Assembly: GCA_946625925.1 (NCBI GenBank)
Contig: CAMOTP010000001.1
Coordinates: 2,770-66,769 of the forward strand
From: an uncultured Alphaproteobacteria bacterium
GTDB lineage: Bacteria > Pseudomonadota > Alphaproteobacteria > Rs-D84
DNA length: 64,000 nt
Direction: 5' to 3'
The number at the start of each line of letters is the position of its first letter. The stretch's first letter is position 1. The notes beneath the pieces were generated by a model. The model searched no databases. It had not been told where the DNA came from and was given only the letters and a program-made list of their open reading frames with translations. Shown here piece by piece: positions 1 through 64,000 of the stretch. The position numbers and the translations under genes are program-made.

Positions 1-172
1 AGGTTGTTCAAAGAAGAAAATTAAGCGCATTATGGTGTTTAATATTTTCTGAATTATGTTTTATGTATTGTTTTAAAAAATATATAAAATCGTTAAATTT
101 CGTGTTGCAGAAAATATTTTTTTTGTGGTAAGCTGTAAACGTATAGGAAAAAGGGAAGAGAAAGGGTGTTTC

Positions 173-1624
173 ATGCTTAAAAAAATCCTGATTTGTGCGG
201 TTCTGGCGACCGTTTCGGTTAATTGTTTTGCTGGGAATAAGCAAAAAAAAGAAGAACCTGTTGTTCATTTAACGGATGAACAGATTTATTCGGAATTGCA
301 GAAATTGGCATTGGTGTTTGAAACCGCACGTGATAATTTTGTCGAAGAAGCAGATGAAAAAAAGATGTTGGAGGCCGCAATGAATGGTATGTTGGCGGAA
401 CTGGATCCACATTCTTCGTATTTGAATGCTGATGATTTTAAAGATTTTAATGATAAAACCCAGGGTGAATTCGGTGGGTTGGGAATTCAGATAACTTCGG
501 ATAGGGGTGCGATTCGTGTTATATCGCCAATTGATGATACACCTGCGTACAAGGCTGGAATCAAGGCGGGTGATTATATTACCAAAATTGATGATGAACA
601 AGTTTTTGATATGACCTTGAATCAGGCTGTTAAAAAAATGAAGGGCAGACCAGGAACCAAGGTTAAATTGACAATTATTGGTGATGATAATGAACCCAAA
701 ACGTTGACATTGAAACGCGATATTATCAAGGTTAAATCTGTCAAGTTTAGAGAGTTGCGTTTGGCTGATTCTGATGAAGATTCTCCGAAAATTGGTTATG
801 TCAGAATTTCTGAATTTGGTGCGACAACAGTCAAAGAATTAACAGATGCTATTAAGAGTTTGGAAAAAGCCAAAGTTGTTGGTTATTTGTTGGATGTTCG
901 TAATAATCCTGGGGGATATTTGACTGCGGCTATTGGTGTGTCTGATGCGTTTTTGGATGATGGTGAAATTGTGTCTACGCGCGGTAAAGAAAAGACCGAT
1001 ATAGACCGTAATTTTGCAACCAAGGGTGATTTGACAAATGGTAAGCCAATTGTTGTTTTGATAAATCATGGGTCTGCGTCCGCATCAGAAATTGTTGCTG
1101 GGGCATTGCAGGATAATGGTCGTGCATTGGTAATGGGCAGCCAGAGTTTTGGTAAGGGCAGTGTTCAACAACAAAAACCGTTGGGTGATGGAACGGCAAT
1201 TCATATTACAATTGCGCGTTATTATACCCCCAGTGGACGTTCAATTCAAAATGAGGGTATAACCCCAGATGTTGAGGTGTTGCAATCAAAAGTAAAAGTT
1301 TTAGAAAAACGGGATAGTGATTATTCCGAGGCTTCTTTCAAAAATTCTTTGAAAAATGACGAGGCTAAAAAGTCAAAAAAATCAAAATCCAATTCTAAAT
1401 CAAAAAATGATGATGACGATGACGAGGATGATGTCGATGAAAAAGATTTGACCGAAGAAGAAAAAGATGCACGCGATTATCAGTTGCAACGTGGATTGAG
1501 TATGGTTATCGCGATGACAAAAATGCAAATGACGGTTGATGATAGACGTGCGGTGGTGGATGCCGAAAATGCTGAAAAGGAAAAAGCCAAAGAATCGTCT
1601 AAAAATAAAGATAGTAAAAAATAA
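173..1624 (+). CDS. ctpA: carboxy-terminal processing protease (S41, CtpA/Prc-like) with signal peptide and K/D-rich low-complexity C-terminal tail
   Basis: ORF 125..1624; ATG at 173 after AGGGTG; signal peptide MLKKILICAVLATVSVNCFA; PDZ and S41 motifs (GLGIQI, NPGGYL, GSASASEIVAGAL). Confidence 0.85.
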   Translation: MLKKILICAVLATVSVNCFAGNKQKKEEPVVHLTDEQIYSELQKLALVFETARDNFVEEADEKKMLEAAMNGMLAELDPHSSYLNADDFKDFNDKTQGEFGGLGIQITSDRGAIRVISPIDDTPAYKAGIKAGDYITKIDDEQVFDMTLNQAVKKMKGRPGTKVKLTIIGDDNEPKTLTLKRDIIKVKSVKFRELRLADSDEDSPKIGYVRISEFGATTVKELTDAIKSLEKAKVVGYLLDVRNNPGGYLTAAIGVSDAFLDDGEIVSTRGKEKTDIDRNFATKGDLTNGKPIVVLINHGSASASEIVAGALQDNGRALVMGSQSFGKGSVQQQKPLGDGTAIHITIARYYTPSGRSIQNEGITPDVEVLQSKVKVLEKRDSDYSEASFKNSLKNDEAKKSKKSKSNSKSKNDDDDDEDDVDEKDLTEEEKDARDYQLQRGLSMVIAMTKMQMTVDDRRAVVDAENAEKEKAKESSKNKDSKK

Positions 1625-1681
1625 AAAATGGGCAAAAGCTGGGTTGATTTTTTGTTTTTATTTATATATAATATGTCGTAC

Positions 1682-1758
1682 GCGCCCATGGCTCAATTGG
1701 ATAGAGCAACAGATTTCTAATCTGTGGGTTGCAGGTTCGAGTCCTGCTGGGCGCGCCA
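1682..1758 (+). tRNA. tRNA-Arg (anticodon TCT)
   Basis: Cloverleaf read by hand: acceptor GCGCCCA/TGGGCGC, anticodon loop TTTCTAA, T-arm GCAGGTTCGAGTCCTGC, 3' GCCA. Confidence 0.85.
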
Positions 1759-1775
1759 GAAATTTCCCTGTTTTA

Positions 1776-2924
1776 TTATATATCTAATGCAGAGGCTGAT
1801 GCCCATGCCCATTGCAGATTATATCCGCCTAAATCACCTGCGATGTCTAGAACCTCGCCAATAAAATACAGGCCATTGCACAATTTGGATTCCATTGTTT
1901 TGGATGATATTTCGGATGTGTCTACACCACCACGGGTTACTTCGGCTGATTGAAAATTGTGTAACGAAAACGTTCCTTGTGCGATGTTAATTCGGTTTAT
2001 GTTTGTTGCGATTTCTTGTAATTCTGTATCACGATAATCTGCAATATTTTTTGTTTTTTGATTTGATATGAATTCGGCAATTCGTTCGGGTAATTTTGTT
2101 GATAATACGGTTTTTAACAGTTTTTTACCGTTCGTTTGTTTTTGTGATTTTAACCATTGAAATGCATCCAAACCAGGCAACAGATTTATAGTAAATCCAT
2201 TTTCAAGGTTGCGAACTGACGTTCGATAAATGGCCGGTCCACCAATACCAAAATGAGTAAATAACATGTCGTCATATATGGTTTCTTTGTTTATTTTTAT
2301 TTCAACCGCCAGTGATATGCCAGATAATGCAGAATCAAAAACTTTGGTCGCAATACCGCATAATGCAGGGCGGGGCGGAATAATTTTATGACCAAAACTT
2401 TTTGCAATTTTATACCCAATATCAGATGTTCCCATATTGGCATACGATATGCCACCTGTTGCAATGATTAATTTTTTTGCTTGAAAATTGCCGGTATCAG
2501 TTTTTATTAAAAATAAATCGTTTTGTTTGGTCGTTTCTTGGACACAAGTGCTTAATACGATTTCTGTATTGTCGATATCTTGTAATAATGCGTTTGTTAT
2601 ATCAGATGATTTTTCTGCAAAATATTGCCCAGGCGTTTTTTCAAAAAATTTGATATTATGTGATTTTGCCCAATTTAATGTATTGTTTGGTGTCATACGT
2701 GTCAAAGCACTGCGTGTGAATTCAGGATTTTTTCCAAAGTAATGCCTATAATCTGCGTGGGTATTTGTAAAGTTGCATTTTCCACCGCCAGATATGGCGA
2801 CTTTGCGTGCGGGGATGTTGCCCATATCAATAATGCAGATGTTTTTGCATTTTTTACAAAGTCTGCCTGCTGCAAATAACCCGGACGCGCCAGCACCAAT
2901 GATGATAATGTCGTATGTTTTCAT
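1776..2924 (-). CDS. FAD-dependent flavoprotein, HI0933/BaiN-like family
   Basis: N-terminal Rossmann motif MKTYDIIIIGAGASGLFAAGRL; 382 aa; family-typical length. Confidence 0.7.
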   Translation of the reverse strand: MKTYDIIIIGAGASGLFAAGRLCKKCKNICIIDMGNIPARKVAISGGGKCNFTNTHADYRHYFGKNPEFTRSALTRMTPNNTLNWAKSHNIKFFEKTPGQYFAEKSSDITNALLQDIDNTEIVLSTCVQETTKQNDLFLIKTDTGNFQAKKLIIATGGISYANMGTSDIGYKIAKSFGHKIIPPRPALCGIATKVFDSALSGISLAVEIKINKETIYDDMLFTHFGIGGPAIYRTSVRNLENGFTINLLPGLDAFQWLKSQKQTNGKKLLKTVLSTKLPERIAEFISNQKTKNIADYRDTELQEIATNINRINIAQGTFSLHNFQSAEVTRGGVDTSEISSKTMESKLCNGLYFIGEVLDIAGDLGGYNLQWAWASASALDI

Positions 2925-2998
2925 ATTATCATATGTTATATTAACAAAATAAAAATGGAAATAAAAAAACGCACAATTTATGTGCGAATTTTTACAAG

Positions 2999-3075
2999 TG
3001 GTGGGTTAGGTAGGACTCGAACCCACGACCAAAGCGTTATGAGCGCTCCGCTCTAACCAACTGAGCTACTAACCC
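2999..3075 (-). tRNA. tRNA with CAT anticodon (elongator Met or lysidine Ile2)
   Basis: Reverse complement folds as GGGTTAG..CTCATAA..GGTTCGAGTCC..CTAACCC-A-CCA; anticodon loop CTCATAA. Confidence 0.8.
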
Positions 3076-3149
3076 ACGAGGCAGATTATTACACCTTTTT
3101 TTGCAAGACGCAAGTCAAAAAAATTAAAATACTTTATTTTTTTATATCT

Positions 3150-4439
3150 TTGTGTCAGTATGGCCGTATGGCTGAATTGGTTCAGATTTTAAGCGATGTG
3201 CAAAAGCAAGCGTTCAATACAATTGAACGAACAAATGGTAATTTGTTGATTTTGGGCCAGGCGGGAACAGGAAAATCGACTTTTGTTAATTATTTGAAAT
3301 CTGCGTCGGTTAAACGGATTGTTTGTGCTTGTCCAACAGCGGTTTCGGCATTGAATATAGGTGGTCAAACTATACATAGTTTGTTCCAAATTCAACCACG
3401 TGATTTTATTATGCCTGAATTTTTGAAATTAAAGGCTAAAACCAGAAATATTTTGTTGGCCACAGATGTTTTAATCATAGATGAAATTTCTATGGTTGCG
3501 CCAGATTTGCTGGATGCTGTGGATTTGTTGGCGCGTCAGGCACGAAGAAATAATGAACCATTTGGTGGAATCCAAGTTGTGGCGATTGGTGATTTGTTTC
3601 AATTACCCCCAGTGATAACTGATGACGCAAAACAATATTATTTGCAAGAATATGGTTTTCAAAATGCTTATTTTTTTGATAGTCATGTTTACAAACGGGC
3701 AAATTTTATGCGCTTTTCTTTTGATAAGGTTTATCGACAAAATGATGGTGCGTTATTGGAAAACCTGGTTCAGTTGCGTAATGGTAATATGCAGGCATTG
3801 GAATTTTTTAATCAGTGTAAAATAGAAGATGCCGAACAACGTAATAATGCGGTTTTGATTACACCTTATCGTGCAATGGCAGAAAATATAAATGCATCGC
3901 GATTACGGGCAATATCTGCACCCGAAGTAGTGTTTGTTGGTGAATTGTCTGGCAATTTTTCAGAAAAAGATGTGCCCGCACCAATGAGGTTGACCCTGAA
4001 AGTGGGTGCGTTGGTTGTGTTTGTGAAAAATAGTGATAAGTGGCATAATGGTTCAATGGGGCGCATTGTGGAAATTGGCGCACGTGGGATAAAAGTCGAA
4101 TTATTAAATGCAGCACATACGGTTGTAAATGTTAAACCAGAAAAATGGGAAAAAATAGAATATATTCGTGATGAAAACGACAGATTGATGGAACATGAAA
4201 TTGGATCTTATAAACAATTTCCTTTGAATTTGGGGTATGCAATGACTATTCACAAGGCCCAAGGAAAAACATTGGATGCGGTGGTTGTTGATATTTCGCG
4301 TGGGGCATTTGCACATGGGCAAACTTATGTTGCATTATCGCGAACCCGTGCGGCCTGTGATATGCATATTGCAGCATTGCTGAGACCAAGTGATGTGATT
4401 TTTGATAATCGTGTTTTAGAATTTATGAAAGCTGAATGA
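3150..4439 (+). CDS. SF1 DNA helicase, RecD/Pif1-like (AAA_30 + UvrD_C-like)
   Basis: Walker A GQAGTGKST, DEISMV Walker B, C-terminal TIHKAQGKT and ALSRTR motifs; 429 aa. Confidence 0.7.
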   Translation: MCQYGRMAELVQILSDVQKQAFNTIERTNGNLLILGQAGTGKSTFVNYLKSASVKRIVCACPTAVSALNIGGQTIHSLFQIQPRDFIMPEFLKLKAKTRNILLATDVLIIDEISMVAPDLLDAVDLLARQARRNNEPFGGIQVVAIGDLFQLPPVITDDAKQYYLQEYGFQNAYFFDSHVYKRANFMRFSFDKVYRQNDGALLENLVQLRNGNMQALEFFNQCKIEDAEQRNNAVLITPYRAMAENINASRLRAISAPEVVFVGELSGNFSEKDVPAPMRLTLKVGALVVFVKNSDKWHNGSMGRIVEIGARGIKVELLNAAHTVVNVKPEKWEKIEYIRDENDRLMEHEIGSYKQFPLNLGYAMTIHKAQGKTLDAVVVDISRGAFAHGQTYVALSRTRAACDMHIAALLRPSDVIFDNRVLEFMKAE

Positions 4440-4441
4440 TT

Positions 4442-5516
4442 TTATTCGCATTGTTGCAGATATGATAACATAAAATCATCTAAATCACCATCCAATACAG
4501 CATTTGAATCTGTTTTTTCAACATTTGTTCGGACGTCTTTGACCAGTTGATATGGATATAAAACATAATTTCTGATTTGACTGCCCCATTCAATTTTTTT
4601 CTGGGCGGCCTTGGCAGCGTTTTCTTCGGCTTCGCGTTTTTTTAATTCCAGTTCGTACAGGCGGCTACGTAAAATTTTCATAGCCATATCTTTGTTTTGA
4701 AATTGGCTGCGTTCATTTTGGCATGTGACCACAGTGTTTGTTGGAATGTGTGTTATGCGAACGGCACTGTCGGTTTTGTTAACATGTTGTCCGCCAGCAC
4801 CCGATGAACGATATGTATCGATGCGTAAGTCTTTTTCATTTATTTCTATTTCAATGGAATCATCAACATCGGGCCATACATCAACAGAAGCAAAACTGGT
4901 TTGTCTTTTGCCGTTTGCATTAAAAGGTGAAATTCTGACCAATCTGTGAACACCAATTTCTGATTTCAGCCAACCATATGCTTTGTCACCATCTATTTTG
5001 AAAGTGATACTTTTTATACCAGCAACATCACCTGGGTGCTCGTCTATAACCTCGCACGAATAATTATGACGTTCTGCCCAACGGGTGTACATACGTGCCA
5101 ACATTTGTGCCCAATCTTGGGCTTCGGTTCCACCGGCACCGGCCTGGATAAATAAAAATGCGTTATTGGTGTCGTTTGCCCCATGAAACAATGTGATAAA
5201 TTTTGCCTGTTTTGCGCGTGTTGCCAAAGTGTCAATTGCACTGACTATGTCAGGGTCATCTGGGGCCAATTGATATAAATCTATTAAATTTTGATAGTCT
5301 GATTCCAGGGATTTAAAATCAGATAATGTTTTTTCTAGGTTTGATTTCTTTTGTAATAATTTTTTTGCGGCATCTGGATCGTCCCATAATTTTTCGTCAC
5401 CAACTTGTTCGTCCAGATTTGCTATTTCTGATGCCATTTTTTCAGGGTCAAAGAAACCCCCTTACGGCAGAAATGTCGTTTTCAATTTCGGACAAGATTT
5501 CGTTTTGTATTAACAT
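4442..5516 (-). CDS. prfB: peptide chain release factor 2, expressed via programmed +1 frameshift
   Basis: 331-aa ORF with FIQAGAGGTEAQDW, SGAGGQHVN (GGQ) and RF2 domain order; 22-codon upstream ORF0 (ATG at 5516) ends AGG GGG TTT CTT TGA C, the canonical RF2 shift site; a +1 shift joins it to the main ORF. Confidence 0.85.
5447..5462 (-). promoter_or_regulatory. RF2 +1 frameshift cassette (SD-like AGGGGG, CUU UGA C)
   Basis: Minus-strand mRNA reads ...GUA AGG GGG UUU CUU UGA CCC; matches E. coli prfB recoding site. Confidence 0.8.
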
Positions 5517-5610
5517 GTTTTTTATATTAGCAATTTGGTTTTACAAATCAATAAATAATTGCATTATGTCGATAAATATGATAAAATTTTTCTTAAGAGA
5601 GAGGCTGTTT

Positions 5611-6861
5611 ATGAAAAACATCATTGCTTTTTGTGGCTTGTTGAGTGTTGTATTGTGCGGTGGCAGTGCGTATGCGGTGTCTGCGGGTGCTGTGTCTGGG
5701 AGTGAGGCAAACCGTGGCGGTATGTTGATTTCTAATCCGTCAACAACAGGCAATCGTGGTATGCAGGGTTTTGCTGATTCTTATAGACAAAATCAAGTTG
5801 CTAATTATTATATGAATACCCAGTTGGATGTTGGAACTGCATGCAGTGAACGTATTATGAAGTGCCTGACGGAATATTGTGATGGTACAACAGTTACGGC
5901 AGGAATAATTCAAGGACGTTGTGCATATACTACGGAAACAGAGTTATATAATTATGCTTTGTTGTGTTTACAGAAAGATAATTCCCAATTATTGCCACAG
6001 TATAATGTGAATACGAAAAGTAGTGCAGGTGCGATGAATACTGCTGCGCGTTTGTGTCCACCTTATGTTCAACAAAATTTGATGTCTTTCCTGTCTATGT
6101 CGAATATGGCAACACAGTTATCTAAATCCCATTCTGATTTGTGTATAAAAAGACGTCAAGAATTAGAGGCGGCTATGGCGTGTCATTCTGTTGCGTTGGC
6201 GTATGGAAATGATACGACCAGTAAATTAACCAGCCAATTAACAGATTATTGCGGTTCTGGTGTGCCAGGTGGATCCGCAGAAATGGTGACACGTTTTGTT
6301 AATGCTGGTAATGTTGGTGCAAATGTTTGGGGGTGGGCAGAAAAAGTTGTTGGTTTGGATGTTAATTCCAAGGGTGCTGATTGGCAATCTGCAATGGATA
6401 ATGTTTTGGCAGGTTATGCTAATCGTATGAATTTGGCTTGTGGTGATAATTTACAAATAAACCCCAGTTCTGCAACCGTTTCTACAACAGGAACAGCAGG
6501 ATTGTTGGTTGCTGCTTCTTTGTTGACAGATGCTAAATTCCCTGATGCTGTGAATGTGGCTAATAATGCAATACAGCCCAGCGGTTATTCAAGTTTTTGG
6601 ATGGAAGTTTTGTCTAATGCAGATTTGTTAAATCAAGAAACGGCAAAGCAGGTTGTTTTTGCAGGTTTGGGTAATTCACCGTTGACAACAAATGCTTTCT
6701 TGACCAGTGCACAAATGTCACAAATGCAAGAGGCTTATAAGAAGGGCACCAAGGTGTTTATTATAAAGGATGCTACGCGTTGTTTTGTGATTCCGGTTCA
6801 GACCTTGACTGATGCGGAAACAACAATGGTTGCAACGCAATTTTCTCATTGCAGAAAATAA
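5611..6861 (+). CDS. secreted hypothetical protein (Cys-containing, no recognised domain)
   Basis: Internal ATG with signal peptide MKNIIAFCGLLSVVLCGGSAYA; the upstream part of ORF 5326..6861 overlaps prfB and is rejected. Confidence 0.5.
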   Translation: MKNIIAFCGLLSVVLCGGSAYAVSAGAVSGSEANRGGMLISNPSTTGNRGMQGFADSYRQNQVANYYMNTQLDVGTACSERIMKCLTEYCDGTTVTAGIIQGRCAYTTETELYNYALLCLQKDNSQLLPQYNVNTKSSAGAMNTAARLCPPYVQQNLMSFLSMSNMATQLSKSHSDLCIKRRQELEAAMACHSVALAYGNDTTSKLTSQLTDYCGSGVPGGSAEMVTRFVNAGNVGANVWGWAEKVVGLDVNSKGADWQSAMDNVLAGYANRMNLACGDNLQINPSSATVSTTGTAGLLVAASLLTDAKFPDAVNVANNAIQPSGYSSFWMEVLSNADLLNQETAKQVVFAGLGNSPLTTNAFLTSAQMSQMQEAYKKGTKVFIIKDATRCFVIPVQTLTDAETTMVATQFSHCRK

Positions 6862-6876
6862 ATAATAGCTTATTTT

Positions 6877-6905
6877 GCACCGTCCAATATGGACGGTGTT
6901 TTTTT
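6877..6905 (+). terminator. rho-independent terminator
   Basis: Hairpin CACCGTCCAATATGGACGGTG followed by T8. Confidence 0.7.
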
Positions 6906-6935
6906 ATGTGTGTGCTTGTTTTTTTATGTGAATTT

Positions 6936-6944
6936 TGGTATAAT
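6936..6944 (+). promoter_or_regulatory. extended -10 element (TGgTATAAT) upstream of amiC
   Basis: TGGTATAAT 10 nt upstream of ATG 6954; the same TGnTATAAT form recurs at 18184 and 37753. Confidence 0.35.
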
Positions 6945-6953
6945 GTATTTGTT

Positions 6954-8102
6954 ATGAAATTATCTAGGCGTGATGTTTTAAAGATATCAGGTGTTGGATT
7001 TGTGGCGATGTCTATGTTGCCACGCGTGGCTTTCGCGTCACGAAATTCTGTTTTGTCGTTGCGTACAGGTGTTCAACCAAATGGAAAAACGCGTTTGGTT
7101 ATTGAAACATCTGGACGACCATCATATGATATTTCGTATCCACAAAATCAATTAGTTATTTCTTTGGCTAATACATCTGTTGGTGGTGTCAGTCCAAAAT
7201 TATCTGGGGATACGTTGATAAAAAATTTGACCCAGGTGCAAAATGGGGACAAGTTAAATATTGTTGCTGATTTGCGTCGTAGTATTGCACCAATTGATAA
7301 ATCCCAGGTTATGATTTTGTCGCCCAATGGTGATAATGAATATCGTTTGGTTTTTGATTTCGTTGCGGGTGCATCAAATACTGTATCAAATGGAACAACT
7401 GCGTCGGTGGCAAATCAGCCAGCAAAAAAATATGTTATTGTGATTGATGCAGGACATGGTGGCAAGGACCCTGGATGTATTGGTAAGGGTGGAACACGCG
7501 AAAAAGTGGTTGTGTTATCTGTTGCCAAGAAATTAAAAAAGGAATTGGATGCGATTGGTTTTAAAACGTATTTGACACGCAGTGGCGATACGTTTTTAAA
7601 GTTGGCAGAAAGGGCGGAAATTGCAGAAAAACGTCATGCAGATTTATTCTTGTCTTTGCATGCTAATGCAAACCCCAGTCGTTCTACGAAAGGCTATTCT
7701 GTGTATACTTTGTCAGAAAAAGCCTCTGACGAAGAAGCACAAAAATTGGCGGAAACAGAAAATGCGGTTGATAAAATCGGTGTTTCTGGTTTTTCTGAAT
7801 TTTCTAAAGAAATTCGTGTTGCATTATCTGCTTTGCAACAACGTGCTGTGGCCGAGTTGTCAGAAGAGTATGCGGCTGATTGTGCACGGGCAATGGATAA
7901 TGCATCAATAGATAGGTTGCCGGGGCCCAGTATTCGTCATGCACCATTTGCGGTGTTGCGTTCTACGGTACCAGGTGCCTTGATAGAGTTGGGACATTTG
8001 TCTAATGCAGCAGAAGAAAAGTTGCTGAAATCTGATACGCATCAGAATAAATTAGTTAGGGCTATTGTAAAATCTGTAAAAAATTACAATTTTGATGTTT
8101 AG
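6954..8102 (+). CDS. amiC: N-acetylmuramoyl-L-alanine amidase with Tat signal and AMIN domain (AmiC-like)
   Basis: Tat motif MKLSRRDVLKISG; C-terminal Amidase_3 motifs (VIVIDAGHGGKDPG, LFLSLHANA). Confidence 0.8.
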   Translation: MKLSRRDVLKISGVGFVAMSMLPRVAFASRNSVLSLRTGVQPNGKTRLVIETSGRPSYDISYPQNQLVISLANTSVGGVSPKLSGDTLIKNLTQVQNGDKLNIVADLRRSIAPIDKSQVMILSPNGDNEYRLVFDFVAGASNTVSNGTTASVANQPAKKYVIVIDAGHGGKDPGCIGKGGTREKVVVLSVAKKLKKELDAIGFKTYLTRSGDTFLKLAERAEIAEKRHADLFLSLHANANPSRSTKGYSVYTLSEKASDEEAQKLAETENAVDKIGVSGFSEFSKEIRVALSALQQRAVAELSEEYAADCARAMDNASIDRLPGPSIRHAPFAVLRSTVPGALIELGHLSNAAEEKLLKSDTHQNKLVRAIVKSVKNYNFDV

Positions 8103-8144
8103 TTGTTGAAAAATAAAAGAAAGTATATATAATTCCGCCTATAC

Positions 8145-8235
8145 GGAGATGTGGCAGAGCTGGTTGAATGCGCGCGACTCGAAATCGCGTATACGGGCGA
8201 CCGTATCGGGGGTTCGAACCCCTCCATCTCCGCCA
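8145..8235 (+). tRNA. tRNA-Ser (anticodon CGA)
   Basis: Acceptor GGAGATG/CATCTCC-G-CCA, anticodon loop CTCGAAA, long variable arm, T-loop GGGGGTTCGAACCCCTC. Confidence 0.85.
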
Positions 8236-8352
8236 GAGTTAAAATTATAAAAATGCACGCACAGTCGTGTTTTTTTATTGGTTTTTGGCTTGCTTTGGTG
8301 GGTAAAAAAATTTAAGATGTGTCTTGGTAAGTATCAAGGTTAGGGGAATATT

Positions 8353-11300
8353 ATGGCTAATTTAATTGTTGATGGTAATTGGGCTGCGGCAGATGTCGCG
8401 TATCGTTGTGTGGATTTTGCTGCAATTTATCCTATTACACCCAGTAGCACAATGGGCGAATTGGCGGATGCTTGGTCTTTTCAGCATAAAAAGAATATTT
8501 GGGGTGCGATTCCACAAATTATAGAAATGGAATCCGAAGGCGGTGCCGCTGGGGCAATGCATGGTGCATTGCAGATGGGAACATTGGCAACAACATTTAC
8601 CGCTTCCCAGGGGTTATTATTGATGATTCCAAACATGTATAAAATTGCAGGTGAACAAACGCCCTTTGTTATGCATGTTGCAGCACGTGCGTTGGCAACA
8701 CATGCGTTGTCTATATTTGGTGATCACAGTGATGTTATGTCTGTGCGTTCAACAGGTTTCGCAATGCTGTCCAGTCATAATGTTCAACAAGCACATGATT
8801 TGGCTGCGGTTGCGCATGCCGCGACATTGCGTGCACGTGTCCCATTTTTGCATTTTTTTGATGGGTTCCGTACCAGTCACGAAGAATCCAGATTATCAAG
8901 AATTGAAGATGATGTGTTGCGTAAGTTGATTCCTGATAATTTGGTGCTGGAAAATCGTGCGCGTGGTATGTCTCCTGAACATCCTACTATTCGTGGAACT
9001 GCGCAAAATCCCGATGTGTATTTCCAAGGACGTGAAGCAGTGAATCCTTTGTATCAAAATTTACCTGAAATTGTACAAAAGTGTATGGACGAATTGGCAG
9101 ATGCCACAGGTCGTTCGTATCATTTGGTTGATTATGTAGGTGATAAAAATGCAAAATTTGTTGTTGTTGCTATGGGCAGTGCATGTGAAACAATTGAAGA
9201 AACTTTGCCGTATTTACCAAAAAAATGTGGCTTGTTAAAAATTCATTTATTCCGTCCGTTCCCAACAGATGCGTTTTTATCAGTGTTGCCAAAAACGGTT
9301 AAACAAATTGCTGTTTTGGACAGAACAAAAGAACCGGGGGCAATCGGTGAACCGTTGTATCAAGATGTGGCCAGTATCGTGGACAAGGGTGTTTCTGTGT
9401 TTGGTGGACGTTATGGTTTGGGCAGTAAAGAATTTGCACCACGTGATGTCAAGGCTATTTATGAAAATATGATTATGGGAACATTGCATCATAATTTTAC
9501 TGTTGGTATTGAAGATGATTTGACGGGATTATCATTAAAAACAGATGCGATGTTTGCTATTGAAAATAAAGATGTTAAAACAGCATTGTTGTATGGAATC
9601 GGATCGGATGGAACAGTTGGTGCCGTTAAAAATATAGTAAAAATTGTGGGTGAAAATTCAGATTTGTATCCACAATCATATGCCGTTTATGATTCTAAGA
9701 AATCTGGTGGGTTGACGGCTTCACATATTCGTTTTTCAAATGCACCAATTAAAAGTCAATATTTGGTTGAAACGGCTGATTTTATTGGTGTGTCTAATTT
9801 TATGATTGCACAGCGGTTTGATGTTTTTCGTGCTTTGCGTGCTGGTGGAATTGTGATGATAAATACATCCAAAACCCCAGATGTTGCATTTGCAAATTTA
9901 CCACGTGAATCCCAAGAACAGTTGATGCGTTTGCGTGCACGTGTGTATTTCTTGGATGCAAATGCGGCAGCAGCAGAATTGGGGTTGGGAAATCGTATAA
10001 ACACATTCATTATGATTAATTTCTTTAATTTAATGAAAATTGTTGATCCTAAAATTGCGGCTGATGCAGCAAAAGATGCTATTGAAAAAACATATAAAAA
10101 GAAAGGTATGGATGTTGTTCAGGCTAATTGGGCAGCTGTGGATATGGCGTCTAAATATTTAACAGAATATAAATTGCCTTCCTCGGTTTCAAATTTTGCA
10201 CCTGACTTTATTCCTGCTATGACGGCTGATGCACCTGCCGAGATTGCAGGAACATTGGGCGAAATGGCATCTGGACGTGGTGATGATATTCCTGTGTCGC
10301 GTTTTCGTACAGGGGGATTGTTTGCCGCAGGACAGTATCCGGTTGGAACGTCTAAATATGAAAAACGTGGTATTTCGGAACGTGTTGCCAGTTGCGATTT
10401 ATCATTATGCGCACAATGTGGTAAATGTTCTATGTTGTGTCCACATGCGGCTATTCGTATCAAGGTTATGACAGAGAAAGAGGCCGAGGCAGCACGTGCA
10501 GATGGTGTTATTGTGGTACCTATGAAAACACCTGAATTGGGTGCCAATATGTATTATACATTAAATATTTCACCAGCAGATTGTACAGGGTGTTCTGTGT
10601 GTGTGAAAAATTGTCCTGTTCATGCGTTATCTATGGTTAATGCGGCCGATGATGTGGATGCACAAAAACGTTTTGATGCTGCACAGAAAATACCGGATAT
10701 TGCACGTGAAAAATTGAATTTGAATATACCAAAACATATTGAATTGTTACCGCATTATTTTGAATTTCCTGGTGCATGTGCGGGTTGCGGTGAAACACCA
10801 TATATAAAATTGTTGGCACATTTATTCGGGGATAGAATGATTGTTGCTAATGCGACGGGTTGTTCATCGATTTATGGTGCTAATTTACCGACAACGCCTT
10901 GGACAACAGATGCAGATGGTCGTGGACCAGCGTGGTCGAATTCTTTGTTCGAAGATAATGCAGAATATGGATTGGGAATGCGAATTGCTTTGAATCAAAG
11001 ACGCGATAATTTGTATAGTTTGTTGCGCGAGTTAGAAATTCCTGATGTTGATGAAATATTTGCAGAACAAGATATAACTAAACAACGGGAAAATGAAAAG
11101 AATTTACGCGAATATTTGGCAAAGAATAATAGTGATAGGGCACGATTAGCGGAAAGTTTGCTGGATGCTGTTGTTGATAAATCTTTGTGGATTGTTGGTG
11201 GTGATGGTTGGGCATATGATATCGGTTATGGTGGTTTGGATCATATTTTACATAGTGGTGAAAATGTAAATATATTGATTTTAGATACCGAAGGTTATTC

Positions 11301-11844
11301 CAATACAGGCGGTCAGCAATCCAAGGCGACTCCGTTTGGTGCGTCTATGAAATTTGCAATTGGCGGTAAAGATCATGCCAAGAAAGATTTAGGTATGATT
11401 GCAATGATGTCAGGTGCGTATGTTGCTCAAATTGCGCTGGGTGCAAATCAGGCCCAGGCTGTACGTGCCTTGCGTGAGGCAGAAAGTTTTAATGGTCCAT
11501 CCATAGTGTTGGCCTATGCACCATGTATTGCACATGGTTTTGCACTGCAAAATGGTCCAGAACATCAACAAAATGTTGTCAAAACGGGGGCCTGGCCGTT
11601 ATATCGTTTTGACCCACGTTTGATTGCAGATGGACATTATCCATTAACTATGGATTCAAATACGGATGAGGTTATGCCATTGGCAGATTTTGTAAAAACC
11701 GAAAGTCGTTTTGGTGCAGCGCGTAGCACAAATCCAAACTTTGATAAGTTGATTGAACGTGCCGTTTCTGATAATAAGTACAAGGCCGATTTAAAGAAGT
11801 ACATAGCACATTTTGCAATGAATAATTCAGAAAATAAGGAATAA
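8353..11844 (+). CDS. nifJ: pyruvate:ferredoxin (flavodoxin) oxidoreductase, single-chain NifJ/PFOR type
   Basis: 1163 aa; two 4Fe-4S motifs CAQCGKCSMLCP and CTGCSVCVKNCP; TPP domain GGDGWAYDIGYGGLDH; characteristic length. Confidence 0.9.
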   Translation: MANLIVDGNWAAADVAYRCVDFAAIYPITPSSTMGELADAWSFQHKKNIWGAIPQIIEMESEGGAAGAMHGALQMGTLATTFTASQGLLLMIPNMYKIAGEQTPFVMHVAARALATHALSIFGDHSDVMSVRSTGFAMLSSHNVQQAHDLAAVAHAATLRARVPFLHFFDGFRTSHEESRLSRIEDDVLRKLIPDNLVLENRARGMSPEHPTIRGTAQNPDVYFQGREAVNPLYQNLPEIVQKCMDELADATGRSYHLVDYVGDKNAKFVVVAMGSACETIEETLPYLPKKCGLLKIHLFRPFPTDAFLSVLPKTVKQIAVLDRTKEPGAIGEPLYQDVASIVDKGVSVFGGRYGLGSKEFAPRDVKAIYENMIMGTLHHNFTVGIEDDLTGLSLKTDAMFAIENKDVKTALLYGIGSDGTVGAVKNIVKIVGENSDLYPQSYAVYDSKKSGGLTASHIRFSNAPIKSQYLVETADFIGVSNFMIAQRFDVFRALRAGGIVMINTSKTPDVAFANLPRESQEQLMRLRARVYFLDANAAAAELGLGNRINTFIMINFFNLMKIVDPKIAADAAKDAIEKTYKKKGMDVVQANWAAVDMASKYLTEYKLPSSVSNFAPDFIPAMTADAPAEIAGTLGEMASGRGDDIPVSRFRTGGLFAAGQYPVGTSKYEKRGISERVASCDLSLCAQCGKCSMLCPHAAIRIKVMTEKEAEAARADGVIVVPMKTPELGANMYYTLNISPADCTGCSVCVKNCPVHALSMVNAADDVDAQKRFDAAQKIPDIAREKLNLNIPKHIELLPHYFEFPGACAGCGETPYIKLLAHLFGDRMIVANATGCSSIYGANLPTTPWTTDADGRGPAWSNSLFEDNAEYGLGMRIALNQRRDNLYSLLRELEIPDVDEIFAEQDITKQRENEKNLREYLAKNNSDRARLAESLLDAVVDKSLWIVGGDGWAYDIGYGGLDHILHSGENVNILILDTEGYSNTGGQQSKATPFGASMKFAIGGKDHAKKDLGMIAMMSGAYVAQIALGANQAQAVRALREAESFNGPSIVLAYAPCIAHGFALQNGPEHQQNVVKTGAWPLYRFDPRLIADGHYPLTMDSNTDEVMPLADFVKTESRFGAARSTNPNFDKLIERAVSDNKYKADLKKYIAHFAMNNSENKE

Positions 11845-11845
11845 A

Positions 11846-12709
11846 ATGGATAAGCCACACGATATTTTACGTGAGTATATAGATAAATCAGAGAAACGCG
11901 TTGTTATTGATGGTGTTTTTTATGCGCGCATGTCACCAGAGATTGCCAAAAACTTTGATGCAGGTGTATATGATTTTATGTTGCAAGAACATAAAAAATG
12001 TATCACAGAATTGCAAGCAATGAATATAAAATATTTTGCTGGGGCGAAACCGGTGTTTTATATATACATTGTTCCAGATGAAAATTTTATTGAATTATTA
12101 AGTTTCCCTTATAAAGAACGTAAATCTGGTGGGCGGCCTGTTGCTGCATATGATTTTGATAGTTTTAATAGTGCGTATGGAACCAGTCAAAACTTGTTGG
12201 CCATTACTGACCATGTTGGTAGTATGAAACATGTTAATTTAATACATGAATATGCACATTTAATAGAACAACAGTTTGGATTTCGTGAACAAATGTTTGG
12301 TGAAGGTGTTGCAGAAACAATTCCTTGGTATATATTAGAATATGAAAAATTTGTGCCATTACATGTACAATGTTTACTGGCTATGGAAAAAATATATACG
12401 GCGAATGAATTGCTGACATCTGTTTCTTTTACAGATACTGTTCCTGAAAAAACTTGTTCTTTTCAACTGTCATACATGTCTTCATATTTATGGGTTAGGG
12501 CGGTTATTGAGCATATTGAATCAAAATTCCAATTATCACGATTTAATGCGGTTCAAAAGTTCTTGGAATTATGTGGTATGTCCAGATATGGTAAACAATG
12601 GTTTGTCATAGAATTGGCGAATATTATTGGTATGGATGCAGAAAAATTGTTAAGTTCGACAGAATATCAGAGGGCAGTATTGGAAAAAATTAAAAAGGAA
12701 GCAAATTAA
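11846..12709 (+). CDS. hypothetical protein with HExxH zinc-metallopeptidase motif
   Basis: LIHEYAHLIEQ (HEYAH); start 2 nt after the nifJ stop, so coupled. Confidence 0.5.
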   Translation: MDKPHDILREYIDKSEKRVVIDGVFYARMSPEIAKNFDAGVYDFMLQEHKKCITELQAMNIKYFAGAKPVFYIYIVPDENFIELLSFPYKERKSGGRPVAAYDFDSFNSAYGTSQNLLAITDHVGSMKHVNLIHEYAHLIEQQFGFREQMFGEGVAETIPWYILEYEKFVPLHVQCLLAMEKIYTANELLTSVSFTDTVPEKTCSFQLSYMSSYLWVRAVIEHIESKFQLSRFNAVQKFLELCGMSRYGKQWFVIELANIIGMDAEKLLSSTEYQRAVLEKIKKEAN

Positions 12710-13140
12710 TGAAAAAATTACTGATTTTAGTTTTAACTTTAATTGTGGCGGCTTGTACTTTCCAGACCAAGCATCGTGGGTATGTTTTCCCAGATGATTT
12801 AGAATCCCAGGTGGCTGGTATAAAAACCACTGCCCAATTACAAGATAAAATTGGTGATCCATTGGCCAAGACTGTTTATGGTGATACCGTTTGGATTTAT
12901 TATGGTATGGATGAAAATTATCGTGGTCCTTTGCCACATACATACGATAATAAAACTGTTTTGTTGGCTTGGGTGCGTGGAAATCAGGTCGTCAAAACCC
13001 AGATTTTGCACGATAAAGATTTGCCAGAAATCACGATGGATGATGATGAAACCCAGATTCCTGCGGCTGTCGAGTTAAATGCAATTCAGGAATTGTTTAA
13101 TAATATTGGGCGTTTTTCGCCTGCTGGGATGGGACAATAA
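12709..13140 (+). CDS. bamE: outer-membrane lipoprotein, BamE/SmpA/OmlA-like
   Basis: Lipobox LIVAAC; conserved GYVFPDD...LQDKIGDP; ATGA overlap with upstream gene. Confidence 0.6.
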   Translation: MKKLLILVLTLIVAACTFQTKHRGYVFPDDLESQVAGIKTTAQLQDKIGDPLAKTVYGDTVWIYYGMDENYRGPLPHTYDNKTVLLAWVRGNQVVKTQILHDKDLPEITMDDDETQIPAAVELNAIQELFNNIGRFSPAGMGQ

Positions 13141-13205
13141 ACGGAAATTAAACAAAAATTTGTTTTTTCAGTTTTTGTATGATATAATTTAAGGAAACAG
13201 AGAGA

Positions 13206-13796
13206 ATGGCAACTGTAAAGGGTTTGTGGATGCCAAGTAAAAAGTTAGATTTTAAGACAGGTCAGTATGTTGTATATCCTACACAGGGTGTTGGAAAATT
13301 ACAGCGAGTAGAAGAGCAGGTTATTGCTGGTCAACCTGTAAAGCTGTTGGTTATAGAATTTGAAACTTCACATATGACATTGCGTGTACCATTGGAACGT
13401 GCGGAAATTTCTGGACTGCGTCCTTTGTCTTCGGTTCGCAAAATGGACGAGGCTATATCCAGTGCAAAAGGCAAGGCTGGTTCAAAACGTATGATTTGGT
13501 CGCGTCGTGCTGCACAATATGAAGAAAATATTAATTCTGGTGACCCAATGAAATTGGCAGAGGTTGTGCGTGATTTACAACGTCGTAATCCAACGGATAC
13601 AATGACTTTCTCGGCACGTCAGTTATATTTGCGTGCTTTGGAACGTATGGCCCAGGAATTTGCTGTTTTGCATAAAATGGATGTTGATGCGGCAAGTGAA
13701 AAAATTGAAACTATATTGGGTGTACCAAAAGAAATTGATTTGAATGCAGTCGAAATAGATGACGATGGTGATGATACATCTGAATCTGGTGAATAA
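13206..13796 (+). CDS. CarD/CdnL family transcriptional regulator
   Basis: N-terminal FKTGQYVVYPTQGVGKLQRVEEQVIAGQ...LLVIEF matches the CarD_TRCF RNAP-interacting domain. Confidence 0.8.
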   Translation: MATVKGLWMPSKKLDFKTGQYVVYPTQGVGKLQRVEEQVIAGQPVKLLVIEFETSHMTLRVPLERAEISGLRPLSSVRKMDEAISSAKGKAGSKRMIWSRRAAQYEENINSGDPMKLAEVVRDLQRRNPTDTMTFSARQLYLRALERMAQEFAVLHKMDVDAASEKIETILGVPKEIDLNAVEIDDDGDDTSESGE

Positions 13797-13799
13797 ATA

Positions 13800-13824
13800 A
13801 ACCGGCATATATGCCGGTTTTTTA
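13800..13824. terminator. bidirectional rho-independent terminator
   Basis: Hairpin ACCGGCATATATGCCGGT flanked by A-run and T-run, between convergent genes. Confidence 0.7.
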
Positions 13825-14475
13825 TCTTTGTGGTGTGGCGACAAAACAACGTAGCCAATGGTTAAATTTTGCATCAAATCCATTTTGATTAAATGCTTTA
13901 ATCCACCAATCATTTGGTTTAACTGTTTTTAATTCTTGGCAAGTTCCTAATTCTTGTCCCATTTTTTTAGCCGCATCATAATCTTCGATTGTATTATGAA
14001 TTGCGCAGACCATATTCGCGTTTTGAAATTTTGATAGCACCGCTGGTAAGGTCGCCTCGTCAAAATATGTAAGTATGCCGTTACAATAAACCAAGTCTGC
14101 CTTAATAGGTTTGCAATCTAAAATAGATTTTATTTGAATATACCCGTTTTGACGCAATTTTAACAATTCACTTTTTGCAACAACCTTGCGTGATTCGCCT
14201 TGTTGAACCCAAAAAGGCCAACCAGAAAACATTGGGCTATAAAAAGTCTTGGCGGTAAAATAATCACGAATATCAACCCCACGTGCATTCATGCCAGCAT
14301 CCATCGCTAATTTTATAACCACGCCAGTCGCAGCCCCACAATCAAAGAAGGTTTTTGGCTTTTTATCGTAATGCTGTTTGTAAACAGATGCCAGCATTTT
14401 TGGTGGCACAGAGCACATTACACCTTCTGGGTATGAATATTGCAAATATGGGTATTTTTTATCGTAATAATGCAT
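13822..14475 (-). CDS. putative class I SAM-dependent methyltransferase
   Basis: Motif I-like FFDCGAATGVV; 217 aa; otherwise unrecognised. Confidence 0.45.
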   Translation of the reverse strand: MHYYDKKYPYLQYSYPEGVMCSVPPKMLASVYKQHYDKKPKTFFDCGAATGVVIKLAMDAGMNARGVDIRDYFTAKTFYSPMFSGWPFWVQQGESRKVVAKSELLKLRQNGYIQIKSILDCKPIKADLVYCNGILTYFDEATLPAVLSKFQNANMVCAIHNTIEDYDAAKKMGQELGTCQELKTVKPNDWWIKAFNQNGFDAKFNHWLRCFVATPQR

Positions 14476-14655
14476 TACTTGTCTCCTGATAATTTCAGTA
14501 AATCATATTTTGTTAATTTTTCAATGTTTTTCTTGCTTTTTTCAAAATCTTACTATAAAATAGGTTCGATTTTCGCGGGTGGGCGCGTTAATCATCCGAT
14601 GAACCCCACAAGTCCTTTGCAATTATTTATAAATATTTGATGCAAACGGCAAACT

Positions 14656-16362
14656 TTGTTTAATTCTAGTAATATGAAAGATTTATCCAAAGGTTTATTT
14701 AATCCGGTCGCAAGCGAAGATTTCGTCGCTATGTTCGATCAAAATTATGGTACACAAGAAACTTTACAAGGTTTCGCAACCAAGGGCACTGTCAAAGATA
14801 TTCGTGGCGACTTTGTTTTGGTTGATGTGGGTTTGAAATCCGAAGGTCGTGTTCCTTTAAAAGAATTTGGCGCATCTGTTCCATCTGTTGGCGACATCAT
14901 TGACGTTTTTGTTGAACGTTATGAATCACGCGAAGGAACAGCTGTATTGTCTTATGCAAAAGCACGCGCTGAAAAAGCATGGAAAGATTTGGAAAAAACT
15001 GTTGCCGAAGGTGTTGATCCAGAAGGAACAATTATCGATGTTGTTCGTGGTGGTTATACAGTTGATATCAATGGTGTGTTTGCATTTATGCCATCCAGCC
15101 AAATCGATCACAAACCTGTGCGTGATGCAAAATCTATGATTGGTTTAAAAGACAAATTCCGCGTTTTGAAAATGGATGCTTTGCGTACAAACGCTATTGT
15201 ATCTCGTCGTGCAATCCAATCTGATACAATTGCTGCTGCACAAAAAGAAGCAATGAAAAACATTGCGTTGGGTGCAGTTTTAGAAGGTACAGTTAAAAAC
15301 ATTACTGATTACGGTGTGTTCGTTGATTTGGGCGGTATTGATGGTTTGTTGCACGTTACAGATTTGTCTTGGAAACGTGTTAATCATCCTCGTGAATTGG
15401 TCAAAGTTGGTGATAAAATCAAGGTTAAAGTTATCCAATTTGATCCAGAATCTCATCGTATTTCATTGGGTGCAAAACAATTGGAAGAAGATCCTTGGGA
15501 AACAGCATCCCGTGCATTCAATGTTGGTGATACAGTAACAGGTAAGGTTGCATCATTGACTGATTACGGTGCATTTATTGATTTGGGTAATAATATCGAA
15601 GGTTTGGTGCATATGTCTGAATTGTCTTGGACAAACAAGAATATTCACCCAAGCAAAGTATTGCAAGTTGGCCAAGAAATCAATGTTGTCGTTTTGGATA
15701 TTGATCAAGAAAAACGTCGTATTTCGTTGGGTTATAAACAATTGCAACCAAATCCATGGAAACAATTTGCCGAAACACACAATGTTGGCGATGTCGTCAC
15801 AGGTCCAATCAAGAATACAACTGAATTCGGTTTGTTCATTGCTTTGACACCTGAATTGGATGGTATGGTTCATATTTCTGATTTGTCTTGGAATAAATTA
15901 GACGAAGAAGAATTAAAGAAATTTGTTCGTGGCCAAGAAGTCACAGCAAAAATCTTGGACATCAATCCAGAAAAAGAACGCGTTACATTGGGTATTAAAC
16001 AATTGACAGAAAGTGCTGAAAATAATGCTATTACAATCAAGAAGGGCGCAGTGGTATCTGGTACAGTTTCAGAAATCACACCTGATGAATTGATTGTTGC
16101 ATTGGCTGGTGATGCCAAAGGTATTATCCGTCGTACAGATTTGTCACGCGAAAAGGCAGAACAAGACACAAGCAAATATAAAGTCGGTGATACAGTGGAA
16201 GCGTCTGTTGTTTCCGTTGAAGACAATACAGTTAAATTGTCTATCCGTCATTTGCAGGTGACATTGGAAAAGCAAGCGGTCAAAGAATTCTCGAACGAAG
16301 CTGATTCTGGTTCCGTTTTGGGCGATATCTTGGGCGCTGCTATTGAAAATAGCAAAAAATAA
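14656..16362 (+). CDS. rpsA: 30S ribosomal protein S1
   Basis: Six S1 repeats (GTVKNITDYGVFVDLG..., GKVASLTDYGAFIDLG...); start could be ATG at 14674. Confidence 0.9.
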   Translation: MFNSSNMKDLSKGLFNPVASEDFVAMFDQNYGTQETLQGFATKGTVKDIRGDFVLVDVGLKSEGRVPLKEFGASVPSVGDIIDVFVERYESREGTAVLSYAKARAEKAWKDLEKTVAEGVDPEGTIIDVVRGGYTVDINGVFAFMPSSQIDHKPVRDAKSMIGLKDKFRVLKMDALRTNAIVSRRAIQSDTIAAAQKEAMKNIALGAVLEGTVKNITDYGVFVDLGGIDGLLHVTDLSWKRVNHPRELVKVGDKIKVKVIQFDPESHRISLGAKQLEEDPWETASRAFNVGDTVTGKVASLTDYGAFIDLGNNIEGLVHMSELSWTNKNIHPSKVLQVGQEINVVVLDIDQEKRRISLGYKQLQPNPWKQFAETHNVGDVVTGPIKNTTEFGLFIALTPELDGMVHISDLSWNKLDEEELKKFVRGQEVTAKILDINPEKERVTLGIKQLTESAENNAITIKKGAVVSGTVSEITPDELIVALAGDAKGIIRRTDLSREKAEQDTSKYKVGDTVEASVVSVEDNTVKLSIRHLQVTLEKQAVKEFSNEADSGSVLGDILGAAIENSKK

Positions 16363-16383
16363 TTTTGCAAATTTCAACATTAA

Positions 16384-16409
16384 CCCCGACAATTTGTCGG
16401 GGTTTTTTT
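16384..16409 (+). terminator. rho-independent terminator (copy 1 of CCCGACA..TGTCGGG hairpin)
   Basis: CCCCGACAATTTGTCGGGG followed by T7. Confidence 0.7.
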
Positions 16410-16468
16410 ATAAAGTAATATATAATATATATATTGACAAACAATTTTTTTAGTATAAAATATTTTGC

Positions 16469-17329
16469 ATGGAAACAAAAACAAATATTTTAACCCCGGA
16501 ACAATCATTTAGGCAACTTCGCCAAAATGGTTCTTTTGTTATACAAATGGCGCCAAATAACTGGCTGGTGACGGATTTTGCACCAGAATCTTGGGTATAC
16601 AATGTTTACAAACGTACATACAGTTATAAAATATTCAGAAATATGATAAATACTGATGAAAGTATTCAAGAATTTTGTATTATGGGTGATAATAGTATTC
16701 AAGAATTAAATAATTTTTTTCAAAATGTAAAACCAACTATATTTAATTTTGTAGGACGTCCTGGGGCAGGTAAAGGGACACATGGTGGACATTTTGCTGA
16801 AATTTATAAATTGCCTGTTGTAAAAACAGGGGAACTTATTCGTGCATCATATAAAGAATCAAATGCTACAATTACTGAATTAGCAAATAAATTTATTGAT
16901 GATGGTATTAATACTAATTCGGGCAAAAGTATTTGTTTAGATGGATATCCTCGTAATTTTATACAAAAAGACCATTTGTTATCTTATTTACCAAATTATA
17001 ATATATTTACGGTATTTTTGAACACGAACGAAGAGGAATGTTTAAAACGCATATCAAACAGACATGATAGCCATACAAGCGATCAAGACCAAGAAGCAAC
17101 CGAAAGACGTATGGAAAAATATGGTCAATATACGCGAAATGCTATTAAATCTATAAAAGAAGCGGCTTATAGTATTCGTGATATATATTATGCTGAAATT
17201 TCTATTGTACCTGGTGCCGAAAAAGATGTTAATTTTGGTCTGATGATGACTGGTTTAACCAAAGCTTTTAAAAATAAAATCAGTTGGATTGCACAACAAC
17301 AAATCCGAAATACTGATTTGCAAAAATAA
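16469..17329 (+). CDS. P-loop NMP-kinase (adenylate-kinase-like) paralog with ~90-aa N-terminal extension
   Basis: FVGRPGAGKGTHGG P-loop, ...TGELIRAS..., CLDGYPRN (DGFPR-like). Confidence 0.6.
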   Translation: METKTNILTPEQSFRQLRQNGSFVIQMAPNNWLVTDFAPESWVYNVYKRTYSYKIFRNMINTDESIQEFCIMGDNSIQELNNFFQNVKPTIFNFVGRPGAGKGTHGGHFAEIYKLPVVKTGELIRASYKESNATITELANKFIDDGINTNSGKSICLDGYPRNFIQKDHLLSYLPNYNIFTVFLNTNEEECLKRISNRHDSHTSDQDQEATERRMEKYGQYTRNAIKSIKEAAYSIRDIYYAEISIVPGAEKDVNFGLMMTGLTKAFKNKISWIAQQQIRNTDLQK

Positions 17330-17338
17330 AATCCATTA

Positions 17339-17362
17339 TCCCGACATTTTGTCGGGATTTTT
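17339..17362 (+). terminator. rho-independent terminator (copy 2 of CCCGACA..TGTCGGG hairpin)
   Basis: TCCCGACATTTTGTCGGGA followed by T5; near-identical to the hairpin at 16384. Confidence 0.7.
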
Positions 17363-17491
17363 ATATTTTTAACTTCTTTGACGTTTTTTTAAGGCTTGCA
17401 TCATTCTGCCGAATCTTACCATACCCACAACAAATACATATGGTAATTTAGTTCCTACTCTATATACCCTAAAAAATGTTAACTGTAAAAA

Positions 17492-18091
17492 TTATTTATA
17501 AATACATTTTTGTCTGTATCGAATAAAAGCCCCAGGATTTATTTTGGCAGCCTTTTTATTGGCCACAAATTCTTTAAACGATACAGGCATTACAAAAGGT
17601 GCTTTTTCATTGTACACAGAATCTAAAAACGCATCAAACTTTTCATCATATCTGATCATAGCATTCTCTAATTTATAGCATTTATCAGATAATATTTTTA
17701 TACGTTGTCCCATTCCATTTGTATCTATATCCGCCACATAATTAACAACAGAATCAATCTTGGTTTTATAATATTTAATAGAATCATAGTAACCGGCACT
17801 TTCCGTCATCAACTTTGCTTCTTTTGCAGAAAATCTTTCTATTACTGAATCAACAAATTTATCCCTGTGCTGAGTAAATTCTATATCTTGTGCTCTGTTA
17901 TCATTGCAAACAGAATCAAAATAAATTTTATATTGAGCTAAATCTTTCTTATGTTCTGCATAAGCCTTCGCATTAGCCTTTTTTAATTTTGCAAAATACA
18001 ATTCATCCTTTATCCATGTAACAGGAATCATTAACAATAAAGCCAATACTATAAACAATGCCAATTTTGCCTGAGATTTTTCGTCCATCAT
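17492..18091 (-). CDS. hypothetical membrane-anchored/secreted protein
   Basis: Internal start MMDEKSQAKLALFIVLALLLMIPVTW (one N-terminal TM or signal); no recognised domain. Confidence 0.4.
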   Translation of the reverse strand: MMDEKSQAKLALFIVLALLLMIPVTWIKDELYFAKLKKANAKAYAEHKKDLAQYKIYFDSVCNDNRAQDIEFTQHRDKFVDSVIERFSAKEAKLMTESAGYYDSIKYYKTKIDSVVNYVADIDTNGMGQRIKILSDKCYKLENAMIRYDEKFDAFLDSVYNEKAPFVMPVSFKEFVANKKAAKINPGAFIRYRQKCIYK

Positions 18092-18183
18092 ATAATCCTT
18101 TATATACACCAAATAATATACCCTAAAAACAAAAATGTCAACTATCAAAATAATTTTTATATATTTGATATTTTTTGACCGCA

Positions 18184-18192
18184 TGTTATAAT
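18184..18192 (+). promoter_or_regulatory. extended -10 element (TGtTATAAT) upstream of adk
   Basis: TGTTATAAT about 25 nt upstream of ATG 18217. Confidence 0.35.
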
Positions 18193-18216
18193 GTCCCAGC
18201 AAAACATGGAGAAAAG

Positions 18217-18795
18217 ATGAAAAACAAACTGATTTTAATGATGGGTGGTCAAGGATCCGGCAAAGGAACTTTGTCTAAGGCATTTTTAGCCGAACATGAC
18301 AATCAATATAATTATATTGAAACTGGTGCAATGTTGCGTGCTCTGCCTGAAAAACATCCGTTAAAAGCAATTATTGCACGTGGTGAATTTGTGCCGGATA
18401 CAGAGGTTTTTACATTATTAAAATCAAAAATAGATTCTGCTGGGGGGGATATTTTGTTGGATGGGTTTCCGCGTAAAGTGTCCCAGGCGGAATGGTTGGT
18501 TTCAACTTTTTCTGACAAATTTGATATAGTTGCGGTATATTTAAATTTGCCTGAATCTTTGATGTTGAAGCGTATTGAAAATCGTATTCGTGAGGGCGGT
18601 GGTCGTGCCGATGATGCGGATAGTGCGGCTGTGCGTCGTCGTTTGGATAATTTTCAGCATGAAACTATGCCAGCAATCAAATGGCTGAAAGGTAATGAAA
18701 AAGTGGTGTTCGTTGAGGTTGCTGTTGCAGATGCACCAGTGGAAGTGAATTATACAGCTTTAGTAGATGCGTTGAAGTCGAATAAAATTATATAA
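18217..18795 (+). CDS. adk: adenylate kinase, short type (no LID insertion)
   Basis: ILMMGGQGSGKGT P-loop, TGAMLRA, LLDGFPR, R..GR.DD; RBS GGAG; 192 aa. Confidence 0.8.
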   Translation: MKNKLILMMGGQGSGKGTLSKAFLAEHDNQYNYIETGAMLRALPEKHPLKAIIARGEFVPDTEVFTLLKSKIDSAGGDILLDGFPRKVSQAEWLVSTFSDKFDIVAVYLNLPESLMLKRIENRIREGGGRADDADSAAVRRRLDNFQHETMPAIKWLKGNEKVVFVEVAVADAPVEVNYTALVDALKSNKII

Positions 18796-18817
18796 ATTGA
18801 ATAAATGGAGAAACAGT

Positions 18818-19537
18818 ATGACAACAAACAGACAAAAACAAATTGAAAAGAATGAAGCGATAATCGCAAAATTAAAAAGACAAACAAAACCAACTATGGT
18901 AATTGTGTTGGGGGTCCAAGGTTGTGGTAAAGGAACACAATCAGAAATGTATTTAAGTGAACATTCTACACGCGTTAACTATATTGGTAAAAAAACCGTC
19001 AATTACTTAAACGATATTGAACGTCCAATTGAATTTAAATATATTGGTACGGGTGATTTGTTACGTTCACAACCAGAAAATTCACCAGAACGTAAAGCAA
19101 TCGACAAAGGTCATTTTGTCCCTGATTCCGTTATATTTAATTTATTGAATCAAACAATTACCACAGATGTAAATATATGGGGTGACGGTCTGGGGCGCAG
19201 TTTACAACAAGCAAAACAATTAGTTAAATCATATGGTCGCAGATTCAATATTGTTGCTGTCTATTTCAATATGCCTGAATCCCTGGTCGCAGAACGTATT
19301 GCACAACGTAATGCCATGGGTGCTGGACGTGCAGATGATGCAGATATGGCCGCTGTAAAAAAACGTGTAAGTACATTTAACCATGTCACAATGCCTGCAA
19401 TTAATTGGATGCGTGTTAACAAAAATGTTGTATTTACCGAAGTGCCAATTACAAACGATACACCAGATGTAAATTATCAAAAATTAAAAACTATTTTGAA
19501 TACAGCACTGGCACAAAATAATATAATACTGAAATAA
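18818..19537 (+). CDS. adenylate-kinase-like NMP kinase paralog
   Basis: VLGVQGCGKGT, TGDLLRS, GDGLGR replacing DGFPR; C-terminal block GRADDADMAAVKKRVSTFNHVTMPAINW parallels adk GRADDADSAAVRRRLDNFQHETMPAIKW. Confidence 0.65.
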   Translation: MTTNRQKQIEKNEAIIAKLKRQTKPTMVIVLGVQGCGKGTQSEMYLSEHSTRVNYIGKKTVNYLNDIERPIEFKYIGTGDLLRSQPENSPERKAIDKGHFVPDSVIFNLLNQTITTDVNIWGDGLGRSLQQAKQLVKSYGRRFNIVAVYFNMPESLVAERIAQRNAMGAGRADDADMAAVKKRVSTFNHVTMPAINWMRVNKNVVFTEVPITNDTPDVNYQKLKTILNTALAQNNIILK

Positions 19538-19566
19538 AAAAAACTCCCCAAATGGGGAGTTTTTTA
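19538..19566. terminator. bidirectional terminator between adk paralog and groEL
   Basis: A7-CTCCCCAAATGGGGAG-T6. Confidence 0.75.
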
Positions 19567-19578
19567 TTTGATACTTTA

Positions 19579-21195
19579 TTACATCATTCCTGGCATGCCG
19601 GCTGGCATTTTTGCATCTGATTTTTCTTCGGGAATTTCAGACATTACAGCTCCCGTTGTCAGCATTACACCAGCGGTGCTGGATGCCGCCATAATAGCAG
19701 TTTTGACAACTTTGGCAGGGTCAATAATACCAGCCTTCATCATATCGACATATTCTGCTGTCTGGGCATTGTATCCAAAATTGTAATCTTTGGCTTCGGA
19801 TACTTTGCCAACAACAATTTCACCAGATACACCTGCGTTTTCGGCAATTTGTGCACATGGTGCAACAATGGCACGACGAACAATATCAATACCAACATTT
19901 TGATCTGTATTATCGCCAGTCAATTTTTCTAATGCTGCAACAGCACGAACCAATGCAACACCGCCACCTGCAACAATACCATCAGCGACAGCCGCGCGTG
20001 TTGCAGCCAATGCATCATCAACACGATCTTTCTTTTCTTTTACCTCTACCTCGGTCATACCTCCGACCTTGATAACGGCAACACCGCCAACCAATTTGGC
20101 AAGTCTTTCAGACAATTTTTCACGTTCGTATTCGCTGGTTGTTGTGGACAGTAATTGACGGATTTCGTCGGCACGTGCATTTATTTTGTTTTTGTCGCCA
20201 CCGCCATGTGCCAACAATGTTGTATCTTTGCTGACAACAACTTTTTTAGCGGTTCCCAATACGTCCATAGATATATTTTCGAACGTCATACCCATATCAT
20301 CGGAAATGACTGTTGCACCAGTTACAATAGCGATATCTTTTAACATTTCTTTGCGTCTGTCACCAAAACCTGGGGCTTTGACAGCACAAACTTTTAATCC
20401 GCCACGTAAACGGTTTAAAACCAATGTTGCTAATGCTTCGGATTCAACATCTTCGGCAATAATTAACAATGGACGACCGCTTTGGGCGATTGGTTCCAAA
20501 ATTGGTAATAAGGATTGCAAGCCAGAAATCTTTTTTTCAGAAACCAAAATTTGTGCGTTGTCTAATTCTGCCAACATTTTTTCGCTGTTTGTGACAAAGT
20601 AAGGTGACATAAATCCTTGGTCGAATTGCATACCTTCGACAACATCAATTTCTGTATCCAAACCTTTGGCTTCTTCGACGGTGATAACACCTTCGCGGCC
20701 AACACGTGCCATTGCATCGGCTATTTTTGCACCGATATCACTATCGCCATTAGCAGAAATTGTTGCAACCTGGGCGATTTCGCTGCTGTCTTTGACTGGG
20801 CGTGCATGTTTTTCAACATCTGCAACGACCGCAGCAGTGGCAATATCAATTCCGCGTTTGATATCCATAGGATTCATTCCTGCGGCAATTACACGACGAC
20901 CTTCGTGAATTATTTTTTGTGCCAATACTGTCGCTGTTGTTGTGCCATCACCTGCATCATCACCGGCTTTCTTTGCAACTTCTTGGACCATACGGGCACC
21001 AATGTTTTCAGTTGGATCTTTTAAGGAAACTGCCTTGGCAACGGTAACACCGTCTTTGGTTGCAGTTGGGGCACCATATGGTTTATCAATTACAACGGTG
21101 CGTCCTTTGGGACCCATAGTGATTTTTACGGCATTTGCCAGTTTGTCAACACCGGCTGCCATTTTATCTGTGTCAAAAACAATATCTTTTGCCAT
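19579..21195 (-). CDS. groL: chaperonin GroEL (Cpn60)
   Basis: 538 aa; signatures AAVEEGIVAGGG (here [13 protein letters not shown]) and C-terminal GGM-like PAGMPGMM. Confidence 0.95.
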
Positions 21196-21208
21196 TTTTA
21201 TTGTCCTT

Positions 21209-21496
21209 TTATTTTAAAATTCCTAGTACATCTGATTCTTTGATTAATACATAATCTTGACCATCAATTTTTACCTCGTTTATTGATGCTGCCCATTTTG
21301 CAAACATAACAACATCACCAACAGCCACGGTCATTGGTACACGATTGCCGTTTTGTAATTCGCCATCGCCAACAGCAACCACACGACCACAAACAGGTTT
21401 TTCTTTGGCTGTATCTGGGATAATTATTCCACCAGCGGTTTTGTTTTCTTCGGGAATTCTTTCCATTAAAATATAATTATTCAAAGGTTTAAACAT
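21209..21496 (-). CDS. groS: co-chaperonin GroES (Cpn10)
   Basis: Internal start [13 protein letters not shown]...[13 protein letters not shown] with GGAG RBS; upstream in-frame extension rejected. Confidence 0.9.
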
Positions 21497-21625
21497 AAAT
21501 AAACTCCTATTAAAATATAGCCTTGGTCGGCTGTAATCCCAATATAGTGCAAACAAATTGTATTTCAAGGTTGTTTTTATGTAAAAAAAATGTCATACTG
21601 GGTACGAAAAATAAAAGGATTTATT

Positions 21626-21973
21626 ATGTATGATGTAAATAATGTTTTTGCCAAGATTTTACGCGATGAAATTCCCAGTAAACGCGTTTTTGAAAATGAA
21701 TATGCAATTGCTTTCCAAAATATTGAACCACGTGCAAAAACGCATGTTTTGGTTATTCCACGTGGTGAGTATACTGATATATACGATTTTACAACCCGTG
21801 CATCACAAGAAGTTCAAACTGGTTTTTGGCATGCGGTGACAGAAACGGCCGACGTGCTGGGGATTAATGGTAATTTCCGTATTGTTGCAAATACTGGTGC
21901 TGGGGCGGGGCAATCTGTATTTCATTTCCATGTACATTTAATGAGTGATGCAAAATTCAAAACAGATTTTTAA
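21626..21973 (+). CDS. HIT-family (histidine triad) protein
   Basis: C-terminal HFHVHLM motif (HxHxHxx); AAAAGGA RBS before ATG 21626. Confidence 0.8.
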   Translation: MYDVNNVFAKILRDEIPSKRVFENEYAIAFQNIEPRAKTHVLVIPRGEYTDIYDFTTRASQEVQTGFWHAVTETADVLGINGNFRIVANTGAGAGQSVFHFHVHLMSDAKFKTDF

Positions 21974-22181
21974 TGTCCGTGTTATACCACGTGCACGTGT
22001 GAATTCCATTACGGCCGATGCTGATGGTACTTTGCGTGTGCACACAACAACGGCACCAACAGATGGTAAGGCCAATGATGCGGTAATTCGTGCTTTGGCA
22101 GAATTTTGGGGTGTTCCGCGTTCATGCGTTCGTATAATTCGTGGTCAGACCTCGCACAATAAAGTGGTCGAAAAGTTATAA
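21945..22181 (+). CDS. DUF167/YggU-like small protein
   Basis: ...VRVIPRARVNSI...DGTLRVHTTTAPTDGKANDAVIRALAEFWGV matches YggU fold; start uncertain (overlaps HIT 3' end). Confidence 0.55.
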   Translation: MMQNSKQIFNVRVIPRARVNSITADADGTLRVHTTTAPTDGKANDAVIRALAEFWGVPRSCVRIIRGQTSHNKVVEKL

Positions 22182-22202
22182 AATTTTTATAACGGTTGTT
22201 TT

Positions 22203-22754
22203 TTAGTATTCTAATAACTTTTTTATTAAACCGTCTGGGGTGTTGTCTGCATATATTATATACGAATGGATGTCTTTGATAAATCCACATTCTTGCATGT
22301 GTACAAATAAACGGCTGAATGGTCGCCAAAAATTATTTGTATTTAAGAAAAATAATGGTTTTTTTGTTTCGCCAATTTGTTGCATTGTTAAAATGTCTGT
22401 TAATTCGTTTAATGTGCCCAGTCCGCCTGGTAAAATTATAAAGGCATCAGATTCATTAAACATTTCTGTTTTTCTTTCGTTTATAGAATCTGTCATACGT
22501 AATTCAATTTCTGTGTGAATAGGTTCTTGGAGTGCTGCAATATGTTTTGTTGATACACCCAGAATTGTACCGCCATTATCCAAAGCCGCGTTACATACAG
22601 TCCCCATTAAACCAACGTTGCCACCACCAAATATTAATTTTAAATTGTTTTGTGCTAATAATTCACCAATTCTTGCAGCATCGCGGGTGTATTGTGGGTC
22701 GGAACCGTATTCGTGGCCACAATATACCGCGACAGAATTTATATTCCGTTTCAT
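22203..22754 (-). CDS. LOG-family cytokinin riboside 5'-monophosphate phosphoribohydrolase-like protein
   Basis: PGGLGTLNEL motif; GGGNVGLMG; 183 aa. Confidence 0.8.
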   Translation of the reverse strand: MKRNINSVAVYCGHEYGSDPQYTRDAARIGELLAQNNLKLIFGGGNVGLMGTVCNAALDNGGTILGVSTKHIAALQEPIHTEIELRMTDSINERKTEMFNESDAFIILPGGLGTLNELTDILTMQQIGETKKPLFFLNTNNFWRPFSRLFVHMQECGFIKDIHSYIIYADNTPDGLIKKLLEY

Positions 22755-22804
22755 TGTGTCTTTTTCCTTTATTTTTTGAAATTATATCATAAAATGTGCT
22801 TGTT

Positions 22805-23779
22805 ATGAATCAAAAGTTTGTAGATTATATGCAAAAGTTTATAGGTAAAAAATTAGCCGTTGCAGTTAGTGGCGGTATCGATTCTATATGCTTGTTGCAT
22901 TGGTGTAAATTAGTTGGTATGAATATTGTCGCGTTGCATGTTAATCATGGATTGCGTGCCGCGGCAAGTGTTGAAACACAATATGTTTGTGATTTATGTA
23001 AAAATTTAGGTGTGCCGTGTAAAATTTTTTATTGGACAGGTGAAAAACCGACAGCCGGGTTAGAAAATGCTGCGCGCGAGGCACGTTATAAGATGATGAC
23101 AGATTTTTGTCATGAAAACAATATTGATGCGTTATTGGTGGCACACCAGGCAGACGATCAAATCGAGACATTTTTGATGAATTTGGGACGTGGCAGTGGT
23201 TTGTATGGTTTGGCGGCCATGCGTCGTGAAACGGTACGTGATGGTGTAAAAATTGTTCGACCGTTGTTGGATGTGTCGCGTAAAGAGTTACGCACATGGT
23301 GTGATGATAATAATGTGAAATATTTTATTGATGAAATGAATTCAGATCCACATTATACCAGGGTGAAAATCCGTCAAAATAGGTATTTGTTGGATGAAAA
23401 AATGGGTATTTCAGATAACAGAATTTTATTGGCTATTGAAAATTTGGGACGCCTGCGTGATAAATTAGAGGCAGATGTTGAAGATTTGGTTCAATCTGTG
23501 GTTGATGGTAAGCGTGCTGTGTTTTCAGATGTTTTTCTATTTGACCTGAGTGGTGATATTAGGCTAAAGTTTATTGGTACACTTATTCAGACAATAGGGG
23601 GGGATAAGTATCCGCCACGCTTGAATTCTTTGGCGGCTGCACTATCTAGATTACAGGCAAATTGCAAATTTACCCTGGGACATTGTACCTTACGTCGTTT
23701 GAATGACAAAATTTTGGTCGTACCCGAAGGTGAAAAAACAACGTTTAGGAAAAGAAGACATGAAAAACAACATATTTAA
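22805..23779 (+). CDS. tilS: tRNA(Ile)-lysidine synthetase
   Basis: PP-loop LAVAVSGGIDS; listed ORF starts on GTG at 22796, ATG at 22805 (MNQKF). Confidence 0.8.
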   Translation: MNQKFVDYMQKFIGKKLAVAVSGGIDSICLLHWCKLVGMNIVALHVNHGLRAAASVETQYVCDLCKNLGVPCKIFYWTGEKPTAGLENAAREARYKMMTDFCHENNIDALLVAHQADDQIETFLMNLGRGSGLYGLAAMRRETVRDGVKIVRPLLDVSRKELRTWCDDNNVKYFIDEMNSDPHYTRVKIRQNRYLLDEKMGISDNRILLAIENLGRLRDKLEADVEDLVQSVVDGKRAVFSDVFLFDLSGDIRLKFIGTLIQTIGGDKYPPRLNSLAAALSRLQANCKFTLGHCTLRRLNDKILVVPEGEKTTFRKRRHEKQHI

Positions 23780-25691
23780 GAAAGGCGCGTCTGCAAACTG
23801 GTTTTTAGGGCTGTTTGTGGTTTTATTTTTTGTAATGGTGGCACGTGTATTATTTATTGGTACAAGTGATGTGAGTGTGCCAGGTTTAAAATCGGCAGAT
23901 AATCAGGTAACAGTGGTCAGTGATAAACCTGTCGTGTTGACTTTTTCTGATGTTTTACGCAGGGCCGAAGATATAAAAAGTATAAATATTCGTGAAAATG
24001 ATGCCACAGGTGTTTTGAAAGATGGTACCAAATTTAAATCTGTTATTAGTTATGATCCTGAATTTTTGACAAAATTGTCAGAAAAAGGTGCGGTTGTTTC
24101 TATTGATTCATCGAAAAGTACATTGGATGTTTTGGGAACTTGGTTGCCAATAATATTGACATTGCTATTTATATTCTGGATTTTCCGCGGATTACGTGGT
24201 GGTGCCGGTGGGGGACTCAGCCGGACTTTATTAGCCCAAAATCCAACCAAGGTGACAACAGGTAAACCCAAAACAACCTTTGCGGATGTGGCAGGAATTG
24301 ATGCAGAAAAACAAGAGTTGATGGAAATAGTGGAATTTTTAAAGCACAAGGATAAATTCAAAGCATTGGGTGCACGTGTGCCACGCGGTGTTTTATTAGC
24401 AGGTGAACCAGGAACCGGAAAAACGTTATTGGCGCGTGCAATTGCAGGCGAGGCGAATGTCCCGTTTTTTGCAACATCGGGGAGTGATTTTTCGGGTATT
24501 ATCGTTGGATTAGGGGTCGCAAAAATAAAAGAAATGTTTGAAATGGCAAAACGAAATGCACCCTGTATTTTGTTTATTGATGAAATAGATGCTATTGGTC
24601 AAAAACGTAGTTCGCATTCCTTTAATGACCAGGACAGGGAACAAACTTTGAATCAGTTATTGATAGAAATGGATGGATTTGCAAATGAAACAGGTATTAT
24701 TGTGATAGGTGCAACAAATCGTCCGGATATGTTGGATACAGCACTGTTGCGTCCAGGCCGTTTTGATAGACAGGTGCAGATTGAATTGCCGGATTTGGCA
24801 GGTCGAGATGCCATTTTAAATTTGCATGCTAAAAAATTCAAAATTGCAGAAAGTGTTCAATTGAAAGATGTCGCCAGGGGGACAACGGGATTTTCTGGTG
24901 CAGATTTGGAAAATTTATTGAACGAGGGTGCGTTGCATGCTGTTCGTGCAGGTCATAAAGCCGTAGAACAATCTGATTTGGATGAAGCGCGTGATAAAAT
25001 TTTGATGGGACCCAAGAAAAATCGCAAGATGCGTCCCCAGGATATTAAATTAACTGCATATCACGAGGCGGGACATGCGTTCGTAAGTATGACTTATTCT
25101 GATGTGACGGACCCGATACACAAGGCGACAATTGTTCCGCGTGGACGTGCGTTGGGTATGGTGCAGCATTTACCTATTGATGATAAAGTATCTATGACAT
25201 TGGCCGAGGTGCGGGCTAATTTAGCTGTGGATTTGGCTGGTCGTGCGGCCGAGGAAATATTCTTTGGTGCTGATAAAATTACAACTGGTGCGGAAAGTGA
25301 TATTGAGATGGCAACCAGATTGGCACGTTATTCAATTACTACGGCTGGTTTGTCACCAAAATTGGGGTTGGCTGCAATAAAGCAGATGGCTTCATTTGGA
25401 ACGCGTGGTCAGTTAGAAAATGCATCTGAACAGACAGCGCAAATGGTCGATGCGGAAATTAGAAATTGGCTGGATAAGGCACATGCTGATGCTGTTAAAA
25501 TTTTAACTAAAAATAAGAAAACTGTGGAAAAATTGGCAGACGAATTGTTAAAGCGTGAAACTTTGACCGGCGAAGAAATCAAAGAAATTGTGTTCGGTAA
25601 GAAAAAATCTGAAACACATGCAAAGGTAAAAAAAGAAACAAAAAAGGTTTCCAGTCGTGTTACAGCAGGACGCAAAAAATCAACAAAATAA
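23760..25691 (+). CDS. ftsH: ATP-dependent zinc metalloprotease FtsH
   Basis: TM N-terminus, AAA Walker A GEPGTGKT, SRH, HEAGHA zinc motif; overlaps tilS 3' end. Confidence 0.95.
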   Translation: MKNNIFKKGASANWFLGLFVVLFFVMVARVLFIGTSDVSVPGLKSADNQVTVVSDKPVVLTFSDVLRRAEDIKSINIRENDATGVLKDGTKFKSVISYDPEFLTKLSEKGAVVSIDSSKSTLDVLGTWLPIILTLLFIFWIFRGLRGGAGGGLSRTLLAQNPTKVTTGKPKTTFADVAGIDAEKQELMEIVEFLKHKDKFKALGARVPRGVLLAGEPGTGKTLLARAIAGEANVPFFATSGSDFSGIIVGLGVAKIKEMFEMAKRNAPCILFIDEIDAIGQKRSSHSFNDQDREQTLNQLLIEMDGFANETGIIVIGATNRPDMLDTALLRPGRFDRQVQIELPDLAGRDAILNLHAKKFKIAESVQLKDVARGTTGFSGADLENLLNEGALHAVRAGHKAVEQSDLDEARDKILMGPKKNRKMRPQDIKLTAYHEAGHAFVSMTYSDVTDPIHKATIVPRGRALGMVQHLPIDDKVSMTLAEVRANLAVDLAGRAAEEIFFGADKITTGAESDIEMATRLARYSITTAGLSPKLGLAAIKQMASFGTRGQLENASEQTAQMVDAEIRNWLDKAHADAVKILTKNKKTVEKLADELLKRETLTGEEIKEIVFGKKKSETHAKVKKETKKVSSRVTAGRKKSTK

Positions 25692-25716
25692 CAATGTGCA
25701 ATTCGAGTTGTTGCAT

Positions 25717-26325
25717 ATGGCACCGGAATTTACGAATTCTGTTCTGGTGTTTTGTGGTGATGATTGTGTGATTTTTGATGCGTGGGGACGGGCAGACGAT
25801 TGGATGCGATTGTTAAAAAGCCGTGGATTGAATTTAAAGGCTATTTATTCTACGCATGGACATCCTGATCATATTGTGGCTGCGCCAGATTTGGTGTTTG
25901 CAACAGGTGCACGGTGGTTTTTAAATAGTGCTGATTTTGGTTTGTTGGGCTGGGGAAATGAAATTCTGCAAGAATTTGGGTTAAAACCAATTACACCTGG
26001 GATTGTGCCGGATGCATTGGTCGTTGATAAAATAGAAATACTGCCGAATGTTTTTGTGGATGTGATTTCAATGCCAGGACATTCTATGGGATCGGTTGCG
26101 TTTTATTTTGCAAATATGGGTTTGTGTTTGGTTGGAGATTCTATATTTTCTGATTCTGTGGGGCGAACAGATTTGCCTGGGGGCGATATGCATTTGTTGC
26201 AACAATCTATATCCAGGTTTTATAGTTTGAATTTGCCAGATTATACAACAGTTATCCCTGGACATGGCGATATAACAACAATTCAAAATTTAAAAGAAAC
26301 CAATCCTTGGTTTAAGTTGGGGTAA
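25717..26325 (+). CDS. MBL-fold metallo-hydrolase (glyoxalase II-like)
   Basis: THGHPDH motif (HxHxDH); start could be 25657. Confidence 0.65.
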   Translation: MAPEFTNSVLVFCGDDCVIFDAWGRADDWMRLLKSRGLNLKAIYSTHGHPDHIVAAPDLVFATGARWFLNSADFGLLGWGNEILQEFGLKPITPGIVPDALVVDKIEILPNVFVDVISMPGHSMGSVAFYFANMGLCLVGDSIFSDSVGRTDLPGGDMHLLQQSISRFYSLNLPDYTTVIPGHGDITTIQNLKETNPWFKLG

Positions 26326-26330
26326 TATCG

Positions 26331-27104
26331 TTATATATTTTCAAATATTAAAACACGAACAATTCCACCCAAATCAGTTGCAGAATTTACAAATTTCCAA
26401 TTTTCATGTTCAAAAATTTTTTGAACGTCGGATTCCATATCAATCCCAATTTCTATATAAATACGTCCACAATTTTTTAACCAATTTTTTGCGTTTTTTG
26501 CGATGTGTTCGTATGCGGATAGTCCATTATTTTTTGCAAATAGTGCCATTTTTGGGTCATGCATCGCCCCACAATCGACACGAGTATCATCAGGTGCAAT
26601 GTATGGTGGGTTTGATACAATTACATCAAAAGTTTTATTTGGTAAAATTGTTGGATTTTCAAAATCACCACGTTTTATAATTATTTTGTCGTTCAAGTTT
26701 AATGTTTTTATATTTCTATGTGCCACATGTAATGCACGAAATGATTTTTCCAGTGCAACACCAGATGCATTTATATTTTTTGCAATAGCGCAAATTATAC
26801 AGCCTGTTCCTGTTCCCAGGTCCGCGATTTCAATATGTTTTGCACGTTTATAATCGTTGATGACACACGCAACCAATGTTTCTGTATCAGGTCGCGGGTC
26901 CAGAGTATATTTGTTTGTATAAAATTTTAATCCATAAAACCATTTATTATGGATTATTTTTGCAACAGGCACATTTGCACGTAGTTGACGTGATATGTAC
27001 CATAATTTTAATCTGGACATATTAGGTATGGCATCGGTAATAATTCTGGCAATATGTGGTCCAGATATTTTTGATAAAATTGTGAATGCTTGATTTGTTG
27101 TCAT
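26331..27104 (-). CDS. prmC: release factor glutamine N5-methyltransferase (HemK/PrmC)
   Basis: DLGTGTGCI SAM motif and NPPY; 257 aa. Confidence 0.8.
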   Translation of the reverse strand: MTTNQAFTILSKISGPHIARIITDAIPNMSRLKLWYISRQLRANVPVAKIIHNKWFYGLKFYTNKYTLDPRPDTETLVACVINDYKRAKHIEIADLGTGTGCIICAIAKNINASGVALEKSFRALHVAHRNIKTLNLNDKIIIKRGDFENPTILPNKTFDVIVSNPPYIAPDDTRVDCGAMHDPKMALFAKNNGLSAYEHIAKNAKNWLKNCGRIYIEIGIDMESDVQKIFEHENWKFVNSATDLGGIVRVLIFENI

Positions 27105-27125
27105 AAATTTATTATAATACGGGTT

Positions 27126-28388
27126 ATGAAAAAAGTAAAAGAATATCTGAATACAAATGTATTAACCAAGATTGTTATCGCGTTGGCGGTTTTGTTGACG
27201 TTGGTTGCTTTGTTTTTGCTTATCACGCGCAGTGCACCGATTTCCGGGGATAAAGATTTCAATTCTGATAGTTGCAAAACGGTTGTTGTTGTATCGGCTG
27301 GTGACACATTGTCAGGATTGCTGTCCAAGCAGGGATTGTCACATAATCAGATAAATGAAATTGTTAAGGTATTAAAATCTGGGGCTGGGATTACAGGTTT
27401 GCGTGCAGATAGGGATAAAATTGAATTTTTGCGTAATAATGACGAATCGCCTGTAAATAAAATAGTTGTTATTCCATCGCCATGGCGTCAGGTCGAATTG
27501 ACTTGTGATAATGCTGGTGCATGGAAATGCAATACCATTGATATAGAACGTGATACCCGTGCAGTGTATAAATCAGGTGTGATTTTAGATGGGGATAGTT
27601 TTTATTTGGCTGGAATGCGTGCAGGAATTCCTGCTGGAATTTTGGCAGATGTTTATGATTTGTTGGCTTTTGAAATGGACTTTGAACGTGATGTTCGGGC
27701 CGGACAAAAGTTTTCTGTATTATACGAAGAAAATTTTTCATCAGGTGCCAAGGTTGATAATGGTAATGTGTTGGCCGTTTCTTTTGATGCGTTGCGTGGT
27801 AATGTCAAAATGTATCGTTTCAAAAAGAAAGATGGTACGACTGGATATTATGATGAAAAGGGTAATGGGGCAATTAAGTCTTTGAAGAGAACGCCTATTA
27901 ATAATGCAAAAGTGACCAGTAGTTTTTCAACCAGACGTAAACATCCTGTGTTGGGATTTACACGTGCACACAAAGGTGTTGATTTCCGTGCTGCAACGGG
28001 AACACCAATTCCGGCAGCTGGGGCGGGGCGCGTTGTTAAACGTGGTTATAATAGTGGACATGGTAATTTTGTTCGTATTCGTCATAATGGATCTTTTGAA
28101 ACATTATATGCACATATGTCAAAATTTAAAAGTGGGGTTAATGTTGGTACCACTGTTCGTCAGGGACAAACAATAGGATTTGTTGGATCAACAGGATTAT
28201 CTACGGGGCCACACTTGCATTACGAAATTATCAAAGATGGCAAGCATGTAAATCCTTTGACGGTAAAATTGCCTGCGATAAACAATTTGGACGAGGCTAA
28301 CAAGACAAAATTTTTAGAATATCGTCATGCATTAGATGAAGGAATCGAATATTTAAGTGAACATCCAAATATGTTTATTGTGTTGTAA
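27126..28388 (+). CDS. M23 family peptidase (LytM/NlpD-like) with N-terminal TM anchor
   Basis: C-terminal HKGVDF..., GSTGLSTGPHLHYE (HxH) motifs. Confidence 0.8.
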   Translation: MKKVKEYLNTNVLTKIVIALAVLLTLVALFLLITRSAPISGDKDFNSDSCKTVVVVSAGDTLSGLLSKQGLSHNQINEIVKVLKSGAGITGLRADRDKIEFLRNNDESPVNKIVVIPSPWRQVELTCDNAGAWKCNTIDIERDTRAVYKSGVILDGDSFYLAGMRAGIPAGILADVYDLLAFEMDFERDVRAGQKFSVLYEENFSSGAKVDNGNVLAVSFDALRGNVKMYRFKKKDGTTGYYDEKGNGAIKSLKRTPINNAKVTSSFSTRRKHPVLGFTRAHKGVDFRAATGTPIPAAGAGRVVKRGYNSGHGNFVRIRHNGSFETLYAHMSKFKSGVNVGTTVRQGQTIGFVGSTGLSTGPHLHYEIIKDGKHVNPLTVKLPAINNLDEANKTKFLEYRHALDEGIEYLSEHPNMFIVL

Positions 28389-28392
28389 TTTA

Positions 28393-28417
28393 ATCCCGCA
28401 AAAGCGGGATTTTTTTT
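28393..28417 (+). terminator. rho-independent terminator
   Basis: ATCCCGCAAAAGCGGGAT + T7. Confidence 0.75.
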
Positions 28418-28485
28418 AAGAATATGTGCCTGTGGTATGCATAAGTGGTGTGTTGTATAATTCAAAGTATAAAAAGGGGGAATTA

Positions 28486-28968
28486 ATGAAATCTTTTTTT
28501 ACTTTAGTTATAGCAATACTTATTTCTTTTATTCCAGGTGCAATAGGGGTATTGTTTACCCCGGTAACTGGACATACAGACATGTGGTTCAATTCTTTGA
28601 CCCAATCTGCACTGACACCGGCACCGATTGTGTTTAGTATTGCCTGGACCATACTTTATACTTTGTTGGGTATCGCGTTGTATTTGGTGTGGAAAACAAA
28701 GCGCGAAGATGCACGTGCGTGGGTTGGTGCGTCTGAATGGTTGTTCTTTTTCCAGATGGTATTAAACGCATTATGGAGTTATGTGTTCTTTGGTTTGCAC
28801 AGACCAATGTTAGCGGTGTTTGTGTTGGCGGGTTTAATTCTTGTCACGTTATATATGGCACGTGAATTTGAAAAAGTTAGTCGAGCAGCATACTTTTTAG
28901 TATGGCCATATATTGCATGGTTGTTGTTTGCGTTTTACCTAAATGGGGTTATTGCGTGTCTGAATTAA
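28486..28968 (+). CDS. tspO: TspO/MBR tryptophan-rich sensory protein
   Basis: Five-TM protein with W-rich segments (WSYVFFGLH, WPYIAWLLFA); RBS AAGGGGG. Confidence 0.8.
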   Translation: MKSFFTLVIAILISFIPGAIGVLFTPVTGHTDMWFNSLTQSALTPAPIVFSIAWTILYTLLGIALYLVWKTKREDARAWVGASEWLFFFQMVLNALWSYVFFGLHRPMLAVFVLAGLILVTLYMAREFEKVSRAAYFLVWPYIAWLLFAFYLNGVIACLN

Positions 28969-29300
28969 ATCTTTAAAATTTTTGTTTTGGCGTCGCCCAT
29001 GTTTAACCGTTTCAGTCCCAGTTCTTCGATGTAGTCGGGACTGTTTTTTTGGACTAAATCAATATGTTTTTGCAATTGTTCCAGTTTTGTTTGTTCTTGG
29101 ATTAATTGTTCTTGGGCGGAATTCAAACGCCATATGTTAACAATAAAACCTTGGAGTGTGGTTTTTCCTGTAAAGATACCAATAGACCAAAATACAGCTA
29201 CGATGGTTAAAAAAACACCGACCTTGCCATGAAAACCGGCAACCCATGCGCGACCCATAAATGCAAATAAATTTTTGATTTTCTCTTTCATACGTGTCAT
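28965..29300 (-). CDS. ftsB: septum formation initiator family protein (FtsB/DivIC-like)
   Basis: Single TM followed by coiled coil EQLIQEQTKLEQLQKHIDLVQ. Confidence 0.6.
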   Translation of the reverse strand: MTRMKEKIKNLFAFMGRAWVAGFHGKVGVFLTIVAVFWSIGIFTGKTTLQGFIVNIWRLNSAQEQLIQEQTKLEQLQKHIDLVQKNSPDYIEELGLKRLNMGDAKTKILKI

Positions 29301-29310
29301 TATATCATAA

Positions 29311-30231
29311 ATGTTTGAAAAAAATAATCTTTTTGTTGCACCTCTTGCTGGAATTACAGATAGACCGTTTCGGTCTATGGTGCGCCAGTTTTCGCCTGAT
29401 GTATCGTTGGTGACGGAAATGATTTCGTGTCATTCGTTGGTTGAACAACATAAAAATTGCCCAAGAAATTTTGATAGGTATGATGATGAAGGAAATATAG
29501 GAACACAAATTTTTGGCGCTGATGTTAATTTGATGGCTGATGCTGCACGAATTTTACAAGATAATGGCGCAAAATGGATTGATATAAATATGGGGTGCCC
29601 TGTGCCCAAGGTCGCAACGCGTGCTGGTGCAGGGGCTTTTTTAATGCGTAATCATAAATTAGCAGGGGATATTATGCGTGCAGTTGTGCGTGCAGTTGAT
29701 ATTCCTGTGTCTGTTAAAACAAGATTAGGTTGGGACAGTGCCAATGTTGATTGGCGTGAACTGGTGGATATTGCCGCAGATTCTGGGGTCGCATTTGTTG
29801 CTTTACATGGTCGGACACGTGCTGCTGGATATACGGGTGCTGCGGTACATCCAGATGTAAAAGATTGTCCGATACCTGTTATTGCCAATGGTGATATAAA
29901 AACACAGGACGATGTAATACAGATGGAAAAATTGGGGTATGCCGGGGTTATGGTTGGACGTGCTATGTTGGGTGCACCGTGGAAGTTAGAAGAAATTACA
30001 GGTGGCACAAAATCAATAGATTTAGGCAAGATTGTATTACAACATTTGAATTTGGTTATTGATTATTATGGTGCACGTACAGGTGTTCCTTTATTTAGAA
30101 AACATGCTGCGTGGTATTCTGCAGGATTGCCTGGTGCCAGTGCTTTTCGTGTGGCTGTTAATCAGATTACAGATGAAAAGGAATTAAAAGATAAAATATC
30201 TGAATTTTGGGGTTGCGTTGCGGAAATATAA
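29311..30231 (+). CDS. dusB: tRNA-dihydrouridine synthase (DusB-like)
   Basis: LAPLAGITDRPFR, INMGCP, conserved catalytic Cys region. Confidence 0.85.
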   Translation: MFEKNNLFVAPLAGITDRPFRSMVRQFSPDVSLVTEMISCHSLVEQHKNCPRNFDRYDDEGNIGTQIFGADVNLMADAARILQDNGAKWIDINMGCPVPKVATRAGAGAFLMRNHKLAGDIMRAVVRAVDIPVSVKTRLGWDSANVDWRELVDIAADSGVAFVALHGRTRAAGYTGAAVHPDVKDCPIPVIANGDIKTQDDVIQMEKLGYAGVMVGRAMLGAPWKLEEITGGTKSIDLGKIVLQHLNLVIDYYGARTGVPLFRKHAAWYSAGLPGASAFRVAVNQITDEKELKDKISEFWGCVAEI

Positions 30232-30267
30232 CGGTATCATATAGGTAAAACTAACTGTATCCAAAGG

Positions 30268-31128
30268 GTGTATAATATGAACGAAGAAAAAATTGTTGAA
30301 AAAAAGGTAGAGTTGACTGCGGGTGATATGTTGCGTAATGCACGTACCCAGGGGCGCAGAAAACGTGAAATTAGCACAATCGCAAAACAGTTGTGTATAT
30401 CAGAAGAATTTTTAGAGGCTTTGGAAAATTGTGATTATAAAAAGATTCCTGAAATTGTTTATGTTTTGGGTTTTGCTAGAAATTATGCTATGGAATTAGG
30501 TTTGGATCCTGATGAAATTGTTAACAAGATAAAATCTGAATTGGGAATTGAACCAGAATGTGAAACGCCAATCACAAATGATGATTTAGAGGAACGTAAT
30601 AAGAATTCTGAATTCAAGGCAAAAATGCAAGAATGGATGCGTGTATCTATTGAATATGTGCGCAACCATTGGTTATGGTTTGCTATTGGTGGTGGTATTA
30701 TCGTTTTGGCAATGTTGGTGGTAATTATCTTTGGCGGTTCAGGAACAGATACAAATGTTGAAGATACGGCTAAAAAAACAGTGGTTGAACAAACTGCACC
30801 AGCGGTTCAGGAACCTGTGTACAATATTCCTGTGCGTGAACGTTTCGGCAAGGAAAATATGGCCAAAGCCAAGGTTGTTATCCAGGCTATTGAAGATTCT
30901 TATGTCGGTGTCGAAGATTCCAAAGGTCGTGCAGTATTTGGAAAAACTTTGGTTGCAGGTGATGTTTATTATGTGCCTGTGTCTGACAAGTACAAGGCAA
31001 AATTTGGTAATGCTGGTGGTGTCGATATTTGGGTTGATGGTGTTTTGGCTCCCAAGGTTGGCGCAAATAAAACATCTAAAAAAGATGTTTCGTTGAATCC
31101 AGAAAGTTTAATGAAAAAATCAAAATAA
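30268..31128 (+). CDS. helix-turn-helix (XRE-like) membrane protein, RodZ-like
   Basis: N-terminal HTH, central TM WLWFAIGGGIIVLAMLVVIIF, periplasmic C-terminal domain. Confidence 0.55.
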   Translation: MYNMNEEKIVEKKVELTAGDMLRNARTQGRRKREISTIAKQLCISEEFLEALENCDYKKIPEIVYVLGFARNYAMELGLDPDEIVNKIKSELGIEPECETPITNDDLEERNKNSEFKAKMQEWMRVSIEYVRNHWLWFAIGGGIIVLAMLVVIIFGGSGTDTNVEDTAKKTVVEQTAPAVQEPVYNIPVRERFGKENMAKAKVVIQAIEDSYVGVEDSKGRAVFGKTLVAGDVYYVPVSDKYKAKFGNAGGVDIWVDGVLAPKVGANKTSKKDVSLNPESLMKKSK

Positions 31129-31205
31129 AAAAGTAATTTAGGTGTAATGATTTTTTTCATTACACCTGTTGTTTTTTTTAATAATTTGTTTATATTTAGT
31201 TCGTC

Positions 31206-34043
31206 ATGACCGGAGTAATAAAAATTCGCGGAGCACGCGAAAATAATCTTAAAAATGTTGATTTAGACATACCAAAAAATAAATTGGTGGTGTTTACTGG
31301 TGTTTCTGGATCAGGAAAATCATCGTTGGCATTTAATACTATTTATGCCGAAGGTCAACGCCGTTATGTTGAATCTTTGTCTTCGTATGCGCGTCAATTT
31401 TTGGATATGCAGAAAAAACCGGATGTTGATTTTATTGAAGGATTGGCACCAGCTATTTCTATTGAACAGAAAACAACGTCCAAAAATCCACGTTCAACAG
31501 TTGGAACGGTTACGGAAATTTATGATTATTTAAGATTGTTATGGGCACGTATTGGGGTGCCTCATTCCCCGGTAACGGGTTTGCCGATTAAGTCGCAAAC
31601 TATTGCGGAAATGGTCGATTGGACAATGAAGATTCCTGATGGCGTGCGTTTTTATGTTATGGCACCGTTGGTACGTGAACGCAAAGGTGAATATCGTAAG
31701 GAATTGGCTTTTTTGGTAAAGCAGGGTTATACCCGGGCAATTATTGATAATGAATTGGTGGATTTGGCGTCTGCACCGGTATTAGATAAAAATAAAAAGC
31801 ATAATATATTTGTGATTGTTGATAGATTGCAAATGATTAAACCAGATGCAGAAAATATTGATGAATTTAAATCAAGATTATATTCTTCGTTCGAAGGTTC
31901 TTTGCGTTTGGTTCCGGGGGTTGTGTTGGTACGTCGTTTGGATACAAATGAAGATACTTTGTATTCTCAAAATTATGCATGTCCGGTTAGTGGGTTTACA
32001 GTACCAAAAATTGAACCCAGATTATTTTCTTTTAATGCACCAATTGGGGCTTGCCCAGAATGTGGTGGTTTGGGTGTTCAATTAAATATTTCACCGGATT
32101 TGGTTGTGCCGGATCCTTCGAAATCTATTTTGGCTGGGGCGATTGCACCTTGGTCGCGTGGCGGTATGTTGACCCAATATGACCATTTATTGGATGCTTT
32201 GCATAAAAAATATAAAATTCCTTTGTCGAAACCGTGGCATAATTTAACCCAAGAGCAAAAGGATATAATTTTATATGGTTCTGGGGACGAAGAAATACGC
32301 ATAAATTGGAATGGCTTTGTGTATTCTAAACCGTTTGAGGGTGTAATTCCAAATCTGGAACGCAGATTAAAGGAATCTGATTCTGAATCCATGCGTGCGG
32401 AATTGAGTAAATATCAATCGACCAAGCAATGCCCAATGTGCCATGGTAAACGTTTGAATATTCAGGCTTTGTGTATCAAGATAAATGGTTTTGATATTAT
32501 TGATGCATGTGATTTGTCGGTAAGTGATTCTTTGCGCTGGTTTAATGATTTGCCAAATCATTTGTCACAAAAAGAAAATGATATTGCGCGAATTGTTTTG
32601 CGTGAAATTACAGACAGATTACATTTTTTGGAAAATGTTGGATTGGGGTATTTGACTTTATCCAGAATGGCAGGAACATTATCTGGTGGCGAATCACAAC
32701 GTATTAGATTGGCATCGCAAATTGGTAGTGGTTTGTCGGGGGTTTTATACGTGTTGGATGAACCGTCGATTGGTTTACATCAAAGTGATAATGACAAGTT
32801 ATTAGATACACTGAAAATGTTGCGTGATAAAGATAATACTGTCATTGTTGTTGAACATGATGAAGACGCAATGCGGGCTGCGGATTATTTGGTTGATATT
32901 GGTCGTGGTGCGGGTATAAATGGCGGAAATATTATTGCCGCAGGAACACCACAGCAAGTAATTGATACACCAGATTCTATTACAGGACAATATTTGGCAG
33001 GCGTTAGAAAGATAGAGGTTCCACCAAAACGCAGGGCAGGAAACGGTCAATCTATCAAGGTAACTGGTGCGCGTGCAAATAATTTGAAAAATATAGATGT
33101 AGAAATTCCTTTGGGTAAATTTGTTGCGTTGACAGGTGTTTCTGGGTCTGGAAAATCGACATTGTTATTGGATACATTATATCCGGCTTTGATGCGTATA
33201 TTATATAATTCCAAGTTAGAGGTTGGGGCACACGATATAATTACAGGAATGGAAAATGTTGATAAAGTGGTTGATATAGACCAGTCGCCTATTGGACGTA
33301 GCCCGCGTAGTAATCCTGCAACGTATACAGGTGTTTTTACGGATATTCGTGATTTCTTTGCAGAATTGCCCGAAGCCAAGGCGCGTGGGTATTCTTCGGG
33401 GCGTTTTTCGTTTAATGTCAAAGGTGGGCGGTGTGAGGCATGCCAAGGTGATGGGCAAATTAAAATTGAAATGAATTTCTTGGCAGATGTTTATGTGGAA
33501 TGTGATAAGTGTCATGGAACGCGTTATAACGAAGAAACGTTGGCTGTAAAATATAAAGATAAATCTATTGCGGATGTGTTAAATATGACTGTCGAAGAGG
33601 CATATAGATTTTTTATCAATGTCCCCAAAATTGCTCGTAAATTAGAATTGTTGAAACGTGTGGGATTGGAATATATTAAATTAGGACAGAGTTCTTTGGA
33701 TTTATCTGGTGGCGAGGCACAACGTATTAAATTGTCCAAAGAATTAAGTACACGTAGTACAGGTCAAACAATTTACATTCTGGATGAACCAACAACGGGT
33801 TTGCATTTTGAAGATATTAAAATGTTGCTGAATGTGTTGCAGGAATTGGTTGATCAGGGAAATACGGTTGTGGTAATTGAACATAATTTGGATGTCATAA
33901 AGTCTGTGGATTGGATTATTGATTTAGGCCCATCTGGGGGTGATGGCGGTGGTCGTGTTGTTGCCACAGGAACCCCAGAACAGGTTGCAACTGTGCCTGA
34001 ATCATTGACGGGGCGGTATTTGAAAAAGTATCTGGACAAGTAA
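31206..34043 (+). CDS. uvrA: excinuclease ABC subunit A
   Basis: 945 aa; two ABC modules ([20 protein letters not shown]), zinc fingers CPECGG and CEACQGDG. Confidence 0.95.
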
Positions 34044-34084
34044 TAAAGTTTTGGTAAAATTTTAAGCAACAAAAGGAGTGAACG

Positions 34085-34597
34085 ATGTTCGGTTTTGGTA
34101 AAAAGAAAACAGAAACCAAAAAAATTGAAAACGCATCAGAATCAATGGATGATGTAAAAATGCCTTCGGGTATGAAAGAAACCGCTGAACGTATGATGTC
34201 CGGGCAATTTGATATGAATGATATGTTGGCACAATTAAAACAAATTAAAAAAATGAGTAATTTTAGTGGGTTGTTAAAAATGGTGCCAGGAATGAGTGGT
34301 GCTGTTAATGCCATGAAAGAAAAAATCAAAGACGGCAGTGTTGATGCCCAAATTAAAATATTGGAAGCAATGACTGCCGAAGAACGTGCTGATCCAGAAA
34401 AGATTTTCGCAAATGCAAAAACACGTATTTCTGAAAAGGCAGGTTGTACTGTTCGTGATGTTGAACATATTATAAAACAGTACTTAAATATGAAACGACA
34501 AATGGCAATGATTCAACGCATGGGGGGAATGGAGGCGGTGATGCAACGTATGCAACAAGGCGGCGGTGTGCCAGGAACCCCCGGAGGAATCAAATAA
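34085..34597 (+). CDS. stand-alone SRP54/Ffh M-domain protein (no NG GTPase domain)
   Basis: FDMNDMLAQLKQIKKM..., ILEAMTAEERADPEKIF, TRISEKAGCTVRDVEHIIKQY align to the E. coli Ffh M domain; own AAGGAG RBS; upstream gene is uvrA. Confidence 0.7.
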   Translation: MFGFGKKKTETKKIENASESMDDVKMPSGMKETAERMMSGQFDMNDMLAQLKQIKKMSNFSGLLKMVPGMSGAVNAMKEKIKDGSVDAQIKILEAMTAEERADPEKIFANAKTRISEKAGCTVRDVEHIIKQYLNMKRQMAMIQRMGGMEAVMQRMQQGGGVPGTPGGIK

Positions 34598-35229
34598 TGA
34601 AAAAAACACAAATGTTAAGACCTATTGCGGTTGGTGACATTTATCCTGTGAAATCACAATCTAGAATGGGTGGTGATTGTTTAAAAGGGTGTCGTGTTGA
34701 AGTTACATATGAAGGTGTGGCACCAATTTGCAAACGAACATTGGGACAAATGGGATTGTTTAATCCTGGGTATGGTGTTTCGTGTTCAAAGGTGGTTGTG
34801 GATAGTAATCGTAGTAACACAGTTGTTGAATACCTTTTTCCTGAAGGTGTGTTGTTTCCGGAACCTTTTGCACGTGCAAAAAAATTTTGTGATGTGGTGA
34901 AAGGGGCAATTGAAAATTTTCATCCTGTGCGTGTTTCGAATCTTAGAGAAGAAATGGCATTGAATTTTTTTGATGAATTATATGTCTCGGGTTGTTCTGT
35001 GACGGTCAATTATCCAATTGCCGCGTATGACAACCCATTTTTTAAGAAATTTATAGAACGTGGTCAACCCAGGGTTGTAAAAGTGTATCTGAATAAAGAT
35101 ACTGGGGTGGCTGGTGTTGAATATTTTATTAAAAAAGGAAAAGAAGAAACTGTCGGCAGCATTTATAATCGTATGAATGATTTTCGTGACGATATGTTGA
35201 AACGTATACCTCGTGAAAATATTAAATAA
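34597..35229 (+). CDS. hypothetical protein
   Basis: 210-aa ORF coupled (TAATG) to the Ffh M-domain gene; no recognised domain. Confidence 0.4.
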   Translation: MKKTQMLRPIAVGDIYPVKSQSRMGGDCLKGCRVEVTYEGVAPICKRTLGQMGLFNPGYGVSCSKVVVDSNRSNTVVEYLFPEGVLFPEPFARAKKFCDVVKGAIENFHPVRVSNLREEMALNFFDELYVSGCSVTVNYPIAAYDNPFFKKFIERGQPRVVKVYLNKDTGVAGVEYFIKKGKEETVGSIYNRMNDFRDDMLKRIPRENIK

Positions 35230-35231
35230 AA

Positions 35232-35294
35232 ATAAATCTTCGGTTGTGTGGATTTAACGCCAGGTGGCTGACCCGTATGTGGAACGCGCACATT
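35232..35294 (+). pseudogene. degenerate duplicate of the rlmE 5' end
   Basis: ~63 nt aligns at ~80% identity to rlmE codons 10-30 at 36343..36406; the translated copy carries stops. Confidence 0.6.
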
Positions 35295-35351
35295 ATGTTC
35301 CAGAGTATTTTGGTGGCACGCGTTGAAGAAACAAAATAAAAGGAGTGAAAA

Positions 35352-35702
35352 ATGTCTAAATTTTTGAAAGAAAAATGGAATAATGTTCGTGCCACAAAAC
35401 AAGCAAAAAAAGATGCGATATCGGAAATAAGCGTATTGTCGAGTACAGAATACGATGATGTCTGTATCCAAGATGTTATACAAACTGAACTGATGCAGCG
35501 GAACCCTGGTAATACAGAAATACCATTAGCATTGAGAAAATATTGCAAACATTTTGATGAAAAGCGCGTATGTGATAATGTGGATTGCCCTATGCATGAT
35601 AAAAATGAGCAATATATTGCAACACGTTTAGAATATAAACGGGCGCGAGGTGAATTTTTCAATATTCTATTTCATGGTCGTAAAAATTACTTTGATAAAT
35701 GA
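35352..35702 (+). CDS. hypothetical small protein (Cys/His-containing)
   Basis: 116-aa ORF between the rlmE-fragment duplicate and rlmE; CDNVDCPMHD segment. Confidence 0.4.
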   Translation: MSKFLKEKWNNVRATKQAKKDAISEISVLSSTEYDDVCIQDVIQTELMQRNPGNTEIPLALRKYCKHFDEKRVCDNVDCPMHDKNEQYIATRLEYKRARGEFFNILFHGRKNYFDK

Positions 35703-35740
35703 TAAAAAGCGGGTATATTAGGGGTGTAGAGGAATAAAAT

Positions 35741-35980
35741 ATGGCCGAAAAGTTGGTTGATATATCATCGGTTGATCCTGTGTATAATAAAAAGGGCACC
35801 AAAATTATTGGTTGGAAGTTCAGTGCAACATACATAATTATGATACCTATGACGCGGCCTAGTAAGTTATGTTTTTATTCAACCAGGGTTCAAGAATATA
35901 GTTTTTGTAATCTTTTTGGTTTGGGATACACATTGGCGCAAAAGGTACGAGATAGAAAATTGGCAGAAGTGCAGAGGTAA
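35741..35980 (+). CDS. hypothetical small protein
   Basis: 79-aa ORF; no features. Confidence 0.25.
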   Translation: MAEKLVDISSVDPVYNKKGTKIIGWKFSATYIIMIPMTRPSKLCFYSTRVQEYSFCNLFGLGYTLAQKVRDRKLAEVQR

Positions 35981-35981
35981 T

Positions 35982-36326
35982 ATGATGAAAAGACGAAAAG
36001 CTCAACCCGTTCAAGTATCACAATGTAATCCTGTTTATATTAACGGAAAGTTGAAATATTGGAATTTGTCTGTGGAATATTTAGGTGATTTGCGTTTGCC
36101 AAATCAACAGTTTTTACCGCGTGATTTTGGTGAATATGGTGTCGTTTTAAATCCTGTTATTTCTGTGCGTAAATTGCGTTATGTTAATACTGTAAAATAT
36201 GATAATAATACTGGAAATACAAAATTGACTTACGTTTTTCGTGACGGTCTTTTTGGGCGTGGTGCGGAAAAAGCATGGCAATTAAGAATATGGATGTTGG
36301 CGAGAATCAATGAAAATATTAAATAA
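35982..36326 (+). CDS. hypothetical small protein
   Basis: Start MMKRRKAQPV; overlaps rlmE start by 17 nt. Confidence 0.4.
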   Translation: MMKRRKAQPVQVSQCNPVYINGKLKYWNLSVEYLGDLRLPNQQFLPRDFGEYGVVLNPVISVRKLRYVNTVKYDNNTGNTKLTYVFRDGLFGRGAEKAWQLRIWMLARINENIK

Positions 36327-36969
36327 AAAAATTGCTGCACATAAATCTTCGGCTGATTGGATTCGTCGTCAGGCGGCTGATCCTTATGTTGAACGTGCAC
36401 ATCGTGATGGATATCGTGCACGTGCTGCATATAAACTGATTGAAATGAACGACAGATTCCATTTTTTGAAAAATGGTCAAGTTGTTGTTGATTTGGGGGC
36501 GGCACCGGGGTCTTGGTCACAATATATTGCACGTGATTTTCCAAAATCTAGGATATTTGCTATGGATTTGTTGGAAATTACCCCAATTAATAATGTGGAA
36601 TTTTATCAGGGTGATTTTACGACTGATGCCGCTTTGCAGTGGTTGGAATCTAAATTAAATTTGCCACATGATGTTGAAGGTTGCGGCACCGCGGATGTCG
36701 TTGTTTCTGATATGGCGCCAAATACTGTTGGACATAAAAAGACAGATCATTTGCGTCAAATGGTGTTGTTGGAATATGCATTTGATTTTGCGGTACGCGC
36801 ATTAAAGGTCGGTGGGACATTTGTCGCAAAATCTTTTACAGGTGGCACAACAAATGATTTGTTAAAGCAAATAAAAGAAAGATTTGAAAATGTACATCAT
36901 ATAAAACCACCTGCGTCTCGCAAAGATTCTGTTGAAATGTTTATTGTTGCCACCGGATTCAAAGGGTAG
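36310..36969 (+). CDS. rlmE: 23S rRNA (uridine2552-2'-O)-methyltransferase RlmE/FtsJ
   Basis: RSRAAYKL, VVDLGAAPGSWSQ, catalytic K-D-K-E arrangement; 219 aa. Confidence 0.85.
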   Translation: MKILNKKIAAHKSSADWIRRQAADPYVERAHRDGYRARAAYKLIEMNDRFHFLKNGQVVVDLGAAPGSWSQYIARDFPKSRIFAMDLLEITPINNVEFYQGDFTTDAALQWLESKLNLPHDVEGCGTADVVVSDMAPNTVGHKKTDHLRQMVLLEYAFDFAVRALKVGGTFVAKSFTGGTTNDLLKQIKERFENVHHIKPPASRKDSVEMFIVATGFKG

Positions 36970-36975
36970 TTTGTT

Positions 36976-37725
36976 ATGGAATATAAAAATGTTGTTTTGA
37001 AATTTGGTGGGTCGGTTATACCTGATGAAAATGGAATATATCAAGTTGCCAATATTATACAGAATTTGTCGTTAAAGTATAATGTAATGGCTGTGGTTGT
37101 GTCTGCTATGGGTAAGACGACAAATAATTTAGATGCATTGGCTCATCGGGTTGAAAAAAATCCAAATGTTCGTGAATTAGATGCTTTGTTGGCAACTGGT
37201 GAAATGCAGTCTGTGGCTTTGTTATCGATGCGATTAAATGGTATAGGGGTTCCTGCGGTAGGATACAATGCATATCAATGTAAAATTGAAACAGATGATA
37301 ATTTTGGAAATGCTAAAATTCGGCATATGGGTATGGAACACATAAATCATTTGTATGGGATGCCAATTATTGCAGGTTTTCAGGGTATAACAGAACGTGG
37401 TGAAATCACAACATTGGGGCGTGAGGGTTCGGATATTTCAGCGGTTATGATTGCAGTGGCATGTGGTGCAGATTTTTGTTGGTTTTTCAAGGACGGTGGT
37501 GGAATTTATGATAAAAACCCAAATAAAGAACCAGATGCTCGTTTGTTTAGGAAAATATCATATACAAAAATGTTAGATTTATTGAATCAGGGGCGCGGTC
37601 AAGTTTTACATAAAAGTAGTGTCAGTTTGGCACAAGAATACAAAATGCCTTTGTTTGTATCAGGTATGAAAAATCCAGATGTTGGGACAATGATTGTTCC
37701 ACGTGTTCACAGTAAAACATATTAA
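36976..37725 (+). CDS. aspartokinase-like amino-acid kinase, catalytic domain only (no ACT domains)
   Basis: VLKFGGS, VVVSAMGKTTNNL, ITTLGREGSDISA motifs; only 249 aa. Confidence 0.6.
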   Translation: MEYKNVVLKFGGSVIPDENGIYQVANIIQNLSLKYNVMAVVVSAMGKTTNNLDALAHRVEKNPNVRELDALLATGEMQSVALLSMRLNGIGVPAVGYNAYQCKIETDDNFGNAKIRHMGMEHINHLYGMPIIAGFQGITERGEITTLGREGSDISAVMIAVACGADFCWFFKDGGGIYDKNPNKEPDARLFRKISYTKMLDLLNQGRGQVLHKSSVSLAQEYKMPLFVSGMKNPDVGTMIVPRVHSKTY

Positions 37726-37752
37726 ATTTTTATCATATTTTGTGCTTTTTTG

Positions 37753-37761
37753 TGGTATAAT
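37753..37761 (+). promoter_or_regulatory. extended -10 element (TGgTATAAT) upstream of LRR paralog 1
   Basis: TGTGGTATAAT ~25 nt upstream of ATG 37787. Confidence 0.4.
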
Positions 37762-37786
37762 CCCTGTGATAAGAAATGGAATTTTT

Positions 37787-39277
37787 ATGGCAGAAGTAAA
37801 TACAGATGCAGTTTATAAAAAAATAAAAAAACAAAATGGCGAGGGTGTTGCCAAAGTAATCCGCGAAGCGGTGTTGTTGGACGTGCCAAATATTGTGCAT
37901 ATTTTGGAATTTGCTGGAAATAACCCAAATGAAGTGCAAGAACTGGTTCCGATTATTCGTGAAATTTATAAAACGCAGAAAAAATCAGAGTACAAAACAG
38001 ATAAAAATCCATTGGAATTATTATCAGATGCGGGATATGATGCTTTTGTCGTAGAAAATGCAGAACAAAAAAATTCAATTAAGAAATATTTTCGGTCGGG
38101 TGAAGAATTATGCACATTTGGTGACCCACATCGTCATGAAAATTATTATATAATTCATGCAGTTAAACGTGGTGCTGATAAAATAAAACCATCAGATAAT
38201 CCAGAACGTCAGGATGAATATGGAACGTCCGTTATATCAATCCAAATTGCAAAAGATGGTGGTTTTATATCAATAAAAAATCGGTATAACCATACAGTAA
38301 ATAATCCTGACAATACGTTTGATAGTAATCCAGATAAAATTATTCCTGGACTAACGAATTCTTTGAAAAGATATTTTCATGTGTTCTTTAATACCGCAGA
38401 AAGTGAAATGCCAGACAATTTTCGTATGGTGAATGATCGGTTGGTACGATATAATTATGAAATACATAATATTTATTTTGGACCTGATTATTATTTTTCA
38501 GGCAGTGAAATTACCAGATTAAACAATGATTATGAATTGATGTTGGATTGTTTTATTTTGGATACGCGAAATGGGAAAATACAAAATCCAGCAGAATTAA
38601 ATTCTTGGAATTATCCAGTGGATACGACATATAGATTACTTGTTGATTTGTTACAAGAAAAGAAATTAAAGGTTAAGTTAAATCCGGATAATAAAAAAGA
38701 AAAAATTGTGTTGGTTGATGGAATTGATTTGATGCATGTGATGAATGGACAAATGACAGAATTGTTTTTGCCAGGAATTAAAAAAACAGATCATGATTTG
38801 TTCGGTTTTGCATATGGATTAAAAAAACTGAGTATGCCTGATGTTCGTGCAATTGGTGATAATTTTTTACTGGGAAATACTGTGTTGGATTCGTTATATA
38901 TGCCAAAATTACAACGAACCGGTAAAGATTTTTTAACTGGTAATCAAAATTTGTCCGAATTAAATTTGCCTGAATTGGTTGATATGGGTCAGTATTCTTT
39001 GCAAAACAATCATAATTTGGTTTCTATAAATTGTCCAAAGGTTGAATGGTTGGGACATTTGAGTTCTGACCAACCAAGATTAAAGTATTTTTATGCGCCA
39101 TATTTAGATCATAATCAATTGGAATGGTTTGTGCGAAGTGCAGTTCAAAATGAAAATTATGAAATTGCTTTCGCTATAGCAAAAGAGAAAGTTCATCAAA
39201 AAATAGATGCGATGACTGACGATGCAAAATTTCATATCGCCTTTTTGCACAAGAAATATCAGGCAAACAACGAATAA
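37787..39277 (+). CDS. leucine-rich-repeat (BspA-type) protein, paralog 1
   Basis: N-terminal ~200 aa nearly identical to paralog 2 (VYKKIKKQNGEGVAKVIREAVLLDVPNIVHILEFAGNNP...); C-terminal LRR-like repeats L..L.MP.L...G..FL..N. Confidence 0.7.
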   Translation: MAEVNTDAVYKKIKKQNGEGVAKVIREAVLLDVPNIVHILEFAGNNPNEVQELVPIIREIYKTQKKSEYKTDKNPLELLSDAGYDAFVVENAEQKNSIKKYFRSGEELCTFGDPHRHENYYIIHAVKRGADKIKPSDNPERQDEYGTSVISIQIAKDGGFISIKNRYNHTVNNPDNTFDSNPDKIIPGLTNSLKRYFHVFFNTAESEMPDNFRMVNDRLVRYNYEIHNIYFGPDYYFSGSEITRLNNDYELMLDCFILDTRNGKIQNPAELNSWNYPVDTTYRLLVDLLQEKKLKVKLNPDNKKEKIVLVDGIDLMHVMNGQMTELFLPGIKKTDHDLFGFAYGLKKLSMPDVRAIGDNFLLGNTVLDSLYMPKLQRTGKDFLTGNQNLSELNLPELVDMGQYSLQNNHNLVSINCPKVEWLGHLSSDQPRLKYFYAPYLDHNQLEWFVRSAVQNENYEIAFAIAKEKVHQKIDAMTDDAKFHIAFLHKKYQANNE

Positions 39278-39291
39278 GAAAGGGAATTTTT

Positions 39292-40854
39292 ATGGTAGAA
39301 ATTGATACAAATGCGGTTTATAAACAATTAAAAAAACAAAATGGCGAGGGTGTTGCCAAAGTAATCCGCGAAGCGGTGTTGTTGGATGTACCAAATATTG
39401 TGCATATTTTGGAATTTGCTGGGAATAATCCAGATGAAGCACGTGCGTTAATTCCTTTTATTCGTGAACGTTATAAAGCCAAAACAAAATCAGAAATTTT
39501 TGTAGATAAAAATCCGTTGGAATTGTTAAGTGATGCTGGATATGATGCGTTTGTTGTAGAAAACGAAGCACAAAAAAATTCAATTAAAAAATATTTCCGG
39601 TCGGGCGAAGAGTTATGCACTTTTAGTGATCCCGATAGGCATAAAAAATTTTATATGATTCACGCGGTTAAACGTGGTGCTGATAAAATTAAACCGGCGG
39701 CAAATCCGATGCGTCAAGATGAATATGGAACGTCTGTTATATCAATTCAAATTGCCAAAGAGGGCGGTTTTATATCAATAAAAAATCGTTATAACCATAC
39801 GGTGAATGACCCAGATGCAACATTTAGTAATTATCCTGATTTCATTATTCCAGGGCTAACAAATTCATTAAGACAATTTTTTAATGTTGATTTTGATGTG
39901 ACAGAAAGTTTGTTGCCAAATGGTTTTTGTTCTATTAACGGACAAATATTTAAATTTAATTACAGAATATGGGGAAGCATTCCGGGAAAGACGGAGTCTG
40001 GATATTATGGATATGGTGATGGTTTTTATTTTTATGGCGATAATGTTATAAAATTAAATCGTGATTATGAAATAATGCTGGAAAATTATGTCTTGAATCT
40101 TCGTGAAGGGACATTAAAGGATTTGATAAGACATGCATCCAAAGGCCCAACTGAATTTGAACAACAACGGCATCAAAGAAAATTGGAAACCAGGATTTTA
40201 TTAGAAAGGTTTTTCAAGGGTAAAAATATAAAAGTCACTATTAATTCAGAAAATAAACATGAAAAAATTATATCTGCGGATGGTGTTTGGGTGGCCAAGG
40301 TTGTTGATGGCAAAATGATTGAACTGAATTTACCAAATATTACAGAAGTTGGAGATGATTTTTTAAATGATGCCGGACATTTAAAAAAATTGTATATGCC
40401 AGATTTGGAAAAAGCAGGTAAAATGTTTTTGTGGAATGTTTATTCAATAACACAGGTGCATTTGCCAAACTTAAAAGAGGTTGGCTATTCGTTTATACCT
40501 AATGGTGCGTTGAGCCAAATAGAATTACCAAGTTTAAAACGATGTGGTGATGGATTTTTGGAACATAATAATTCTTTGACGGAATTGTATTTGCCAGAAT
40601 TACAATATGCCGATGGTAGGGAATTTTTACCTGACAATTGTGTGTTGCGTCGTTTGGATTTGCCTAAATTGAAAAAGATACCAGAATGGTTTTTATTAAA
40701 GAACACAGTTCTGGAATATTGTAATTTGCCCAGTGTGCAGAAATCTGATAGTAAAAAATTACGGCATGTGCGGTATGTTGTTGCCAAAAATAAATTAAAA
40801 TCTGGATTAAAAAGGGTGTTTTTACCGCAGAAAGCGCAAAGTTATAGTAAATAA
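39292..40854 (+). CDS. leucine-rich-repeat (BspA-type) protein, paralog 2
   Basis: Same conserved N-terminal domain; divergent middle; ~23-aa LRR units (LPNITEVGDDFL..., LPNLKEVGYSFIP..., LPSLKRCGDGFLEHNNSL...). Confidence 0.7.
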   Translation: MVEIDTNAVYKQLKKQNGEGVAKVIREAVLLDVPNIVHILEFAGNNPDEARALIPFIRERYKAKTKSEIFVDKNPLELLSDAGYDAFVVENEAQKNSIKKYFRSGEELCTFSDPDRHKKFYMIHAVKRGADKIKPAANPMRQDEYGTSVISIQIAKEGGFISIKNRYNHTVNDPDATFSNYPDFIIPGLTNSLRQFFNVDFDVTESLLPNGFCSINGQIFKFNYRIWGSIPGKTESGYYGYGDGFYFYGDNVIKLNRDYEIMLENYVLNLREGTLKDLIRHASKGPTEFEQQRHQRKLETRILLERFFKGKNIKVTINSENKHEKIISADGVWVAKVVDGKMIELNLPNITEVGDDFLNDAGHLKKLYMPDLEKAGKMFLWNVYSITQVHLPNLKEVGYSFIPNGALSQIELPSLKRCGDGFLEHNNSLTELYLPELQYADGREFLPDNCVLRRLDLPKLKKIPEWFLLKNTVLEYCNLPSVQKSDSKKLRHVRYVVAKNKLKSGLKRVFLPQKAQSYSK

Positions 40855-40857
40855 GTT

Positions 40858-42633
40858 ATGCAACAAAAGAATGAAAAATCTTTGAAAGATAAAAAAGAAA
40901 TGCAAGAAAAGCCATCTTTTCAACGACGTTTTTTTGTATGCGTATTTAATTTGTTTTTAATATCTGTTGTGTTTATTTGTGGTTATGTTGGTGTTGTGTA
41001 TTTGCGTATGCCTTCGTTGGATGCGATATTGCATGAAACGCGTTTGCCTACAATTGTTTTTCTGGATAATACAGGGAAAGAAATTCGCAGTTCTAATCGT
41101 ATTATGGGGACCCCGGTCAGTGTTGATACATTGCCACCACATGTATGGCAGGCGATTGTTGCAATCGAAGATAAACGATTTTTTGAACATGGACCCATTG
41201 ATATGCGTTCGACGGCACGTGCACTGTTTGTTAATTTGTTCAAAGGACGTTTTGCAGCAGGTGGTTCCACTATTACACAACAGACAGCGAAAAATATATT
41301 CTTGTCACGCGACAAGAAAATTTCTCGTAAGGTTCAAGAGTTAATTTTGTCCCAATGGTTAGAAAATCGTTTTTCTAAAAATCAAATTCTGGATTTGTAT
41401 ATGAATAGGGTTTCGTTGGTTGGTGGAATGCGTGGAATTGATGCGGTGGCGCGGACTATGTTTGGGGTATCTGCGCGTGATTTATCTGTGGCACAATCTG
41501 CGCAAATTGCGGCGATGTTAAAAGCACCAACATTATATAGCCCACTAAAAAATCCGGATAAAAATATTGCACGTTCACGTGTCATTTTGGCAGAAATGGT
41601 GCGCCAAAAATATATTTCATTAGATACAGCAAGAAGTGCGGCGGCGGAATTAAAACCAGCGGTCGGTGCGCGTGATACAAATATATATCGTTATTGGACA
41701 GATTATGTAATGGAAGAATTAGATTCTGTTGTTGGCGGATTGGATAGTGATGTTTATGTTTATACCACTTTGGATAAAAAAATACAAGAACGTGTTGCCG
41801 CGGTTTTGCCAAGGCATACTGGTGAATACCAGGGGGCTGTTTTGGTTATGGAACGTGGTGGCGCGTTGTTGGCAATGGCTGGTGGGGCAGATTACCAGAC
41901 AAGTCAGTTTAATAGGACATTGGCGATGCGTCAACCCGGCAGTGCGTTTAAGCCTGTTGTGTATTTAATGGCGTTGGAAAATGGATTAACACCAGATTCT
42001 TATGTTAATGATTCCAGGTTTGCGGTTGGTGATTATAACCCTAAAAATTATAATGAACATTATTATGGTGATATTCCTTTGTCGATGGCGTTTGCAAAAA
42101 GTGTTAATTCGGTGCCGGTTAAGTTAACCAAGATTTATGGAATTGATTCTGTGTTGGATATGGCTGGACGTTTAGGGGTTGGAACAAAGTTAAAACGCGA
42201 ATATTCAACTGTTTTGGGTGGCAGTGAAATGACATTATTGGATTTAACAAATATGTATGCTGTGATTTGGAATAATGGGCAATCAGTGCGTCCGTATTCC
42301 ATTACAAAAATAGTAAAACCAGATGGAACGGTTTTATATGAAAGGAATCCATCAGAACCTATCCAAGTTTTAAAACAAAATACAGTTGATGCAATGACTG
42401 AATTGTTGGCTGATGTTGTGGCAAATGGTGGAACAGGACATCGTGCGGCAGCCCCCGGTGTATTGGGTGGAAAAACAGGAACCAGTAATGATAATAGGGA
42501 TGCATGGTTTGTTGGTGCGACCGACAAAAATATAATTGGTGTTTGGGTTGGAAACGATGATTTTTCGCCTATGTCATCCAAAATAACAGGCGGAACTGTG
42601 CCTGCGGAAATATTTCATGATATCGTTAAATAA
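40858..42633 (+). CDS. mrcA: bifunctional penicillin-binding protein (GT51 transglycosylase + transpeptidase), PBP1A family
   Basis: GT51 motifs EDKRFFEH, GGSTITQQ; transpeptidase SAFKP, SVN, KTGT; N-terminal TM. Confidence 0.85.
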   Translation: MQQKNEKSLKDKKEMQEKPSFQRRFFVCVFNLFLISVVFICGYVGVVYLRMPSLDAILHETRLPTIVFLDNTGKEIRSSNRIMGTPVSVDTLPPHVWQAIVAIEDKRFFEHGPIDMRSTARALFVNLFKGRFAAGGSTITQQTAKNIFLSRDKKISRKVQELILSQWLENRFSKNQILDLYMNRVSLVGGMRGIDAVARTMFGVSARDLSVAQSAQIAAMLKAPTLYSPLKNPDKNIARSRVILAEMVRQKYISLDTARSAAAELKPAVGARDTNIYRYWTDYVMEELDSVVGGLDSDVYVYTTLDKKIQERVAAVLPRHTGEYQGAVLVMERGGALLAMAGGADYQTSQFNRTLAMRQPGSAFKPVVYLMALENGLTPDSYVNDSRFAVGDYNPKNYNEHYYGDIPLSMAFAKSVNSVPVKLTKIYGIDSVLDMAGRLGVGTKLKREYSTVLGGSEMTLLDLTNMYAVIWNNGQSVRPYSITKIVKPDGTVLYERNPSEPIQVLKQNTVDAMTELLADVVANGGTGHRAAAPGVLGGKTGTSNDNRDAWFVGATDKNIIGVWVGNDDFSPMSSKITGGTVPAEIFHDIVK

Positions 42634-42699
42634 ATTAGTATAAAAATCAGTTTTTTTATGACCGTTTTTATGATATAATTTATACACAAGTGAGTAGAG

Positions 42700-43662
42700 A
42701 TGAGTCGTTTCTTTCGTGGCTTTTTTATATTGACATTGTGTAGTTCTGTGATGCCTGCATTTGCTAATTGGCAGTATCCTGGACAGTATCAGCGCGATTC
42801 GTGGGCGGGTGATGATGGTATGCGTTTTGTGATGTCTTTGCGTGGTGGTATGGCGTATGGTAAGGGTTCAATTGCAAATGACATTGGGGGATTAACAGGT
42901 TCATATGTTAGAAATACTATTACCGGTGATATAGATACGCGTGCGTGGTTTAATGCGGCATATCCTAATGGTAATCCTGATTATGAAGATGCAGGTTATG
43001 GTCGTTTGGGTGATTTGCCCGCAGCAGAAAATTACAAGGCGGTTTCATTTATTGCGGGATTCAGTGCAGGGTTAACTATGCCGGATACACCACAATGGCG
43101 TGTGGAATTTGGTTTTGATCATATTGCCGAGGCCGATTATAATAAAAATCCATTATTTGATGGTTCGTTACATTTGACATCTGGGTATGTGGTTGATGCA
43201 CAAAGTGGTGGTGTTCAATCTTCGTTATCTACGGATGTGTACAGTGTTATGGCTTTTTATGATTTCTTTGACGGAATAAAAAAACCGGTCAGAACAATGA
43301 TTCCATATGTTGGGGCAGGTGTGGCATATGCTGATACAAAAACTATTTTGCAATTAACAGATTCTTATGGTGATTTGTCGGATGTTTATGAATTGCAAAA
43401 TTTTGGTATTGTTGATGAATATGGGGTTATAAAGTTTAATAAATCAGAAACACACAGTTCTAATTTTGCACCAATACTTTCGGTTGGTTTTTCTTATGGC
43501 GTAAATGACAGGGTGTTTTTAGATGCTGGTTTGCGCGGTATGTATATTTCCAAGGTTAAATGGCAATTAACCAGTTTGGATGATGAACGTCGTCGTGATT
43601 GGTTTAGTGCTGAAAAAATGATGTATATTACGGCTATATTTGGTATGCGTGTAGAGTTTTAG
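42700..43662 (+). CDS. outer-membrane beta-barrel protein
   Basis: Signal peptide ...MPAFA; alternating amphipathic strands; C-terminal ...MRVEF (terminal Phe). Confidence 0.6.
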   Translation: MSRFFRGFFILTLCSSVMPAFANWQYPGQYQRDSWAGDDGMRFVMSLRGGMAYGKGSIANDIGGLTGSYVRNTITGDIDTRAWFNAAYPNGNPDYEDAGYGRLGDLPAAENYKAVSFIAGFSAGLTMPDTPQWRVEFGFDHIAEADYNKNPLFDGSLHLTSGYVVDAQSGGVQSSLSTDVYSVMAFYDFFDGIKKPVRTMIPYVGAGVAYADTKTILQLTDSYGDLSDVYELQNFGIVDEYGVIKFNKSETHSSNFAPILSVGFSYGVNDRVFLDAGLRGMYISKVKWQLTSLDDERRRDWFSAEKMMYITAIFGMRVEF

Positions 43663-43714
43663 AAAATAATACTTGCATTTGTAAAAAAATTATGTCATTA
43701 TAGTCGCACGATAC

Positions 43715-43791
43715 GCGAGCGTAGCTCAGTTGGCTAGAGCGCAACCTTGCCAAGGTTGAGGTCGAGGGTTCGAGCCCCTTTGCTCGCACCA
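43715..43791 (+). tRNA. tRNA-Gly (anticodon GCC)
   Basis: GCGAGCG acceptor, D-loop AGCTCAGTTGGCTAGAGC, anticodon loop TTGCCAA, GGTTCGAGCCC T-arm, ACCA 3' end. Confidence 0.9.
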
Positions 43792-43802
43792 GAATTTTAG
43801 AA

Positions 43803-43845
43803 AACACCCGTTTGGGTGTTTTTTTGATTCTGTCGACAAAGGGGT
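43803..43845 (+). repeat. terminator-like repeat copy 1 (ACACCC-N4-GGGTGT + T7 ... CAAAGGGG)
   Basis: ACACCCGTTTGGGTGTTTTTTT; shares stem and CAAAGGGG tail with copies at 43931 and 49123. Confidence 0.65.
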
Positions 43846-43930
43846 GAGAACCCGCAGGGTTGCGAGGCGAGGTTATGAAATAACCGAAGTACTTTGCGAA
43901 GCCCAAAGTTTTAACACCCGAAAGGGTGTT

Positions 43931-43967
43931 TTTTTATTGGCAAAGGGGCGATATCGGGCCCCGCAAA
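43931..43967 (+). repeat. terminator-like repeat copy 2 (left boundary of accessory segment)
   Basis: ACACCCGAAAGGGTGTTTTTTTATTGGCAAAGGGG. Confidence 0.65.
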
Positions 43968-44092
43968 ATTCTGAAATTTTGTGGGTGATTAGTTCCGCAG
44001 GATGGCGAAATGCTTTTTTGTCCAAAATTCTTGATATTTCAGTTTTTTTTGATATTTTTACTGTGGGTATAGTGATTAAAAAGGGTAATGAA

Positions 44093-44755
44093 ATGACAAG
44101 AAATGAAGTGTTATGTAAAGTTCTTGAAATTGTAAATGAGCATAAAGCACACAACTTTCCAGAAGCCACAGAGAACAGCCGGTTTGCCGAAGATTTGGGA
44201 ATGGATTCGTTTGATATAGTTGAAACTTGTTGGGATATACAACGCGTCTTATTAGATATTGATTTTGATTATGATGATTGGGATGCTATCAAATTTAATA
44301 CTACATCAGTTAAAGATGTGGTAAATTTAGTATGTAAAAATTTAAATATTCCGGTTAATAATGCCGAAAAAAAATCAAATCTGAAATTAAATATGTTATA
44401 CCCAATTATTGCGGGGTTGTTGTTTACGGGATGTGGTTTTGTTGAATGCAAGGACAATGTTGTTGTGGTGCCTGGAAAAAATAAAATCATTGTCAAAGAT
44501 GTCAAAGACGGTCAGGAAAGAATATTTTTTACAAATAAATCAGATAACCGTTTTCAGGGGCTGAATGTTGGTGATACCATCAACGTGCGCAGACGCAGAG
44601 GTTATGGTGATTATGATTATTATAGAGTTTTTGATGATGATAACAAGTATATCCATATTGATGTGAATGATTTACATGTTGTGCGAGAAAAATTTAGATT
44701 TGATTCTATTAAAAACGCGATGTTAAGGGACAGTGTTGCACAAAACAAAAGATAA
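44093..44755 (+). CDS. acyl-carrier-protein-like domain fused to a lipoprotein-like C-terminal domain
   Basis: N-terminal FAEDLGMDSFDIVE resembles the ACP phosphopantetheine-site DLGADSLD; internal MLYPIIAGLLFTGC lipobox-like segment in the same frame; RBS AAGGG before ATG 44093. Confidence 0.5.
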   Translation: MTRNEVLCKVLEIVNEHKAHNFPEATENSRFAEDLGMDSFDIVETCWDIQRVLLDIDFDYDDWDAIKFNTTSVKDVVNLVCKNLNIPVNNAEKKSNLKLNMLYPIIAGLLFTGCGFVECKDNVVVVPGKNKIIVKDVKDGQERIFFTNKSDNRFQGLNVGDTINVRRRRGYGDYDYYRVFDDDNKYIHIDVNDLHVVREKFRFDSIKNAMLRDSVAQNKR

Positions 44756-44770
44756 AAGGGGGTATAAGAT

Positions 44771-45100
44771 ATGAAACGCAAACAAATTCAATATGCGCAA
44801 CCATATAAAATTCGCAGTGTTCAAAGTGTTTTTAATGCGGATAATGGTGTTGCAGGATATGATGTAGAGGTTTGTTTTAACGGAACCACAAATATTCCAC
44901 AACCTCGTTGGGCGGATCCTGAAAATATCTATGCGTACCAAGATGTTAACGCGGGAACCAGTCGTGTGGTTTATTATTTCCCTTTTGTTGGACATGGTGT
45001 AATAAACTGGGGCAAGATTGCGGCAAAACATTGGTTCAGAAAAATGCTGAAACAAATGGGGACATGTGTTGTGTTTGACGCGCAGGGTAATCAAAGATAA
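44771..45100 (+). CDS. small hypothetical protein A of the tandem array
   Basis: 109 aa; preceded by junction motif AAAAGATAAAAGG; ends ...GNQR. Confidence 0.5.
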   Translation: MKRKQIQYAQPYKIRSVQSVFNADNGVAGYDVEVCFNGTTNIPQPRWADPENIYAYQDVNAGTSRVVYYFPFVGHGVINWGKIAAKHWFRKMLKQMGTCVVFDAQGNQR

Positions 45101-45111
45101 AAGGTAATAAA

Positions 45112-45450
45112 ATGTCTGAATGGGGTATTGAACAACACAGTACTTTTGGAAATGCCGGCGGTTGTTTTGTCGATTGTCTTTCTTGTGTTGGTGCAGTCGC
45201 GATTATTGTTGGATTGGCAACTATTGATAGCAAGCAAGATAAACCAAGAGCAAAAGATAAAGCGCAACCAAAAGTGGAATCTGTTGAACAAAATGCCGTT
45301 GCTATTCCTCGGGATACGGCGATGTTTGTTCCTGCAAATGATGCGGTCTTTCGTGATATAGAAAAGCAAAACGAATTTTTGTTGCAAAAAACCGCCCGCG
45401 AAATAAACGAAATCGACAGATTATCACGTATGCACAGCCACACAAGATAA
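45112..45450 (+). CDS. small hypothetical protein B of the tandem array (one predicted TM helix)
   Basis: 112 aa; hydrophobic CLSCVGAVAIIVGLATI; junction motif upstream. Confidence 0.5.
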   Translation: MSEWGIEQHSTFGNAGGCFVDCLSCVGAVAIIVGLATIDSKQDKPRAKDKAQPKVESVEQNAVAIPRDTAMFVPANDAVFRDIEKQNEFLLQKTAREINEIDRLSRMHSHTR

Positions 45451-45464
45451 AAAAGGAAACAATC

Positions 45465-45938
45465 ATGGCAGATATTCCAAATACAGAATACATTACAATT
45501 AACAAAGACGGAATTTTCGTTGGTGGAAAACCTGCAGAAACATATCGAGGTGAGGAAATATTGTTGCTGAATGGTGTGCAAAAAAATTTTGCAGATATCC
45601 AAAGATTAAATGAAACCGTTGCAGAATTGCATGTGTTGTCATCGGAAACACGTGGTGAATATGTCAAGGTGGGTAATCCATCAGGAAACCATGGCCAAAA
45701 TGCATGGTGTCGGGTAAAATTTAATGATGGGCGTGTTGCTTCGTGGGTGTTCTGCAACGCGTACAGTTCGGCGGCCAATTGTGCGTTCTACTGTGCGTAC
45801 GTCTGCGCGGGCAACGTTCGCGGGTTTGCGAACTTCCGTTCGGCGGTGTTGGGTGCGGTTGATAAAGAAAAAACACCACAAACACCAATAAACCCTGTTG
45901 TGGTTGCTGCAAACAACAACGCACAAAACAAAAGATAA
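45465..45938 (+). CDS. small hypothetical protein C of the tandem array (Cys-rich; paralog of E)
   Basis: 157 aa; shares YITINKD.FVGGKPA..YRG.EI...LSSETRGEY.VGNPS..HG.NAWCR.KFN.G.V..WVF with E; last 19 nt identical to the ACP-like gene end. Confidence 0.55.
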   Translation: MADIPNTEYITINKDGIFVGGKPAETYRGEEILLLNGVQKNFADIQRLNETVAELHVLSSETRGEYVKVGNPSGNHGQNAWCRVKFNDGRVASWVFCNAYSSAANCAFYCAYVCAGNVRGFANFRSAVLGAVDKEKTPQTPINPVVVAANNNAQNKR

Positions 45939-45950
45939 ACGGTTTATAAA

Positions 45951-46241
45951 ATGACAGAATCTGATATGACCCCAAATATAATTAAAAAGTTCGTAAAACG
46001 TATTACGTACGCACCTTATATATGCAAAATACCACGTCGTGGAATACAAGAAATAACATGTTATCCTGATGCAATAGTGCTTCACTTTAATGGAAAAAGA
46101 ATAGGATACTCTGAACGCGAAAAAACAATGATTGTTCTGCCGGGTGTTCGCGGAAAAGATGGTATATGTTCTGCTCAAACTGCTGTGGCAAACTATTTAT
46201 TACAAAAAAAGAAACGTGAACAAAAGATAAAAGGTTCGTAA
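45951..46241 (+). CDS. small hypothetical protein D of the tandem array
   Basis: 96 aa; junction motif variant AAAAGATAAACGG upstream. Confidence 0.45.
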   Translation: MTESDMTPNIIKKFVKRITYAPYICKIPRRGIQEITCYPDAIVLHFNGKRIGYSEREKTMIVLPGVRGKDGICSAQTAVANYLLQKKKREQKIKGS

Positions 46242-46242
46242 A

Positions 46243-46761
46243 ATGACAGATATTAAAAATACAGCATATATCACAATTAATAAAGATGATGTTTTTGTTG
46301 GTGGGAAACCGGCGATAAAATATCGTGGGGTAGAAATAGCGTGGACTGAATATTTATGGGAACATTTTGAAGCAATACAAAAAATGCATCCAGATATTAT
46401 GGAAATGCACGCCCTATCATCAGAAACACGTGGTGAATATTGCGTGGTTGGTAACCCGTCGGCAAAACACGGTTACAACGCATGGTGTCGTGCAAAATTT
46501 AATAATGGACATGTTTCCCCATGGGTGTTTGTTAGAGAGTGTGATTCAATGGATGAATGCGCAAGTCGTTGTGCATATCAAAGTCTGGATGGCTTTCGTA
46601 TTTCTGCACAAATGCGTTCTGCTGCTTTGGGGACACCAGATCATTTGATAAAGGTATTAAAAGACGTGGATTTATCTAACTGTGTTGGGAAACCTGTGCA
46701 ATTAAACGGTTATAAAATCATTGTTGAAAAAATTGCTGAAACACAACAAATCAAAAGATAA
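46243..46761 (+). CDS. small hypothetical protein E of the tandem array (paralog of C)
   Basis: 172 aa; see C. Confidence 0.55.
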   Translation: MTDIKNTAYITINKDDVFVGGKPAIKYRGVEIAWTEYLWEHFEAIQKMHPDIMEMHALSSETRGEYCVVGNPSAKHGYNAWCRAKFNNGHVSPWVFVRECDSMDECASRCAYQSLDGFRISAQMRSAALGTPDHLIKVLKDVDLSNCVGKPVQLNGYKIIVEKIAETQQIKR

Positions 46762-46774
46762 AAAGGGAAATAAA

Positions 46775-47146
46775 ATGTCTGGTTCATACAGTGTGTTTGA
46801 CGAAAATGGACACTATAAACCTGGAACTTATAATAACGGTTATGGGGCAAAGATAGGGTGGCCAACAGAAAAATATTCTAAACATGATGCCGGTGCTTTA
46901 GATAATCAATCCGGCAAAAAATCTGGTGGTGGTATCGGTATTGAATATGATTTTTTTGTTGTTTTTTGTTGTGCAGCAATTTTTTTGACCACTGTTATCT
47001 GTGTTGGTAATCCATTTGTTTGTGAACATAAAGATAATAAAAAAACAGAAAATACAAAAAATGTTGATAAAGTCAGTCATGATGAAAAATATAATAAATC
47101 AACATTGTTTATAACTTCTTGGGCATTAAATCAGAAAATTAAATGA
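46775..47146 (+). CDS. small hypothetical protein F of the tandem array (one predicted TM helix)
   Basis: Start MSGSYSVF after AAAAGATAAAAAGGG; hydrophobic FFVVFCCAAIFLTTVICV. Confidence 0.5.
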   Translation: MSGSYSVFDENGHYKPGTYNNGYGAKIGWPTEKYSKHDAGALDNQSGKKSGGGIGIEYDFFVVFCCAAIFLTTVICVGNPFVCEHKDNKKTENTKNVDKVSHDEKYNKSTLFITSWALNQKIK

Positions 47147-47161
47147 TAAAAAGGCAAACAA

Positions 47162-47500
47162 ATGTCAGGGGATTTTTATTGCATTATCGAACACGAACCA
47201 ATTGAAATACCGGTTGCAACAGTGACTGTTCCGCGGACAAAGCATAAAGAAAGTAAAGATAATGCATCACATAGTGGTGATGATTTTTCTTGTCCTTATG
47301 ATTTAAAATATTGTGTCGAAACGATAAATGCGTATCAAAAATTTGAAGAACGTGTTAGGAATGCTTTTGAAACAGGCAGTGAAGAATTGATTTTTCAACA
47401 AGATGGTTTTAGTGTTGATTGTCCACCGTGTGATGATGTGATGCGTGCGAATTGTGCGCGTTATAAAATTTGGTGCAAAGCGCAATGTAAACAAAAATAA
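47162..47500 (+). CDS. small hypothetical Cys-rich protein G of the tandem array
   Basis: 112 aa, 9 Cys incl. CPPCDD; junction variant AAATGATAAAAAGG upstream. Confidence 0.5.
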   Translation: MSGDFYCIIEHEPIEIPVATVTVPRTKHKESKDNASHSGDDFSCPYDLKYCVETINAYQKFEERVRNAFETGSEELIFQQDGFSVDCPPCDDVMRANCARYKIWCKAQCKQK

Positions 47501-47502
47501 AG

Positions 47503-47527
47503 AACCGGTCCATTTGGGCGGTTTTTT
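47503..47527 (+). terminator. rho-independent terminator ending the small-ORF array
   Basis: AACCGGTCCATTTGGGCGGTT + T6. Confidence 0.65.
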
Positions 47528-47543
47528 ATTATAATAATAATTA

Positions 47544-47571
47544 TTGACAATATTTTATTTTGTCTTATAAT
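47544..47571 (+). promoter_or_regulatory. sigma70-like promoter (TTGACA-16-TATAAT)
   Basis: TTGACA 47544-49, TATAAT 47566-71, ~30 nt upstream of ORF 47602. Confidence 0.4.
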
Positions 47572-47601
47572 TATAAGGGCAATTAAAAAAAAGGGTGAAA
47601 T

Positions 47602-47850
47602 ATGCAAAATAAATCTAGAAAAAGAATATTAAACAATAATACTCGTGATTGGTTGGCGTGTTTATTTGGTAGCGCAGGATTTATAGCGGTTTTATTGGCT
47701 GCTGGGACTGATGATTATCGTTTCAGTTCTGAATATAATCCTGAAAAAGATAAAATCGCCAGTACAGAAACCACCACAGCGATGGCATTGGGGGGAACGG
47801 CGGCATTGTTGGGCGCAACAATTTTGTTGGCAGGCAAGAAAGAATATTAA
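47602..47850 (+). CDS. small two-TM membrane protein (holin-like topology)
   Basis: 82 aa; two hydrophobic helices (LACLFGSAGFIAVLLAAG, MALGGTAALLGATILLAG); charged C-terminus. Confidence 0.45.
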   Translation: MQNKSRKRILNNNTRDWLACLFGSAGFIAVLLAAGTDDYRFSSEYNPEKDKIASTETTTAMALGGTAALLGATILLAGKKEY

Positions 47851-47874
47851 TCCAGATAATTACAGGGGGGTATC

Positions 47875-48336
47875 ATGGCAAGTACAGGTGCTATTACATC
47901 GCAGTATGTAAATTTCATCGGAAACGAAGTTGTCAATAAATTTGGTGGTTCTTACCAGACATATGAAAGTATGGGCAGATTGTGGCGTCAAAAAATGGAT
48001 TATAATCCAAAAGTTGAAGAATTTGCTGTTTCGCAATCTAAATTATTTTTAAGACTGTTGGATATTCGTGACCAAGGCAACTTTAATATGATGTATAAAG
48101 TTTGCTATAACATCGCAGAATATTTGTCAAAATATATTGTCAAAAAATCGCCAGAGTTAACCAGAGCAAAGGTTACAGATACATTGTTAGACGAGTTGTT
48201 TTTGCATTCTGACAGATTTGTTGCGAAATTTAACAAGGCTTATAAACGCCCGATTGATATGTCTGATACTAATTATGTGACATATAATCCAGGGGTTATT
48301 GCGATGTATAAAGCTATACATGGTACGCAACATTAA
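47875..48336 (+). CDS. hypothetical protein
   Basis: 153-aa ORF, no recognised domain. Confidence 0.4.
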   Translation: MASTGAITSQYVNFIGNEVVNKFGGSYQTYESMGRLWRQKMDYNPKVEEFAVSQSKLFLRLLDIRDQGNFNMMYKVCYNIAEYLSKYIVKKSPELTRAKVTDTLLDELFLHSDRFVAKFNKAYKRPIDMSDTNYVTYNPGVIAMYKAIHGTQH

Positions 48337-48349
48337 AAGGGATTTATTG

Positions 48350-49120
48350 ATGAGAACGTTTAATAACAAAGGCGTTTATGAATCACCATTTAAATATGAT
48401 CGTGATTTCAAGGTCAGAGTACGTTGTGATGGACTCGATTTACCAGAATATTGTGGCAATTGGAATCAGGCGGGTCATATTATTCCATATCCAGAAACTT
48501 TACAAACATATATTTTCCCACTTATAAGATCTGCGGGGCTGGGTGAAGATGGATTGCAATTCGAACGCGAATATATTGTAAGCAGTAAAAGACGCGGATT
48601 ATTATATCGTGGTGTTAGTAATTTGTTGAGGGCTTTGGATGATATGCCATCGCGTTCGTGGTCTGGAAATGGTTTAAGTTTTGGTGCACATTATCGTATC
48701 AAAAATGCCAAAGACTATGAAATTTTTCATGCAAAGATGCTTTATGATGATGGACCATATGGTGAAATAGAATTCGAAGTTGAATATTATGATTCAACTG
48801 CTTTGAAATATCGTTATGGTTGGCGCTGTTGGGATGATGAGAAATTTGTCTATGACCTGGATTATGCTGCGATGGATGCAACCACAGATATATTTGGTGT
48901 TTTAGAAAATGCAAAAACACGTTATCGTCCATCAAGTGTATTTTTTGACGTCGCTTCTTATATGCAAACTCCAAGATTTATGCGTCCACGCGGCAGTTTT
49001 TTAATTCCGTTATTGCCTGGCTCTAATGGGTTAGCGTCGCGCAGGGTGCGTCGTGTATTACACAAAATGAATTATTTGTGTGCGAAATACGAGTGGAATA
49101 AATATAATCAAGGTAGATAA
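48350..49120 (+). CDS. hypothetical protein
   Basis: 257 aa from internal ATG (MRTFNNKG) with AAAAGG RBS; no recognised domain. Confidence 0.45.
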   Translation: MRTFNNKGVYESPFKYDRDFKVRVRCDGLDLPEYCGNWNQAGHIIPYPETLQTYIFPLIRSAGLGEDGLQFEREYIVSSKRRGLLYRGVSNLLRALDDMPSRSWSGNGLSFGAHYRIKNAKDYEIFHAKMLYDDGPYGEIEFEVEYYDSTALKYRYGWRCWDDEKFVYDLDYAAMDATTDIFGVLENAKTRYRPSSVFFDVASYMQTPRFMRPRGSFLIPLLPGSNGLASRRVRRVLHKMNYLCAKYEWNKYNQGR

Positions 49121-49122
49121 AA

Positions 49123-49158
49123 AAACACCCATTTGGGTGTTTTTTTTGTTGGCAAAAG
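49123..49158 (+). repeat. terminator-like repeat copy 3 (right boundary of accessory segment)
   Basis: ACACCCATTTGGGTGTTTTTTTTGTTGGCAAAAG; matches copy 2 in stem, T-run and TTGGCAAA(G/A)G tail. Confidence 0.65.
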
Positions 49159-49202
49159 TCGCTATTTTGTTTATACTTTTTACGAAAGGCAAGGGGTGTA
49201 TC

Positions 49203-50312
49203 ATGACGCAAATATTATCCGAAGTGTATCTGGATTATTCTGATATTTTAATTAGACCAAAAATGGGTATAAACCTGAATTCGCGCAAAGATGTTAATTT
49301 ACAAAGATTATTCAAGTTTAAACATGGACAAACACGTACAGGTTTGGGCGTATTTAATGCTAATATGGCGACAGTTGGTAATTTTATTGTTGCAAAAAAA
49401 TTGTTGCAAAAAGGTATGTTTGCCACAATACACAAACATTATACTGTCGATGAAATAGGAAAGTTTTTCTTGGATGCTAAACAAGAAAATGTTCCATTGG
49501 ATAATCTGTTCGTGACGATTGGATTGAAAGATATAGACGGACAAATTCAAAAATTAAAAGAATTGGAATCTGGATATGGTTGGAAATCACCACGCAATAT
49601 CTGTATTGATGCCCCAAATTTTTATATTCAGAAGGCTTTGGATGTTTTGGCACGTGTCAGACAAGAATTCCCTGATGCGGTAATAATGGCTGGAAATATT
49701 GCCAGTTCGGATATTTGCCTTAAATTATTAGATTATGCCGATATTATAAAATGCGGTATTGGCAGTGGTTCTGCGTGTTTAACAAGAAAACAAACAGGTT
49801 GTGGAACACCAATGGTGTCGTTGATTTTAGAATGCGCGGATATTGCACATTCTGTGGGGGGGCATATTTGTGCGGATGGTGGTATTGTTGATGTTGGTGA
49901 TATTTGCAAGGCATTGTGTTTGAATTCTGATTTCGTTATGGCGGGCGGTATGTTTGCCGGTACAGACGAGGCCGAAGGACAAATTATCGAGAAAAATTAC
50001 GAAACATCTGAGATGTTTGATGGAAAACATGTTATTCAAACAAAGTGTTTCAAGGTGTATTATGGTATGTCTTCGGAATATGCAAATAATAAGTTTGCTG
50101 GTGGTATGGGGAATTATAAAACATCCGAAGGACGTGAATTGTTAATTCCATATACTGGTTCGATTGATAAAATTTTGCAAGATATCACTGGTGGAATTGC
50201 GTCATGTTGTACTTATATTGGTGCCGCTTCGGTTAAGCATATGTCAAAGTGTGCAACAATAATTCAGGTACACAATCAGTTAAATAAAGTGTTTGAAAAA
50301 TACTCGGTTTAA
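49203..50312 (+). CDS. guaC: GMP reductase (IMPDH/GMPR family)
   Basis: LDYSDILIRPK, CIDAPN, GIGSGSACLTR, YYGMSSE; collinear with E. coli GuaC. Confidence 0.85.
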   Translation: MTQILSEVYLDYSDILIRPKMGINLNSRKDVNLQRLFKFKHGQTRTGLGVFNANMATVGNFIVAKKLLQKGMFATIHKHYTVDEIGKFFLDAKQENVPLDNLFVTIGLKDIDGQIQKLKELESGYGWKSPRNICIDAPNFYIQKALDVLARVRQEFPDAVIMAGNIASSDICLKLLDYADIIKCGIGSGSACLTRKQTGCGTPMVSLILECADIAHSVGGHICADGGIVDVGDICKALCLNSDFVMAGGMFAGTDEAEGQIIEKNYETSEMFDGKHVIQTKCFKVYYGMSSEYANNKFAGGMGNYKTSEGRELLIPYTGSIDKILQDITGGIASCCTYIGAASVKHMSKCATIIQVHNQLNKVFEKYSV

Positions 50313-50359
50313 TTTGTTGGTTTTTCTGTTTTTTTGTTGACAATATACGTTTTTAGGCT

Positions 50360-50680
50360 ATGGTACAAAAAACAGGGGTGCCAGTTATGACGTATATTCG
50401 TAAACAACAAGAAAATTTTTTCGTATCACAAATTAAGTGGATTATGCAAATCCCAAATCCTGATGTTTATATTTTTCGGTTTATCGAAAAACAGGTCGTG
50501 CCGGTTGTAAAAATAATAGTGCATGCAGGTGTGCATCGTTTTGTGTTAGAAGAAATACCTGGTAATAGTTATAGTATTGATGTCGTTGTTGATAATCAAA
50601 AAATGTGGATTACATCATCAGATTGTGTGAATGACTTGTTGAATATAAAACAAAAATTGCTGCAATCATATGAAAAATAA
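50360..50680 (+). CDS. hypothetical small protein
   Basis: 106-aa ORF; no features. Confidence 0.3.
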   Translation: MVQKTGVPVMTYIRKQQENFFVSQIKWIMQIPNPDVYIFRFIEKQVVPVVKIIVHAGVHRFVLEEIPGNSYSIDVVVDNQKMWITSSDCVNDLLNIKQKLLQSYEK

Positions 50681-50877
50681 TATGAATTATGTAACAGGGG
50701 GCATATTTTTCTATCTGGGTAGAATGATTTGACAAAATTATATATAAATTATTACTGGACTTTTTATTTATTTCTGGTAATAATCTATTTCGTATTGGTA
50801 CCCATAAAATCGGGCAGGTAATTATGAAAAGTTTTTTTAAAAAATTTTGGAATTAATGGGTGCGATCTGGATTTATG

Positions 50878-50908
50878 ACGGACGCACTTGTTGGGCGTCC
50901 GTTTTTTA
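50878..50908 (+). terminator. intrinsic-terminator-like hairpin in the lysS leader
   Basis: ACGGACGCACTTGTTGGGCGTCCGT + T6, 25 nt before the lysS ATG; 10-codon uORF MKSFFKKFWN at ~50823-50855. Confidence 0.5.
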
Positions 50909-50930
50909 ATAACCATAAAAAGGAAAAACA

Positions 50931-52397
50931 ATGGCAGAAAACCAAACTATATCAACAAATGAATTAGAAGCCCGCCTGCAAAAGGCAGAAAATATCCGTT
51001 TACGTGATGGTGTTGTATGGAAAGATAAATTCGAACGGTCCCATAAAATATGCGATGCACGTAATTTAGAGGATGGTGCGGATGTTAAATTGTGTGGCCG
51101 TATTACTGCGTTGCGTTGGCTGGGTAAGTTGATGTTTGGTCGTATTTATGATATCGAAGGCGAAATTCAGTTTTCAATGTCTCGTGAAGAAATCGGTGAA
51201 GAAGATTACAAGTTTATGAAGGCTAATGTCGATATGGGTGATTTTATCGGTATTACTGGAACTTTGTATCATACAACCGCGGGTGAACTGACAGTTAAAG
51301 TGTCCAAATATGAGATCTTGGCCAAGGCATTGCGTCCTTTGCCAGAAAAATTCCATGGCTTGACGGATATGGAAACGCGTTATCGTCAACGTTATTTGGA
51401 TATTGTTTCTAATCCTGAATCCAGAAATGCATTGTTGGGACGTTTTAAATTAACACAAAATTTGCGTGATTTTATGAACAGGCATGACTTTTTGGAAATT
51501 GAAACACCAATTATGCAAAATATTGCATCAGGTGCAGCAGCAAGACCATTTACAACCCATCATAATGCATTGAATGCTGATTTCCAATTGCGTATTTCAC
51601 CGGAATTGTTCTTGAAGCAGGCTATTGGCGCAGGATTTGATAGAGTATATGAAGTTGCCAAAGACTTTCGTAACGAAGGTATGGATGCAATGCACTTACA
51701 AGAATTTACTATGATTGAGTGGTATGCAGCATATTGGGATTACAAGAAAAATATTCAATTTACTTGGGAAATGGTGCAAGAATTGATTATGAAAGCACGT
51801 GGGACTTTGCAAATCGAATATCAAGGAATTAAGTTAGATTTCAGTAAATATGAACTGATTGATTATACAGCCAAAATGAACGAATTGTTTGGTTGCAATA
51901 TTTTAGACTTTGATGATGTTAATGTGTTGCGTCAGAAATTGGTCGATATGGGTATGTTCCCAATGTCTGAATTAGAAGATTTAAATTCTTTGGCGACTTT
52001 GGTGGATTATGTTTATAAACGCAAGATACGTGTCAATATTGTTCAACCAACTTTCTTGTATAATTATCCAACATATATGGTGCCATTGGCACGTCGCAGT
52101 GATAAGGATGTTCGTTGCCTGGATATGTATCAGTTGTTGGTCGCAGGTGGCGAATTGTGTAAGGGATATTCTGAATTAGTTAATCCGATTCAACAGGCCA
52201 AGGCTTTCGAAGACCAGGCAAAAGATATTGCTAATGGCGAAGAAGAGGCATTTAATCCGGATAATGACTTTGTGCGTGCTATGGAACATGGTTTTCCACC
52301 AATTTCTGGGGTCGGTATGGGTATCGACAGATTGGCGATGATTGTATTTGATCAACCAACTGCGCGTGATATTGTTTTGTTCCCAATTATGAAATAA
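50931..52397 (+). CDS. lysS: lysyl-tRNA synthetase, class II
   Basis: OB-fold N-terminus, class II motifs (FRNEG, GGELCKGYSEL, GVGMGIDRL). Confidence 0.95.
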   Translation: MAENQTISTNELEARLQKAENIRLRDGVVWKDKFERSHKICDARNLEDGADVKLCGRITALRWLGKLMFGRIYDIEGEIQFSMSREEIGEEDYKFMKANVDMGDFIGITGTLYHTTAGELTVKVSKYEILAKALRPLPEKFHGLTDMETRYRQRYLDIVSNPESRNALLGRFKLTQNLRDFMNRHDFLEIETPIMQNIASGAAARPFTTHHNALNADFQLRISPELFLKQAIGAGFDRVYEVAKDFRNEGMDAMHLQEFTMIEWYAAYWDYKKNIQFTWEMVQELIMKARGTLQIEYQGIKLDFSKYELIDYTAKMNELFGCNILDFDDVNVLRQKLVDMGMFPMSELEDLNSLATLVDYVYKRKIRVNIVQPTFLYNYPTYMVPLARRSDKDVRCLDMYQLLVAGGELCKGYSELVNPIQQAKAFEDQAKDIANGEEEAFNPDNDFVRAMEHGFPPISGVGMGIDRLAMIVFDQPTARDIVLFPIMK

Positions 52398-52410
52398 TAG
52401 GGAACCCAAT

Positions 52411-53799
52411 ATGAATCAAGATGCTCCCGATGCTTTGATACGGACCGAGGCCAAAGATGTTAAAAATTTGGCAACAATAGATGATGCCCTGAAATCCGGT
52501 CGTATAGATGCAGATGCTGCGGATTATTTAAAATTGGCTTATTCTAATGGAATGGATTGGTTTCGTGAGGTGTTCCATTTTTTAGGTAAATGTTTAGGTG
52601 CACCAAAAACAGCCGTTGTTCCGTATGACAGCAAAACAAATTCTGGAATAGATATTCCGATGAAGATTGCTGATATTAATCCGTTAGAGGCTTATTTGGT
52701 TCAACATCGTTTAGATGCAGACCCGATGAGAAATCAATTTTTTACATCGCATGAAAAATGTCAGATTGATTTGTCAGTATCTTCTATTGTGACAGTTATT
52801 GTTGCTGCACAAAAAGATGTTAATCGTGCATTAGATAAAATCACAGGTAAATATTATAATCAATTTTTAGATTCTGTGTTGGATGTTGTTAAAACAACAT
52901 TAGGAACAAGATTGAATATGCAGTTTATATCTAATCTGGAAACAGAAATACGGGAACAATTTGCCGCAAAATATATAACCAATGCAGCCGAGGTTGTTTT
53001 AAGTTTGGTTGGTGATATAGATAAAAAATTGGCTGTGGAATTGGTAAGAAATTTGGATAAGATAAAAAGACCATATCATCGTTTATATGATGTTTGGCGT
53101 ATTAAATGTTTGTTCGATTTAATTCCCCAAGCACGAACTTTTATTGAAAGAATGCAAGAATTAATGCCAGATAGAATTTTAGAAGTTCGTGATAAATTCT
53201 ATGATATAAAAAATCCTCGTAATTATAGGGATGCAAAAATAATCGTAAATATAGGAAAAGATGGTGCAATTGTCCCTATGGAAATTATCTGTCAGGTGCG
53301 TAAGTTTTTTGAAGCGGAAACTAAAACACATACCAATTATGAATCTATTCGTACAGATACAGGCGATACTATTCATAAAGAACAAGAATCTTCGGATTAT
53401 ATGGAATGTGGGGTACAGCAATATAATTTGATGATATTGGAATGCCTGAACGATTTGTTTGAAAGGGTGGGTTGGAATATTTTGTATTCACGTGATCACG
53501 ATGTTTCTATGTTTGAAGGTTTCCCGAAAGAGTGCAAATTATATTATCCTCCACGTGTAATGGATTCTATTCGTGCAAAATTAACATTGGCTGTGGAAAA
53601 TGAAATTTTCCACATGCGTGAGGTTCCTGCAAAATTAACAAAAGAACAAATGAATAAAATTTATTTGTTTATGGCGCGTTTTGTTTTGGTGGCCGCTATG
53701 CCATATTTATCAAAGAATTGGTCTGTGCCAAAAGATACAGATGCTGGCGAATTGTTTGATTTTGTTATGAAAGAGGTTCAAAGGTATTACAAAAAATAA
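52411..53799 (+). CDS. hypothetical protein; segment weakly reminiscent of nucleotidyltransferase folds
   Basis: 462 aa; ...NIGKDGAIVPMEIICQVRKFFEAETKTHTNYE... faintly resembles the RelA/SpoT-like EVQIRT..H..AE..H..YK pattern; not reliable. Confidence 0.4.
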   Translation: MNQDAPDALIRTEAKDVKNLATIDDALKSGRIDADAADYLKLAYSNGMDWFREVFHFLGKCLGAPKTAVVPYDSKTNSGIDIPMKIADINPLEAYLVQHRLDADPMRNQFFTSHEKCQIDLSVSSIVTVIVAAQKDVNRALDKITGKYYNQFLDSVLDVVKTTLGTRLNMQFISNLETEIREQFAAKYITNAAEVVLSLVGDIDKKLAVELVRNLDKIKRPYHRLYDVWRIKCLFDLIPQARTFIERMQELMPDRILEVRDKFYDIKNPRNYRDAKIIVNIGKDGAIVPMEIICQVRKFFEAETKTHTNYESIRTDTGDTIHKEQESSDYMECGVQQYNLMILECLNDLFERVGWNILYSRDHDVSMFEGFPKECKLYYPPRVMDSIRAKLTLAVENEIFHMREVPAKLTKEQMNKIYLFMARFVLVAAMPYLSKNWSVPKDTDAGELFDFVMKEVQRYYKK

Positions 53800-53918
53800 T
53801 TTTGTATTGGAATTAAAGCCTTGTTGTATTTCCTTGCGTTGATTAAAAAAAATGTTTAATATGTAATTAGGTTCTGGGTAAGCTTGTAATCAGAACTATA
53901 ACAAGCATAAGGAAAGGA

Positions 53919-54275
53919 TTGGTTATGCGTCAAGGAAAGGTTAAATGGTACAATGGTAAAAAGTGTTTTGGCTTTATTAGTCCCGACACCCCAAATGAAG
54001 ATGGTAATATGGATGATGTTTTTGTTCATTCCAGCGCTTTAAAGGCAGCAGATATTCGTTTCTTGAATGAAAATGATATTGTTGAATTTGAAGAAGAACC
54101 CAGAAATGGCAAGTTGTCTGTGACAACAATCAAACTTATTCAACGTGACGAGGAATCAGCAAAAAGATTCCAAGAACGCAGGGCAGAACGTCGTCGTGCA
54201 CGTGAAGAAAAAAAATCACGTGAAGAACACGAAGACCGTAAAGAACGTCATGGATTTGCGTTTTGGAAAAAATAA
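53919..54275 (+). CDS. cold-shock domain protein with charged C-terminal extension
   Basis: GKVKWYNGKKCFGFI...FVHSSAL (RNP1/RNP2-like); then 50-aa R/E/K-rich tail. Confidence 0.8.
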   Translation: MVMRQGKVKWYNGKKCFGFISPDTPNEDGNMDDVFVHSSALKAADIRFLNENDIVEFEEEPRNGKLSVTTIKLIQRDEESAKRFQERRAERRRAREEKKSREEHEDRKERHGFAFWKK

Positions 54276-54395
54276 GTTTTATTGAAAAAAAATTTATAAC
54301 CGTCCATTGTGTTTATGGGCGGTTTTTGTTTTTTGAATATCTTGATTTTTTGTGTGATTTATATTATATTTGTTGTGATGAAAAAGGAGTGTAAA

Positions 54396-54938
54396 ATGAC
54401 AACTGTTTTAATCGTTTTGGGTATTATAATTTTGTATATTGTTTTTGTTTATAATGGTTTGGTTGCACGTCGTAATCAATGTAAAGAGGCGTGGGCGACA
54501 ATTGATACCCAGTTGAAACGTCGTTATGATTTAATTCCAAATTTATTAGAAAGCGTAAAAGGTGCGGCTAAACACGAAAAAGAAACGTTGGATGCCGTTA
54601 TTTCTGCGCGTAATGCAGCAATGTCTGCAACAGGGGCGGCGGATAAAAGTGTTGCAGAAAATGCATTATCCGGGGCATTAAAGAATATTTTTGCGTTGGC
54701 TGAAAGTTATCCAAATTTAAAGGCAAATGAAAACTTTTTGGAATTGCAACGTGAATTGGCGGATACAGAAACTAAAATTCAGGCAACACGTCAGTTTTAT
54801 AATAATGTGGTTATGGGGTTGAATACTGCGGTTGAACAATTTCCAACAAACTTGATTGCGAATATGTTTGGTATTAAACAAGAAAAATTGTTTGAAATTG
54901 ATGAATCAGAACGTGTCGCACCAAAAGTAAAGTTTTAA
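54396..54938 (+). CDS. lemA: LemA family protein
   Basis: N-terminal TM then RRNQCKEAWATIDTQLKRRYDLIPNL; AAGGAG RBS. Confidence 0.8.
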   Translation: MTTVLIVLGIIILYIVFVYNGLVARRNQCKEAWATIDTQLKRRYDLIPNLLESVKGAAKHEKETLDAVISARNAAMSATGAADKSVAENALSGALKNIFALAESYPNLKANENFLELQRELADTETKIQATRQFYNNVVMGLNTAVEQFPTNLIANMFGIKQEKLFEIDESERVAPKVKF

Positions 54939-54945
54939 AATTTTT

Positions 54946-55476
54946 ATGCAAAACGATTTTAACTTTTGTCCGCATTGTGGCGGAAGAAATGTTCGTAATA
55001 TAGATATGCGTCATTGGCAATGTGATGATTGTGGTTTTGTTTTGTATCACAATGTTGCCGCATCTGTTGCTGTTATTATTGCTGATGAATCTGGTGCAAT
55101 TCTTTTTGAGGTGCGTGCCAAACAGCCTAAACAAGGGATGTTGTGTTTGCCGGGTGGTTTCGTTGAACCAGGTGAGAGTTTAGAGCAGGCGTGTGTTCGT
55201 GAATGTTATGAGGAAATAGGTGTAAAACCTGTGGGGTTGCAATATATGGCATCGTTTCCCAATACTTATGAATACAAAGGGGTTTTGTATAAGACTTGTG
55301 ATGCTTTTTTTGTGGCAAACATGCCAGATAATGCGGAATTTCATCTGCAACAGGGCGAGGTGTCGCAAATACAAAAATGCTGTATAAATAATTTGCAAGA
55401 TTTAGAAAAATTGCCGTTGGCTTTTGATAGTGCGCGTTGTGCATTGAAATGTTTTGTTTCTGAATTTTATAAATAA
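54946..55476 (+). CDS. NUDIX hydrolase with N-terminal zinc ribbon (NudC-like)
   Basis: CPHCGG...CDDCGF zinc ribbon; Nudix box GGFVEPGESLEQACVRECYEEIG. Confidence 0.75.
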   Translation: MQNDFNFCPHCGGRNVRNIDMRHWQCDDCGFVLYHNVAASVAVIIADESGAILFEVRAKQPKQGMLCLPGGFVEPGESLEQACVRECYEEIGVKPVGLQYMASFPNTYEYKGVLYKTCDAFFVANMPDNAEFHLQQGEVSQIQKCCINNLQDLEKLPLAFDSARCALKCFVSEFYK

Positions 55477-55536
55477 TATATTGACAAAATAATATTTTGG
55501 TATTATATTGTATGCGTGATAACAAAAGGATTTATT

Positions 55537-56196
55537 ATGAATTCAACATGGAAAGCAAGACGAATTGAACGTAGAGACGATGTCAACGCAATACAAGAAG
55601 TATTGGATGTACTGAATCGTATGAATACATCCGTGAATGTTACAGACGGAAAATATATTATTATGCAAAATGGTAAAAAAAGATATGAAATAACTATGTT
55701 TGATTATGATGCTACAATTCGTGCGTTTGATGGTGATACACCTGGTGCAGTTCGTTGCGTTTTAGGCGAGGGTATTGTTCCAAAGGCAAAGTTATGGTTG
55801 TTAAGATTTGAATTAGAAAGTGCGACCATTTCGGGACCTTTTGAAAAATTAGCTGATAAGGCAAGATCTTTTCAATCTGATGTTAAATTAATAAATAAAA
55901 TTTTGACTGTTTTAATGCGTGATGATACACAGGTTTGTATTAATCATGAGACAAATGTTATGAAAAGGTATGAAATATTGTACAACATGAATAATCAAGA
56001 TTATAGATTGATTGTTGAATATAATGGTTCTTTGGTAAAATTTGCTGAAAACGGTGTTGATACAATGATTGATGCCAATGGCTATATAGGCTGGAAATTA
56101 GGTGTTTTGCGTAAAGAGTTAGATAAAAAAATGACACCACATGTTTCATTGATGACACGTTTAACACAAAAATTGAAAAATCGTCAATATCAATAA
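55537..56196 (+). CDS. hypothetical protein
   Basis: 220 aa from ATG with AAAAGGA RBS; no recognised domain. Confidence 0.4.
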   Translation: MNSTWKARRIERRDDVNAIQEVLDVLNRMNTSVNVTDGKYIIMQNGKKRYEITMFDYDATIRAFDGDTPGAVRCVLGEGIVPKAKLWLLRFELESATISGPFEKLADKARSFQSDVKLINKILTVLMRDDTQVCINHETNVMKRYEILYNMNNQDYRLIVEYNGSLVKFAENGVDTMIDANGYIGWKLGVLRKELDKKMTPHVSLMTRLTQKLKNRQYQ

Positions 56197-56342
56197 AAAA
56201 CTTGATTTTATGATAAAAATGCTCTAATATATGCACCGCTGGGTAATCAGAACTGATTAAACTGCGGTGCTTTTTGGTCCCGTATGCGATAAGGATTCTG
56301 TAAAATATCTGGCACCGAAAAACCAAAAAAAAGGATAAAATT

Positions 56343-56975
56343 ATGGCAAGAGCTGGTGCAAAACGTAGCACACGTAAATTGAAAATCGCTCGTTCTTTGG
56401 GCGTTAACTTGTGGGGACAAGCAAAATCTCCATTTAATAAACGTAAATATAAACCTGGCCAACATGGTCCAACATCTCGTGGTGGTAATAATTCTGCTTA
56501 TGCACAACAGATGCGTGCAAAACAGACTTTGAAAGGTTATTATGGTAATATCGGCGAAAAAAAGTTCCATAAATATTATGCCGAAGCTGATAATATGAAA
56601 GGCGACACACCTGATAATTTGATTGGTTTGCTTGAACGTCGTTTGGATGCTGTTGTGTATCGTGCAAAATTGGCGCCAACAGTATTCTCTTCACGTCAAT
56701 TGATTAACCATGGGCATATTATGGTTAATGGCAAACGTGTCAAGATTCCATCATATCGTGTGAATCCGGGTGATGTTATCACAGTTAGTGAAAAAGCAAA
56801 ACAGATGCCATTGGTCGTGTTGGCTTTGGAATCTGGTGAACGTAATTTCTGTGATTATGTTAATGTGGATAGTGCAAACTTTACAGCGACATTTGTTCGT
56901 GTTCCTGCGTTTGCAGACGTTCCATATCCTGTTCAAATGTCACCAGAATTGGTCGTCGAATTCTATTCTCGTTAA
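56343..56975 (+). CDS. rpsD: 30S ribosomal protein S4
   Basis: MARAGAKRSTRKLKIARSLG..., PGQHG, S4 domain LERRLDAVVYR. Confidence 0.95.
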   Translation: MARAGAKRSTRKLKIARSLGVNLWGQAKSPFNKRKYKPGQHGPTSRGGNNSAYAQQMRAKQTLKGYYGNIGEKKFHKYYAEADNMKGDTPDNLIGLLERRLDAVVYRAKLAPTVFSSRQLINHGHIMVNGKRVKIPSYRVNPGDVITVSEKAKQMPLVVLALESGERNFCDYVNVDSANFTATFVRVPAFADVPYPVQMSPELVVEFYSR

Positions 56976-57021
56976 TAGATGGATTGAATTTAAAAACCGC
57001 CAAAGTTTTTGGCGGTTTTTT

Positions 57022-57984
57022 TTATTCTTTTATATCATCGTTTATATCATCGTTTGGATCGTGCTTGGCAAATGGATGGGCATGTGCGTAAATATTATTA
57101 ATTTCTGCCATATTTACCTTGGTGTAAAGTTGGGTTGTTGATAATGATGCGTGCCCTAATAATTCTTGTAAGCTTCGTAAATCTGCACCATGTGATAACA
57201 ATGCGGTTGCAAATGTATGTCGCAGGGCGTGAGGGGTCACATAATCAGGCAACTGTAAATATGCGCGCAGTTTTTCAACAGTTTTTTCTGCCATGCGTGC
57301 AGACATAGGTAATCCTTTGACACTGCGAAATAATGGTTTGTCTGGAACAGGGGGATATGGGCATGTTGCCAAATATTTTGCAATTGCTTCATTTACGGCT
57401 GGTAATACGGGAACAATGCGTTCTTTTTTCCCTTTGCCGATGATGTGTAAAATATCTGGAGCATTTTTTACATCTTGGACTGTTAAAGATAAAGCCTCGG
57501 ATATACGTAATCCGCATCCAAATAAAAGTGTTACCAAGGCCCAATCCCTGGTTGCCACCCATGGATTTTTTTCATCAATAGCGGTTAATGCTGATTTCAT
57601 ATCTGCAACATCAGTGCTTTCGATTGCTTTTGATAATTTTCGTGGAACTTTTGGTGATGATATTAAACTGATAGCCTCATTTTGAATATCATATTTTTTA
57701 GCAATAAATTTATAAAAACTGCGCAATGATGACAATGCACGTGCAGTAGATTTGTGTTCCAGGTTTCTGCGTGCGCGATCTGCCAACCAGGCGCGAAAAG
57801 CAATTGTGTCAATCTGGGACAAATCATTTGGTAATAATTCTGAATTGGACCAACGTGTATAAAAATTCAAGAAATCATGGATATCCGTTTCATAGGCTGT
57901 TGCTGTATGTATAGAATATTGTTTCGTATTCAATAAATAATCTATAAAATCGGCGATGATTTCTTTCATTTTATCTGATTTCAA
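57022..57984 (-). CDS. tyrosine site-specific recombinase, XerC/XerD family
   Basis: R..HxxR..Y catalytic arrangement (HALRHTFAT, LGHASLSTTQLYT); unusual acidic C-terminal tail PNDDINDDIKE. Confidence 0.85.
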   Translation of the reverse strand: MKSDKMKEIIADFIDYLLNTKQYSIHTATAYETDIHDFLNFYTRWSNSELLPNDLSQIDTIAFRAWLADRARRNLEHKSTARALSSLRSFYKFIAKKYDIQNEAISLISSPKVPRKLSKAIESTDVADMKSALTAIDEKNPWVATRDWALVTLLFGCGLRISEALSLTVQDVKNAPDILHIIGKGKKERIVPVLPAVNEAIAKYLATCPYPPVPDKPLFRSVKGLPMSARMAEKTVEKLRAYLQLPDYVTPHALRHTFATALLSHGADLRSLQELLGHASLSTTQLYTKVNMAEINNIYAHAHPFAKHDPNDDINDDIKE

Positions 57985-58687
57985 ATGTGGCAGATACTTT
58001 TACGGATACATTTGTGTCTTTGGATGTTAATGTTCCAAATGCGCCTGCGTCCATTGATTCTGCGGTTGCCTTGGCTGCCATTAATCTGTAGCTGTTGCTG
58101 GGGTTATAATCGTATGTTGCATTACCATATGTTACAGACAGTAATTTGCCAACGGTACGATTATCACCACTGACCAATGCTGTGGCACGTTCTTTTGCGT
58201 TTTTGACGGCTTCGCCTAAACATTTTTCCATAATTGGTTGCATTGTTTCGCTACTTGTAAACATTTGTAAATTTCCGACATATATGTTTGGTTGTCCTGC
58301 AAATTGATTTAATACCTGTTCAATTGTGTCCATATTGTCGGCAGAAACCTCGACTGCGATAGTTGTTTCAAATCCAACATTTACAGATTTTTGTGTTTGA
58401 TGATTCCATTCGTTTTTTTCATATGAATTGAATTCTGTTGTTTGCGTTTTTACATCCAGTGTAGACAAGAAATTGTTAATTTCTGCCATTTTTTCTGTTG
58501 CAGAACGCATCGATTGTAATGCGTTTTTATTCAGTGTTGTGACACGCAAAGTGATAGCCGTTCTGTCGCGTGGCGCGGTGGTTAAACATTCGCCATTTGT
58601 TGATACGGTGCGTGGAGTATCAGGTGTTATGTATGTATAACCAATCACTGCTAAAATTGCAATCAAAACCCAAGTTGTTGTTTTCAT
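57971..58687 (-). CDS. SIMPL/DUF541 periplasmic protein (BP26-like)
   Basis: Signal peptide MKTTTWVLIAILAVIG; length and pattern consistent with the SIMPL family. Confidence 0.6.
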   Translation of the reverse strand: MKTTTWVLIAILAVIGYTYITPDTPRTVSTNGECLTTAPRDRTAITLRVTTLNKNALQSMRSATEKMAEINNFLSTLDVKTQTTEFNSYEKNEWNHQTQKSVNVGFETTIAVEVSADNMDTIEQVLNQFAGQPNIYVGNLQMFTSSETMQPIMEKCLGEAVKNAKERATALVSGDNRTVGKLLSVTYGNATYDYNPSNSYRLMAAKATAESMDAGAFGTLTSKDTNVSVKVSATFEIR

Positions 58688-58713
58688 ATTTCTCTCTCCC
58701 TCTGTAATGTGGT

Positions 58714-59766
58714 TTAATTAAAGTAATCCAGTTTCATGGCCTTTTTTACCTCGGACAATGTTTCCGCAGCGGCAGCACGAGCCTTGTTTGTGCCAATGCG
58801 TAAAATTTCCATTATAGATGCAGAATCGCGTGCCAATAATTCGCGTTTTTCACGAATTGGACGCAATGTTTCTTGCAAAACATTATTCAAGAATTTTTTT
58901 ACTTTTACATCGCCCAATCCACCACGTTCATAGTGTGCGGCCAATTCAGAATAGTCTTTATATTCCGGCATAAATGCGGCAAAGTGTTCCGGTTTTGCAA
59001 AGACTGACAAGTATATGAATACAGGATTATCCTTGGTATTGCCGGGGTCTTGGATGCGCAAATGGTTTGGATCTGTGAACATGGATTGCACACGTGATGC
59101 AATTGTGTCAGCAGAATCTTTGAGGTAAATACAGTTGTTTAATGATTTGCCCATTTTTGCGTTTCCGTCGATTCCTGGCAGTCGAGCCGCGTGATTAGAA
59201 TCAGGTGTAATTATTTTAACTGGTTTCAAAACATCGGCATATATGGAATTAAATTTATGCACAATTTCATTTGTTTGTTCAATCATTGGTGCCTGGTCAT
59301 CGCCACCAGGTACAATAGTTGCCTTGAACGCGGTAATGTCAGCGGCCTGTGATATTGGATAATTCAAAAATCCAACGGGCAGGCCAGTTGAAAATTTTTC
59401 CTTTTGTTCAATTTCTGATTTTACAGTTGGATTGCGTTGCAGACGTGCCACTGTCACTAAATTCATGTAATAAAATGTCAATTCTGTTAATTCTGGAATT
59501 TCGGACTGGATGAACAATATTGTTTTTTCTGGGTCATATCCAACCGCCAGCATATCCAATGCAACCTCGATTACGTTATTTCTGACCTTGTCAGGATTGT
59601 CAAAATTGTCCGTTAATGCCTGGGCATCGGCAATCATGCCGTACATATATTTGTAATCATATGTATTTTGAATAAAAACATTGTTTTGTAATGCACCGCA
59701 AAAATGGCCAATGTGTAATGAGCCTGTGGGACGTATTCCTGTTAAAATAATTTTATCATCAGACAT
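58714..59766 (-). CDS. trpS: tryptophanyl-tRNA synthetase
   Basis: Start MSDDKIILTGIRPTGSLHIGHF (HIGH), KMGKS (KMSKS); upstream in-frame ORF extension (59767..59958) rejected. Confidence 0.9.
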   Translation of the reverse strand: MSDDKIILTGIRPTGSLHIGHFCGALQNNVFIQNTYDYKYMYGMIADAQALTDNFDNPDKVRNNVIEVALDMLAVGYDPEKTILFIQSEIPELTELTFYYMNLVTVARLQRNPTVKSEIEQKEKFSTGLPVGFLNYPISQAADITAFKATIVPGGDDQAPMIEQTNEIVHKFNSIYADVLKPVKIITPDSNHAARLPGIDGNAKMGKSLNNCIYLKDSADTIASRVQSMFTDPNHLRIQDPGNTKDNPVFIYLSVFAKPEHFAAFMPEYKDYSELAAHYERGGLGDVKVKKFLNNVLQETLRPIREKRELLARDSASIMEILRIGTNKARAAAAETLSEVKKAMKLDYFN

Positions 59767-59872
59767 AATAATACCTTTTATTATCTTTATTATTTTATCA
59801 TTTTTTTCCAGAATTGCAAGGGGTAGGGCTAAAAAGGTTGCAATAATAAAAATTATAATATTGACAAAATAC

Positions 59873-59900
59873 TTGAAAATATTAAATTTTGTACTATAAT
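59873..59900 (+). promoter_or_regulatory. sigma70-like promoter for aspS leader (TTGAAA-16-TATAAT)
   Basis: TTGAAA 59873-78, TATAAT 59895-900; predicts a ~275-nt leader. Confidence 0.35.
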
Positions 59901-59907
59901 GAAAAAC

Positions 59908-60182
59908 GAAAGCCGATAATCCACTAACAATGGGGAGGCGGAAGAAGAACGGCGGCAAGCTGACTTGCGCTTATTAGAACTTCCCGGGATTGCCCGTTAC
60001 AGCAAAAGACTCTTTAATGGTATGGCGAATCCAGCGAGAGTTGAAAAGGCAGCATTGGTGACAATGTTGTAAAACAAGGTGGCACCGCGTTGGTGTCGTG
60101 TTTATCAGATTAGATATGCGCGATATTTAACGTCCTTGTGTTCTTATTTAAAAACAAATAACAAAACACAAAGGAGGTTAAA
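59908..60182 (+). promoter_or_regulatory. GC-rich structured leader with T-box-like motif upstream of aspS
   Basis: AACAAGGTGGCACCGCG at 60073-60089 resembles T-box consensus AAUUAGGGUGGNACCGCG; UGGC fits a G73 discriminator tRNA; local GC well above flanks; terminator/antiterminator pairing not convincingly foldable by hand. Confidence 0.3.
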
Positions 60183-61499
60183 ATGTCTAAAATAAGAACG
60201 CATATCGCCGAAATTCCACAAAAAATTGGCGAAACAATAACTTTAATGGGTCACGCGCAAACAATACGCGAACAGTCCGCTGTTGTGTTTATTGTGCTGC
60301 GTGAAATCACCGGAACTGTTCAATGCGTTATTGAACGTGGAACAGTGGCATGGGATGTTGTAAAACAAATAACAACAGAATCCGTTATTTCTGTAACTGG
60401 TACTGTTGTGAAAACAAAAAGTACAGAAAGTGGATTTGAAATCCATGTGTCTGAAATTAAAATTTTGTCGTTGGCCGAAGCAACACCGATTCCAGTTACG
60501 CAAAAAGGCAGCACCGAAGTTACACCTGAAAAATCGCAAGATTGGCGTTTTTTGTCATTACGTAGTCCACGCGGTGCAACAATTATGCGTGCGTTTTCTG
60601 CAATGACGGCTGGGTATCACGAATACTTGTCCAAGCAAGGTTTTATAGAAATTCAGACACCAAAGATTATGGCAACACCATCTGAATCGCGTGCTGAATT
60701 GTTCAAATTAGAATACTTTGGTCAAACAGCATATCTGGCGCAATCGCCACAATTATTCAAACAAATGGCAATTGCATCTGGGCTGGAACGTGTGTTCGAA
60801 GTTGCACCAGCATTTCGTGCAGATAAATCTTTCACAACACGTCATGCAACAGAATTCACTTCTTTCGATGGTGAAATGGCGTATATCGAAAGTTTTGAAG
60901 AAGTAATGCAAGAACTGGAACAAGCAATTCGTTATATGTTGACAGCGATTAAAAAAGAATGTGGCGCAGAAATTAAAAAGTATTTTGGTGTTGAAGAAAT
61001 ACAATTAAAGAAACCCATCCCGCGTATAACAATGGCGCGTGCCAAAGAAATTCTTCGTGAAATGGGCGCTGCATCCGAAGAGCCAGACATTACAACCGCC
61101 GAAGAAAAGGCGTTGGGCGAATATGTCAAAGAACACTTTGGTTCTGATTTCGTTTTTGTAACCCAATGGCCGTGGGAGGCGCGTCCGTTTTATCACAAGA
61201 AAGGTGTTGGCGAACATGGTGAACCAATATCTGTGTCGGCTGACTTGCTGTACAAAGGTGTTGAAATTGTGACATGTGCACAACGTGAAGAATCCTATGA
61301 AAAACTGTGTGAACAGTTGCGCGAAAAAGGATTGCACCAAGAAGGTTTGCAATGGTATTTGGAATGTTTCAGATATGGTATGCCACCACATGGCGGTTGG
61401 GGTTTTGGCGGTGCACGTTTTATAAAACAGTTGCTGGAATTGCCAACAATTAGGGAAGCAATGTTTTTATTCCGTGGACCAACAAGATTAATGCCATAA
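60183..61499 (+). CDS. aspS: aspartyl-tRNA synthetase, archaeal/eukaryal-type (class IIb; possibly non-discriminating) - AsnRS not excluded
   Basis: 438 aa; motif-2 region FRADKSFTTRHATEFTSFDGEMAYIESFEEVM parallels archaeal AspRS FRAEEHNTTRHLNE...SEMAFIEDEEEVM; strong AAAGGAGG RBS. Confidence 0.7.
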   Translation: MSKIRTHIAEIPQKIGETITLMGHAQTIREQSAVVFIVLREITGTVQCVIERGTVAWDVVKQITTESVISVTGTVVKTKSTESGFEIHVSEIKILSLAEATPIPVTQKGSTEVTPEKSQDWRFLSLRSPRGATIMRAFSAMTAGYHEYLSKQGFIEIQTPKIMATPSESRAELFKLEYFGQTAYLAQSPQLFKQMAIASGLERVFEVAPAFRADKSFTTRHATEFTSFDGEMAYIESFEEVMQELEQAIRYMLTAIKKECGAEIKKYFGVEEIQLKKPIPRITMARAKEILREMGAASEEPDITTAEEKALGEYVKEHFGSDFVFVTQWPWEARPFYHKKGVGEHGEPISVSADLLYKGVEIVTCAQREESYEKLCEQLREKGLHQEGLQWYLECFRYGMPPHGGWGFGGARFIKQLLELPTIREAMFLFRGPTRLMP

Positions 61500-61530
61500 A
61501 AAAATGCCCAAATTTATTTTGGGCATCTTT

Positions 61531-63360
61531 TTATTTTTGTACAAAATGTACACTATATTGTGGTTTTTTATCAGCACCCAATGACGCACGAACAACTTTG
61601 TTTGATGCAGTTTGTACGGCACGAACCAAGTTGTTTTTATCTTTGCGTTCTGTTTTGGTTAAACCATCGATGGCCTTGGTAATTTCAATTTGAATTTGAC
61701 GTTTCATAAATCCTGTATCATCACTTTCAAATATACCGGCACTGGATACTTCGGGTGTACCTTTCAAGAACCCTTTTTTATCCACAGGTAATGTTACAAA
61801 TACAGCACCGTTCATTGCGATTTTTTTACGATTTTTATAAACCTGGTCATCGGCACTGCGTTCAGTTTCACCTTCCATAACAACAAAACGTGTTTCAATT
61901 GTTTCGGCAACATAAGCTTCGTTACCATCGGACAGTGCAATCATTTCGCCATTGTGGACAACCATCATTTGTTTTGCACCACCACGTTCCATCGCCATTT
62001 TTCCGTTTAACATTTCGTTAATATAATCACCATGCATTGGAATAGAAACCTGGGGGTGAACCATATCATAAAAACGTTCGAATTCAGGACGACCTGCGTG
62101 GCCACTGGCATGAATGTGATCTGTATCAAATATTGTATGCGTTTTTATACCCATACGTGCTAATTTATTATACAGGTAAGATACATCTTGTTCGCGGCCA
62201 GGAATAATAATTGCACTGAAAATAACGGTGTCGGTTGGCAAAAGTTTTAATTCTTTTACTTGTCCATGGCATAAACGCGTTAACATTGCAAATTTTTCAC
62301 CCTGGGAACCTGTCAAAAATATTGCTTGTTTTTCAGCAGGCAAATCTTTGATGTCGCGATGTAAATAAATATCGCCTTCGTTCAGATAATTAAATTCAAT
62401 ACCTATCTGACGAAATTCAGGCAATCCTACAAAAGGTACAGGATTTGGATTTGTACGTTCTTTGATTGCGGCAATTCGTCCCGCGGCATGAGCAGCCTCG
62501 GCAAACATTTTTAAGCGTGCGATACTGCGTGAATAACCGGTGACAAATACACGTCCAGGTGCGTTTTTCATAATTTCGGTTAATGTTTCGCGAACCTGGG
62601 TTTCTGTCGTTTGTGGTGTCTGGCGTGATGCAGATGTGGAATCACAAACGCATGCCAATAATTTTGGGTCAGATCCAATTTCACGTAAACGGACATAATC
62701 TGTTCCGGGTTCAATGGGATTATCGTCATTAAATGTCCAGTCGCCTGTGTGTAATATTTTACCTGCAGGTGTTTTGATGATTAACATCTGGGCTTCGGGG
62801 ACAGAGTGTGATACATGGAATGTTTCGACAGTAAATGGCGATAAATCAAGTGTTGCGCCATTGGCATCAAATTCAATGATATCTTTTTCTGGGTTATAAT
62901 CTAATTCGATACCATCAAATGTTTGACGTAAAATTTCGGCAGGGAAACGAGTACAATAAATTGGTTTTCTGAATTTTGGCCAAATAAATTTTAATGCGCC
63001 AATATGGTCTTCGTGGCCATGTGTTATAACAAAACCAACAACATCTTTCTTGTGTTTTTCCAACCAGGATGTGTCGCAATATTGTACGTCACCGGCACCA
63101 ATTTCTTCTTCGAGAAATCCCATACCACAATCAACAATCAGGTATTTGCCTTTGTATTTATATACATACATATTTTGACCGACATGTTCCAAACCACCCA
63201 ATGCCATAAAATACATTTTATCATCATTTGTGTCTGATTCGTGTGCCGGTTTTTCTGGAATAGGTTTAATTATATCTTCTAATTCAGATTTTGTTTTTTT
63301 ATTTGTTTTTTTCTGCGTTGTCTTTTTATCCGCAGCTGTTTTTTTATGTAATAATACCAT
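61531..63360 (-). CDS. rnj: ribonuclease J (beta-CASP MBL nuclease) with K-rich N-terminal extension
   Basis: MBL motif ITHGHEDHIG, beta-CASP region; 609 aa. Confidence 0.85.
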   Translation of the reverse strand: MVLLHKKTAADKKTTQKKTNKKTKSELEDIIKPIPEKPAHESDTNDDKMYFMALGGLEHVGQNMYVYKYKGKYLIVDCGMGFLEEEIGAGDVQYCDTSWLEKHKKDVVGFVITHGHEDHIGALKFIWPKFRKPIYCTRFPAEILRQTFDGIELDYNPEKDIIEFDANGATLDLSPFTVETFHVSHSVPEAQMLIIKTPAGKILHTGDWTFNDDNPIEPGTDYVRLREIGSDPKLLACVCDSTSASRQTPQTTETQVRETLTEIMKNAPGRVFVTGYSRSIARLKMFAEAAHAAGRIAAIKERTNPNPVPFVGLPEFRQIGIEFNYLNEGDIYLHRDIKDLPAEKQAIFLTGSQGEKFAMLTRLCHGQVKELKLLPTDTVIFSAIIIPGREQDVSYLYNKLARMGIKTHTIFDTDHIHASGHAGRPEFERFYDMVHPQVSIPMHGDYINEMLNGKMAMERGGAKQMMVVHNGEMIALSDGNEAYVAETIETRFVVMEGETERSADDQVYKNRKKIAMNGAVFVTLPVDKKGFLKGTPEVSSAGIFESDDTGFMKRQIQIEITKAIDGLTKTERKDKNNLVRAVQTASNKVVRASLGADKKPQYSVHFVQK

Positions 63361-63544
63361 TTAATATTCCTTGTTTTTTGTTAATATTTTTTCAGCATTA
63401 CCACACGAATTTATTGCTAATAAAGCAATTTTTATATGTCTTTATTGGTAGTAAATCCCAAGTGGCAATGCACTTTATATATCCTACATATTTTCAGGAT
63501 AAATCTTAGTATTTTTTATACTAAAATCAAGAGTTTTATTGGCG

Positions 63545-64000
63545 CTATAATTTAACCCCATATTTACCACGATTTATTGGACGATAAGATAAAGCCTCGA
63601 TTAAATCATCCATTATTATATCATCGCGATTTGCCAAGTCCGCGATTGTTCTGGCAATACGTTTGATGCGGTTATATCCACGTGCTGACAAACCGACTTT
63701 TTCAGCAGCTGTGTTTAAAAAATCGGTCATTTCTGGTGTTAATTTTACAATCTCGTCTAGTGCTGTACCATTTAACAGTGCATTTACATAACCTTGGCGT
63801 GTTAATTGACGGTTGCGTGCGTTAATAACGCGTGCACGAATTTGTGCACTGGTTTCTGGGGTTGTTGTTGTGTCAGGTTTCATATCCCATGGATTCACAG
63901 CATCGACATCAACGTGTAAATCAATTCTGTCCAATAATGGTCCAGAAATTTTATTTTGATATGCCTCGGCACAGCGGGGTGCACGTGTGCAGGATAGGGC
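63545..64000 (-). CDS. YifB/ComM-family Mg-chelatase-like AAA+ protein, C-terminal part (gene runs off window end)
   Basis: ...ISGPLLDRIDLHVDV... and C-terminal region typical of ComM; reading frame stays open to position 64000. Confidence 0.7.
   Translation of the reverse strand, partial: ALSCTRAPRCAEAYQNKISGPLLDRIDLHVDVDAVNPWDMKPDTTTTPETSAQIRARVINARNRQLTRQGYVNALLNGTALDEIVKLTPEMTDFLNTAAEKVGLSARGYNRIKRIARTIADLANRDDIIMDDLIEALSYRPINRGKYGVKL

Follow-up and report, generated by a model that had tools for sequence, protein, structure and literature searches.

Three diverged adenylate-kinase-family genes between rpsA and groEL in an uncultured alphaproteobacterium of the order Rs-D84

The interval between rpsA and groEL in an uncultured alphaproteobacterium of the order Rs-D84 (Candidatus Enterousia) holds three genes of the adenylate kinase (ADK) family, which we call K1 (positions 16469–17329), K2 (18217–18795) and K3 (18818–19537). 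Positions refer to the window, the whole 64,000-nucleotide stretch of a metagenome scaffold that was analysed. The reading we favour, with moderate confidence, is that the one rpsA-adjacent ADK-type kinase of Rs-D84/Enterousia has expanded in a lineage-specific manner to three diverged copies. The lineage-specific innovation at this locus is modest but real, and the K1 copy carries a new N-terminal domain. To our knowledge, bacteria with more than one adenylate kinase are very uncommon, and genomes below 1 Mb seldom hold gene duplicates. A literature search returned nothing on adk paralogs in bacteria or on kinases of Enterousia. Rs-D84 genomes are smaller than 1 Mb, are devoid of nucleotide synthesis and respiration and have an incomplete glycolysis (PMC12306168), which fits the nucleotide-scavenging lifestyle suggested in a preliminary description of this DNA.

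The left anchor of the interval is rpsA (14674–16362, plus strand), which encodes ribosomal protein S1 (562 residues, repeated S1 domains); the right anchor is groEL (Cpn60; 19579–21195, minus strand). S1 is 87–98% identical across 75 related species, with the kinase always downstream of rpsA, and GroEL is 88–95% identical in related loci. Gene calls bore out all three kinase ORFs, on the plus strand, at their previously proposed positions. The three do lie in a row but do not form an uninterrupted tandem array, K1 and K2 being split by an accessory ORF on the minus strand (17492–18184; 29% GC). This ORF encodes 230 residues with one N-terminal membrane helix, belongs to no family and has no match in Pfam, PADLOC or PHROG. 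Homologues occupy the same gap between rpsA and K2 in two related loci (L008, 35% identity; L086, 27%), and the ORF is absent from L007, L009 and L091. An Rfam scan of the window returned four tRNAs only.

All three proteins score above the Pfam ADK threshold (PF00406; K1 52.4, K2 75.6 and K3 61.7 bits; gathering score 26.8), in agreement with the initial assignment of three ADK-family paralogs, and their closest NCBIfam and PDB relatives are adenylate kinases. Each nevertheless falls below all NCBIfam cut-offs for adk, cmk and UMP/CMP kinase. Against the bacterial adk models (TIGR01351 and the NF0013xx/NF0110xx equivalogs) the best scores are 91 bits for K2, 67 for K3 and 61 for K1, compared with a cut-off of 187; basal members of the K2 family score 94–116 bits against the same cut-off. 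None of the three is therefore cmk, tmk or another known distinct kinase by HMM, an identity that, for two of them, would have undone the preliminary description. The cytidylate kinase model TIGR00017 matches K2 alone, with 18 bits (E 0.0018) against 135.55, and PHROG matches named thymidylate kinase are weak (E 2.5e-5). A UMP/CMP kinase identity was rejected on TIGR01359 scores of 78.5, 64.0 and 51.7 bits for the three kinases, far under the cut-off of 207.6, together with a Gln instead of Asn at the base-reading site. Phage origin was rejected as well, PHROGs and a tblastn search of 50,697 phage records yielding generic ADK similarity only (≤29%), as was membership of a defence system, for which PADLOC-DB gave no K1 match and weak, generic P-loop matches to VakA for K2 and K3 (21 and 25 bits).

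No adk other than K1–K3-type genes was found in the window or in 93 related loci. The ribosomal-protein operon and canonical adk, cmk and gmk were all absent from 1.3 Mb of related loci and from the remainder of the source contig. Two further candidates proved to be other enzymes: a P-loop kinase adjoining prfA in one related locus (L002) is a shikimate kinase, and the AA_kinase gene at 36976–37725 encodes the catalytic domain of aspartate kinase, not pyrH.

Each of the three kinases has a P-loop of the form GxxGxGKGT with the catalytic Lys (K1 GRPGAGKGT, K2 GGQGSGKGT, K3 GVQGCGKGT) that is invariant in its ortholog set. Residues common to all three are, in E. coli numbering, K13, R36, D84, R88, Q92, R119, R123, D159 and R167. 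The position of E. coli R156 is Arg in K2 and K3 and an invariant His in K1; hence the catalytic Arg set (E. coli R36, R88, R123, R156 and R167) is complete in K2 and K3, and four of the five are present in K1. The adenine-reading Gln, four residues after DGxxR, is Q90 in K2, Q131 in K3 and Q166 in K1, invariant in each case, whereas UMP/CMP kinases have Asn here. Both K2 and K3 retain the Thr in xTGxxxR. All three genes are under purifying selection, with dN/dS between 0.11 and 0.28.

K2 is a short-lid kinase of the ADK family, resembling in fold and length the AK1-type adenylate kinases and those of M. tuberculosis and Thermus. With these it has in common the P-loop, the NMP-binding Arg, DGFPR, the adenine Gln and the short-lid pattern R...R...GRxDD...R; they are the best PDB matches by sequence and by structure, AK1-type kinases being the nearest to K2 among solved structures. 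The description of K2 as a canonical short adk is correct as to the short-lid family but not as to canonical, given 91 bits against 187 and a P-loop Gln where the consensus has Pro. Indeed, K2 reaches about half of every curated threshold for bacterial adk, and it has family-specific motifs (YIETGA, QAxW, GGGRADDAD, PAIxW and VNY) that set it apart from the short-lid enzymes. NCBI labels it just 'nucleoside monophosphate kinase'. Its location differs too: adk usually lies in the secY-adk ribosomal-protein operon, whereas K2 adjoins rpsA.

K2 belongs to a family of at least 396 homolog clusters, and in 75 of the 80 related species rpsA is followed by one K2-type kinase. This makes K2 the ancestral housekeeping gene and probably the adenylate kinase of the lineage. 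All of its catalytic residues are invariant among orthologs, and its dN/dS is 0.11–0.17. A promoter lies upstream at 18165–18192 on the plus strand (TTGATA-16-TATAAT with an extended -10 TG; 11 of 12 consensus positions), in a region homologous to that upstream of K2 in L008 and L091. Across the order, a TGnTATAAT box right after the rpsA terminator is the rule, being present at most of the rpsA-K2 loci. A conserved 5'-UTR hairpin before K2, suspected from four loci, failed across 80 loci, and only the layout of terminator and extended -10 is general. K2 would most likely catalyse ATP + AMP = 2 ADP, with transcription driven by an extended -10 promoter of its own.

As had been proposed, K3 is a lineage-restricted tandem copy of K2. 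Their identity is 42% (E 2e-56) and extends through the GRADDAD...TMPAI.W block, and the best relatives of K3 are the K2 proteins of its own subclade (42–44% identity, ~170 bits). A spacer of 22 nucleotides that contains a GGAG ribosome-binding site separates K2 from K3, and the two are predicted to be co-transcribed. The ortholog set of K3 comprises 16 clusters, in which neither K38, Q131 nor any of the five catalytic Arg residues varies, and its dN/dS is 0.14–0.23. K3 has DGLGR in place of DGFPR, a 21-residue insert after helix 1 and a basic N-terminal extension of 22 residues. With every catalytic residue kept, K3 is most likely still an adenine-nucleotide phosphotransferase, whose kinetics, partners or donor/deoxy preference are probably changed by the insert, the extension and DGLGR. 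A bidirectional terminator (19538–19565, found on both strands by terminator scans) is common to K3 and the convergent groEL. Bidirectional hairpins between K3 or K2 and groEL have the same stem in L007 and L091, a related stem in L004 and different stems in L008 and L009.

K1 is rarer than the other two. The N-terminal extension of about 90 residues noted earlier is present: an orphan domain of ~89 residues (16469–16735, plus strand) precedes a kinase domain with a divergent ADK fold (16736–17329, plus strand) that shows 29% identity with K2 and 25% with K3. AlphaFold2 predicts the N-terminal domain as a helix, five strands and a helix (pLDDT 83, all five models); four of five full-length K1 models are poor. 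Foldseek found no PDB match for this domain (best E 0.31), Pfam had none, and its homologues among 1.84 billion representative proteins occur only within the K1 family; one extra match (P0163) is a repeat protein and spurious. Derivation of the domain from S1 or from a known fold was rejected, there being no Foldseek, Pfam or homolog support. Fifteen of its residues are invariant among orthologs.

The kinase domain of K1 is tied to the K2 family by hhalign (98.6% probability), by a C-terminal VN[FY] motif common to K1 and the K2 profile, and by bit scores of up to 74 for that family, compared with 49 for E. coli Adk and ~50 for phage kinases. Foldseek of the K1 model retrieves AK and UMP/CMP kinase structures (probability 1.0, target-normalised TM ~0.6–0.7), with eukaryotic-type UMP/CMP kinases ranking first. 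Among its 12 ortholog clusters the P-loop, R125, DGYPR162, Q166, R194, R198 and R214 are invariant. The lid has His202 in place of Arg, and the NMP-binding segment is ~11 residues shorter, xxVPDxxxxLL being gone. K1 is the fastest-evolving gene of the locus (dN/dS 0.11–0.28). Its promoter (16434–16461, plus strand; TTGACA-16-TAAAAT, 11 of 12 consensus positions) ends 7 nucleotides before the ATG, and the pattern TTGACAA, ~17 nucleotides, TAnnAT, ~7 nucleotides, ATG is kept in five other loci (L007, L009, L010, L011 and L091); the K1 mRNA is probably leaderless. This separate promoter and terminator, together with a much lower GC3 (0.18 versus 0.31), suggest that K1 is expressed differently.

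The terminator of K1 is a copy of that of rpsA. T1, the intrinsic terminator of rpsA (16382–16411, plus strand), consists of the hairpin AACCCCGACAATTTGTCGGGGTT at 16382–16404 followed by a T run, its stem having 10 pairs, 6 of them GC, in the terminator scan. T2, which terminates K1 (17338–17365, plus strand), consists of the hairpin ATCCCGACATTTTGTCGGGAT at 17338–17358, also followed by a T run. They differ by one compensatory pair at the stem foot and one loop base. The hairpin core CCCGACAnTTTGTCGGG occurs only at the T1 and T2 sites in 64 kb, where 0.03 occurrences are expected by chance, so that within the 64 kb checked it does not behave as a genome-wide terminator. Orthologous hairpins with CCCGAC...GTCGGG stems follow rpsA in seven related loci (L007, L008, L009, L010, L011, L084 and L087), and T2 matches the rpsA terminator of L007 at 25 of 25 positions. 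The near-identical hairpins flanking K1 are thus true copies.

The first suggestion, that K1 came in by insertion along with a copied rpsA terminator, holds at most locally. L091, the closest relative found, is the only one sharing a T2-like hairpin after K1, in shortened form (ATCCCGA-TAAAAT-TCGGGAT). In five other loci K1 is the gene immediately following rpsA. T2 was not found after K1 in L007, L009, L010 or L011; the post-K1 terminators of L007 and L009 are unrelated, and L010 and L011 have no strong hairpin there. The idea that the minus-strand ORF brought T2 was prompted by the order rpsA, terminator, ORF in L008 and is weakened by L091, which has the hairpin without the ORF. In this sublineage, T2 would end the K1 transcript as a second copy of the rpsA terminator.

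Among relatives, the order K1-K2-K3 occurs in the window, L007 and L009, K1-K2 in L010, L011 and L091, and K2-K3 in L008; L064 has an independent kinase duplicate. Most Enterousia species have one such kinase. The distribution of K1 among related loci is patchy and its gene tree conflicts with that of K2: in L091, K1 is 80% identical to that of the window, while K2 is 60% identical to the window's K2 and 89% to that of L004. Relatives also carry restriction-modification genes and large surface proteins between rpsA and groEL. The interval is a mosaic recombination hotspot, at which kinase cassettes and accessory genes would be shuffled between Enterousia species. In a neighbour-joining tree K1 and K3 join the K2 family at its base as long branches, outside the subclade, placements that are likely long-branch artefacts; the local-duplication origin of both is based on best-hit ranking and adjacency. 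The DNA trees of rpsA and groEL are star-like and mutually discordant and were therefore not used for ordering events.

Could the copies instead divide the nucleotides between them? The preliminary description had raised differing NMP specificities, by which K1 and/or K3 would have taken over CMP, UMP, GMP or dNMP in place of lost cmk, gmk or tmk. An organism that must salvage all nucleotides, no cmk adjoining rpsA in ~75 species, no cmk or gmk in the 1.3 Mb of loci, and the remodelled NMP-binding segment of K1 would all suit this, as would the eukaryotic UMP/CMP kinases (TIGR01359; Dictyostelium UmpK, yeast Ura6, human CMPK1), which have a short lid on the same ADK fold and rank among the best structural matches. 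However, the adenine-reading Gln in all three speaks against a simple switch in base specificity, K2 and K3 keep the xTGxxxR Thr, and the TIGR01359 scores are far too low. Moreover, with one such kinase in most Enterousia species, the paralogs cannot cover a universally essential missing activity. The sequences thus do not suggest differing specificities, and we consider this reading unlikely. A dosage effect, in which three plain adenylate kinases boost or buffer AMP/ADP/ATP exchange in an energy-poor cell that depends on partners, would agree with the very limited energy metabolism of the lineage, the adenine-type Gln and most catalytic residues in every copy, and the independent repeat duplication in L064. 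Yet copies that are 25–42% identical and carry invariant novelties (insert, domain, Arg-to-His) are unusual for dosage duplicates, the separate promoter, terminator and GC3 of K1 suggest different expression, and we find this account quite improbable.

K1 might also be an accessory, conflict-related or regulatory P-loop protein in a variable islet rather than a metabolic kinase, with a part in phage defence, say, or a macromolecule as its target. Its patchy distribution, discordant gene tree, fast evolution, orphan domain, lid His and truncated NMP site, in an interval where relatives carry restriction-modification and surface-protein genes, are in keeping with such a role, which is nonetheless very unlikely: DGYPR and Q166 never vary among K1 orthologs, nor do four of its five catalytic Arg positions, as expected of a nucleotide kinase, PADLOC does not match K1 and matches K2 and K3 only weakly and generically, and the similarity to phage proteins is of the generic ADK kind. 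Mis-assembly or a chimeric contig, conceivable for a metagenome scaffold, has a negligible probability, as independent assemblies of other samples (L007 and L009) have the same K1-K2-K3 order at 63–85% protein identity and all copies are under purifying selection.

Returning to the lineage-specific expansion, a tandem duplication of K2 within one subclade would have given rise to K3, and K1 would be a family member that has diverged further and has a separate, probably leaderless transcript. K1 appears to have acquired the orphan domain and exchanged the lid Arg for His, and some of its AMP-clamping segment is missing. It probably binds ATP normally, with an altered acceptor or an action that is much slower or regulated. 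A more far-reaching proposal, which we advance only tentatively, is that K1 represents a new ADK-derived subfamily that has a non-canonical acceptor or serves as a regulated/ATP-sensing switch instead of being a standard NMP kinase, and that K1 and K3 are exchanged accessory cassettes. If so, these cassettes, swapped at the rpsA-groEL hotspot, would tune adenylate and energy handling in partner-dependent cells.

Two known arrangements invite comparison. The eukaryotic AK1–AK9 paralogs, which differ in location or donor preference, likewise derive from one ancestral adenylate kinase and carry extensions or insertions. Here, in contrast, the host is a bacterium with a genome below 1 Mb, the copies are in tandem and recent (subclade-specific), and the added domain of K1 has no detectable relative. 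Linkage of cmk to rpsA is common in bacteria and likewise places a P-loop NMP kinase beside rpsA, but the present kinase is of the ADK family and lies downstream of rpsA, behind its terminator, with its own promoter.

These findings overturn no established knowledge; they are moderate and testable. The rpsA-groEL interval looks to be a useful marker locus for recombination in Enterousia. K1 offers a compact natural experiment: an ADK scaffold that tolerates, all at once, a missing lid Arg, a partly missing AMP clamp and an added new domain. That partner-dependent nucleotide auxotrophs keep two or three diverged ADK-type genes under purifying selection suggests that these poorly known gut symbionts still innovate in adenylate and nucleotide handling.

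The three adenylate-kinase (ADK)-like genes, K1 (16469–17329, 286 residues), K2 (18217–18795, 192 residues) and K3 (18818–19537, 239 residues), were taken from the ORF list and lie on the plus strand between rpsA (14674–16362, also plus strand, placed from the ORF list and sequence) and groEL (19579–21195), which is on the minus strand and convergent with them. K1 and K2 are separated by a minus-strand ORF (17492–18184; 230 residues) that matches no family and carries a single membrane helix at its N terminus. The window is a portion of an 82.9-kb metagenome scaffold. Related MAGs carry the label Candidatus Enterousia or Alphaproteobacteria and come from rumen and from horse, chicken and human gut. 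Members of this order (Rs-D84/Enterousia) have genomes below 1 Mb, lack respiration as well as nucleotide, amino acid and lipid biosynthesis, have incomplete glycolysis and probably lead a partner-dependent life (PMC12306168).

All three kinases are ADK-family paralogs, as the preliminary description had it, since their Pfam ADK scores (K1, 52; K2, 76; K3, 62 bits) exceed the gathering score of 26.8. Their best NCBIfam models are all adenylate kinase, with scores (K2, 91; K3, 67; K1, 61 bits) about half of the cut-off of 187 or less, while UMP-CMP kinase family and cmk models fall far below threshold. By these sub-threshold scores no kinase of the three is a cmk or tmk in disguise, a possibility the preliminary description had left for HMM comparison, and none is a textbook adk; its view of K2 as a canonical adk is thus not sustained. 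A phage origin of the kinases, a defence function and an assembly artefact were each tested and found unsupported.

A survey of species-representative genomes returned 80 loci. In 75 of these, one K2-type kinase lies downstream of rpsA on its strand, usually at a distance of about 100 nt. The rpsA terminator leads directly into a TGnTATAAT promoter, and a single K2-type kinase behind these two elements is the ancestral state. Hence, to the question of whether relatives have one copy or three the answer is mostly one, and multi-kinase loci are rare. The K1–K2–K3 arrangement is found in the window and in related loci L007 and L009, K1–K2 in L010, L011 and L091, and K2–K3 with the minus-strand ORF in L008. 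Database clusters number at least 396 for the K2 family, only 12 for K1 and only 16 for K3. An independent K2 duplication is present in L064, a distant Enterousia-like species with two tandem copies (9260–9892 and 9992–10618). The additional copy shares 40% identity with its neighbour and has its closest relatives in L085 and L086, so duplication at this rpsA-linked gene is recurrent. In L002, L003 and L012 a K2-type kinase (gene at about 8001–8579 or 10001–10567) lies away from rpsA, indicating that the gene has relocated. Its neighbours there are the RNase H gene, a minus-strand ORF of 217 residues and a large ORF, both ORFs being unannotated, and in the window's own contig (L093) the matching region holds no kinase. 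This 217-residue ORF has no detectable similarity to the window's ORF of equal length (13822–14475, minus strand), which lies divergently upstream of rpsA, keeps its position in many relatives (37–87% identity) and matches no family beyond a weak resemblance to AdoMet methyltransferases. Other bacteria often have cmk at this site.

K3 is 42% identical to K2 (E 2e-56), finds its best non-K3 matches among the K2s of its own subclade and starts 22 nt after K2, with its own GGAG ribosome-binding site. Identity, nearest matches and spacing all bear out the tandem duplication proposed earlier for this pair, and K3 would have accelerated thereafter. K1 matches the K2 profile with 98.6% probability, family-specific C-terminal VN[FY] motif included, and its scores are higher with K2-family members than with phage kinases or E. 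coli Adk. A neighbour-joining tree puts both K1 and K3 inside the K2 family relative to other ADKs, on long branches that leave at its base.

Catalytic residues were compared by aligning K1–K3 with E. coli Adk and with AK1 and CMPK1 of human (E. coli numbering). K13, R36, D84, R88, R119, R123, D159 and R167 are kept in all three kinases, as is the adenine-reading Gln92, where CMPK1 carries Asn. The lid arginine R156 is kept in K2 and K3 and is an invariant His in K1, where the segment closing over AMP is also missing about 11 residues (xxVPDxxxxLL). In K3, DGLGR replaces DGFPR, and there is a 22-residue basic N-terminal extension and a 21-residue insert after helix 1. These features are invariant within each ortholog set. 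Within 18956–19045 (K3 residues 47–76), the K3 insert has VNYIG at its start and FKYIG after it and, judged from very few residues, looks like a short internal duplication of the strand preceding the NMP-binding motif. Pairwise dN/dS is 0.11–0.28 for K1, 0.11–0.17 for K2 and 0.14–0.23 for K3 (rpsA, 0.03–0.04), at dS of about 0.8–1.1 and therefore near saturation; all three are constrained genes. GC3 is lowest in K1 (0.18), intermediate in K3 (0.23) and 0.31 in K2.

The preliminary description had proposed that the three kinases differ in NMP base specificity. This could still hold for K1 but is not favoured, because the base-reading Gln is kept in all three and a single kinase suffices in most relatives. 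K2, which is universal and syntenic and has all catalytic residues and the adenine-type Gln, is most likely the lineage's adenylate kinase; a search of the window, of the remainder of the contig and of 1.3 Mb of related loci revealed no second, canonical adk. K3 has probably remained a kinase for adenine nucleotides, with changed properties. K1 probably binds ATP and has a changed acceptor site, and it may act more slowly or under regulation.

K1 is flanked by two intrinsic-terminator-like hairpins with T tails, identified by a terminator scan: T1, that of rpsA (16382–16404), and T2, 3' of K1 (17338–17358). Their common core occurs at just two sites in 64 kb (chance expectation, 0.03), which speaks against a terminator used genome-wide. 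In several relatives the conserved terminator of rpsA is a CCCGAC...GTCGGG hairpin. T2 is identical to the one in L007 at 25/25 positions, so T2 is a duplicated rpsA terminator and the duplication is genuine. The near-identical flanking hairpins described earlier thus stand as copies, but the duplication is local to the window's sublineage: hairpins 3' of K1 are unrelated in L007 and L009, none is present there in L010 and L011, and in L091, the closest relative found, a shortened hairpin resembling T2 occupies this position. A different terminator-like stem, AACACCC...GGGTGTT, is present at three window sites (43801–43822, 43913–43930 and 49122–49143), so terminator re-use is not unique to K1; stems seem to be re-used or copied more generally in this genome.

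The N-terminal domain of K1 is predicted by AlphaFold2 to consist of a helix, five strands and a helix (isolated-domain pLDDT 83; 5/5 models agree). For full-length K1 the best model has pLDDT 79 and pTM 0.82, the other four being poor. No PDB structure matched the domain in Foldseek (best E 0.31), and among 1.84 billion representative proteins, searched with a profile, it turned up only in K1 proteins; it is an orphan domain. In 6/6 K1 loci, about 7 nt separate the end of the conserved K1 promoter, TTGACAA-N17-TAnnAT, from the ATG, which implies that the transcript is leaderless. A −10 box ending about 6–8 nt before the ATG and no Shine-Dalgarno are seen both at K1 (16456–16471) and at K2 in many species (L054, L055, L057, L059, L076, L083, L084 and L087–L089). 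This suggests leaderless mRNAs for K1 and many K2 genes, directly downstream of the ribosomal protein S1 gene.

In relatives, the rpsA–groEL interval contains restriction-modification genes and large surface proteins. The insertions between rpsA/K2 and groEL are unlike each other (L010, 3753–5725; L011, 6312–7769; L017, 11410–13665; L008, 4856–5864; L086, 9274–9861; L018, 9225–9914) and include a restriction-enzyme-like and DNA methyltransferase-like gene pair, surface-type proteins of 485–751 residues and homologs of the window's minus-strand ORF. L091 (ENA scaffold TONG22-1_SAMN15871424 scaffold_42822, 1–1936) is a mosaic, with a K1 80% identical to that of the window, a K2 of the other type, only 60% identical to the window's and 89% to that of L004, and no K3. 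This implies that kinase cassettes have been exchanged between lineages and, given these conflicting gene histories, the interval resembles a hotspot of recombination or integration, with a highly conserved gene as anchor on each side.

Elsewhere in the window, a 249-residue ORF (36976–37725) matches only the aspartate kinase catalytic domain (234 bits; cut-off, 376) and has no ACT regulatory domains, odd for a genome said to be without amino-acid biosynthesis. Just after uvrA, a 170-residue ORF (34085–34597) matches only the SRP54/Ffh signal-peptide-binding (M) domain, with no NG GTPase domain among the ORFs scanned, which may mean that ffh is split or truncated here. A GMP-reductase-like gene (354 bits; cut-off, 397) and a NUDIX hydrolase (49080–50312 and 54946–55476) fit an economy of purine salvage and interconversion.

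The three-kinase observation is real and beyond chance. In these gut symbionts with reduced genomes, a divergent subfamily of adenylate kinases has undergone a lineage-specific expansion to K1, K2 and K3, and one of the three is novel in structure. The most interesting part of the finding is the function of K1.

Follow-up and report, generated by a model that had tools for sequence, protein, structure and literature searches.

Analyzing a 64-kb stretch of DNA (64,000 nucleotides, hereafter the window) from a rumen member of the order Rs-D84, a relative of Candidatus Enterousia with a genome under 1 Mb, we found two adjacent genes of one family on the forward strand, p1 (37787–39277, 496 aa plus stop) and p2 (39292–40854, 520 aa), both as called on the public contig. 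An earlier interpretation made from the letters alone (hereafter the sequence-only reading) had given sizes of 497 and 520 aa, of which only the second holds, and had described tandem paralogs that combine a conserved N-terminal module with a variable repeat part, a description that the open reading frames and BLASTP (53% identity over 440 aa, E=7e-153) bear out. It had also supposed a host-associated setting, which agrees with the host- or partner-associated life of Rs-D84, an uncultured, widespread gut and rumen order with genomes under 1 Mb whose members are thought to live off other cells (PMC12306168). Over residues 1–200 the two proteins are 79% identical, rather than the ~85% first estimated. 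Aligned as DNA, the genes share a single ungapped 610-nt match of 81% identity (37773–38382 versus 39278–39887) that begins 14 nt 5' of each ATG. The near-identical DNA stretch noticed at the outset lies within it: the peptide GEGVAKVIREAVLLDVPNIVHILEFAGNNP is the same in both proteins, its 90 nt of coding DNA (37838–37927) agree at 86 positions and include an exact run of 58 nt, and the longest stretch with at most 5 mismatches spans 113 nt (37811–37923).

Upstream of p1, an extended -10 element, TGGTATAAT, can be read on the forward strand at 37753–37761, 25 nt 5' of the p1 ATG, in agreement with the promoter originally proposed there. This promoter call is a consensus match plus conservation across relatives, with an element of the TGGTATAAT type kept upstream of the first family gene in L001, L002, L003 and L132 (and also upstream of the second family gene in L003); no matching -35 element was found. 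The 14-nt spacer between the genes (39278–39291, forward strand) contains a purine-rich ribosome-binding stretch, GAAAGGGA, and is homologous to the p1 5' UTR, while alignment of the upstream regions revealed no promoter element before p2. Going by these upstream regions, a single transcript started at the extended -10 element upstream of p1 probably covers both genes.

The C-terminal parts of both proteins carry leucine-rich repeats (LRRs) with the consensus L.LP..L..IG..(A/F)(F/L)..(C/N)..L, 4–5 units in register in p1 and 6–7 in p2. In p1, four units of 22 aa (aa 326–413; 38762–39025, forward strand) are followed by a degenerate fifth; in p2, six units of 21–23 aa of the TpLRR/BspA type (aa 345–476; 40324–40719, forward strand) are followed by a partial seventh and then by a C-terminal cap helix (predicted at aa 484–508, motif AKNKLK) with a basic tail (40732–40851, forward strand). 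Net charge over the last 40 aa is +11 in p2 versus 0 in p1, whose C-terminus is helical and uncharged, and across most of the family the C-terminus is positively charged and includes an AKNK.K motif. Searched as single proteins against Pfam LRR_5 (PF13306), p1 scored 18.2 bits (E=0.0025), below the 27.7-bit threshold, and p2 gave no match, such that the BspA-type assignment made from the sequence fails on the pair's own Pfam scores but stands on other grounds. These comprise PF13306 matches in 30 of 39 homologs (best E 1.8e-69), a family profile that matches LRR_5-type crystal structures (4fs7 at 3.7e-20), and an AlphaFold2 model of p2 with short strands at a period of 20–23 residues that fits, as a predicted structure, the solenoid fold of solved LRR_5 proteins. 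Compared with the PDB by Foldseek, the p2 model matched TpLRR 6mlx (E=5.7e-6, probability 1.0), then 4gt6, 4fdw, 4fd0, 4fs7 and PcpA 4cp6. By family profile and predicted fold, the p1 and p2 repeats are of the TpLRR/BspA type. The scaffold positions (L, L, P, F/L) do not vary among p2-type alleles, whose variable sites lie elsewhere.

Both proteins begin with a roughly 280-residue N-domain (p1 aa 1–278, 37787–38620, aligned with 107 other N-domains; p2 aa 1–285, 39292–40146, AlphaFold2 mean pLDDT 87.9; both on the forward strand) that is laid out as four N-terminal helices, an alpha/beta core and then a beta-rich subdomain. No Pfam, NCBIfam, PHROG, PADLOC or PDB entry matched it: Pfam searched with 108 members at E<=10 gave scattered weak matches only (Glyco_trans_1_2 in 8, HAD_2 in 4), NCBIfam, PADLOC and PHROGs yielded nothing usable, and profiles built from two alignments found just Sm D2 in the PDB, at E 0.2–0.6. 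Nor did the p2 N-domain model have a fold match (best Foldseek E 0.15 in the PDB and 0.024 in BFVD), the top PDB matches (T4 gp34 fibre, GNAT, PARP, pertussis toxin S1) all having TM scores below 0.2. A known enzymatic domain that would make the two genes ordinary isozymes, the counter-possibility raised in the sequence-only reading, was not among the matches, and judged by these profile and fold comparisons the N-domain is a so far undescribed domain. About 20 polar residues are kept in at least 95% of sequences, bacterial and phage, and this strict conservation suggests an enzyme or a precise ligand-binding site. Three candidate sites, namely a papain or NlpC/P60-type Cys109-His169-Asp triad, a PD-(D/E)xK-like E106/D143/S162-x-K164 site and an ADP-ribosyltransferase R-S-E site, were set aside as guesses with no tool result behind them, the more so as His124 varies. 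Across the 903 clusters at 50% identity that match the N-domain, the start lies nearly always at residue 1–10, and the domain begins there in 238 of 268 relatives.

The N-terminal identity had been ascribed to "recent duplication or gene conversion", and synonymous sites separate the two. Across the N-core outside a short 5' tract, p1 and p2 differ with dS about 1.0 (saturated) and dN/dS 0.17, which rules out recent duplication as the source; with synonymous sites saturated, the identity reflects old similarity under purifying selection. Gene conversion survives for ~110 nt only, as mapped by the DNA-level alignment of the pair to codons 13–48 of p1 (37823–37930, forward strand; partner in p2, 39328–39435), where dS falls to 0.19 versus 1.0 in the remaining N-core (Fisher p=0.001). 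Inside the tract the p1 sequence is like that of p2-type alleles and after it like that of its ortholog L003_b, and only 0.035% of between-genome pairs are as low in synonymous difference across the tract. Nucleotide-level constraint (e.g., an RNA element) is rejected as the cause because between genomes the synonymous difference is not reduced in the tract (0.73 versus 0.75). By these measures of synonymous divergence, the conversion is recent and limited to about 110 nt at the 5' end. Phase variation by homopolymer slippage was likewise ruled out, the 5' A-runs being just 7 long, and Tandem Repeats Finder reported only an 8-nt unit in 2.8 copies.

Evaluating the two genes against their orthologs revealed separate histories. 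Compared with L003_b, p1 has a dS of 0.96, comparable to the flanking housekeeping genes, and a p1-type gene at 80% aa identity is present in L132; on this divergence, p1 is the resident, vertically inherited copy. The dS between p2 and its orthologs is 0.17 (L001), 0.086 (L002) and 0.11 (L003), versus 0.67–1.97 for the neighbour genes (uvrA, rlmE, the amino-acid kinase, PBP1A and a 320-aa gene), so that p2 forms a gene-sized island of low dS amid diverged neighbours, which points to recent exchange between species. The bounds of the high-identity tract coincide with p2 in L002 and extend ~170 nt into PBP1A in L001. Read from these synonymous differences, the p2 allele has recently passed between species that show synonymous saturation in their housekeeping genes. 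The N-domain is under purifying selection (dN/dS 0.13–0.35), and the middle and LRR parts of p2 have dN/dS of about 1.1–1.8, values not significantly above 1 that come from few substitutions (2–3.5 synonymous versus 14–15.5 non-synonymous per region). Gene order at the locus varies among close relatives; in the window and five related contigs (four distinct MAGs) the p1/p2 genes sit between housekeeping genes (amino-acid kinase, PBP1A), and no phage genes were found near them in any of these.

Every genome compared is a metagenome assembly, and one could therefore suppose an artefact in which assemblers joined a conserved multi-copy gene of one abundant strain into several species' contigs, all the more as exact repeats of up to 58 nt at gene 5' ends could mislead short-k-mer assemblers. 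We regard this as highly improbable. Low p2 divergence is seen in the window and in four independent MAGs of different studies, the p2 alleles are alike but not identical (dS 0.09–0.17; 89–95% DNA identity), the 3' boundary falls at the stop codon or within PBP1A with no repeat there, and many separate contigs carry p2-type proteins of 83–91% identity.

Searching for further family members, a check suggested with the sequence-only reading, produced none in the rest of the window but revealed a large family in relatives. More than 3000 homologs at E<=1e-3 were present among the scored candidates, and in species-representative genomes the confirmed family loci number at least 525. Of the 78 loci kept, all except four come under names of uncultured (Alpha)proteobacteria or Ca. 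Enterousia MAGs; the remaining four are two "Lactobacillales" and two unclassified "bacterium" records. Head-to-tail arrays comprise at least 7 genes in L059 and no fewer than 5 in L078, with array paralogs 61–63% identical in the N-core versus 28% in the C-terminal part. In some MAGs the copies number about nine or ten, and the family can take up as much as about 2% of the genome. One family gene lies on an integrative element together with an integrase, a resolvase and a restriction-modification system. The pair p1 and p2 belongs to a lineage-wide, multi-copy family of gut and rumen Alphaproteobacteria of the order Rs-D84.

The N-domain extends to phages and mobile elements, where homologs were found at 43 IMG/VR loci (hhalign probability 99.9%, E=6e-36, against phage/mobile-element proteins), and large human-gut mobile elements contain over 1500 more relatives; GenBank phages gave no tblastn match for p2 or for a 570-aa phage-type protein. 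In giant proteins of uncultivated phages or mobile elements (3550–3741 aa), LRR_5 (Pfam E 4e-32 and 2e-44) comes after the N-domain, and no domains beyond N-domain and LRR_5 were recognised in these or in the 570-aa class. At L119, the one locus where neighbours of the giant-protein gene were identified, that gene has a virion structural gene on one side and the large terminase subunit gene on the other, and other phage copies sit in runs of tiny genes of unassigned function. The domain sits internally in the phage proteins, and since K14 and G18 are invariant even there, the N-terminus does not represent a cleaved leader. In the giant protein of L116, the one protein examined for this, an NK.RNK run after the repeats looks by eye like the family AKNK.K motif, so the basic tail may cap the LRR instead of serving as a secretion signal.

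The claim that p1 and p2 are surface proteins in the BspA sense did not withstand the check for signal peptides: neither protein has a signal peptide, a lipobox or a transmembrane or hydrophobic segment (highest 19-residue hydropathy 1.2), and with no signal peptide or membrane anchor they would not be classical surface proteins. Candidate export genes occur elsewhere in the family's genomes. In L047, a VirB11-like and a VirB10-like gene directly adjoin two tandem family genes, in L025 a family gene and a VirB11-like gene are 3.4 kb apart, and the VirB11-like protein is 84–87% identical across many gut Alphaproteobacteria MAGs. The 64-kb window yielded no type IV secretion genes, and the 1.09 Mb sampled yielded neither VirB4 nor VirD4. 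Among solved structures, ComB10 of the Helicobacter DNA-uptake system is the best match to the VirB10-like protein, so the system could serve competence, not protein export. Type IV substrates of the VirB/D4 kind have a positively charged, unstructured C-terminal tail; p2 and most of the family are positive there, p1 has no net charge, and the motif may instead be an LRR cap.

We propose, at about even confidence and from sequence comparisons, that the proteins of this Rs-D84 family (N-domain, LRR and basic tail, with p2 as an exchanged member) are modular partner-directed effectors. The N-domain would be the constant active part, the fast-diverging LRR of variable length the target-recognition or specificity part, and the basic C-terminal cap helix and tail the usual third part. 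Targets would lie in the partner or host cell that sustains these metabolically dependent bacteria, and the proteins would exit independently of Sec, the likeliest route being a type IV secretion system, of which VirB10-like and VirB11-like components occur in family-bearing genomes. A bolder version, which we hold only tentatively and consider rather doubtful, would have a new enzymatic effector domain come from phages or mobile elements, where it would travel with LRR_5 repeats inside giant virion-associated proteins, and be domesticated and multiplied by Rs-D84 into arrays of interchangeable effectors injected (e.g., by type IV secretion) into the cell on which the bacteria depend, with specificities like that of p2 sweeping across species by recombination at the conserved 5' end.

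Having no export signal, the proteins might instead be cytoplasmic anti-phage sensors, in which recognition of a phage protein by the variable repeat activates the constant N-terminal effector, much as in pattern-recognition receptors. Genes that stand in tandem arrays, undergo lateral transfer and pair a conserved N-domain with a diversifying C-terminal repeat would suit such a role, as would the copy beside a restriction-modification system on an integrative element and a domain shared with phages, as many conflict domains are. We nonetheless find it unlikely: neither p1 nor p2 had a PADLOC match at E<=1, no NTPase or oligomerisation module was recognised, nine or ten copies would be a costly defence in genomes under 1 Mb, and the phage copies, some in a virion module and others among strings of tiny genes, fit an offensive role better. 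Quite unlikely, in our judgment, are classical BspA-like adhesins, Sec-exported and surface-displayed, whose repeats bind host or partner cells. The absence of a signal peptide, lipobox, transmembrane segment or known anchor speaks against them, as do family proteins that open directly with the conserved domain and the invariance of K14 and G18 where that domain is internal in phage proteins, even if the repeat class is common to BspA, TpLRR and PcpA (surface or periplasmic proteins) and the organism depends on a partner (PMC12306168).

The genes could also be phage or mobile-element remnants or selfish passengers of no use to the cell, with N-domain and LRR forming a virion part such as a receptor-binding or ejected protein that stayed behind in the chromosome, given that giant phage proteins contain this module too (one encoded next to a terminase gene), that one family copy is on an integrative element and that p2 moves between species. 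This we deem very unlikely for genes that lie between housekeeping genes with no phage genes nearby in the window and five related contigs, that are intact, with a conserved promoter and an N-domain dN/dS of 0.13–0.35, and of which p1 is vertically inherited (dS 0.96).

With a near-invariant domain, a fast-changing repeat and at least one allele (p2) crossing species, the Rs-D84 family is a strong candidate for the interface with the partner cell, as the partner-directed effector proposal would have it. The N-domain also links bacterial genes to giant phage proteins and, because it spans both, its fold and activity, once defined, would annotate thousands of proteins. The locus itself is a clean natural example of purifying selection mimicking "recent duplication", of short 5' conversion and of a gene-sized cross-species sweep.

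Among known systems, the closest by repeat are the BspA/TpLRR proteins (PF13306), which include BspA of Tannerella forsythia, TpLRR of Treponema pallidum (6mlx), PcpA of Streptococcus pneumoniae (4cp6) and "cell surface proteins" of Bacteroides and Faecalibacterium (4fs7, 4gt6). Like these, p1 and p2 have repeats of 21–23 residues, the consensus L.LP..L..IG..FL..N..L and a predicted solenoid; unlike these, which have signal peptides and reside at the surface or in the periplasm, p1 and p2 have no such signals and begin with a ~280-residue domain that is absent there. Shigella IpaH and Salmonella SspH (with the NEL ligase), Yersinia YopM and the Legionella LRR effectors combine a variable LRR with a constant active domain and have no Sec signal. 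The pair p1 and p2 shares with them a variable LRR, a constant domain and the lack of a Sec signal, and differs in that the constant domain comes first (in IpaH and SspH an N-terminal LRR precedes the C-terminal NEL ubiquitin ligase), the repeats are of LRR_5 and not IpaH or YopM type, and the export route is putative; no NEL or other known effector domain was matched in p1 or p2 by Pfam.

Polyvalent proteins of phages and conjugative elements are very large and multi-domain, are encoded near virion genes and are believed to be delivered together with the DNA (Iyer et al. 2017, PMC5512222). The 3550–3741-aa phage homologs fit this description, the L119 gene lying next to virion and terminase genes, whereas p1 and p2 are ~500 aa, single-module and chromosomal, between housekeeping genes. 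No LPD or other polyvalent-protein Pfam family was matched in the giant phage homologs, and Iyer et al. 2017 (PMC5512222) mentions neither "LRR" or "leucine-rich" nor the N-domain. A last likeness is to Candidatus Mycoplasma girerdii living with Trichomonas, where a small genome and partner dependence likewise appear to accompany multi-copy BspA-like repeats (PMC5476646, PMC10557491); the conserved N-domain and the phage link are specific to the Rs-D84 family.

The two paralogs lie on the forward strand, p1 at 37787-39277 (496 aa) and p2 at 39292-40854 (520 aa), with 14 nt between the open reading frames, and BLASTP aligns them at 53% identity over 440 aa (E = 7e-153), such that the adjacent same-strand pair with a shared N-terminal part proposed from the sequence alone holds with small numerical corrections. 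Similarity is indeed high over residues 1-200, though at 79% identity rather than the approximately 85% put forward. The DNA-level similarity is a single ungapped match of 610 nt at 81% identity (37773-38382 versus 39278-39887) that begins 14 nt 5′ of each ATG, and the near-identical stretch suggested to encode a shared peptide is present, the 30-residue peptide being the same in both proteins and its coding sequence identical at 86 of 90 nt with a 58-nt exact run. Also borne out is an extended -10 promoter at p1, read in the sequence as TGGTATAAT at 37753-37761, while a DNA-level search for further family members returned no third copy within the 64-kb window.

Both proteins end in units of 21-23 residues (4-5 in p1, 6-7 in p2), which the sequence-only reading had assigned to the BspA-type leucine-rich repeats (LRRs). 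Taken singly, the proteins do not carry that assignment, as p1 scored 18.2 bits against Pfam LRR_5 (PF13306), under the 27.7-bit threshold, and p2 had no match. The class is settled instead by 30 of 39 diverse homologs that match LRR_5 (best E = 1.8e-69), by the family profile compared with solved LRR_5-type proteins (4fs7, 3.7e-20; 4gt6, 8e-15; TpLRR 6mlx, 1e-5), and by the AlphaFold2 model of p2 (mean pLDDT 87.9), whose best match is TpLRR 6mlx (E = 5.7e-6) followed by 4gt6, 4fdw, 4fd0, 4fs7 and PcpA. Judged from these homologs and this predicted structure, the p1 and p2 repeats are short, degenerate TpLRR/BspA-type LRRs. Across p2-type alleles the repeat scaffold positions are invariant, and variable sites occupy other repeat positions.

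The conserved N-terminal part of approximately 280 residues (the N-domain) is modeled as four helices (aa 1-61), an alpha/beta core (75-200) and a beta-rich subdomain (212-277), with a long helix at aa 288-305 in the same prediction. It had no match in Pfam, NCBIfam, PADLOC or PHROGs, none among PDB sequences by single-sequence or profile search, and none by Foldseek among solved structures and predicted viral structures, so the pair does not reduce to ordinary isozymes built on a known enzymatic domain. The domain is nonetheless widespread, since phmmer against 1.84 billion cluster representatives found 903 clusters at E ≤ 1e-3, of which 800 also pass E ≤ 1e-10 and 204 pass E ≤ 1e-30, with the domain nearly always starting at residue 1-10. 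An alignment of 108 N-domains from 78 loci has 26 invariant columns, and, when the bacterial family is pooled with the two phage classes described below, the residues conserved in 95% or more of the sequences are K14, G18, G83, Y84, E106, C109, T110, R116, R141, D143, Y145, G146, T147, S148, Q153, I154, S162, I163, K164, N165, R166, Y167, N168, H169, V171, D175, T177, G188, L189 and E225. Conserved polar residues at this density would typify an active site or a precise ligand site.

Scanning IMG/VR with the N-domain alignment, we found 43 viral loci that form two classes. Class A proteins (558-585 aa in complete ORFs) begin with the N-domain and have a non-LRR C-terminal half, belong to a family of more than 1500 members, and are encoded on viral contigs as long as 208 kb; metagenome contigs with close homologs reach 446 kb. 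An hhalign comparison of the bacterial alignment with one class A protein gave a probability of 99.9% (E = 6e-36, 203 columns). Their genes are embedded in extended stretches of very small ORFs that all point the same way, and HicA-like and HTH genes occur close by. Class A relatives of approximately 570 aa at five loci (L128-L131, e.g., L128 1900-21700, and L085), on metagenome contigs of 110-390 kb whose sample labels suggest human-gut cohorts, lie in runs of at least 20 kb holding dozens of one-directional ORFs of 35-110 aa along with HicA-like, HTH and DUF8033 genes, an arrangement resembling the early or leading regions of large phages or conjugative elements. Class B, from viral contigs 30-70 kb long, consists of giant proteins (3550-3741 aa) in which the N-domain starts approximately 1420-1910 residues into the protein and, in both proteins scanned with Pfam, is followed by LRR_5 (E = 4e-32 and 2e-44). 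In one of these (L116, 4265-15490, 3741 aa) the repeats start immediately after the N-domain, and the other (L119, 5726-16378, 3550 aa) is encoded between genes for a virion structural protein (phrog_14478) and a large terminase subunit (phrog_6681). These two parts are the only recognizable ones in either giant, the other approximately 3000 residues having no match in Pfam or PHROGs nor, for L116, among PDB sequences. We regard the phage link as established, as we do the orphan status of the domain, and a search of GenBank phages found no relatives of the N-domain proteins.

The family is expanded in the bacterial order Rs-D84, where it forms uninterrupted head-to-tail arrays of at least 7 genes (L059) and at least 5 genes (L078) with overlapping stop and start codons, and where some metagenome-assembled genomes (MAGs) hold about nine or ten copies over several contigs. 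Paralogs of an array share 61-63% identity in the N-core and 28% in the C-terminal part. Across the family, protein length spans 172-1141 aa, the shortest possibly including fragments, and recognizable repeat units number 0-16. We consider this architecture and expansion firm. One member, P0039, resides in an integrative element (L082 2313-18892), which also encodes a cytosine methylase with an NgoFVII-type restriction enzyme, a resolvase, a 1138-aa protein, DUF3768, DUF5906 and a phage-type integrase.

The high N-terminal identity of p1 and p2 had been attributed to recent duplication or gene conversion, and these two possibilities fared differently. Outside one tract the N-cores have saturated synonymous divergence (dS = 1.0) with dN/dS = 0.17, such that the protein similarity is upheld by purifying selection and does not stem from a recent duplication. 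The exception is codons 13-48 (37823-37930), where dS is 0.19 (contrast with the rest, Fisher p = 0.001). There, p1 matches p2-type alleles at 92-95% identity, against 85% for its own ortholog in a related MAG (L003_b); past the tract it is nearer to L003_b. Family pairs between genomes show no reduced synonymous difference there (0.73 vs 0.75) and just 0.035% of them reach the p1/p2 value; the same local dip recurs in several same-locus pairs, and the paralogs of another relative, L132, share 55 of their first 57 nt before dropping to approximately 72-75%. These comparisons point to gene conversion that recurs at the 5′ end in short tracts, the borders of which differ between genomes.

We compared window genes with those of three related species (L001, L002 and L003), the main caveat being that all genomes in this comparison are metagenome assemblies, and found p2 at dS 0.17, 0.086 and 0.11 (dN/dS 0.23-0.56) against 0.67-1.97 (dN/dS 0.04-0.24) for uvrA, rlmE, the amino-acid kinase, PBP1A and a 320-aa gene. 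The ortholog comparison for p1 (L003_b) is background-like at dS = 0.96, and L132 repeats the p2 pattern as a fourth relative, its p2-like gene having 89.8% DNA identity over a background of 74-79%. The high-identity tract starts at the ribosome-binding site; in L002 it stops with the p2 stop codon, and in L001 it extends approximately 170 nt into PBP1A. Within p2, the N-core has dS 0.15-0.19 (dN/dS 0.26-0.35), while the middle and LRR parts against L002 and L003 have dS 0.03-0.04 (dN/dS 1.1-1.8 on few substitutions) and are, on these values, the most recently shared portion. By its synonymous divergence, p2 is a recent transfer between species; chimeric assembly is argued against because the alleles are non-identical, the studies independent and the 3′ boundary in unique sequence. 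Gene content and order between kinase and PBP1A also vary, from p2 alone (L001, L002) to p2 then p1 (L003, L132) to p1 then p2 in the window. A conserved promoter precedes the first gene in every genome compared and also the second gene in L003, and p2 of the window retains just approximately 21 nt of 5′ UTR.

The close relatives of the window, all of them MAGs recovered from rumen and gut and named as uncultured Alphaproteobacteria or Candidatus Enterousia, fall in the GTDB order Rs-D84, whose members have genomes below 1 Mb, lack most biosynthetic pathways and have been proposed to depend on other cells (PMC12306168). Housekeeping genes flank the pair (uvrA, a 170-aa SRP54 M-domain protein, rlmE, the amino-acid kinase and PBP1A), the kinase being the upstream neighbor and PBP1A the downstream one, with its start codon 3 nt past the p2 stop. 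The 170-aa protein (34085-34597) is a stand-alone SRP54 signal-peptide-binding domain (PF02978, E = 1.4e-21) with no other part, directly 3′ of uvrA here and in relatives. Between it and rlmE (34597-36326) are four lineage-specific ORFs (210, 116, 79 and 113 aa) with no Pfam family on record, nor in our scan of three of them (one with slightly different boundaries), and their count and size vary among close relatives. L132 has a 47-aa FtsJ fragment (2289-2432) 5′ of intact rlmE that is 90.8% identical in DNA to window 36422-36540, well over the 74-79% background, which marks it by sequence as a short rlmE segment that was duplicated or transferred. The 320-aa protein (42700-43662) may be an outer-membrane protein given its clear N-terminal hydrophobic leader (MSRFFRGFFILTLCSSVMPAFA), terminal F, lack of a Pfam match and fast divergence among relatives (62% aa identity, dN 0.28-0.29). 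Elsewhere in the window, three adenylate-kinase-like paralogs lie on the forward strand at 16469-19537 (16469-17329, 18175-18795 and 18797-19537), the first and second separated by an unrelated 236-aa reverse-strand ORF; three nucleotide kinases in a row are unusual for a genome below 1 Mb and may be linked to nucleotide scavenging. None of ten consecutive same-strand ORFs at 44771-49120 (82-256 aa) has a recorded Pfam family, and two of them (45465-45938 and 46243-46761) are paralogs (54% identity, E = 1.5e-49). Nearly all genes are on the forward strand and GC skew is strongly positive (0.2-0.3) across most of the window, dropping to approximately 0 in the two stretches with reverse-strand genes, 14-22 kb and 58-64 kb.

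A signal peptide, a lipobox and hydrophobic segments are all absent from p1 and p2, and the N-terminus is, by its conservation, part of the N-domain, since K14 and G18 are invariant even in phage proteins that carry the domain internally. In most family members the C-terminus comprises a cap helix, which bears an AKNK.K motif, and a tail of positive charge (net charge over the last 40 aa is +11 in p2 and 0 in p1). Agrobacterium VirB queries against 1.09 Mb of family-bearing loci found no VirB-like genes within the window, yet elsewhere a VirB11-like ATPase and a VirB10-like protein (L047 3795-8306, reverse strand) adjoin a tandem family pair, with the VirB11-like gene directly 3′ of the pair, and another VirB11-like gene (L025 10919-11878) lies 3.4 kb from a family gene. 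The L047 ATPase matches VirB11 structures, and its 1161-aa neighbor matches ComB10 (4.9e-19), VirB10 (2.5e-8) and also CagY, and has a long glycine- and valine-rich N-terminal extension; the 'Lactobacillales' label of this record is probably a mislabel. The VirB11-like protein is 84-87% identical across hundreds of gut Alphaproteobacteria clusters, and in L136 its gene stands alone among housekeeping genes. On this homology, the lineage carries a type IV system, at least in part, which may serve protein export or, as in ComB-like systems, DNA uptake.

We interpret p1/p2-family proteins as modular effectors aimed at a partner or host cell, in which the N-domain would be the constant active part and the LRRs the variable specificity part, and whose exit from the cell would bypass Sec, most plausibly through type IV secretion; we give this reading about an even chance. 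The surface proteins suggested from the BspA-type repeats would make the family classical adhesins, which the missing signal weakens to the point that we consider it quite improbable. Cytoplasmic anti-phage sensors need no such signal, and we think them improbable given that no defense model matched and no NTPase was found. Selfish phage remnants would draw on the viral homologs, and we judge them very improbable as housekeeping context, conserved promoter and purifying selection all weaken that account.

Among solved structures, the L047 VirB10-like part is best matched by ComB10, which belongs to the DNA-uptake system of Helicobacter, and uptake, if this were its true role, would fit the allele exchange. 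The class B giants fit the description of virion-associated 'polyvalent proteins', although the paper describing these mentions neither LRRs nor the N-domain (PMC5512222). The repeat part is of a known kind, and the full combination, a highly conserved, undescribed N-domain that is common to giant phage proteins and expanded in tandem arrays of a reduced-genome lineage, is not described in the libraries or literature searched.

Follow-up and report, generated by a model that had tools for sequence, protein, structure and literature searches.

Gene content of the locus

The window analysed here is a 64-kb stretch of DNA from a rumen 'Candidatus Enterousia' (Alphaproteobacteria, genomes <1 Mb), and the block under study fills its gap between tRNA-Gly(GCC) (43715..43791; ARAGORN, Rfam tRNA 65.9 bits) and guaC, which encodes GMP reductase (49203-50312; NF003470, E 6e-106). 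All features described from the tRNA to guaC lie on the plus strand. An earlier note on this DNA had placed the start of the block about 140 nt past the tRNA (144 nt by our measurement) and had seen core genes on both sides, and indeed an outer-membrane-protein-like gene and PBP1A (40858-42633) are located upstream and guaC downstream.

Two putative operons make up the block. Operon 1 (44031..47500) opens with a candidate promoter (44031-44058) and a gene (44093-44755) that joins an ACP-like domain, with matches below cut-off, in frame to a lipoprotein-like tail. Downstream are seven small ORFs in tight succession (44771-45100, 45112-45450, 45465-45938, 45951-46241, 46243-46761, 46775-47146 and 47162-47500), separated by gaps of 1-15 nt and linked by a recurring junction, AAAAGATAAAAGG-N5-AAAATG, the repeated stretch being 25 nt long; those starting at 45465 and 46243 are paralogues (54% identical). 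The operon would end at an internal terminator, AACCGGTCC-ATTT-GGGCGGTTTTTT (47503..47527; -13.3 kcal/mol), whose stem differs from that of the three hairpins described below. Operon 2 (47544..49120) is the three-gene unit to which the earlier note had assigned a promoter and terminator of its own, and both are found: a predicted TTGACA-16-TATAAT promoter (47544-47571; scores 12/12) and, at the other end, hairpin copy 3. Its three genes encode proteins of 82 aa (47602-47850; a two-helix membrane protein), 153 aa (47875-48336) and 256 aa (48350-49120), all of orphan families, and the 256-aa gene is also seen at other positions near guaC in L012, L079-L081 and L084. The cargo genes of the block are without known relatives; the locus itself is of an ordinary kind.

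A predicted terminator hairpin in three copies

The core ACACCC-N4-GGGTGT-T7 is present at three sites, 43804-43825, 43914-43935 and 49125-49146 (copies 1, 2 and 3), with no fourth copy in the 64-kb window and a chance expectation of 0.00 (100 shuffles). Copy 1 (43801..43825; AAAACACCC-GTTT-GGGTGTTTTTTT; -13.6 kcal/mol, z = -4.4) starts 9 nt past tRNA-Gly and is its predicted intrinsic terminator. Copy 2, which together with a preceding AAGTTTTA spans 43906..43935 (ACACCC-GAAA-GGGTGT-T7; -10.7 kcal/mol, z = -2.8), appears to be a second terminator that closes a repeat unit. Copy 3 (49121..49148; A5-ACACCC-ATTT-GGGTGT-T8; -14.4 kcal/mol, z = -3.1) directly follows the stop codon that ends the 256-aa gene and is predicted to act as a two-way terminator. 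As far as sequence can tell, the hairpins have the properties of terminators, namely a G+C-rich stem, a short loop, a U-tract and a position at the end of a transcription unit. Moreover, the stems covary across species (helix 1), the slot after tRNA-Gly is likewise filled in relatives, and copy 3 is kept in 10/10 same-species contigs. Our own scan of the window yielded about 10 further strong intrinsic terminators, whose stems are all distinct; hence the three hairpins form a genuine repeat and are not the generic terminator of this genome.

The earlier note had described a hairpin plus a common tail in all three copies. The hairpin is present in each, but the tail TTGGCAAA(G/A)G is restricted to copy 2 (at 43937-43946) and copy 3 (at 49149-49158); after copy 1 the sequence is GATTCTGTCGACAAAGGGG. 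Copy 2 had also been placed 17 nt too far downstream, at 43931, which falls in the T-run and tail. Copies 2 and 3 consequently have about 35 nt in common (hairpin, T-run and TTGGCAAA-G). The tail of copy 3 is at the same time the -35 region of the predicted guaC promoter (TTGGCA-17-TATACT; 49149-49177), which aligns with the guaC promoters of L029, L032 and L050.

A unit resembling tRNA-linked repeats between copies 1 and 2

Between copies 1 and 2 lies a decayed copy of an element of about 105 nt that is conserved in the genus. The element comprises the terminator, a conserved sequence in which a small hairpin covaries, and the final 14 nt of the tRNA. In an alignment of 24 units (A1), the small hairpin shows compensatory changes at 5/6 pairs, and the covariance model R1 locates the unit adjacent to tRNA-Gly at about 37 loci, including 14 that did not contribute to the seed alignment. 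Intact units number 26 and come from 23 species loci; 25 terminate in the exact last 14 nt of tRNA-Gly and the remaining one (L023) has 1 mismatch. No match to the unit was found in Rfam; judged from the alignment, conservation of the small hairpin is compatible with a role at either the RNA or the DNA level.

In the window, the decayed unit (43826..43905) reads (GA)CAAAGGGGTGAG-AACCCGCAGGG-TTGCGAGGCGAG, the hairpin GGTTATGAAATAACC, GAAGTA and a degraded tRNA 3' fragment, CTTTGCgaagcCCA (43892-43905), with 9/14 nt retained; 43793-43905 scores 99.9 bits against R1. The same order of fragment, AAGTTTTA and hairpin is found in L012, L048, L051 and L074. A truncated second unit (ATTGGCAAAGGGGCGA...; 43936..44015) comes next, with a partial R1 match (43906-43961, 33.6 bits) and a small palindromic insert, CCCCGCAAAATT-CTGA-AATTTTGTGGG (43959-43985). 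This palindrome-bearing variant is also possessed by L069 and L076, and in L084 the palindrome is found within a hairpin.

By analogy, the element resembles the tRNA-linked repeats (TLRs) and dual-terminator small RNAs of Escherichia coli (Egan & Landy 1978 and Rudd 1999, as described in PMC8144298). E. coli TLRs lie directly downstream of a tRNA gene and have a 3' end identical to the tRNA 3' end over 18-19 bp, and the small RNAs rrA, rrB and rrF sit between terminators T1 and T2 (PMC8144298). The unit described here likewise adjoins a tRNA gene on its 3' side and shares the gene's orientation, ends in 14 nt copied from the tRNA 3' end, is present singly or in up to three tandem copies and is placed between two terminators, all of which is read from DNA sequence. 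However, it belongs to Rs-D84 Alphaproteobacteria and has no sequence similarity to the E. coli TLRs, its duplicated segment includes the terminator itself, and the window's copy is decayed. Copy 1 would then terminate the tRNA transcript, and since the decayed element lies between copies 1 and 2, the arrangement would be that of a dual terminator.

Distribution of the hairpin in related species

We searched 1.13 Mb, composed of the window and the loci of 63 related species, all centred on guaC, so that any genome-wide copy number is an extrapolation from 64 kb and these loci. Of 32 hairpin sites, 23 lie directly 3' of tRNA-Gly(GCC) or of its duplicated 14-nt 3'-end fragment and 6 lie within tRNA-Gly-to-guaC gaps, which together amount to no more than 114 kb; of the other three, one is located after guaC and two lie at other places. 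That is, 29 sites are at or within an interval that makes up 10% of the sequence searched, and 3 occur in the other ~1.0 Mb.

These counts bear on the REP-like alternative raised in the earlier note, taken here to mean that the hairpins belong to a generic or REP-like terminator family and carry no information at the two ends of the block. In relatives, identical hairpins do follow unrelated genes (pyrG at L022:5477, and at L033:15143 and L056:3716) as well as guaC itself at L073:8579, and a stem of only 6-8 bp is easily evolved. Still, the window has three copies at one locus, among about 12 strong terminators with otherwise unique stems, instead of the many dispersed copies after unrelated genes that mark REP/BIME families, and the relatives' sites concentrate in the same interval. 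Because the hairpin is not a genome-wide family in the window and the relatives' loci, the REP-like alternative fails, and we regard it as very unlikely.

The tRNA-Gly-to-guaC gap as an insertion hotspot

A tRNA-Gly(GCC) gene or fragment is found 5' of guaC in 49/63 related species loci, at distances of 0.12 to 9.9 kb, and the distance from the outer-membrane-protein-like gene to guaC ranges from 0.33 kb (L049) up to 8.5 kb (L069). L032 represents the minimal state, in which the tRNA terminator is directly joined to the guaC promoter. The gap is therefore a variable hotspot throughout the genus, in agreement with the tRNA linkage that the earlier note had proposed.

Integrative islands are present at this site in several relatives. 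L057 carries a tyrosine integrase (PF00589, E 2.9e-13) in an 8.4-kb island that extends from the tRNA to a displaced fragment, and the islands of L044, L027, L072 and L069 have common conserved left and right ends. All five use the final 16-19 nt of the tRNA, (CC)CTTTGCTCGCACCA, as direct repeat, and the last 14-19 nt of the window's tRNA-Gly, CTTTGCTCGCACCA, correspond to this att core. The integrase adjoins the regenerated tRNA, the displaced fragment marks the far end, and the cargo comprises restriction-modification and other accessory genes; the hairpin at these islands is merely the chromosomal sequence that follows. A GIY-YIG element also enters the hotspot in relatives and, like the integrase islands, does so at the tRNA 3' end or its duplicated fragment. 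Such islands conform to the Islander type, in which a tyrosine or serine integrase gene is carried inside the element, usually by the tRNA gene, and a regenerated tRNA and a displaced 3' fragment mark the ends (PMC4383910).

The block in the window shares with them the hotspot at a tRNA 3' end, but has no integrase, distal fragment or conserved ends and is not gained or lost as a unit. No recombinase domain was found in its 11 proteins by Pfam, PHROGs or NCBIfam, consistent with the earlier note, and the nearest recombinase, which that note had placed at 57022-57984, is present there, is XerC/D-like and is matched in L033 by a gene with the same neighbourhood. An integron gene-cassette array, which would have an IntI integrase, attI and, between cassettes, attC sites (imperfect inverted repeats of 57-141 bp), was rejected as a candidate for the packed ORFs: their gaps are 1-15 nt long, no integrase is present, and the XerC/D-like gene falls far below integron-integrase cut-offs. 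Neither the left nor the right end of the relatives' islands is present in the window, which has no second CTTTGCTCGCACCA within 2 mismatches, the sole match being tRNA-Gly itself, and the decayed fragment at 43892-43905 is proximal, not distal.

Probable separate histories of the modules

The close relative L083, whose 153-aa gene is 94% identical, has the order tRNA, terminator, unit, fragment, terminator, same promoter, 82-aa gene, 153-aa gene, terminator and guaC. It retains 47516-48337 and lacks both 43936-47500 (the array) and 48338-49120 (the 256-aa gene), an order that makes these two separate indels rather than one. Their direction, either gain in the window's lineage or loss in L083, can be suggested from distribution only. 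In L083 the tRNA fragment is directly followed by AAACCGTTCGAAAGGGCGGTTTTTT and the same downstream promoter sequence, and the window's terminator at 47503-47527 is the positional homologue of L083's second tRNA-Gly terminator. The comparison of synteny bears out the earlier note in one respect: no other species locus, L083 included, carries the ACP-led array at this position. The whole block does not behave as a single unit. Within the species, the strains L003 and L076 differ from the window only inside the array and keep both ends: L076 diverges from 44227 onwards, and in L003 the divergence lies left of 47136, a point that coincides exactly with a gene junction.

The earlier note's main proposal, a single integrative island without integrase whose copies 2 and 3 are att-like repeats doubling as terminators, has several observations in its favour. 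Copies 2 and 3 share about 35 nt, relatives prove the locus to be an integration hotspot, the block is missing in other species, and L048 equals L049 plus one gene that itself lies between two identical hairpins. Nevertheless, we find it very unlikely. Real islands here use the tRNA 3' end, and their ends are missing in the window, as are an integrase or its remnant and a distal tRNA fragment; the two independent indels in L083 have inner boundaries with different terminators; and the tail of copy 3 is accounted for by the conserved guaC promoter. The block is not deviant in composition either (tetranucleotide distance 0.123 vs mean 0.134; GC3 0.276 vs 0.285), and all 10 same-species contigs keep the right end, none having an empty site.

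We instead favour, with a probability of roughly 70%, that each of the three hairpins is a copy of the Rho-independent terminator belonging to tRNA-Gly(GCC) and that the 5.2 kb is a composite of separate modules in a tRNA-linked hotspot. The modules would be the strain-variable array of orphan genes led by the ACP-like gene, the 82-aa and 153-aa pair, and the 256-aa gene, each closed by its own terminator, and they would have filled the hotspot with separate histories rather than having been delivered as one island. Copy 3 would end the last cargo operon and shield the guaC promoter.

Origin of copy 3

Most probably, copy 3 and the tRNA terminator are local paralogues, copy 3 having arisen by tandem-array descent or gene conversion. 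It could also have evolved independently and match by chance, with only copies 1 and 2 related by duplication. The terminator at the equivalent position in L083 is built on another stem, CCGCC/GGCGG, which implies change of the stem over time; copy 3 is not preceded by a tRNA fragment; its R1 score (25.1 bits) is like that of unrelated terminators (24.9 bits), the match covering hairpin and T-run and nothing more; and identical hairpins can end unrelated genes, such as the pyrG already mentioned. Such independence nonetheless seems unlikely, as copy 3 is identical to copy 1 at 24/25 nt, including the flanking A/T runs and 3/4 loop bases (family D5), and by our rough estimate a 6-nt stem core would match by chance among ~12 terminators in about 1% of cases. 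Furthermore, the stem type near guaC is the one found after the tRNA, both in the window and L048 (ACACCC in all copies) and in L083, where both stems are of the CCG..C/GGGCGG type. Matched stem types at both ends of the gap suggest local homogenisation.

Resemblance to gene islets

Variable gene islets located between conserved flanking genes are known to be exchanged by homologous recombination. The block is similar in its conserved flanks (tRNA-Gly and the repeat unit on the left, a 112-aa gene through guaC on the right), in content that varies by strain and species, in its native composition and in having no dedicated recombinase. Here too, the cargo has probably changed by recombination, between the conserved flanks, the terminators and the repeated gene junctions. 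A difference from such islets is the unusually regular array of orphan ORFs, with its 25-nt repeated junction and a shared ACP-like leader.

The hairpin repeat and its distribution

The ACACCC-N4-GGGTGT-T7 core occurs in the 64-kb window only at 43804, 43914 and 49125 (copies 1, 2 and 3, respectively; none expected by chance), and the three hairpin copies described in the earlier note are therefore real and confined to these sites. The second copy had been placed at 43931, 17 nt away from the actual start of its core, and the tail TTGGCAAA(G/A)G, which had been ascribed to the repeat as a whole, is present after copies 2 and 3 but is not part of copy 1. All three copies fold into terminator hairpins (-13.6, -10.7 and -14.4 kcal/mol for copies 1, 2 and 3). 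A terminator scan of the window detected about ten other strong intrinsic terminators, all with different stems; hence the three copies constitute a true repeat.

In relatives, the same hairpin is found directly 3' of tRNA-Gly(GCC). We surveyed 1.13 Mb consisting of the window and 63 species loci, the latter retrieved by a GuaC protein scan with one genome per species and belonging mostly to 'Candidatus Enterousia' or rumen Alphaproteobacteria. Among the 32 hairpin sites, 23 lie directly after tRNA-Gly or after a duplicate of the 14 nt at its 3' end, CTTTGCTCGCACCA, and six others fall elsewhere within the tRNA-Gly-to-guaC gaps, which total only 114 kb (one more follows guaC and two are located elsewhere). 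This distribution indicates that the hairpin is the terminator of tRNA-Gly and is bound to this locus, and it argues against a genome-wide terminator family.

A tRNA-Gly hotspot with genuine islands in relatives

'Candidatus Enterousia' comprises uncultured gut and rumen Alphaproteobacteria of the order Rs-D84, with genomes of ~0.75-1.0 Mb (PMC12306168). Sites of continuing gene-content turnover are informative in such small genomes, and the tRNA-Gly locus is one of them. tRNA-Gly or its fragment is situated upstream of guaC in 49/63 loci, at distances of 0.12-9.9 kb, and where PBP1A is also present the interval from the OMP-like gene to guaC measures 0.33, 0.76, 0.77, 2.6, 3.5, 4.3, 4.4 or 8.5 kb; in L032, the guaC promoter directly follows the tRNA terminator. 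The proposed tRNA-Gly-linked accessory hotspot is thus borne out by both the number of loci and the variable gap lengths.

Several relatives carry islands with the standard signature of tRNA-gene islands (PMC4383910). For instance, the island of L057 is 8.4 kb long, with a tyrosine integrase adjoining the tRNA (PF00589, E 2.9e-13) and, at the distal end, a displaced tRNA fragment. In L044 this integrase is truncated and accompanied by a restriction-modification pair, and related islands occur in L027, L072 and L069, the entry point in L027 and L072 being the duplicated fragment and not the tRNA. Common to these islands are a left end (..AATCCGGGCGTTTGCACCGGATTTTT..), a right end (..GGCTAAAAATGGTCAAATGCGTTCCC) and the direct repeat (CC)CTTTGCTCGCACCA(AAG). 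The hairpin is chromosomal sequence 3' of the right-hand repeat; it accompanies the real attachment repeat only because it is the terminator of the tRNA. Similar terminators flanking an accessory block should hence not be taken as attachment sites by default.

A second kind of element targeting the same tRNA 3' end is a 79-aa GIY-YIG gene (PF01541, E 1.3e-14), which in L041, L055 and L069 has entered precisely behind ...CACCA. With its structured leader it lies exactly 3' of ...GCTCGCACCA (L041:5743-6100, L055:9485-9800 and L069 from 7993 onwards), after the tRNA itself in L041 and after the duplicated fragment in the other two. Integrase islands, the GIY-YIG element and orphan-gene arrays all gather 3' of a single tRNA-Gly gene. 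This kind of locus is already well known; the new members are the repeat unit described below and the array of orphan genes.

The window block is a patchwork

In the window, tRNA-Gly(GCC) is located at 43715-43791, and the expected core genes flank the region, with PBP1A upstream and GMP reductase downstream. The block between copies 2 and 3 contains no recombinase according to Pfam, PHROGs and NCBIfam, while the recombinase at 57022-57984, XerC/D-like, lies outside it, both as anticipated. The suggestion that one 5.2-kb island uses the hairpins as its attachment repeats did not hold, since islands in relatives use the tRNA 3' end instead. Neither end of those islands was detected in the window within 3 mismatches, nor was a second tRNA fragment within 2 mismatches. 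A compositional deviation, which the earlier note had suggested looking for, was also not observed: the block lies at a tetranucleotide distance of 0.123 from the window (mean of all 5.2-kb windows, 0.134), and its GC (0.366 vs 0.374) and GC3 (0.276 vs 0.285) are ordinary.

Comparison with L083, a rumen scaffold of 175 kb carrying a 153-aa gene with 94% identity to that of the window, shows that the block does not come and go as one unit. Read from tRNA-Gly to guaC, L083 has a terminator, the unit, the fragment, a second terminator, a promoter as in window 47528-47600, the genes for the 82-aa and 153-aa proteins, a further terminator and the guaC promoter. The window contains two separate extra segments. 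One (43936-47500) consists of a truncated unit and an array led by an acyl-carrier-protein (ACP)-like ORF, and ends at the internal terminator 47503-47527, a homologue of the second tRNA terminator of L083; the other (48338-49120) is the 256-aa gene. The window block is therefore a patchwork.

Strains of the same species also differ within the block. L076 equals the window up to 44227 and differs beyond, whereas L003 equals it from 47136 onwards and differs leftwards, with a break exactly on a gene junction. None of the ten same-species contigs lacks the 256-aa gene, copy 3 or the guaC promoter. No empty-site or additional strain alleles emerged from exact-pattern scans of JGI metagenome contigs. 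Contigs with identical proteins originate from sheep and cattle rumen metagenomes, and window 42001-51000 is 99.9%, not 100%, identical to L001 (rumen scaffold SHIW14-1 scaffold_312), indicating that the two represent one population but come from different assemblies or strains.

Copies 1 and 2 form the dual terminator of the tRNA-linked repeat, while copy 3 is the terminator ahead of the guaC promoter. The stop codon that ends the 256-aa gene directly precedes this copy, whose tail is the guaC promoter itself, alignable with those of L029, L032 and L050. Copy 3 matches copy 1 at 24/25 nt (repeat family D5) and is probably a local paralogue. Alternatively, its stem may have arisen by convergence: the positional homologue in L083 is a terminator with a different stem (AAAACCGCC-TAAAT-GGGCGGTTTT), and the covariance model of the unit gives copy 3 25.1 bits, compared with 24.9 bits for an unrelated terminator at 13791. 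At other loci, cargo bracketed by matching terminators gave mixed cases with a strict hairpin finder that missed imperfect stems.

A conserved repeat unit after tRNA-Gly

A unit of ~105 nt was extracted directly from between tRNA-Gly and the next fragment in 23 species loci, and a covariance-model search recovered it in ~37 Enterousia loci, 14 of them outside the seed alignment (for instance next to tRNA-Gly in L046:2835-3049 and L039:9653-9877, within the range L012-L084). It consists of a terminator, GCAAAGGGGCGAG optionally with AACCCGNAGGG, TTGCGAGGCGAG, a small hairpin of 5-6 bp, CGAAGTA and the 14-nt tRNA-Gly 3' end, with a second terminator afterwards. Compensatory changes preserve pairing in the terminator stem as well as in the small hairpin. 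In the latter, 5/6 pairs are changed on both sides, and its ~14 different sequences among loci all still pair; overall, 98% of the cells are paired, against ~38-51% when the partners are slid by 1-3 columns. In the window the unit occupies 43826-43905, its tRNA fragment having decayed to CTTTGCgaagcCCA; the model scores 99.9 bits over 43793-43905, and 33.6 bits for a truncated second unit 3' of copy 2. Rfam found no family in window 43500-44200 except tRNA, and none for the unit.

The unit fits the description of the tRNA-linked repeats of E. coli, and also that of small RNAs between dual terminators (PMC8144298). Two further readings, that the unit is functional or that the ACP-led array is a cassette-shuffling system, are jointly judged unlikely. 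As a functional element, the unit may be a small RNA that ends in a copy of the tRNA acceptor 3' end and is released between the two terminators. It may alternatively be a decoy attachment site steering integrases and the GIY-YIG element away from an essential single-copy tRNA; insertions in L027, L072, L055 and L069 lie 3' of the duplicated fragment instead of the tRNA itself.

A small palindrome, CCCCGCAAAATT-N4-AATTTTGTGGG, is present at window 43959-43985, L069:~1720-1750, L076:~3700-3725 and L084:~9705-9745. In three genomes it lies within the repeat unit, in L084 within a terminator hairpin; with these different insertion places it seems to behave like a miniature mobile insert.

The ACP-led array and its orphan families

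The first ORF (44093-44755) encodes a fusion: its N-terminal domain is ACP-like and contains a DLGMDS motif (NCBIfam ACP models, E 9e-8, below cut-off; PHROG 5934, E 2e-4), and a lipoprotein-like tail is attached in frame. These sub-threshold matches were the only ones for the cargo in Pfam, PHROGs, PADLOC and NCBIfam, and neither PADLOC nor PHROGs gave defence-system or phage matches. A phage origin was considered and rejected; the P3 capsid match of the 109-aa ORF is weak (E 0.0028, below cut-off) and was discounted.

Seven small ORFs follow with gaps of 1-15 nt, and each of the seven junctions (44742-47162) carries AAAAGATAAAAGG-N5-AAAATG, combining stop codon, ribosome-binding site and start codon. 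The 96-aa ORF (45951-46241) reads this motif in another frame, and the conservation is therefore at the nucleotide level. A conserved C-terminal peptide signal (...QNKR) was likewise rejected, the same DNA being read as ...EQKIKGS in this ORF. Integron-like cassettes are ruled out by the short gaps, without attC or IntI. The L003 breakpoint at 47136 coincides with one of the junctions. As a cassette-shuffling system, the array may use its nucleotide junction repeat to let a genome of <1 Mb exchange orphan genes; if so, the shuffled genes would be partners of a carrier-protein domain.

The 157-aa ORF and the 172-aa ORF are paralogous, with 54% identity. In 5.8 billion clusters their family has no more than 24 close relatives, and a profile search gave 481 clusters at 50% identity. 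In P0093, P0109 and P0024, members of this family are joined to a PP-binding (ACP) domain, and this recurrent fusion suggests that the array proteins may work with a carrier domain. The ACP-like domain has various C-terminal partners: a lipobox-like tail (LFTGC) in the window ORF, an unrelated tail in L076:3834-4375 and, in the three fused proteins, either the domain of the 172-aa family or the last 35 residues of it. The 153-aa family has 20 relatives and the 256-aa family 14, none of them named. AlphaFold models of the 256-aa and 172-aa proteins (pLDDT 72.7 and 88.4) had no Foldseek match at E <= 0.001 in the PDB, nor did the latter in BFVD, and no relatives of either family turned up in IMG/VR.

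The 256-aa gene also occurs at other positions around guaC (L012, L079, L080, L081 and L084-L087). In L079 and L080 the order is radical-SAM gene, 256-aa gene, ClpP-like gene and guaC (L079:7015-10681); in L081:6760-8756 it is directly 3' of guaC, and in L084-L087 it lies beside tRNA-Gly in a region without guaC (L084:10001-11425).

Other variable sites near the locus

Tandem paralogues with BspA-type leucine-rich repeats (37694-39277 and 39292-40854; 52% identical) are located upstream of PBP1A, and their copy number and position differ among relatives. A second variable slot lies at 56197-56342, between a 219-aa gene (55516-56196) and rpsD (56343-56975). Its counterparts in relatives and another strain (L002:7607-8083, L050:5122-6444, L012:18559-19047, L033:18738-19482 and L083:15472-16794) are occupied by a single gene or two from the 157/172-aa, 112-aa or 109-aa families, with C-terminal ends that duplicate the tail of the 219-aa gene before them (..LKNRQYQ / ..LKNRQH).
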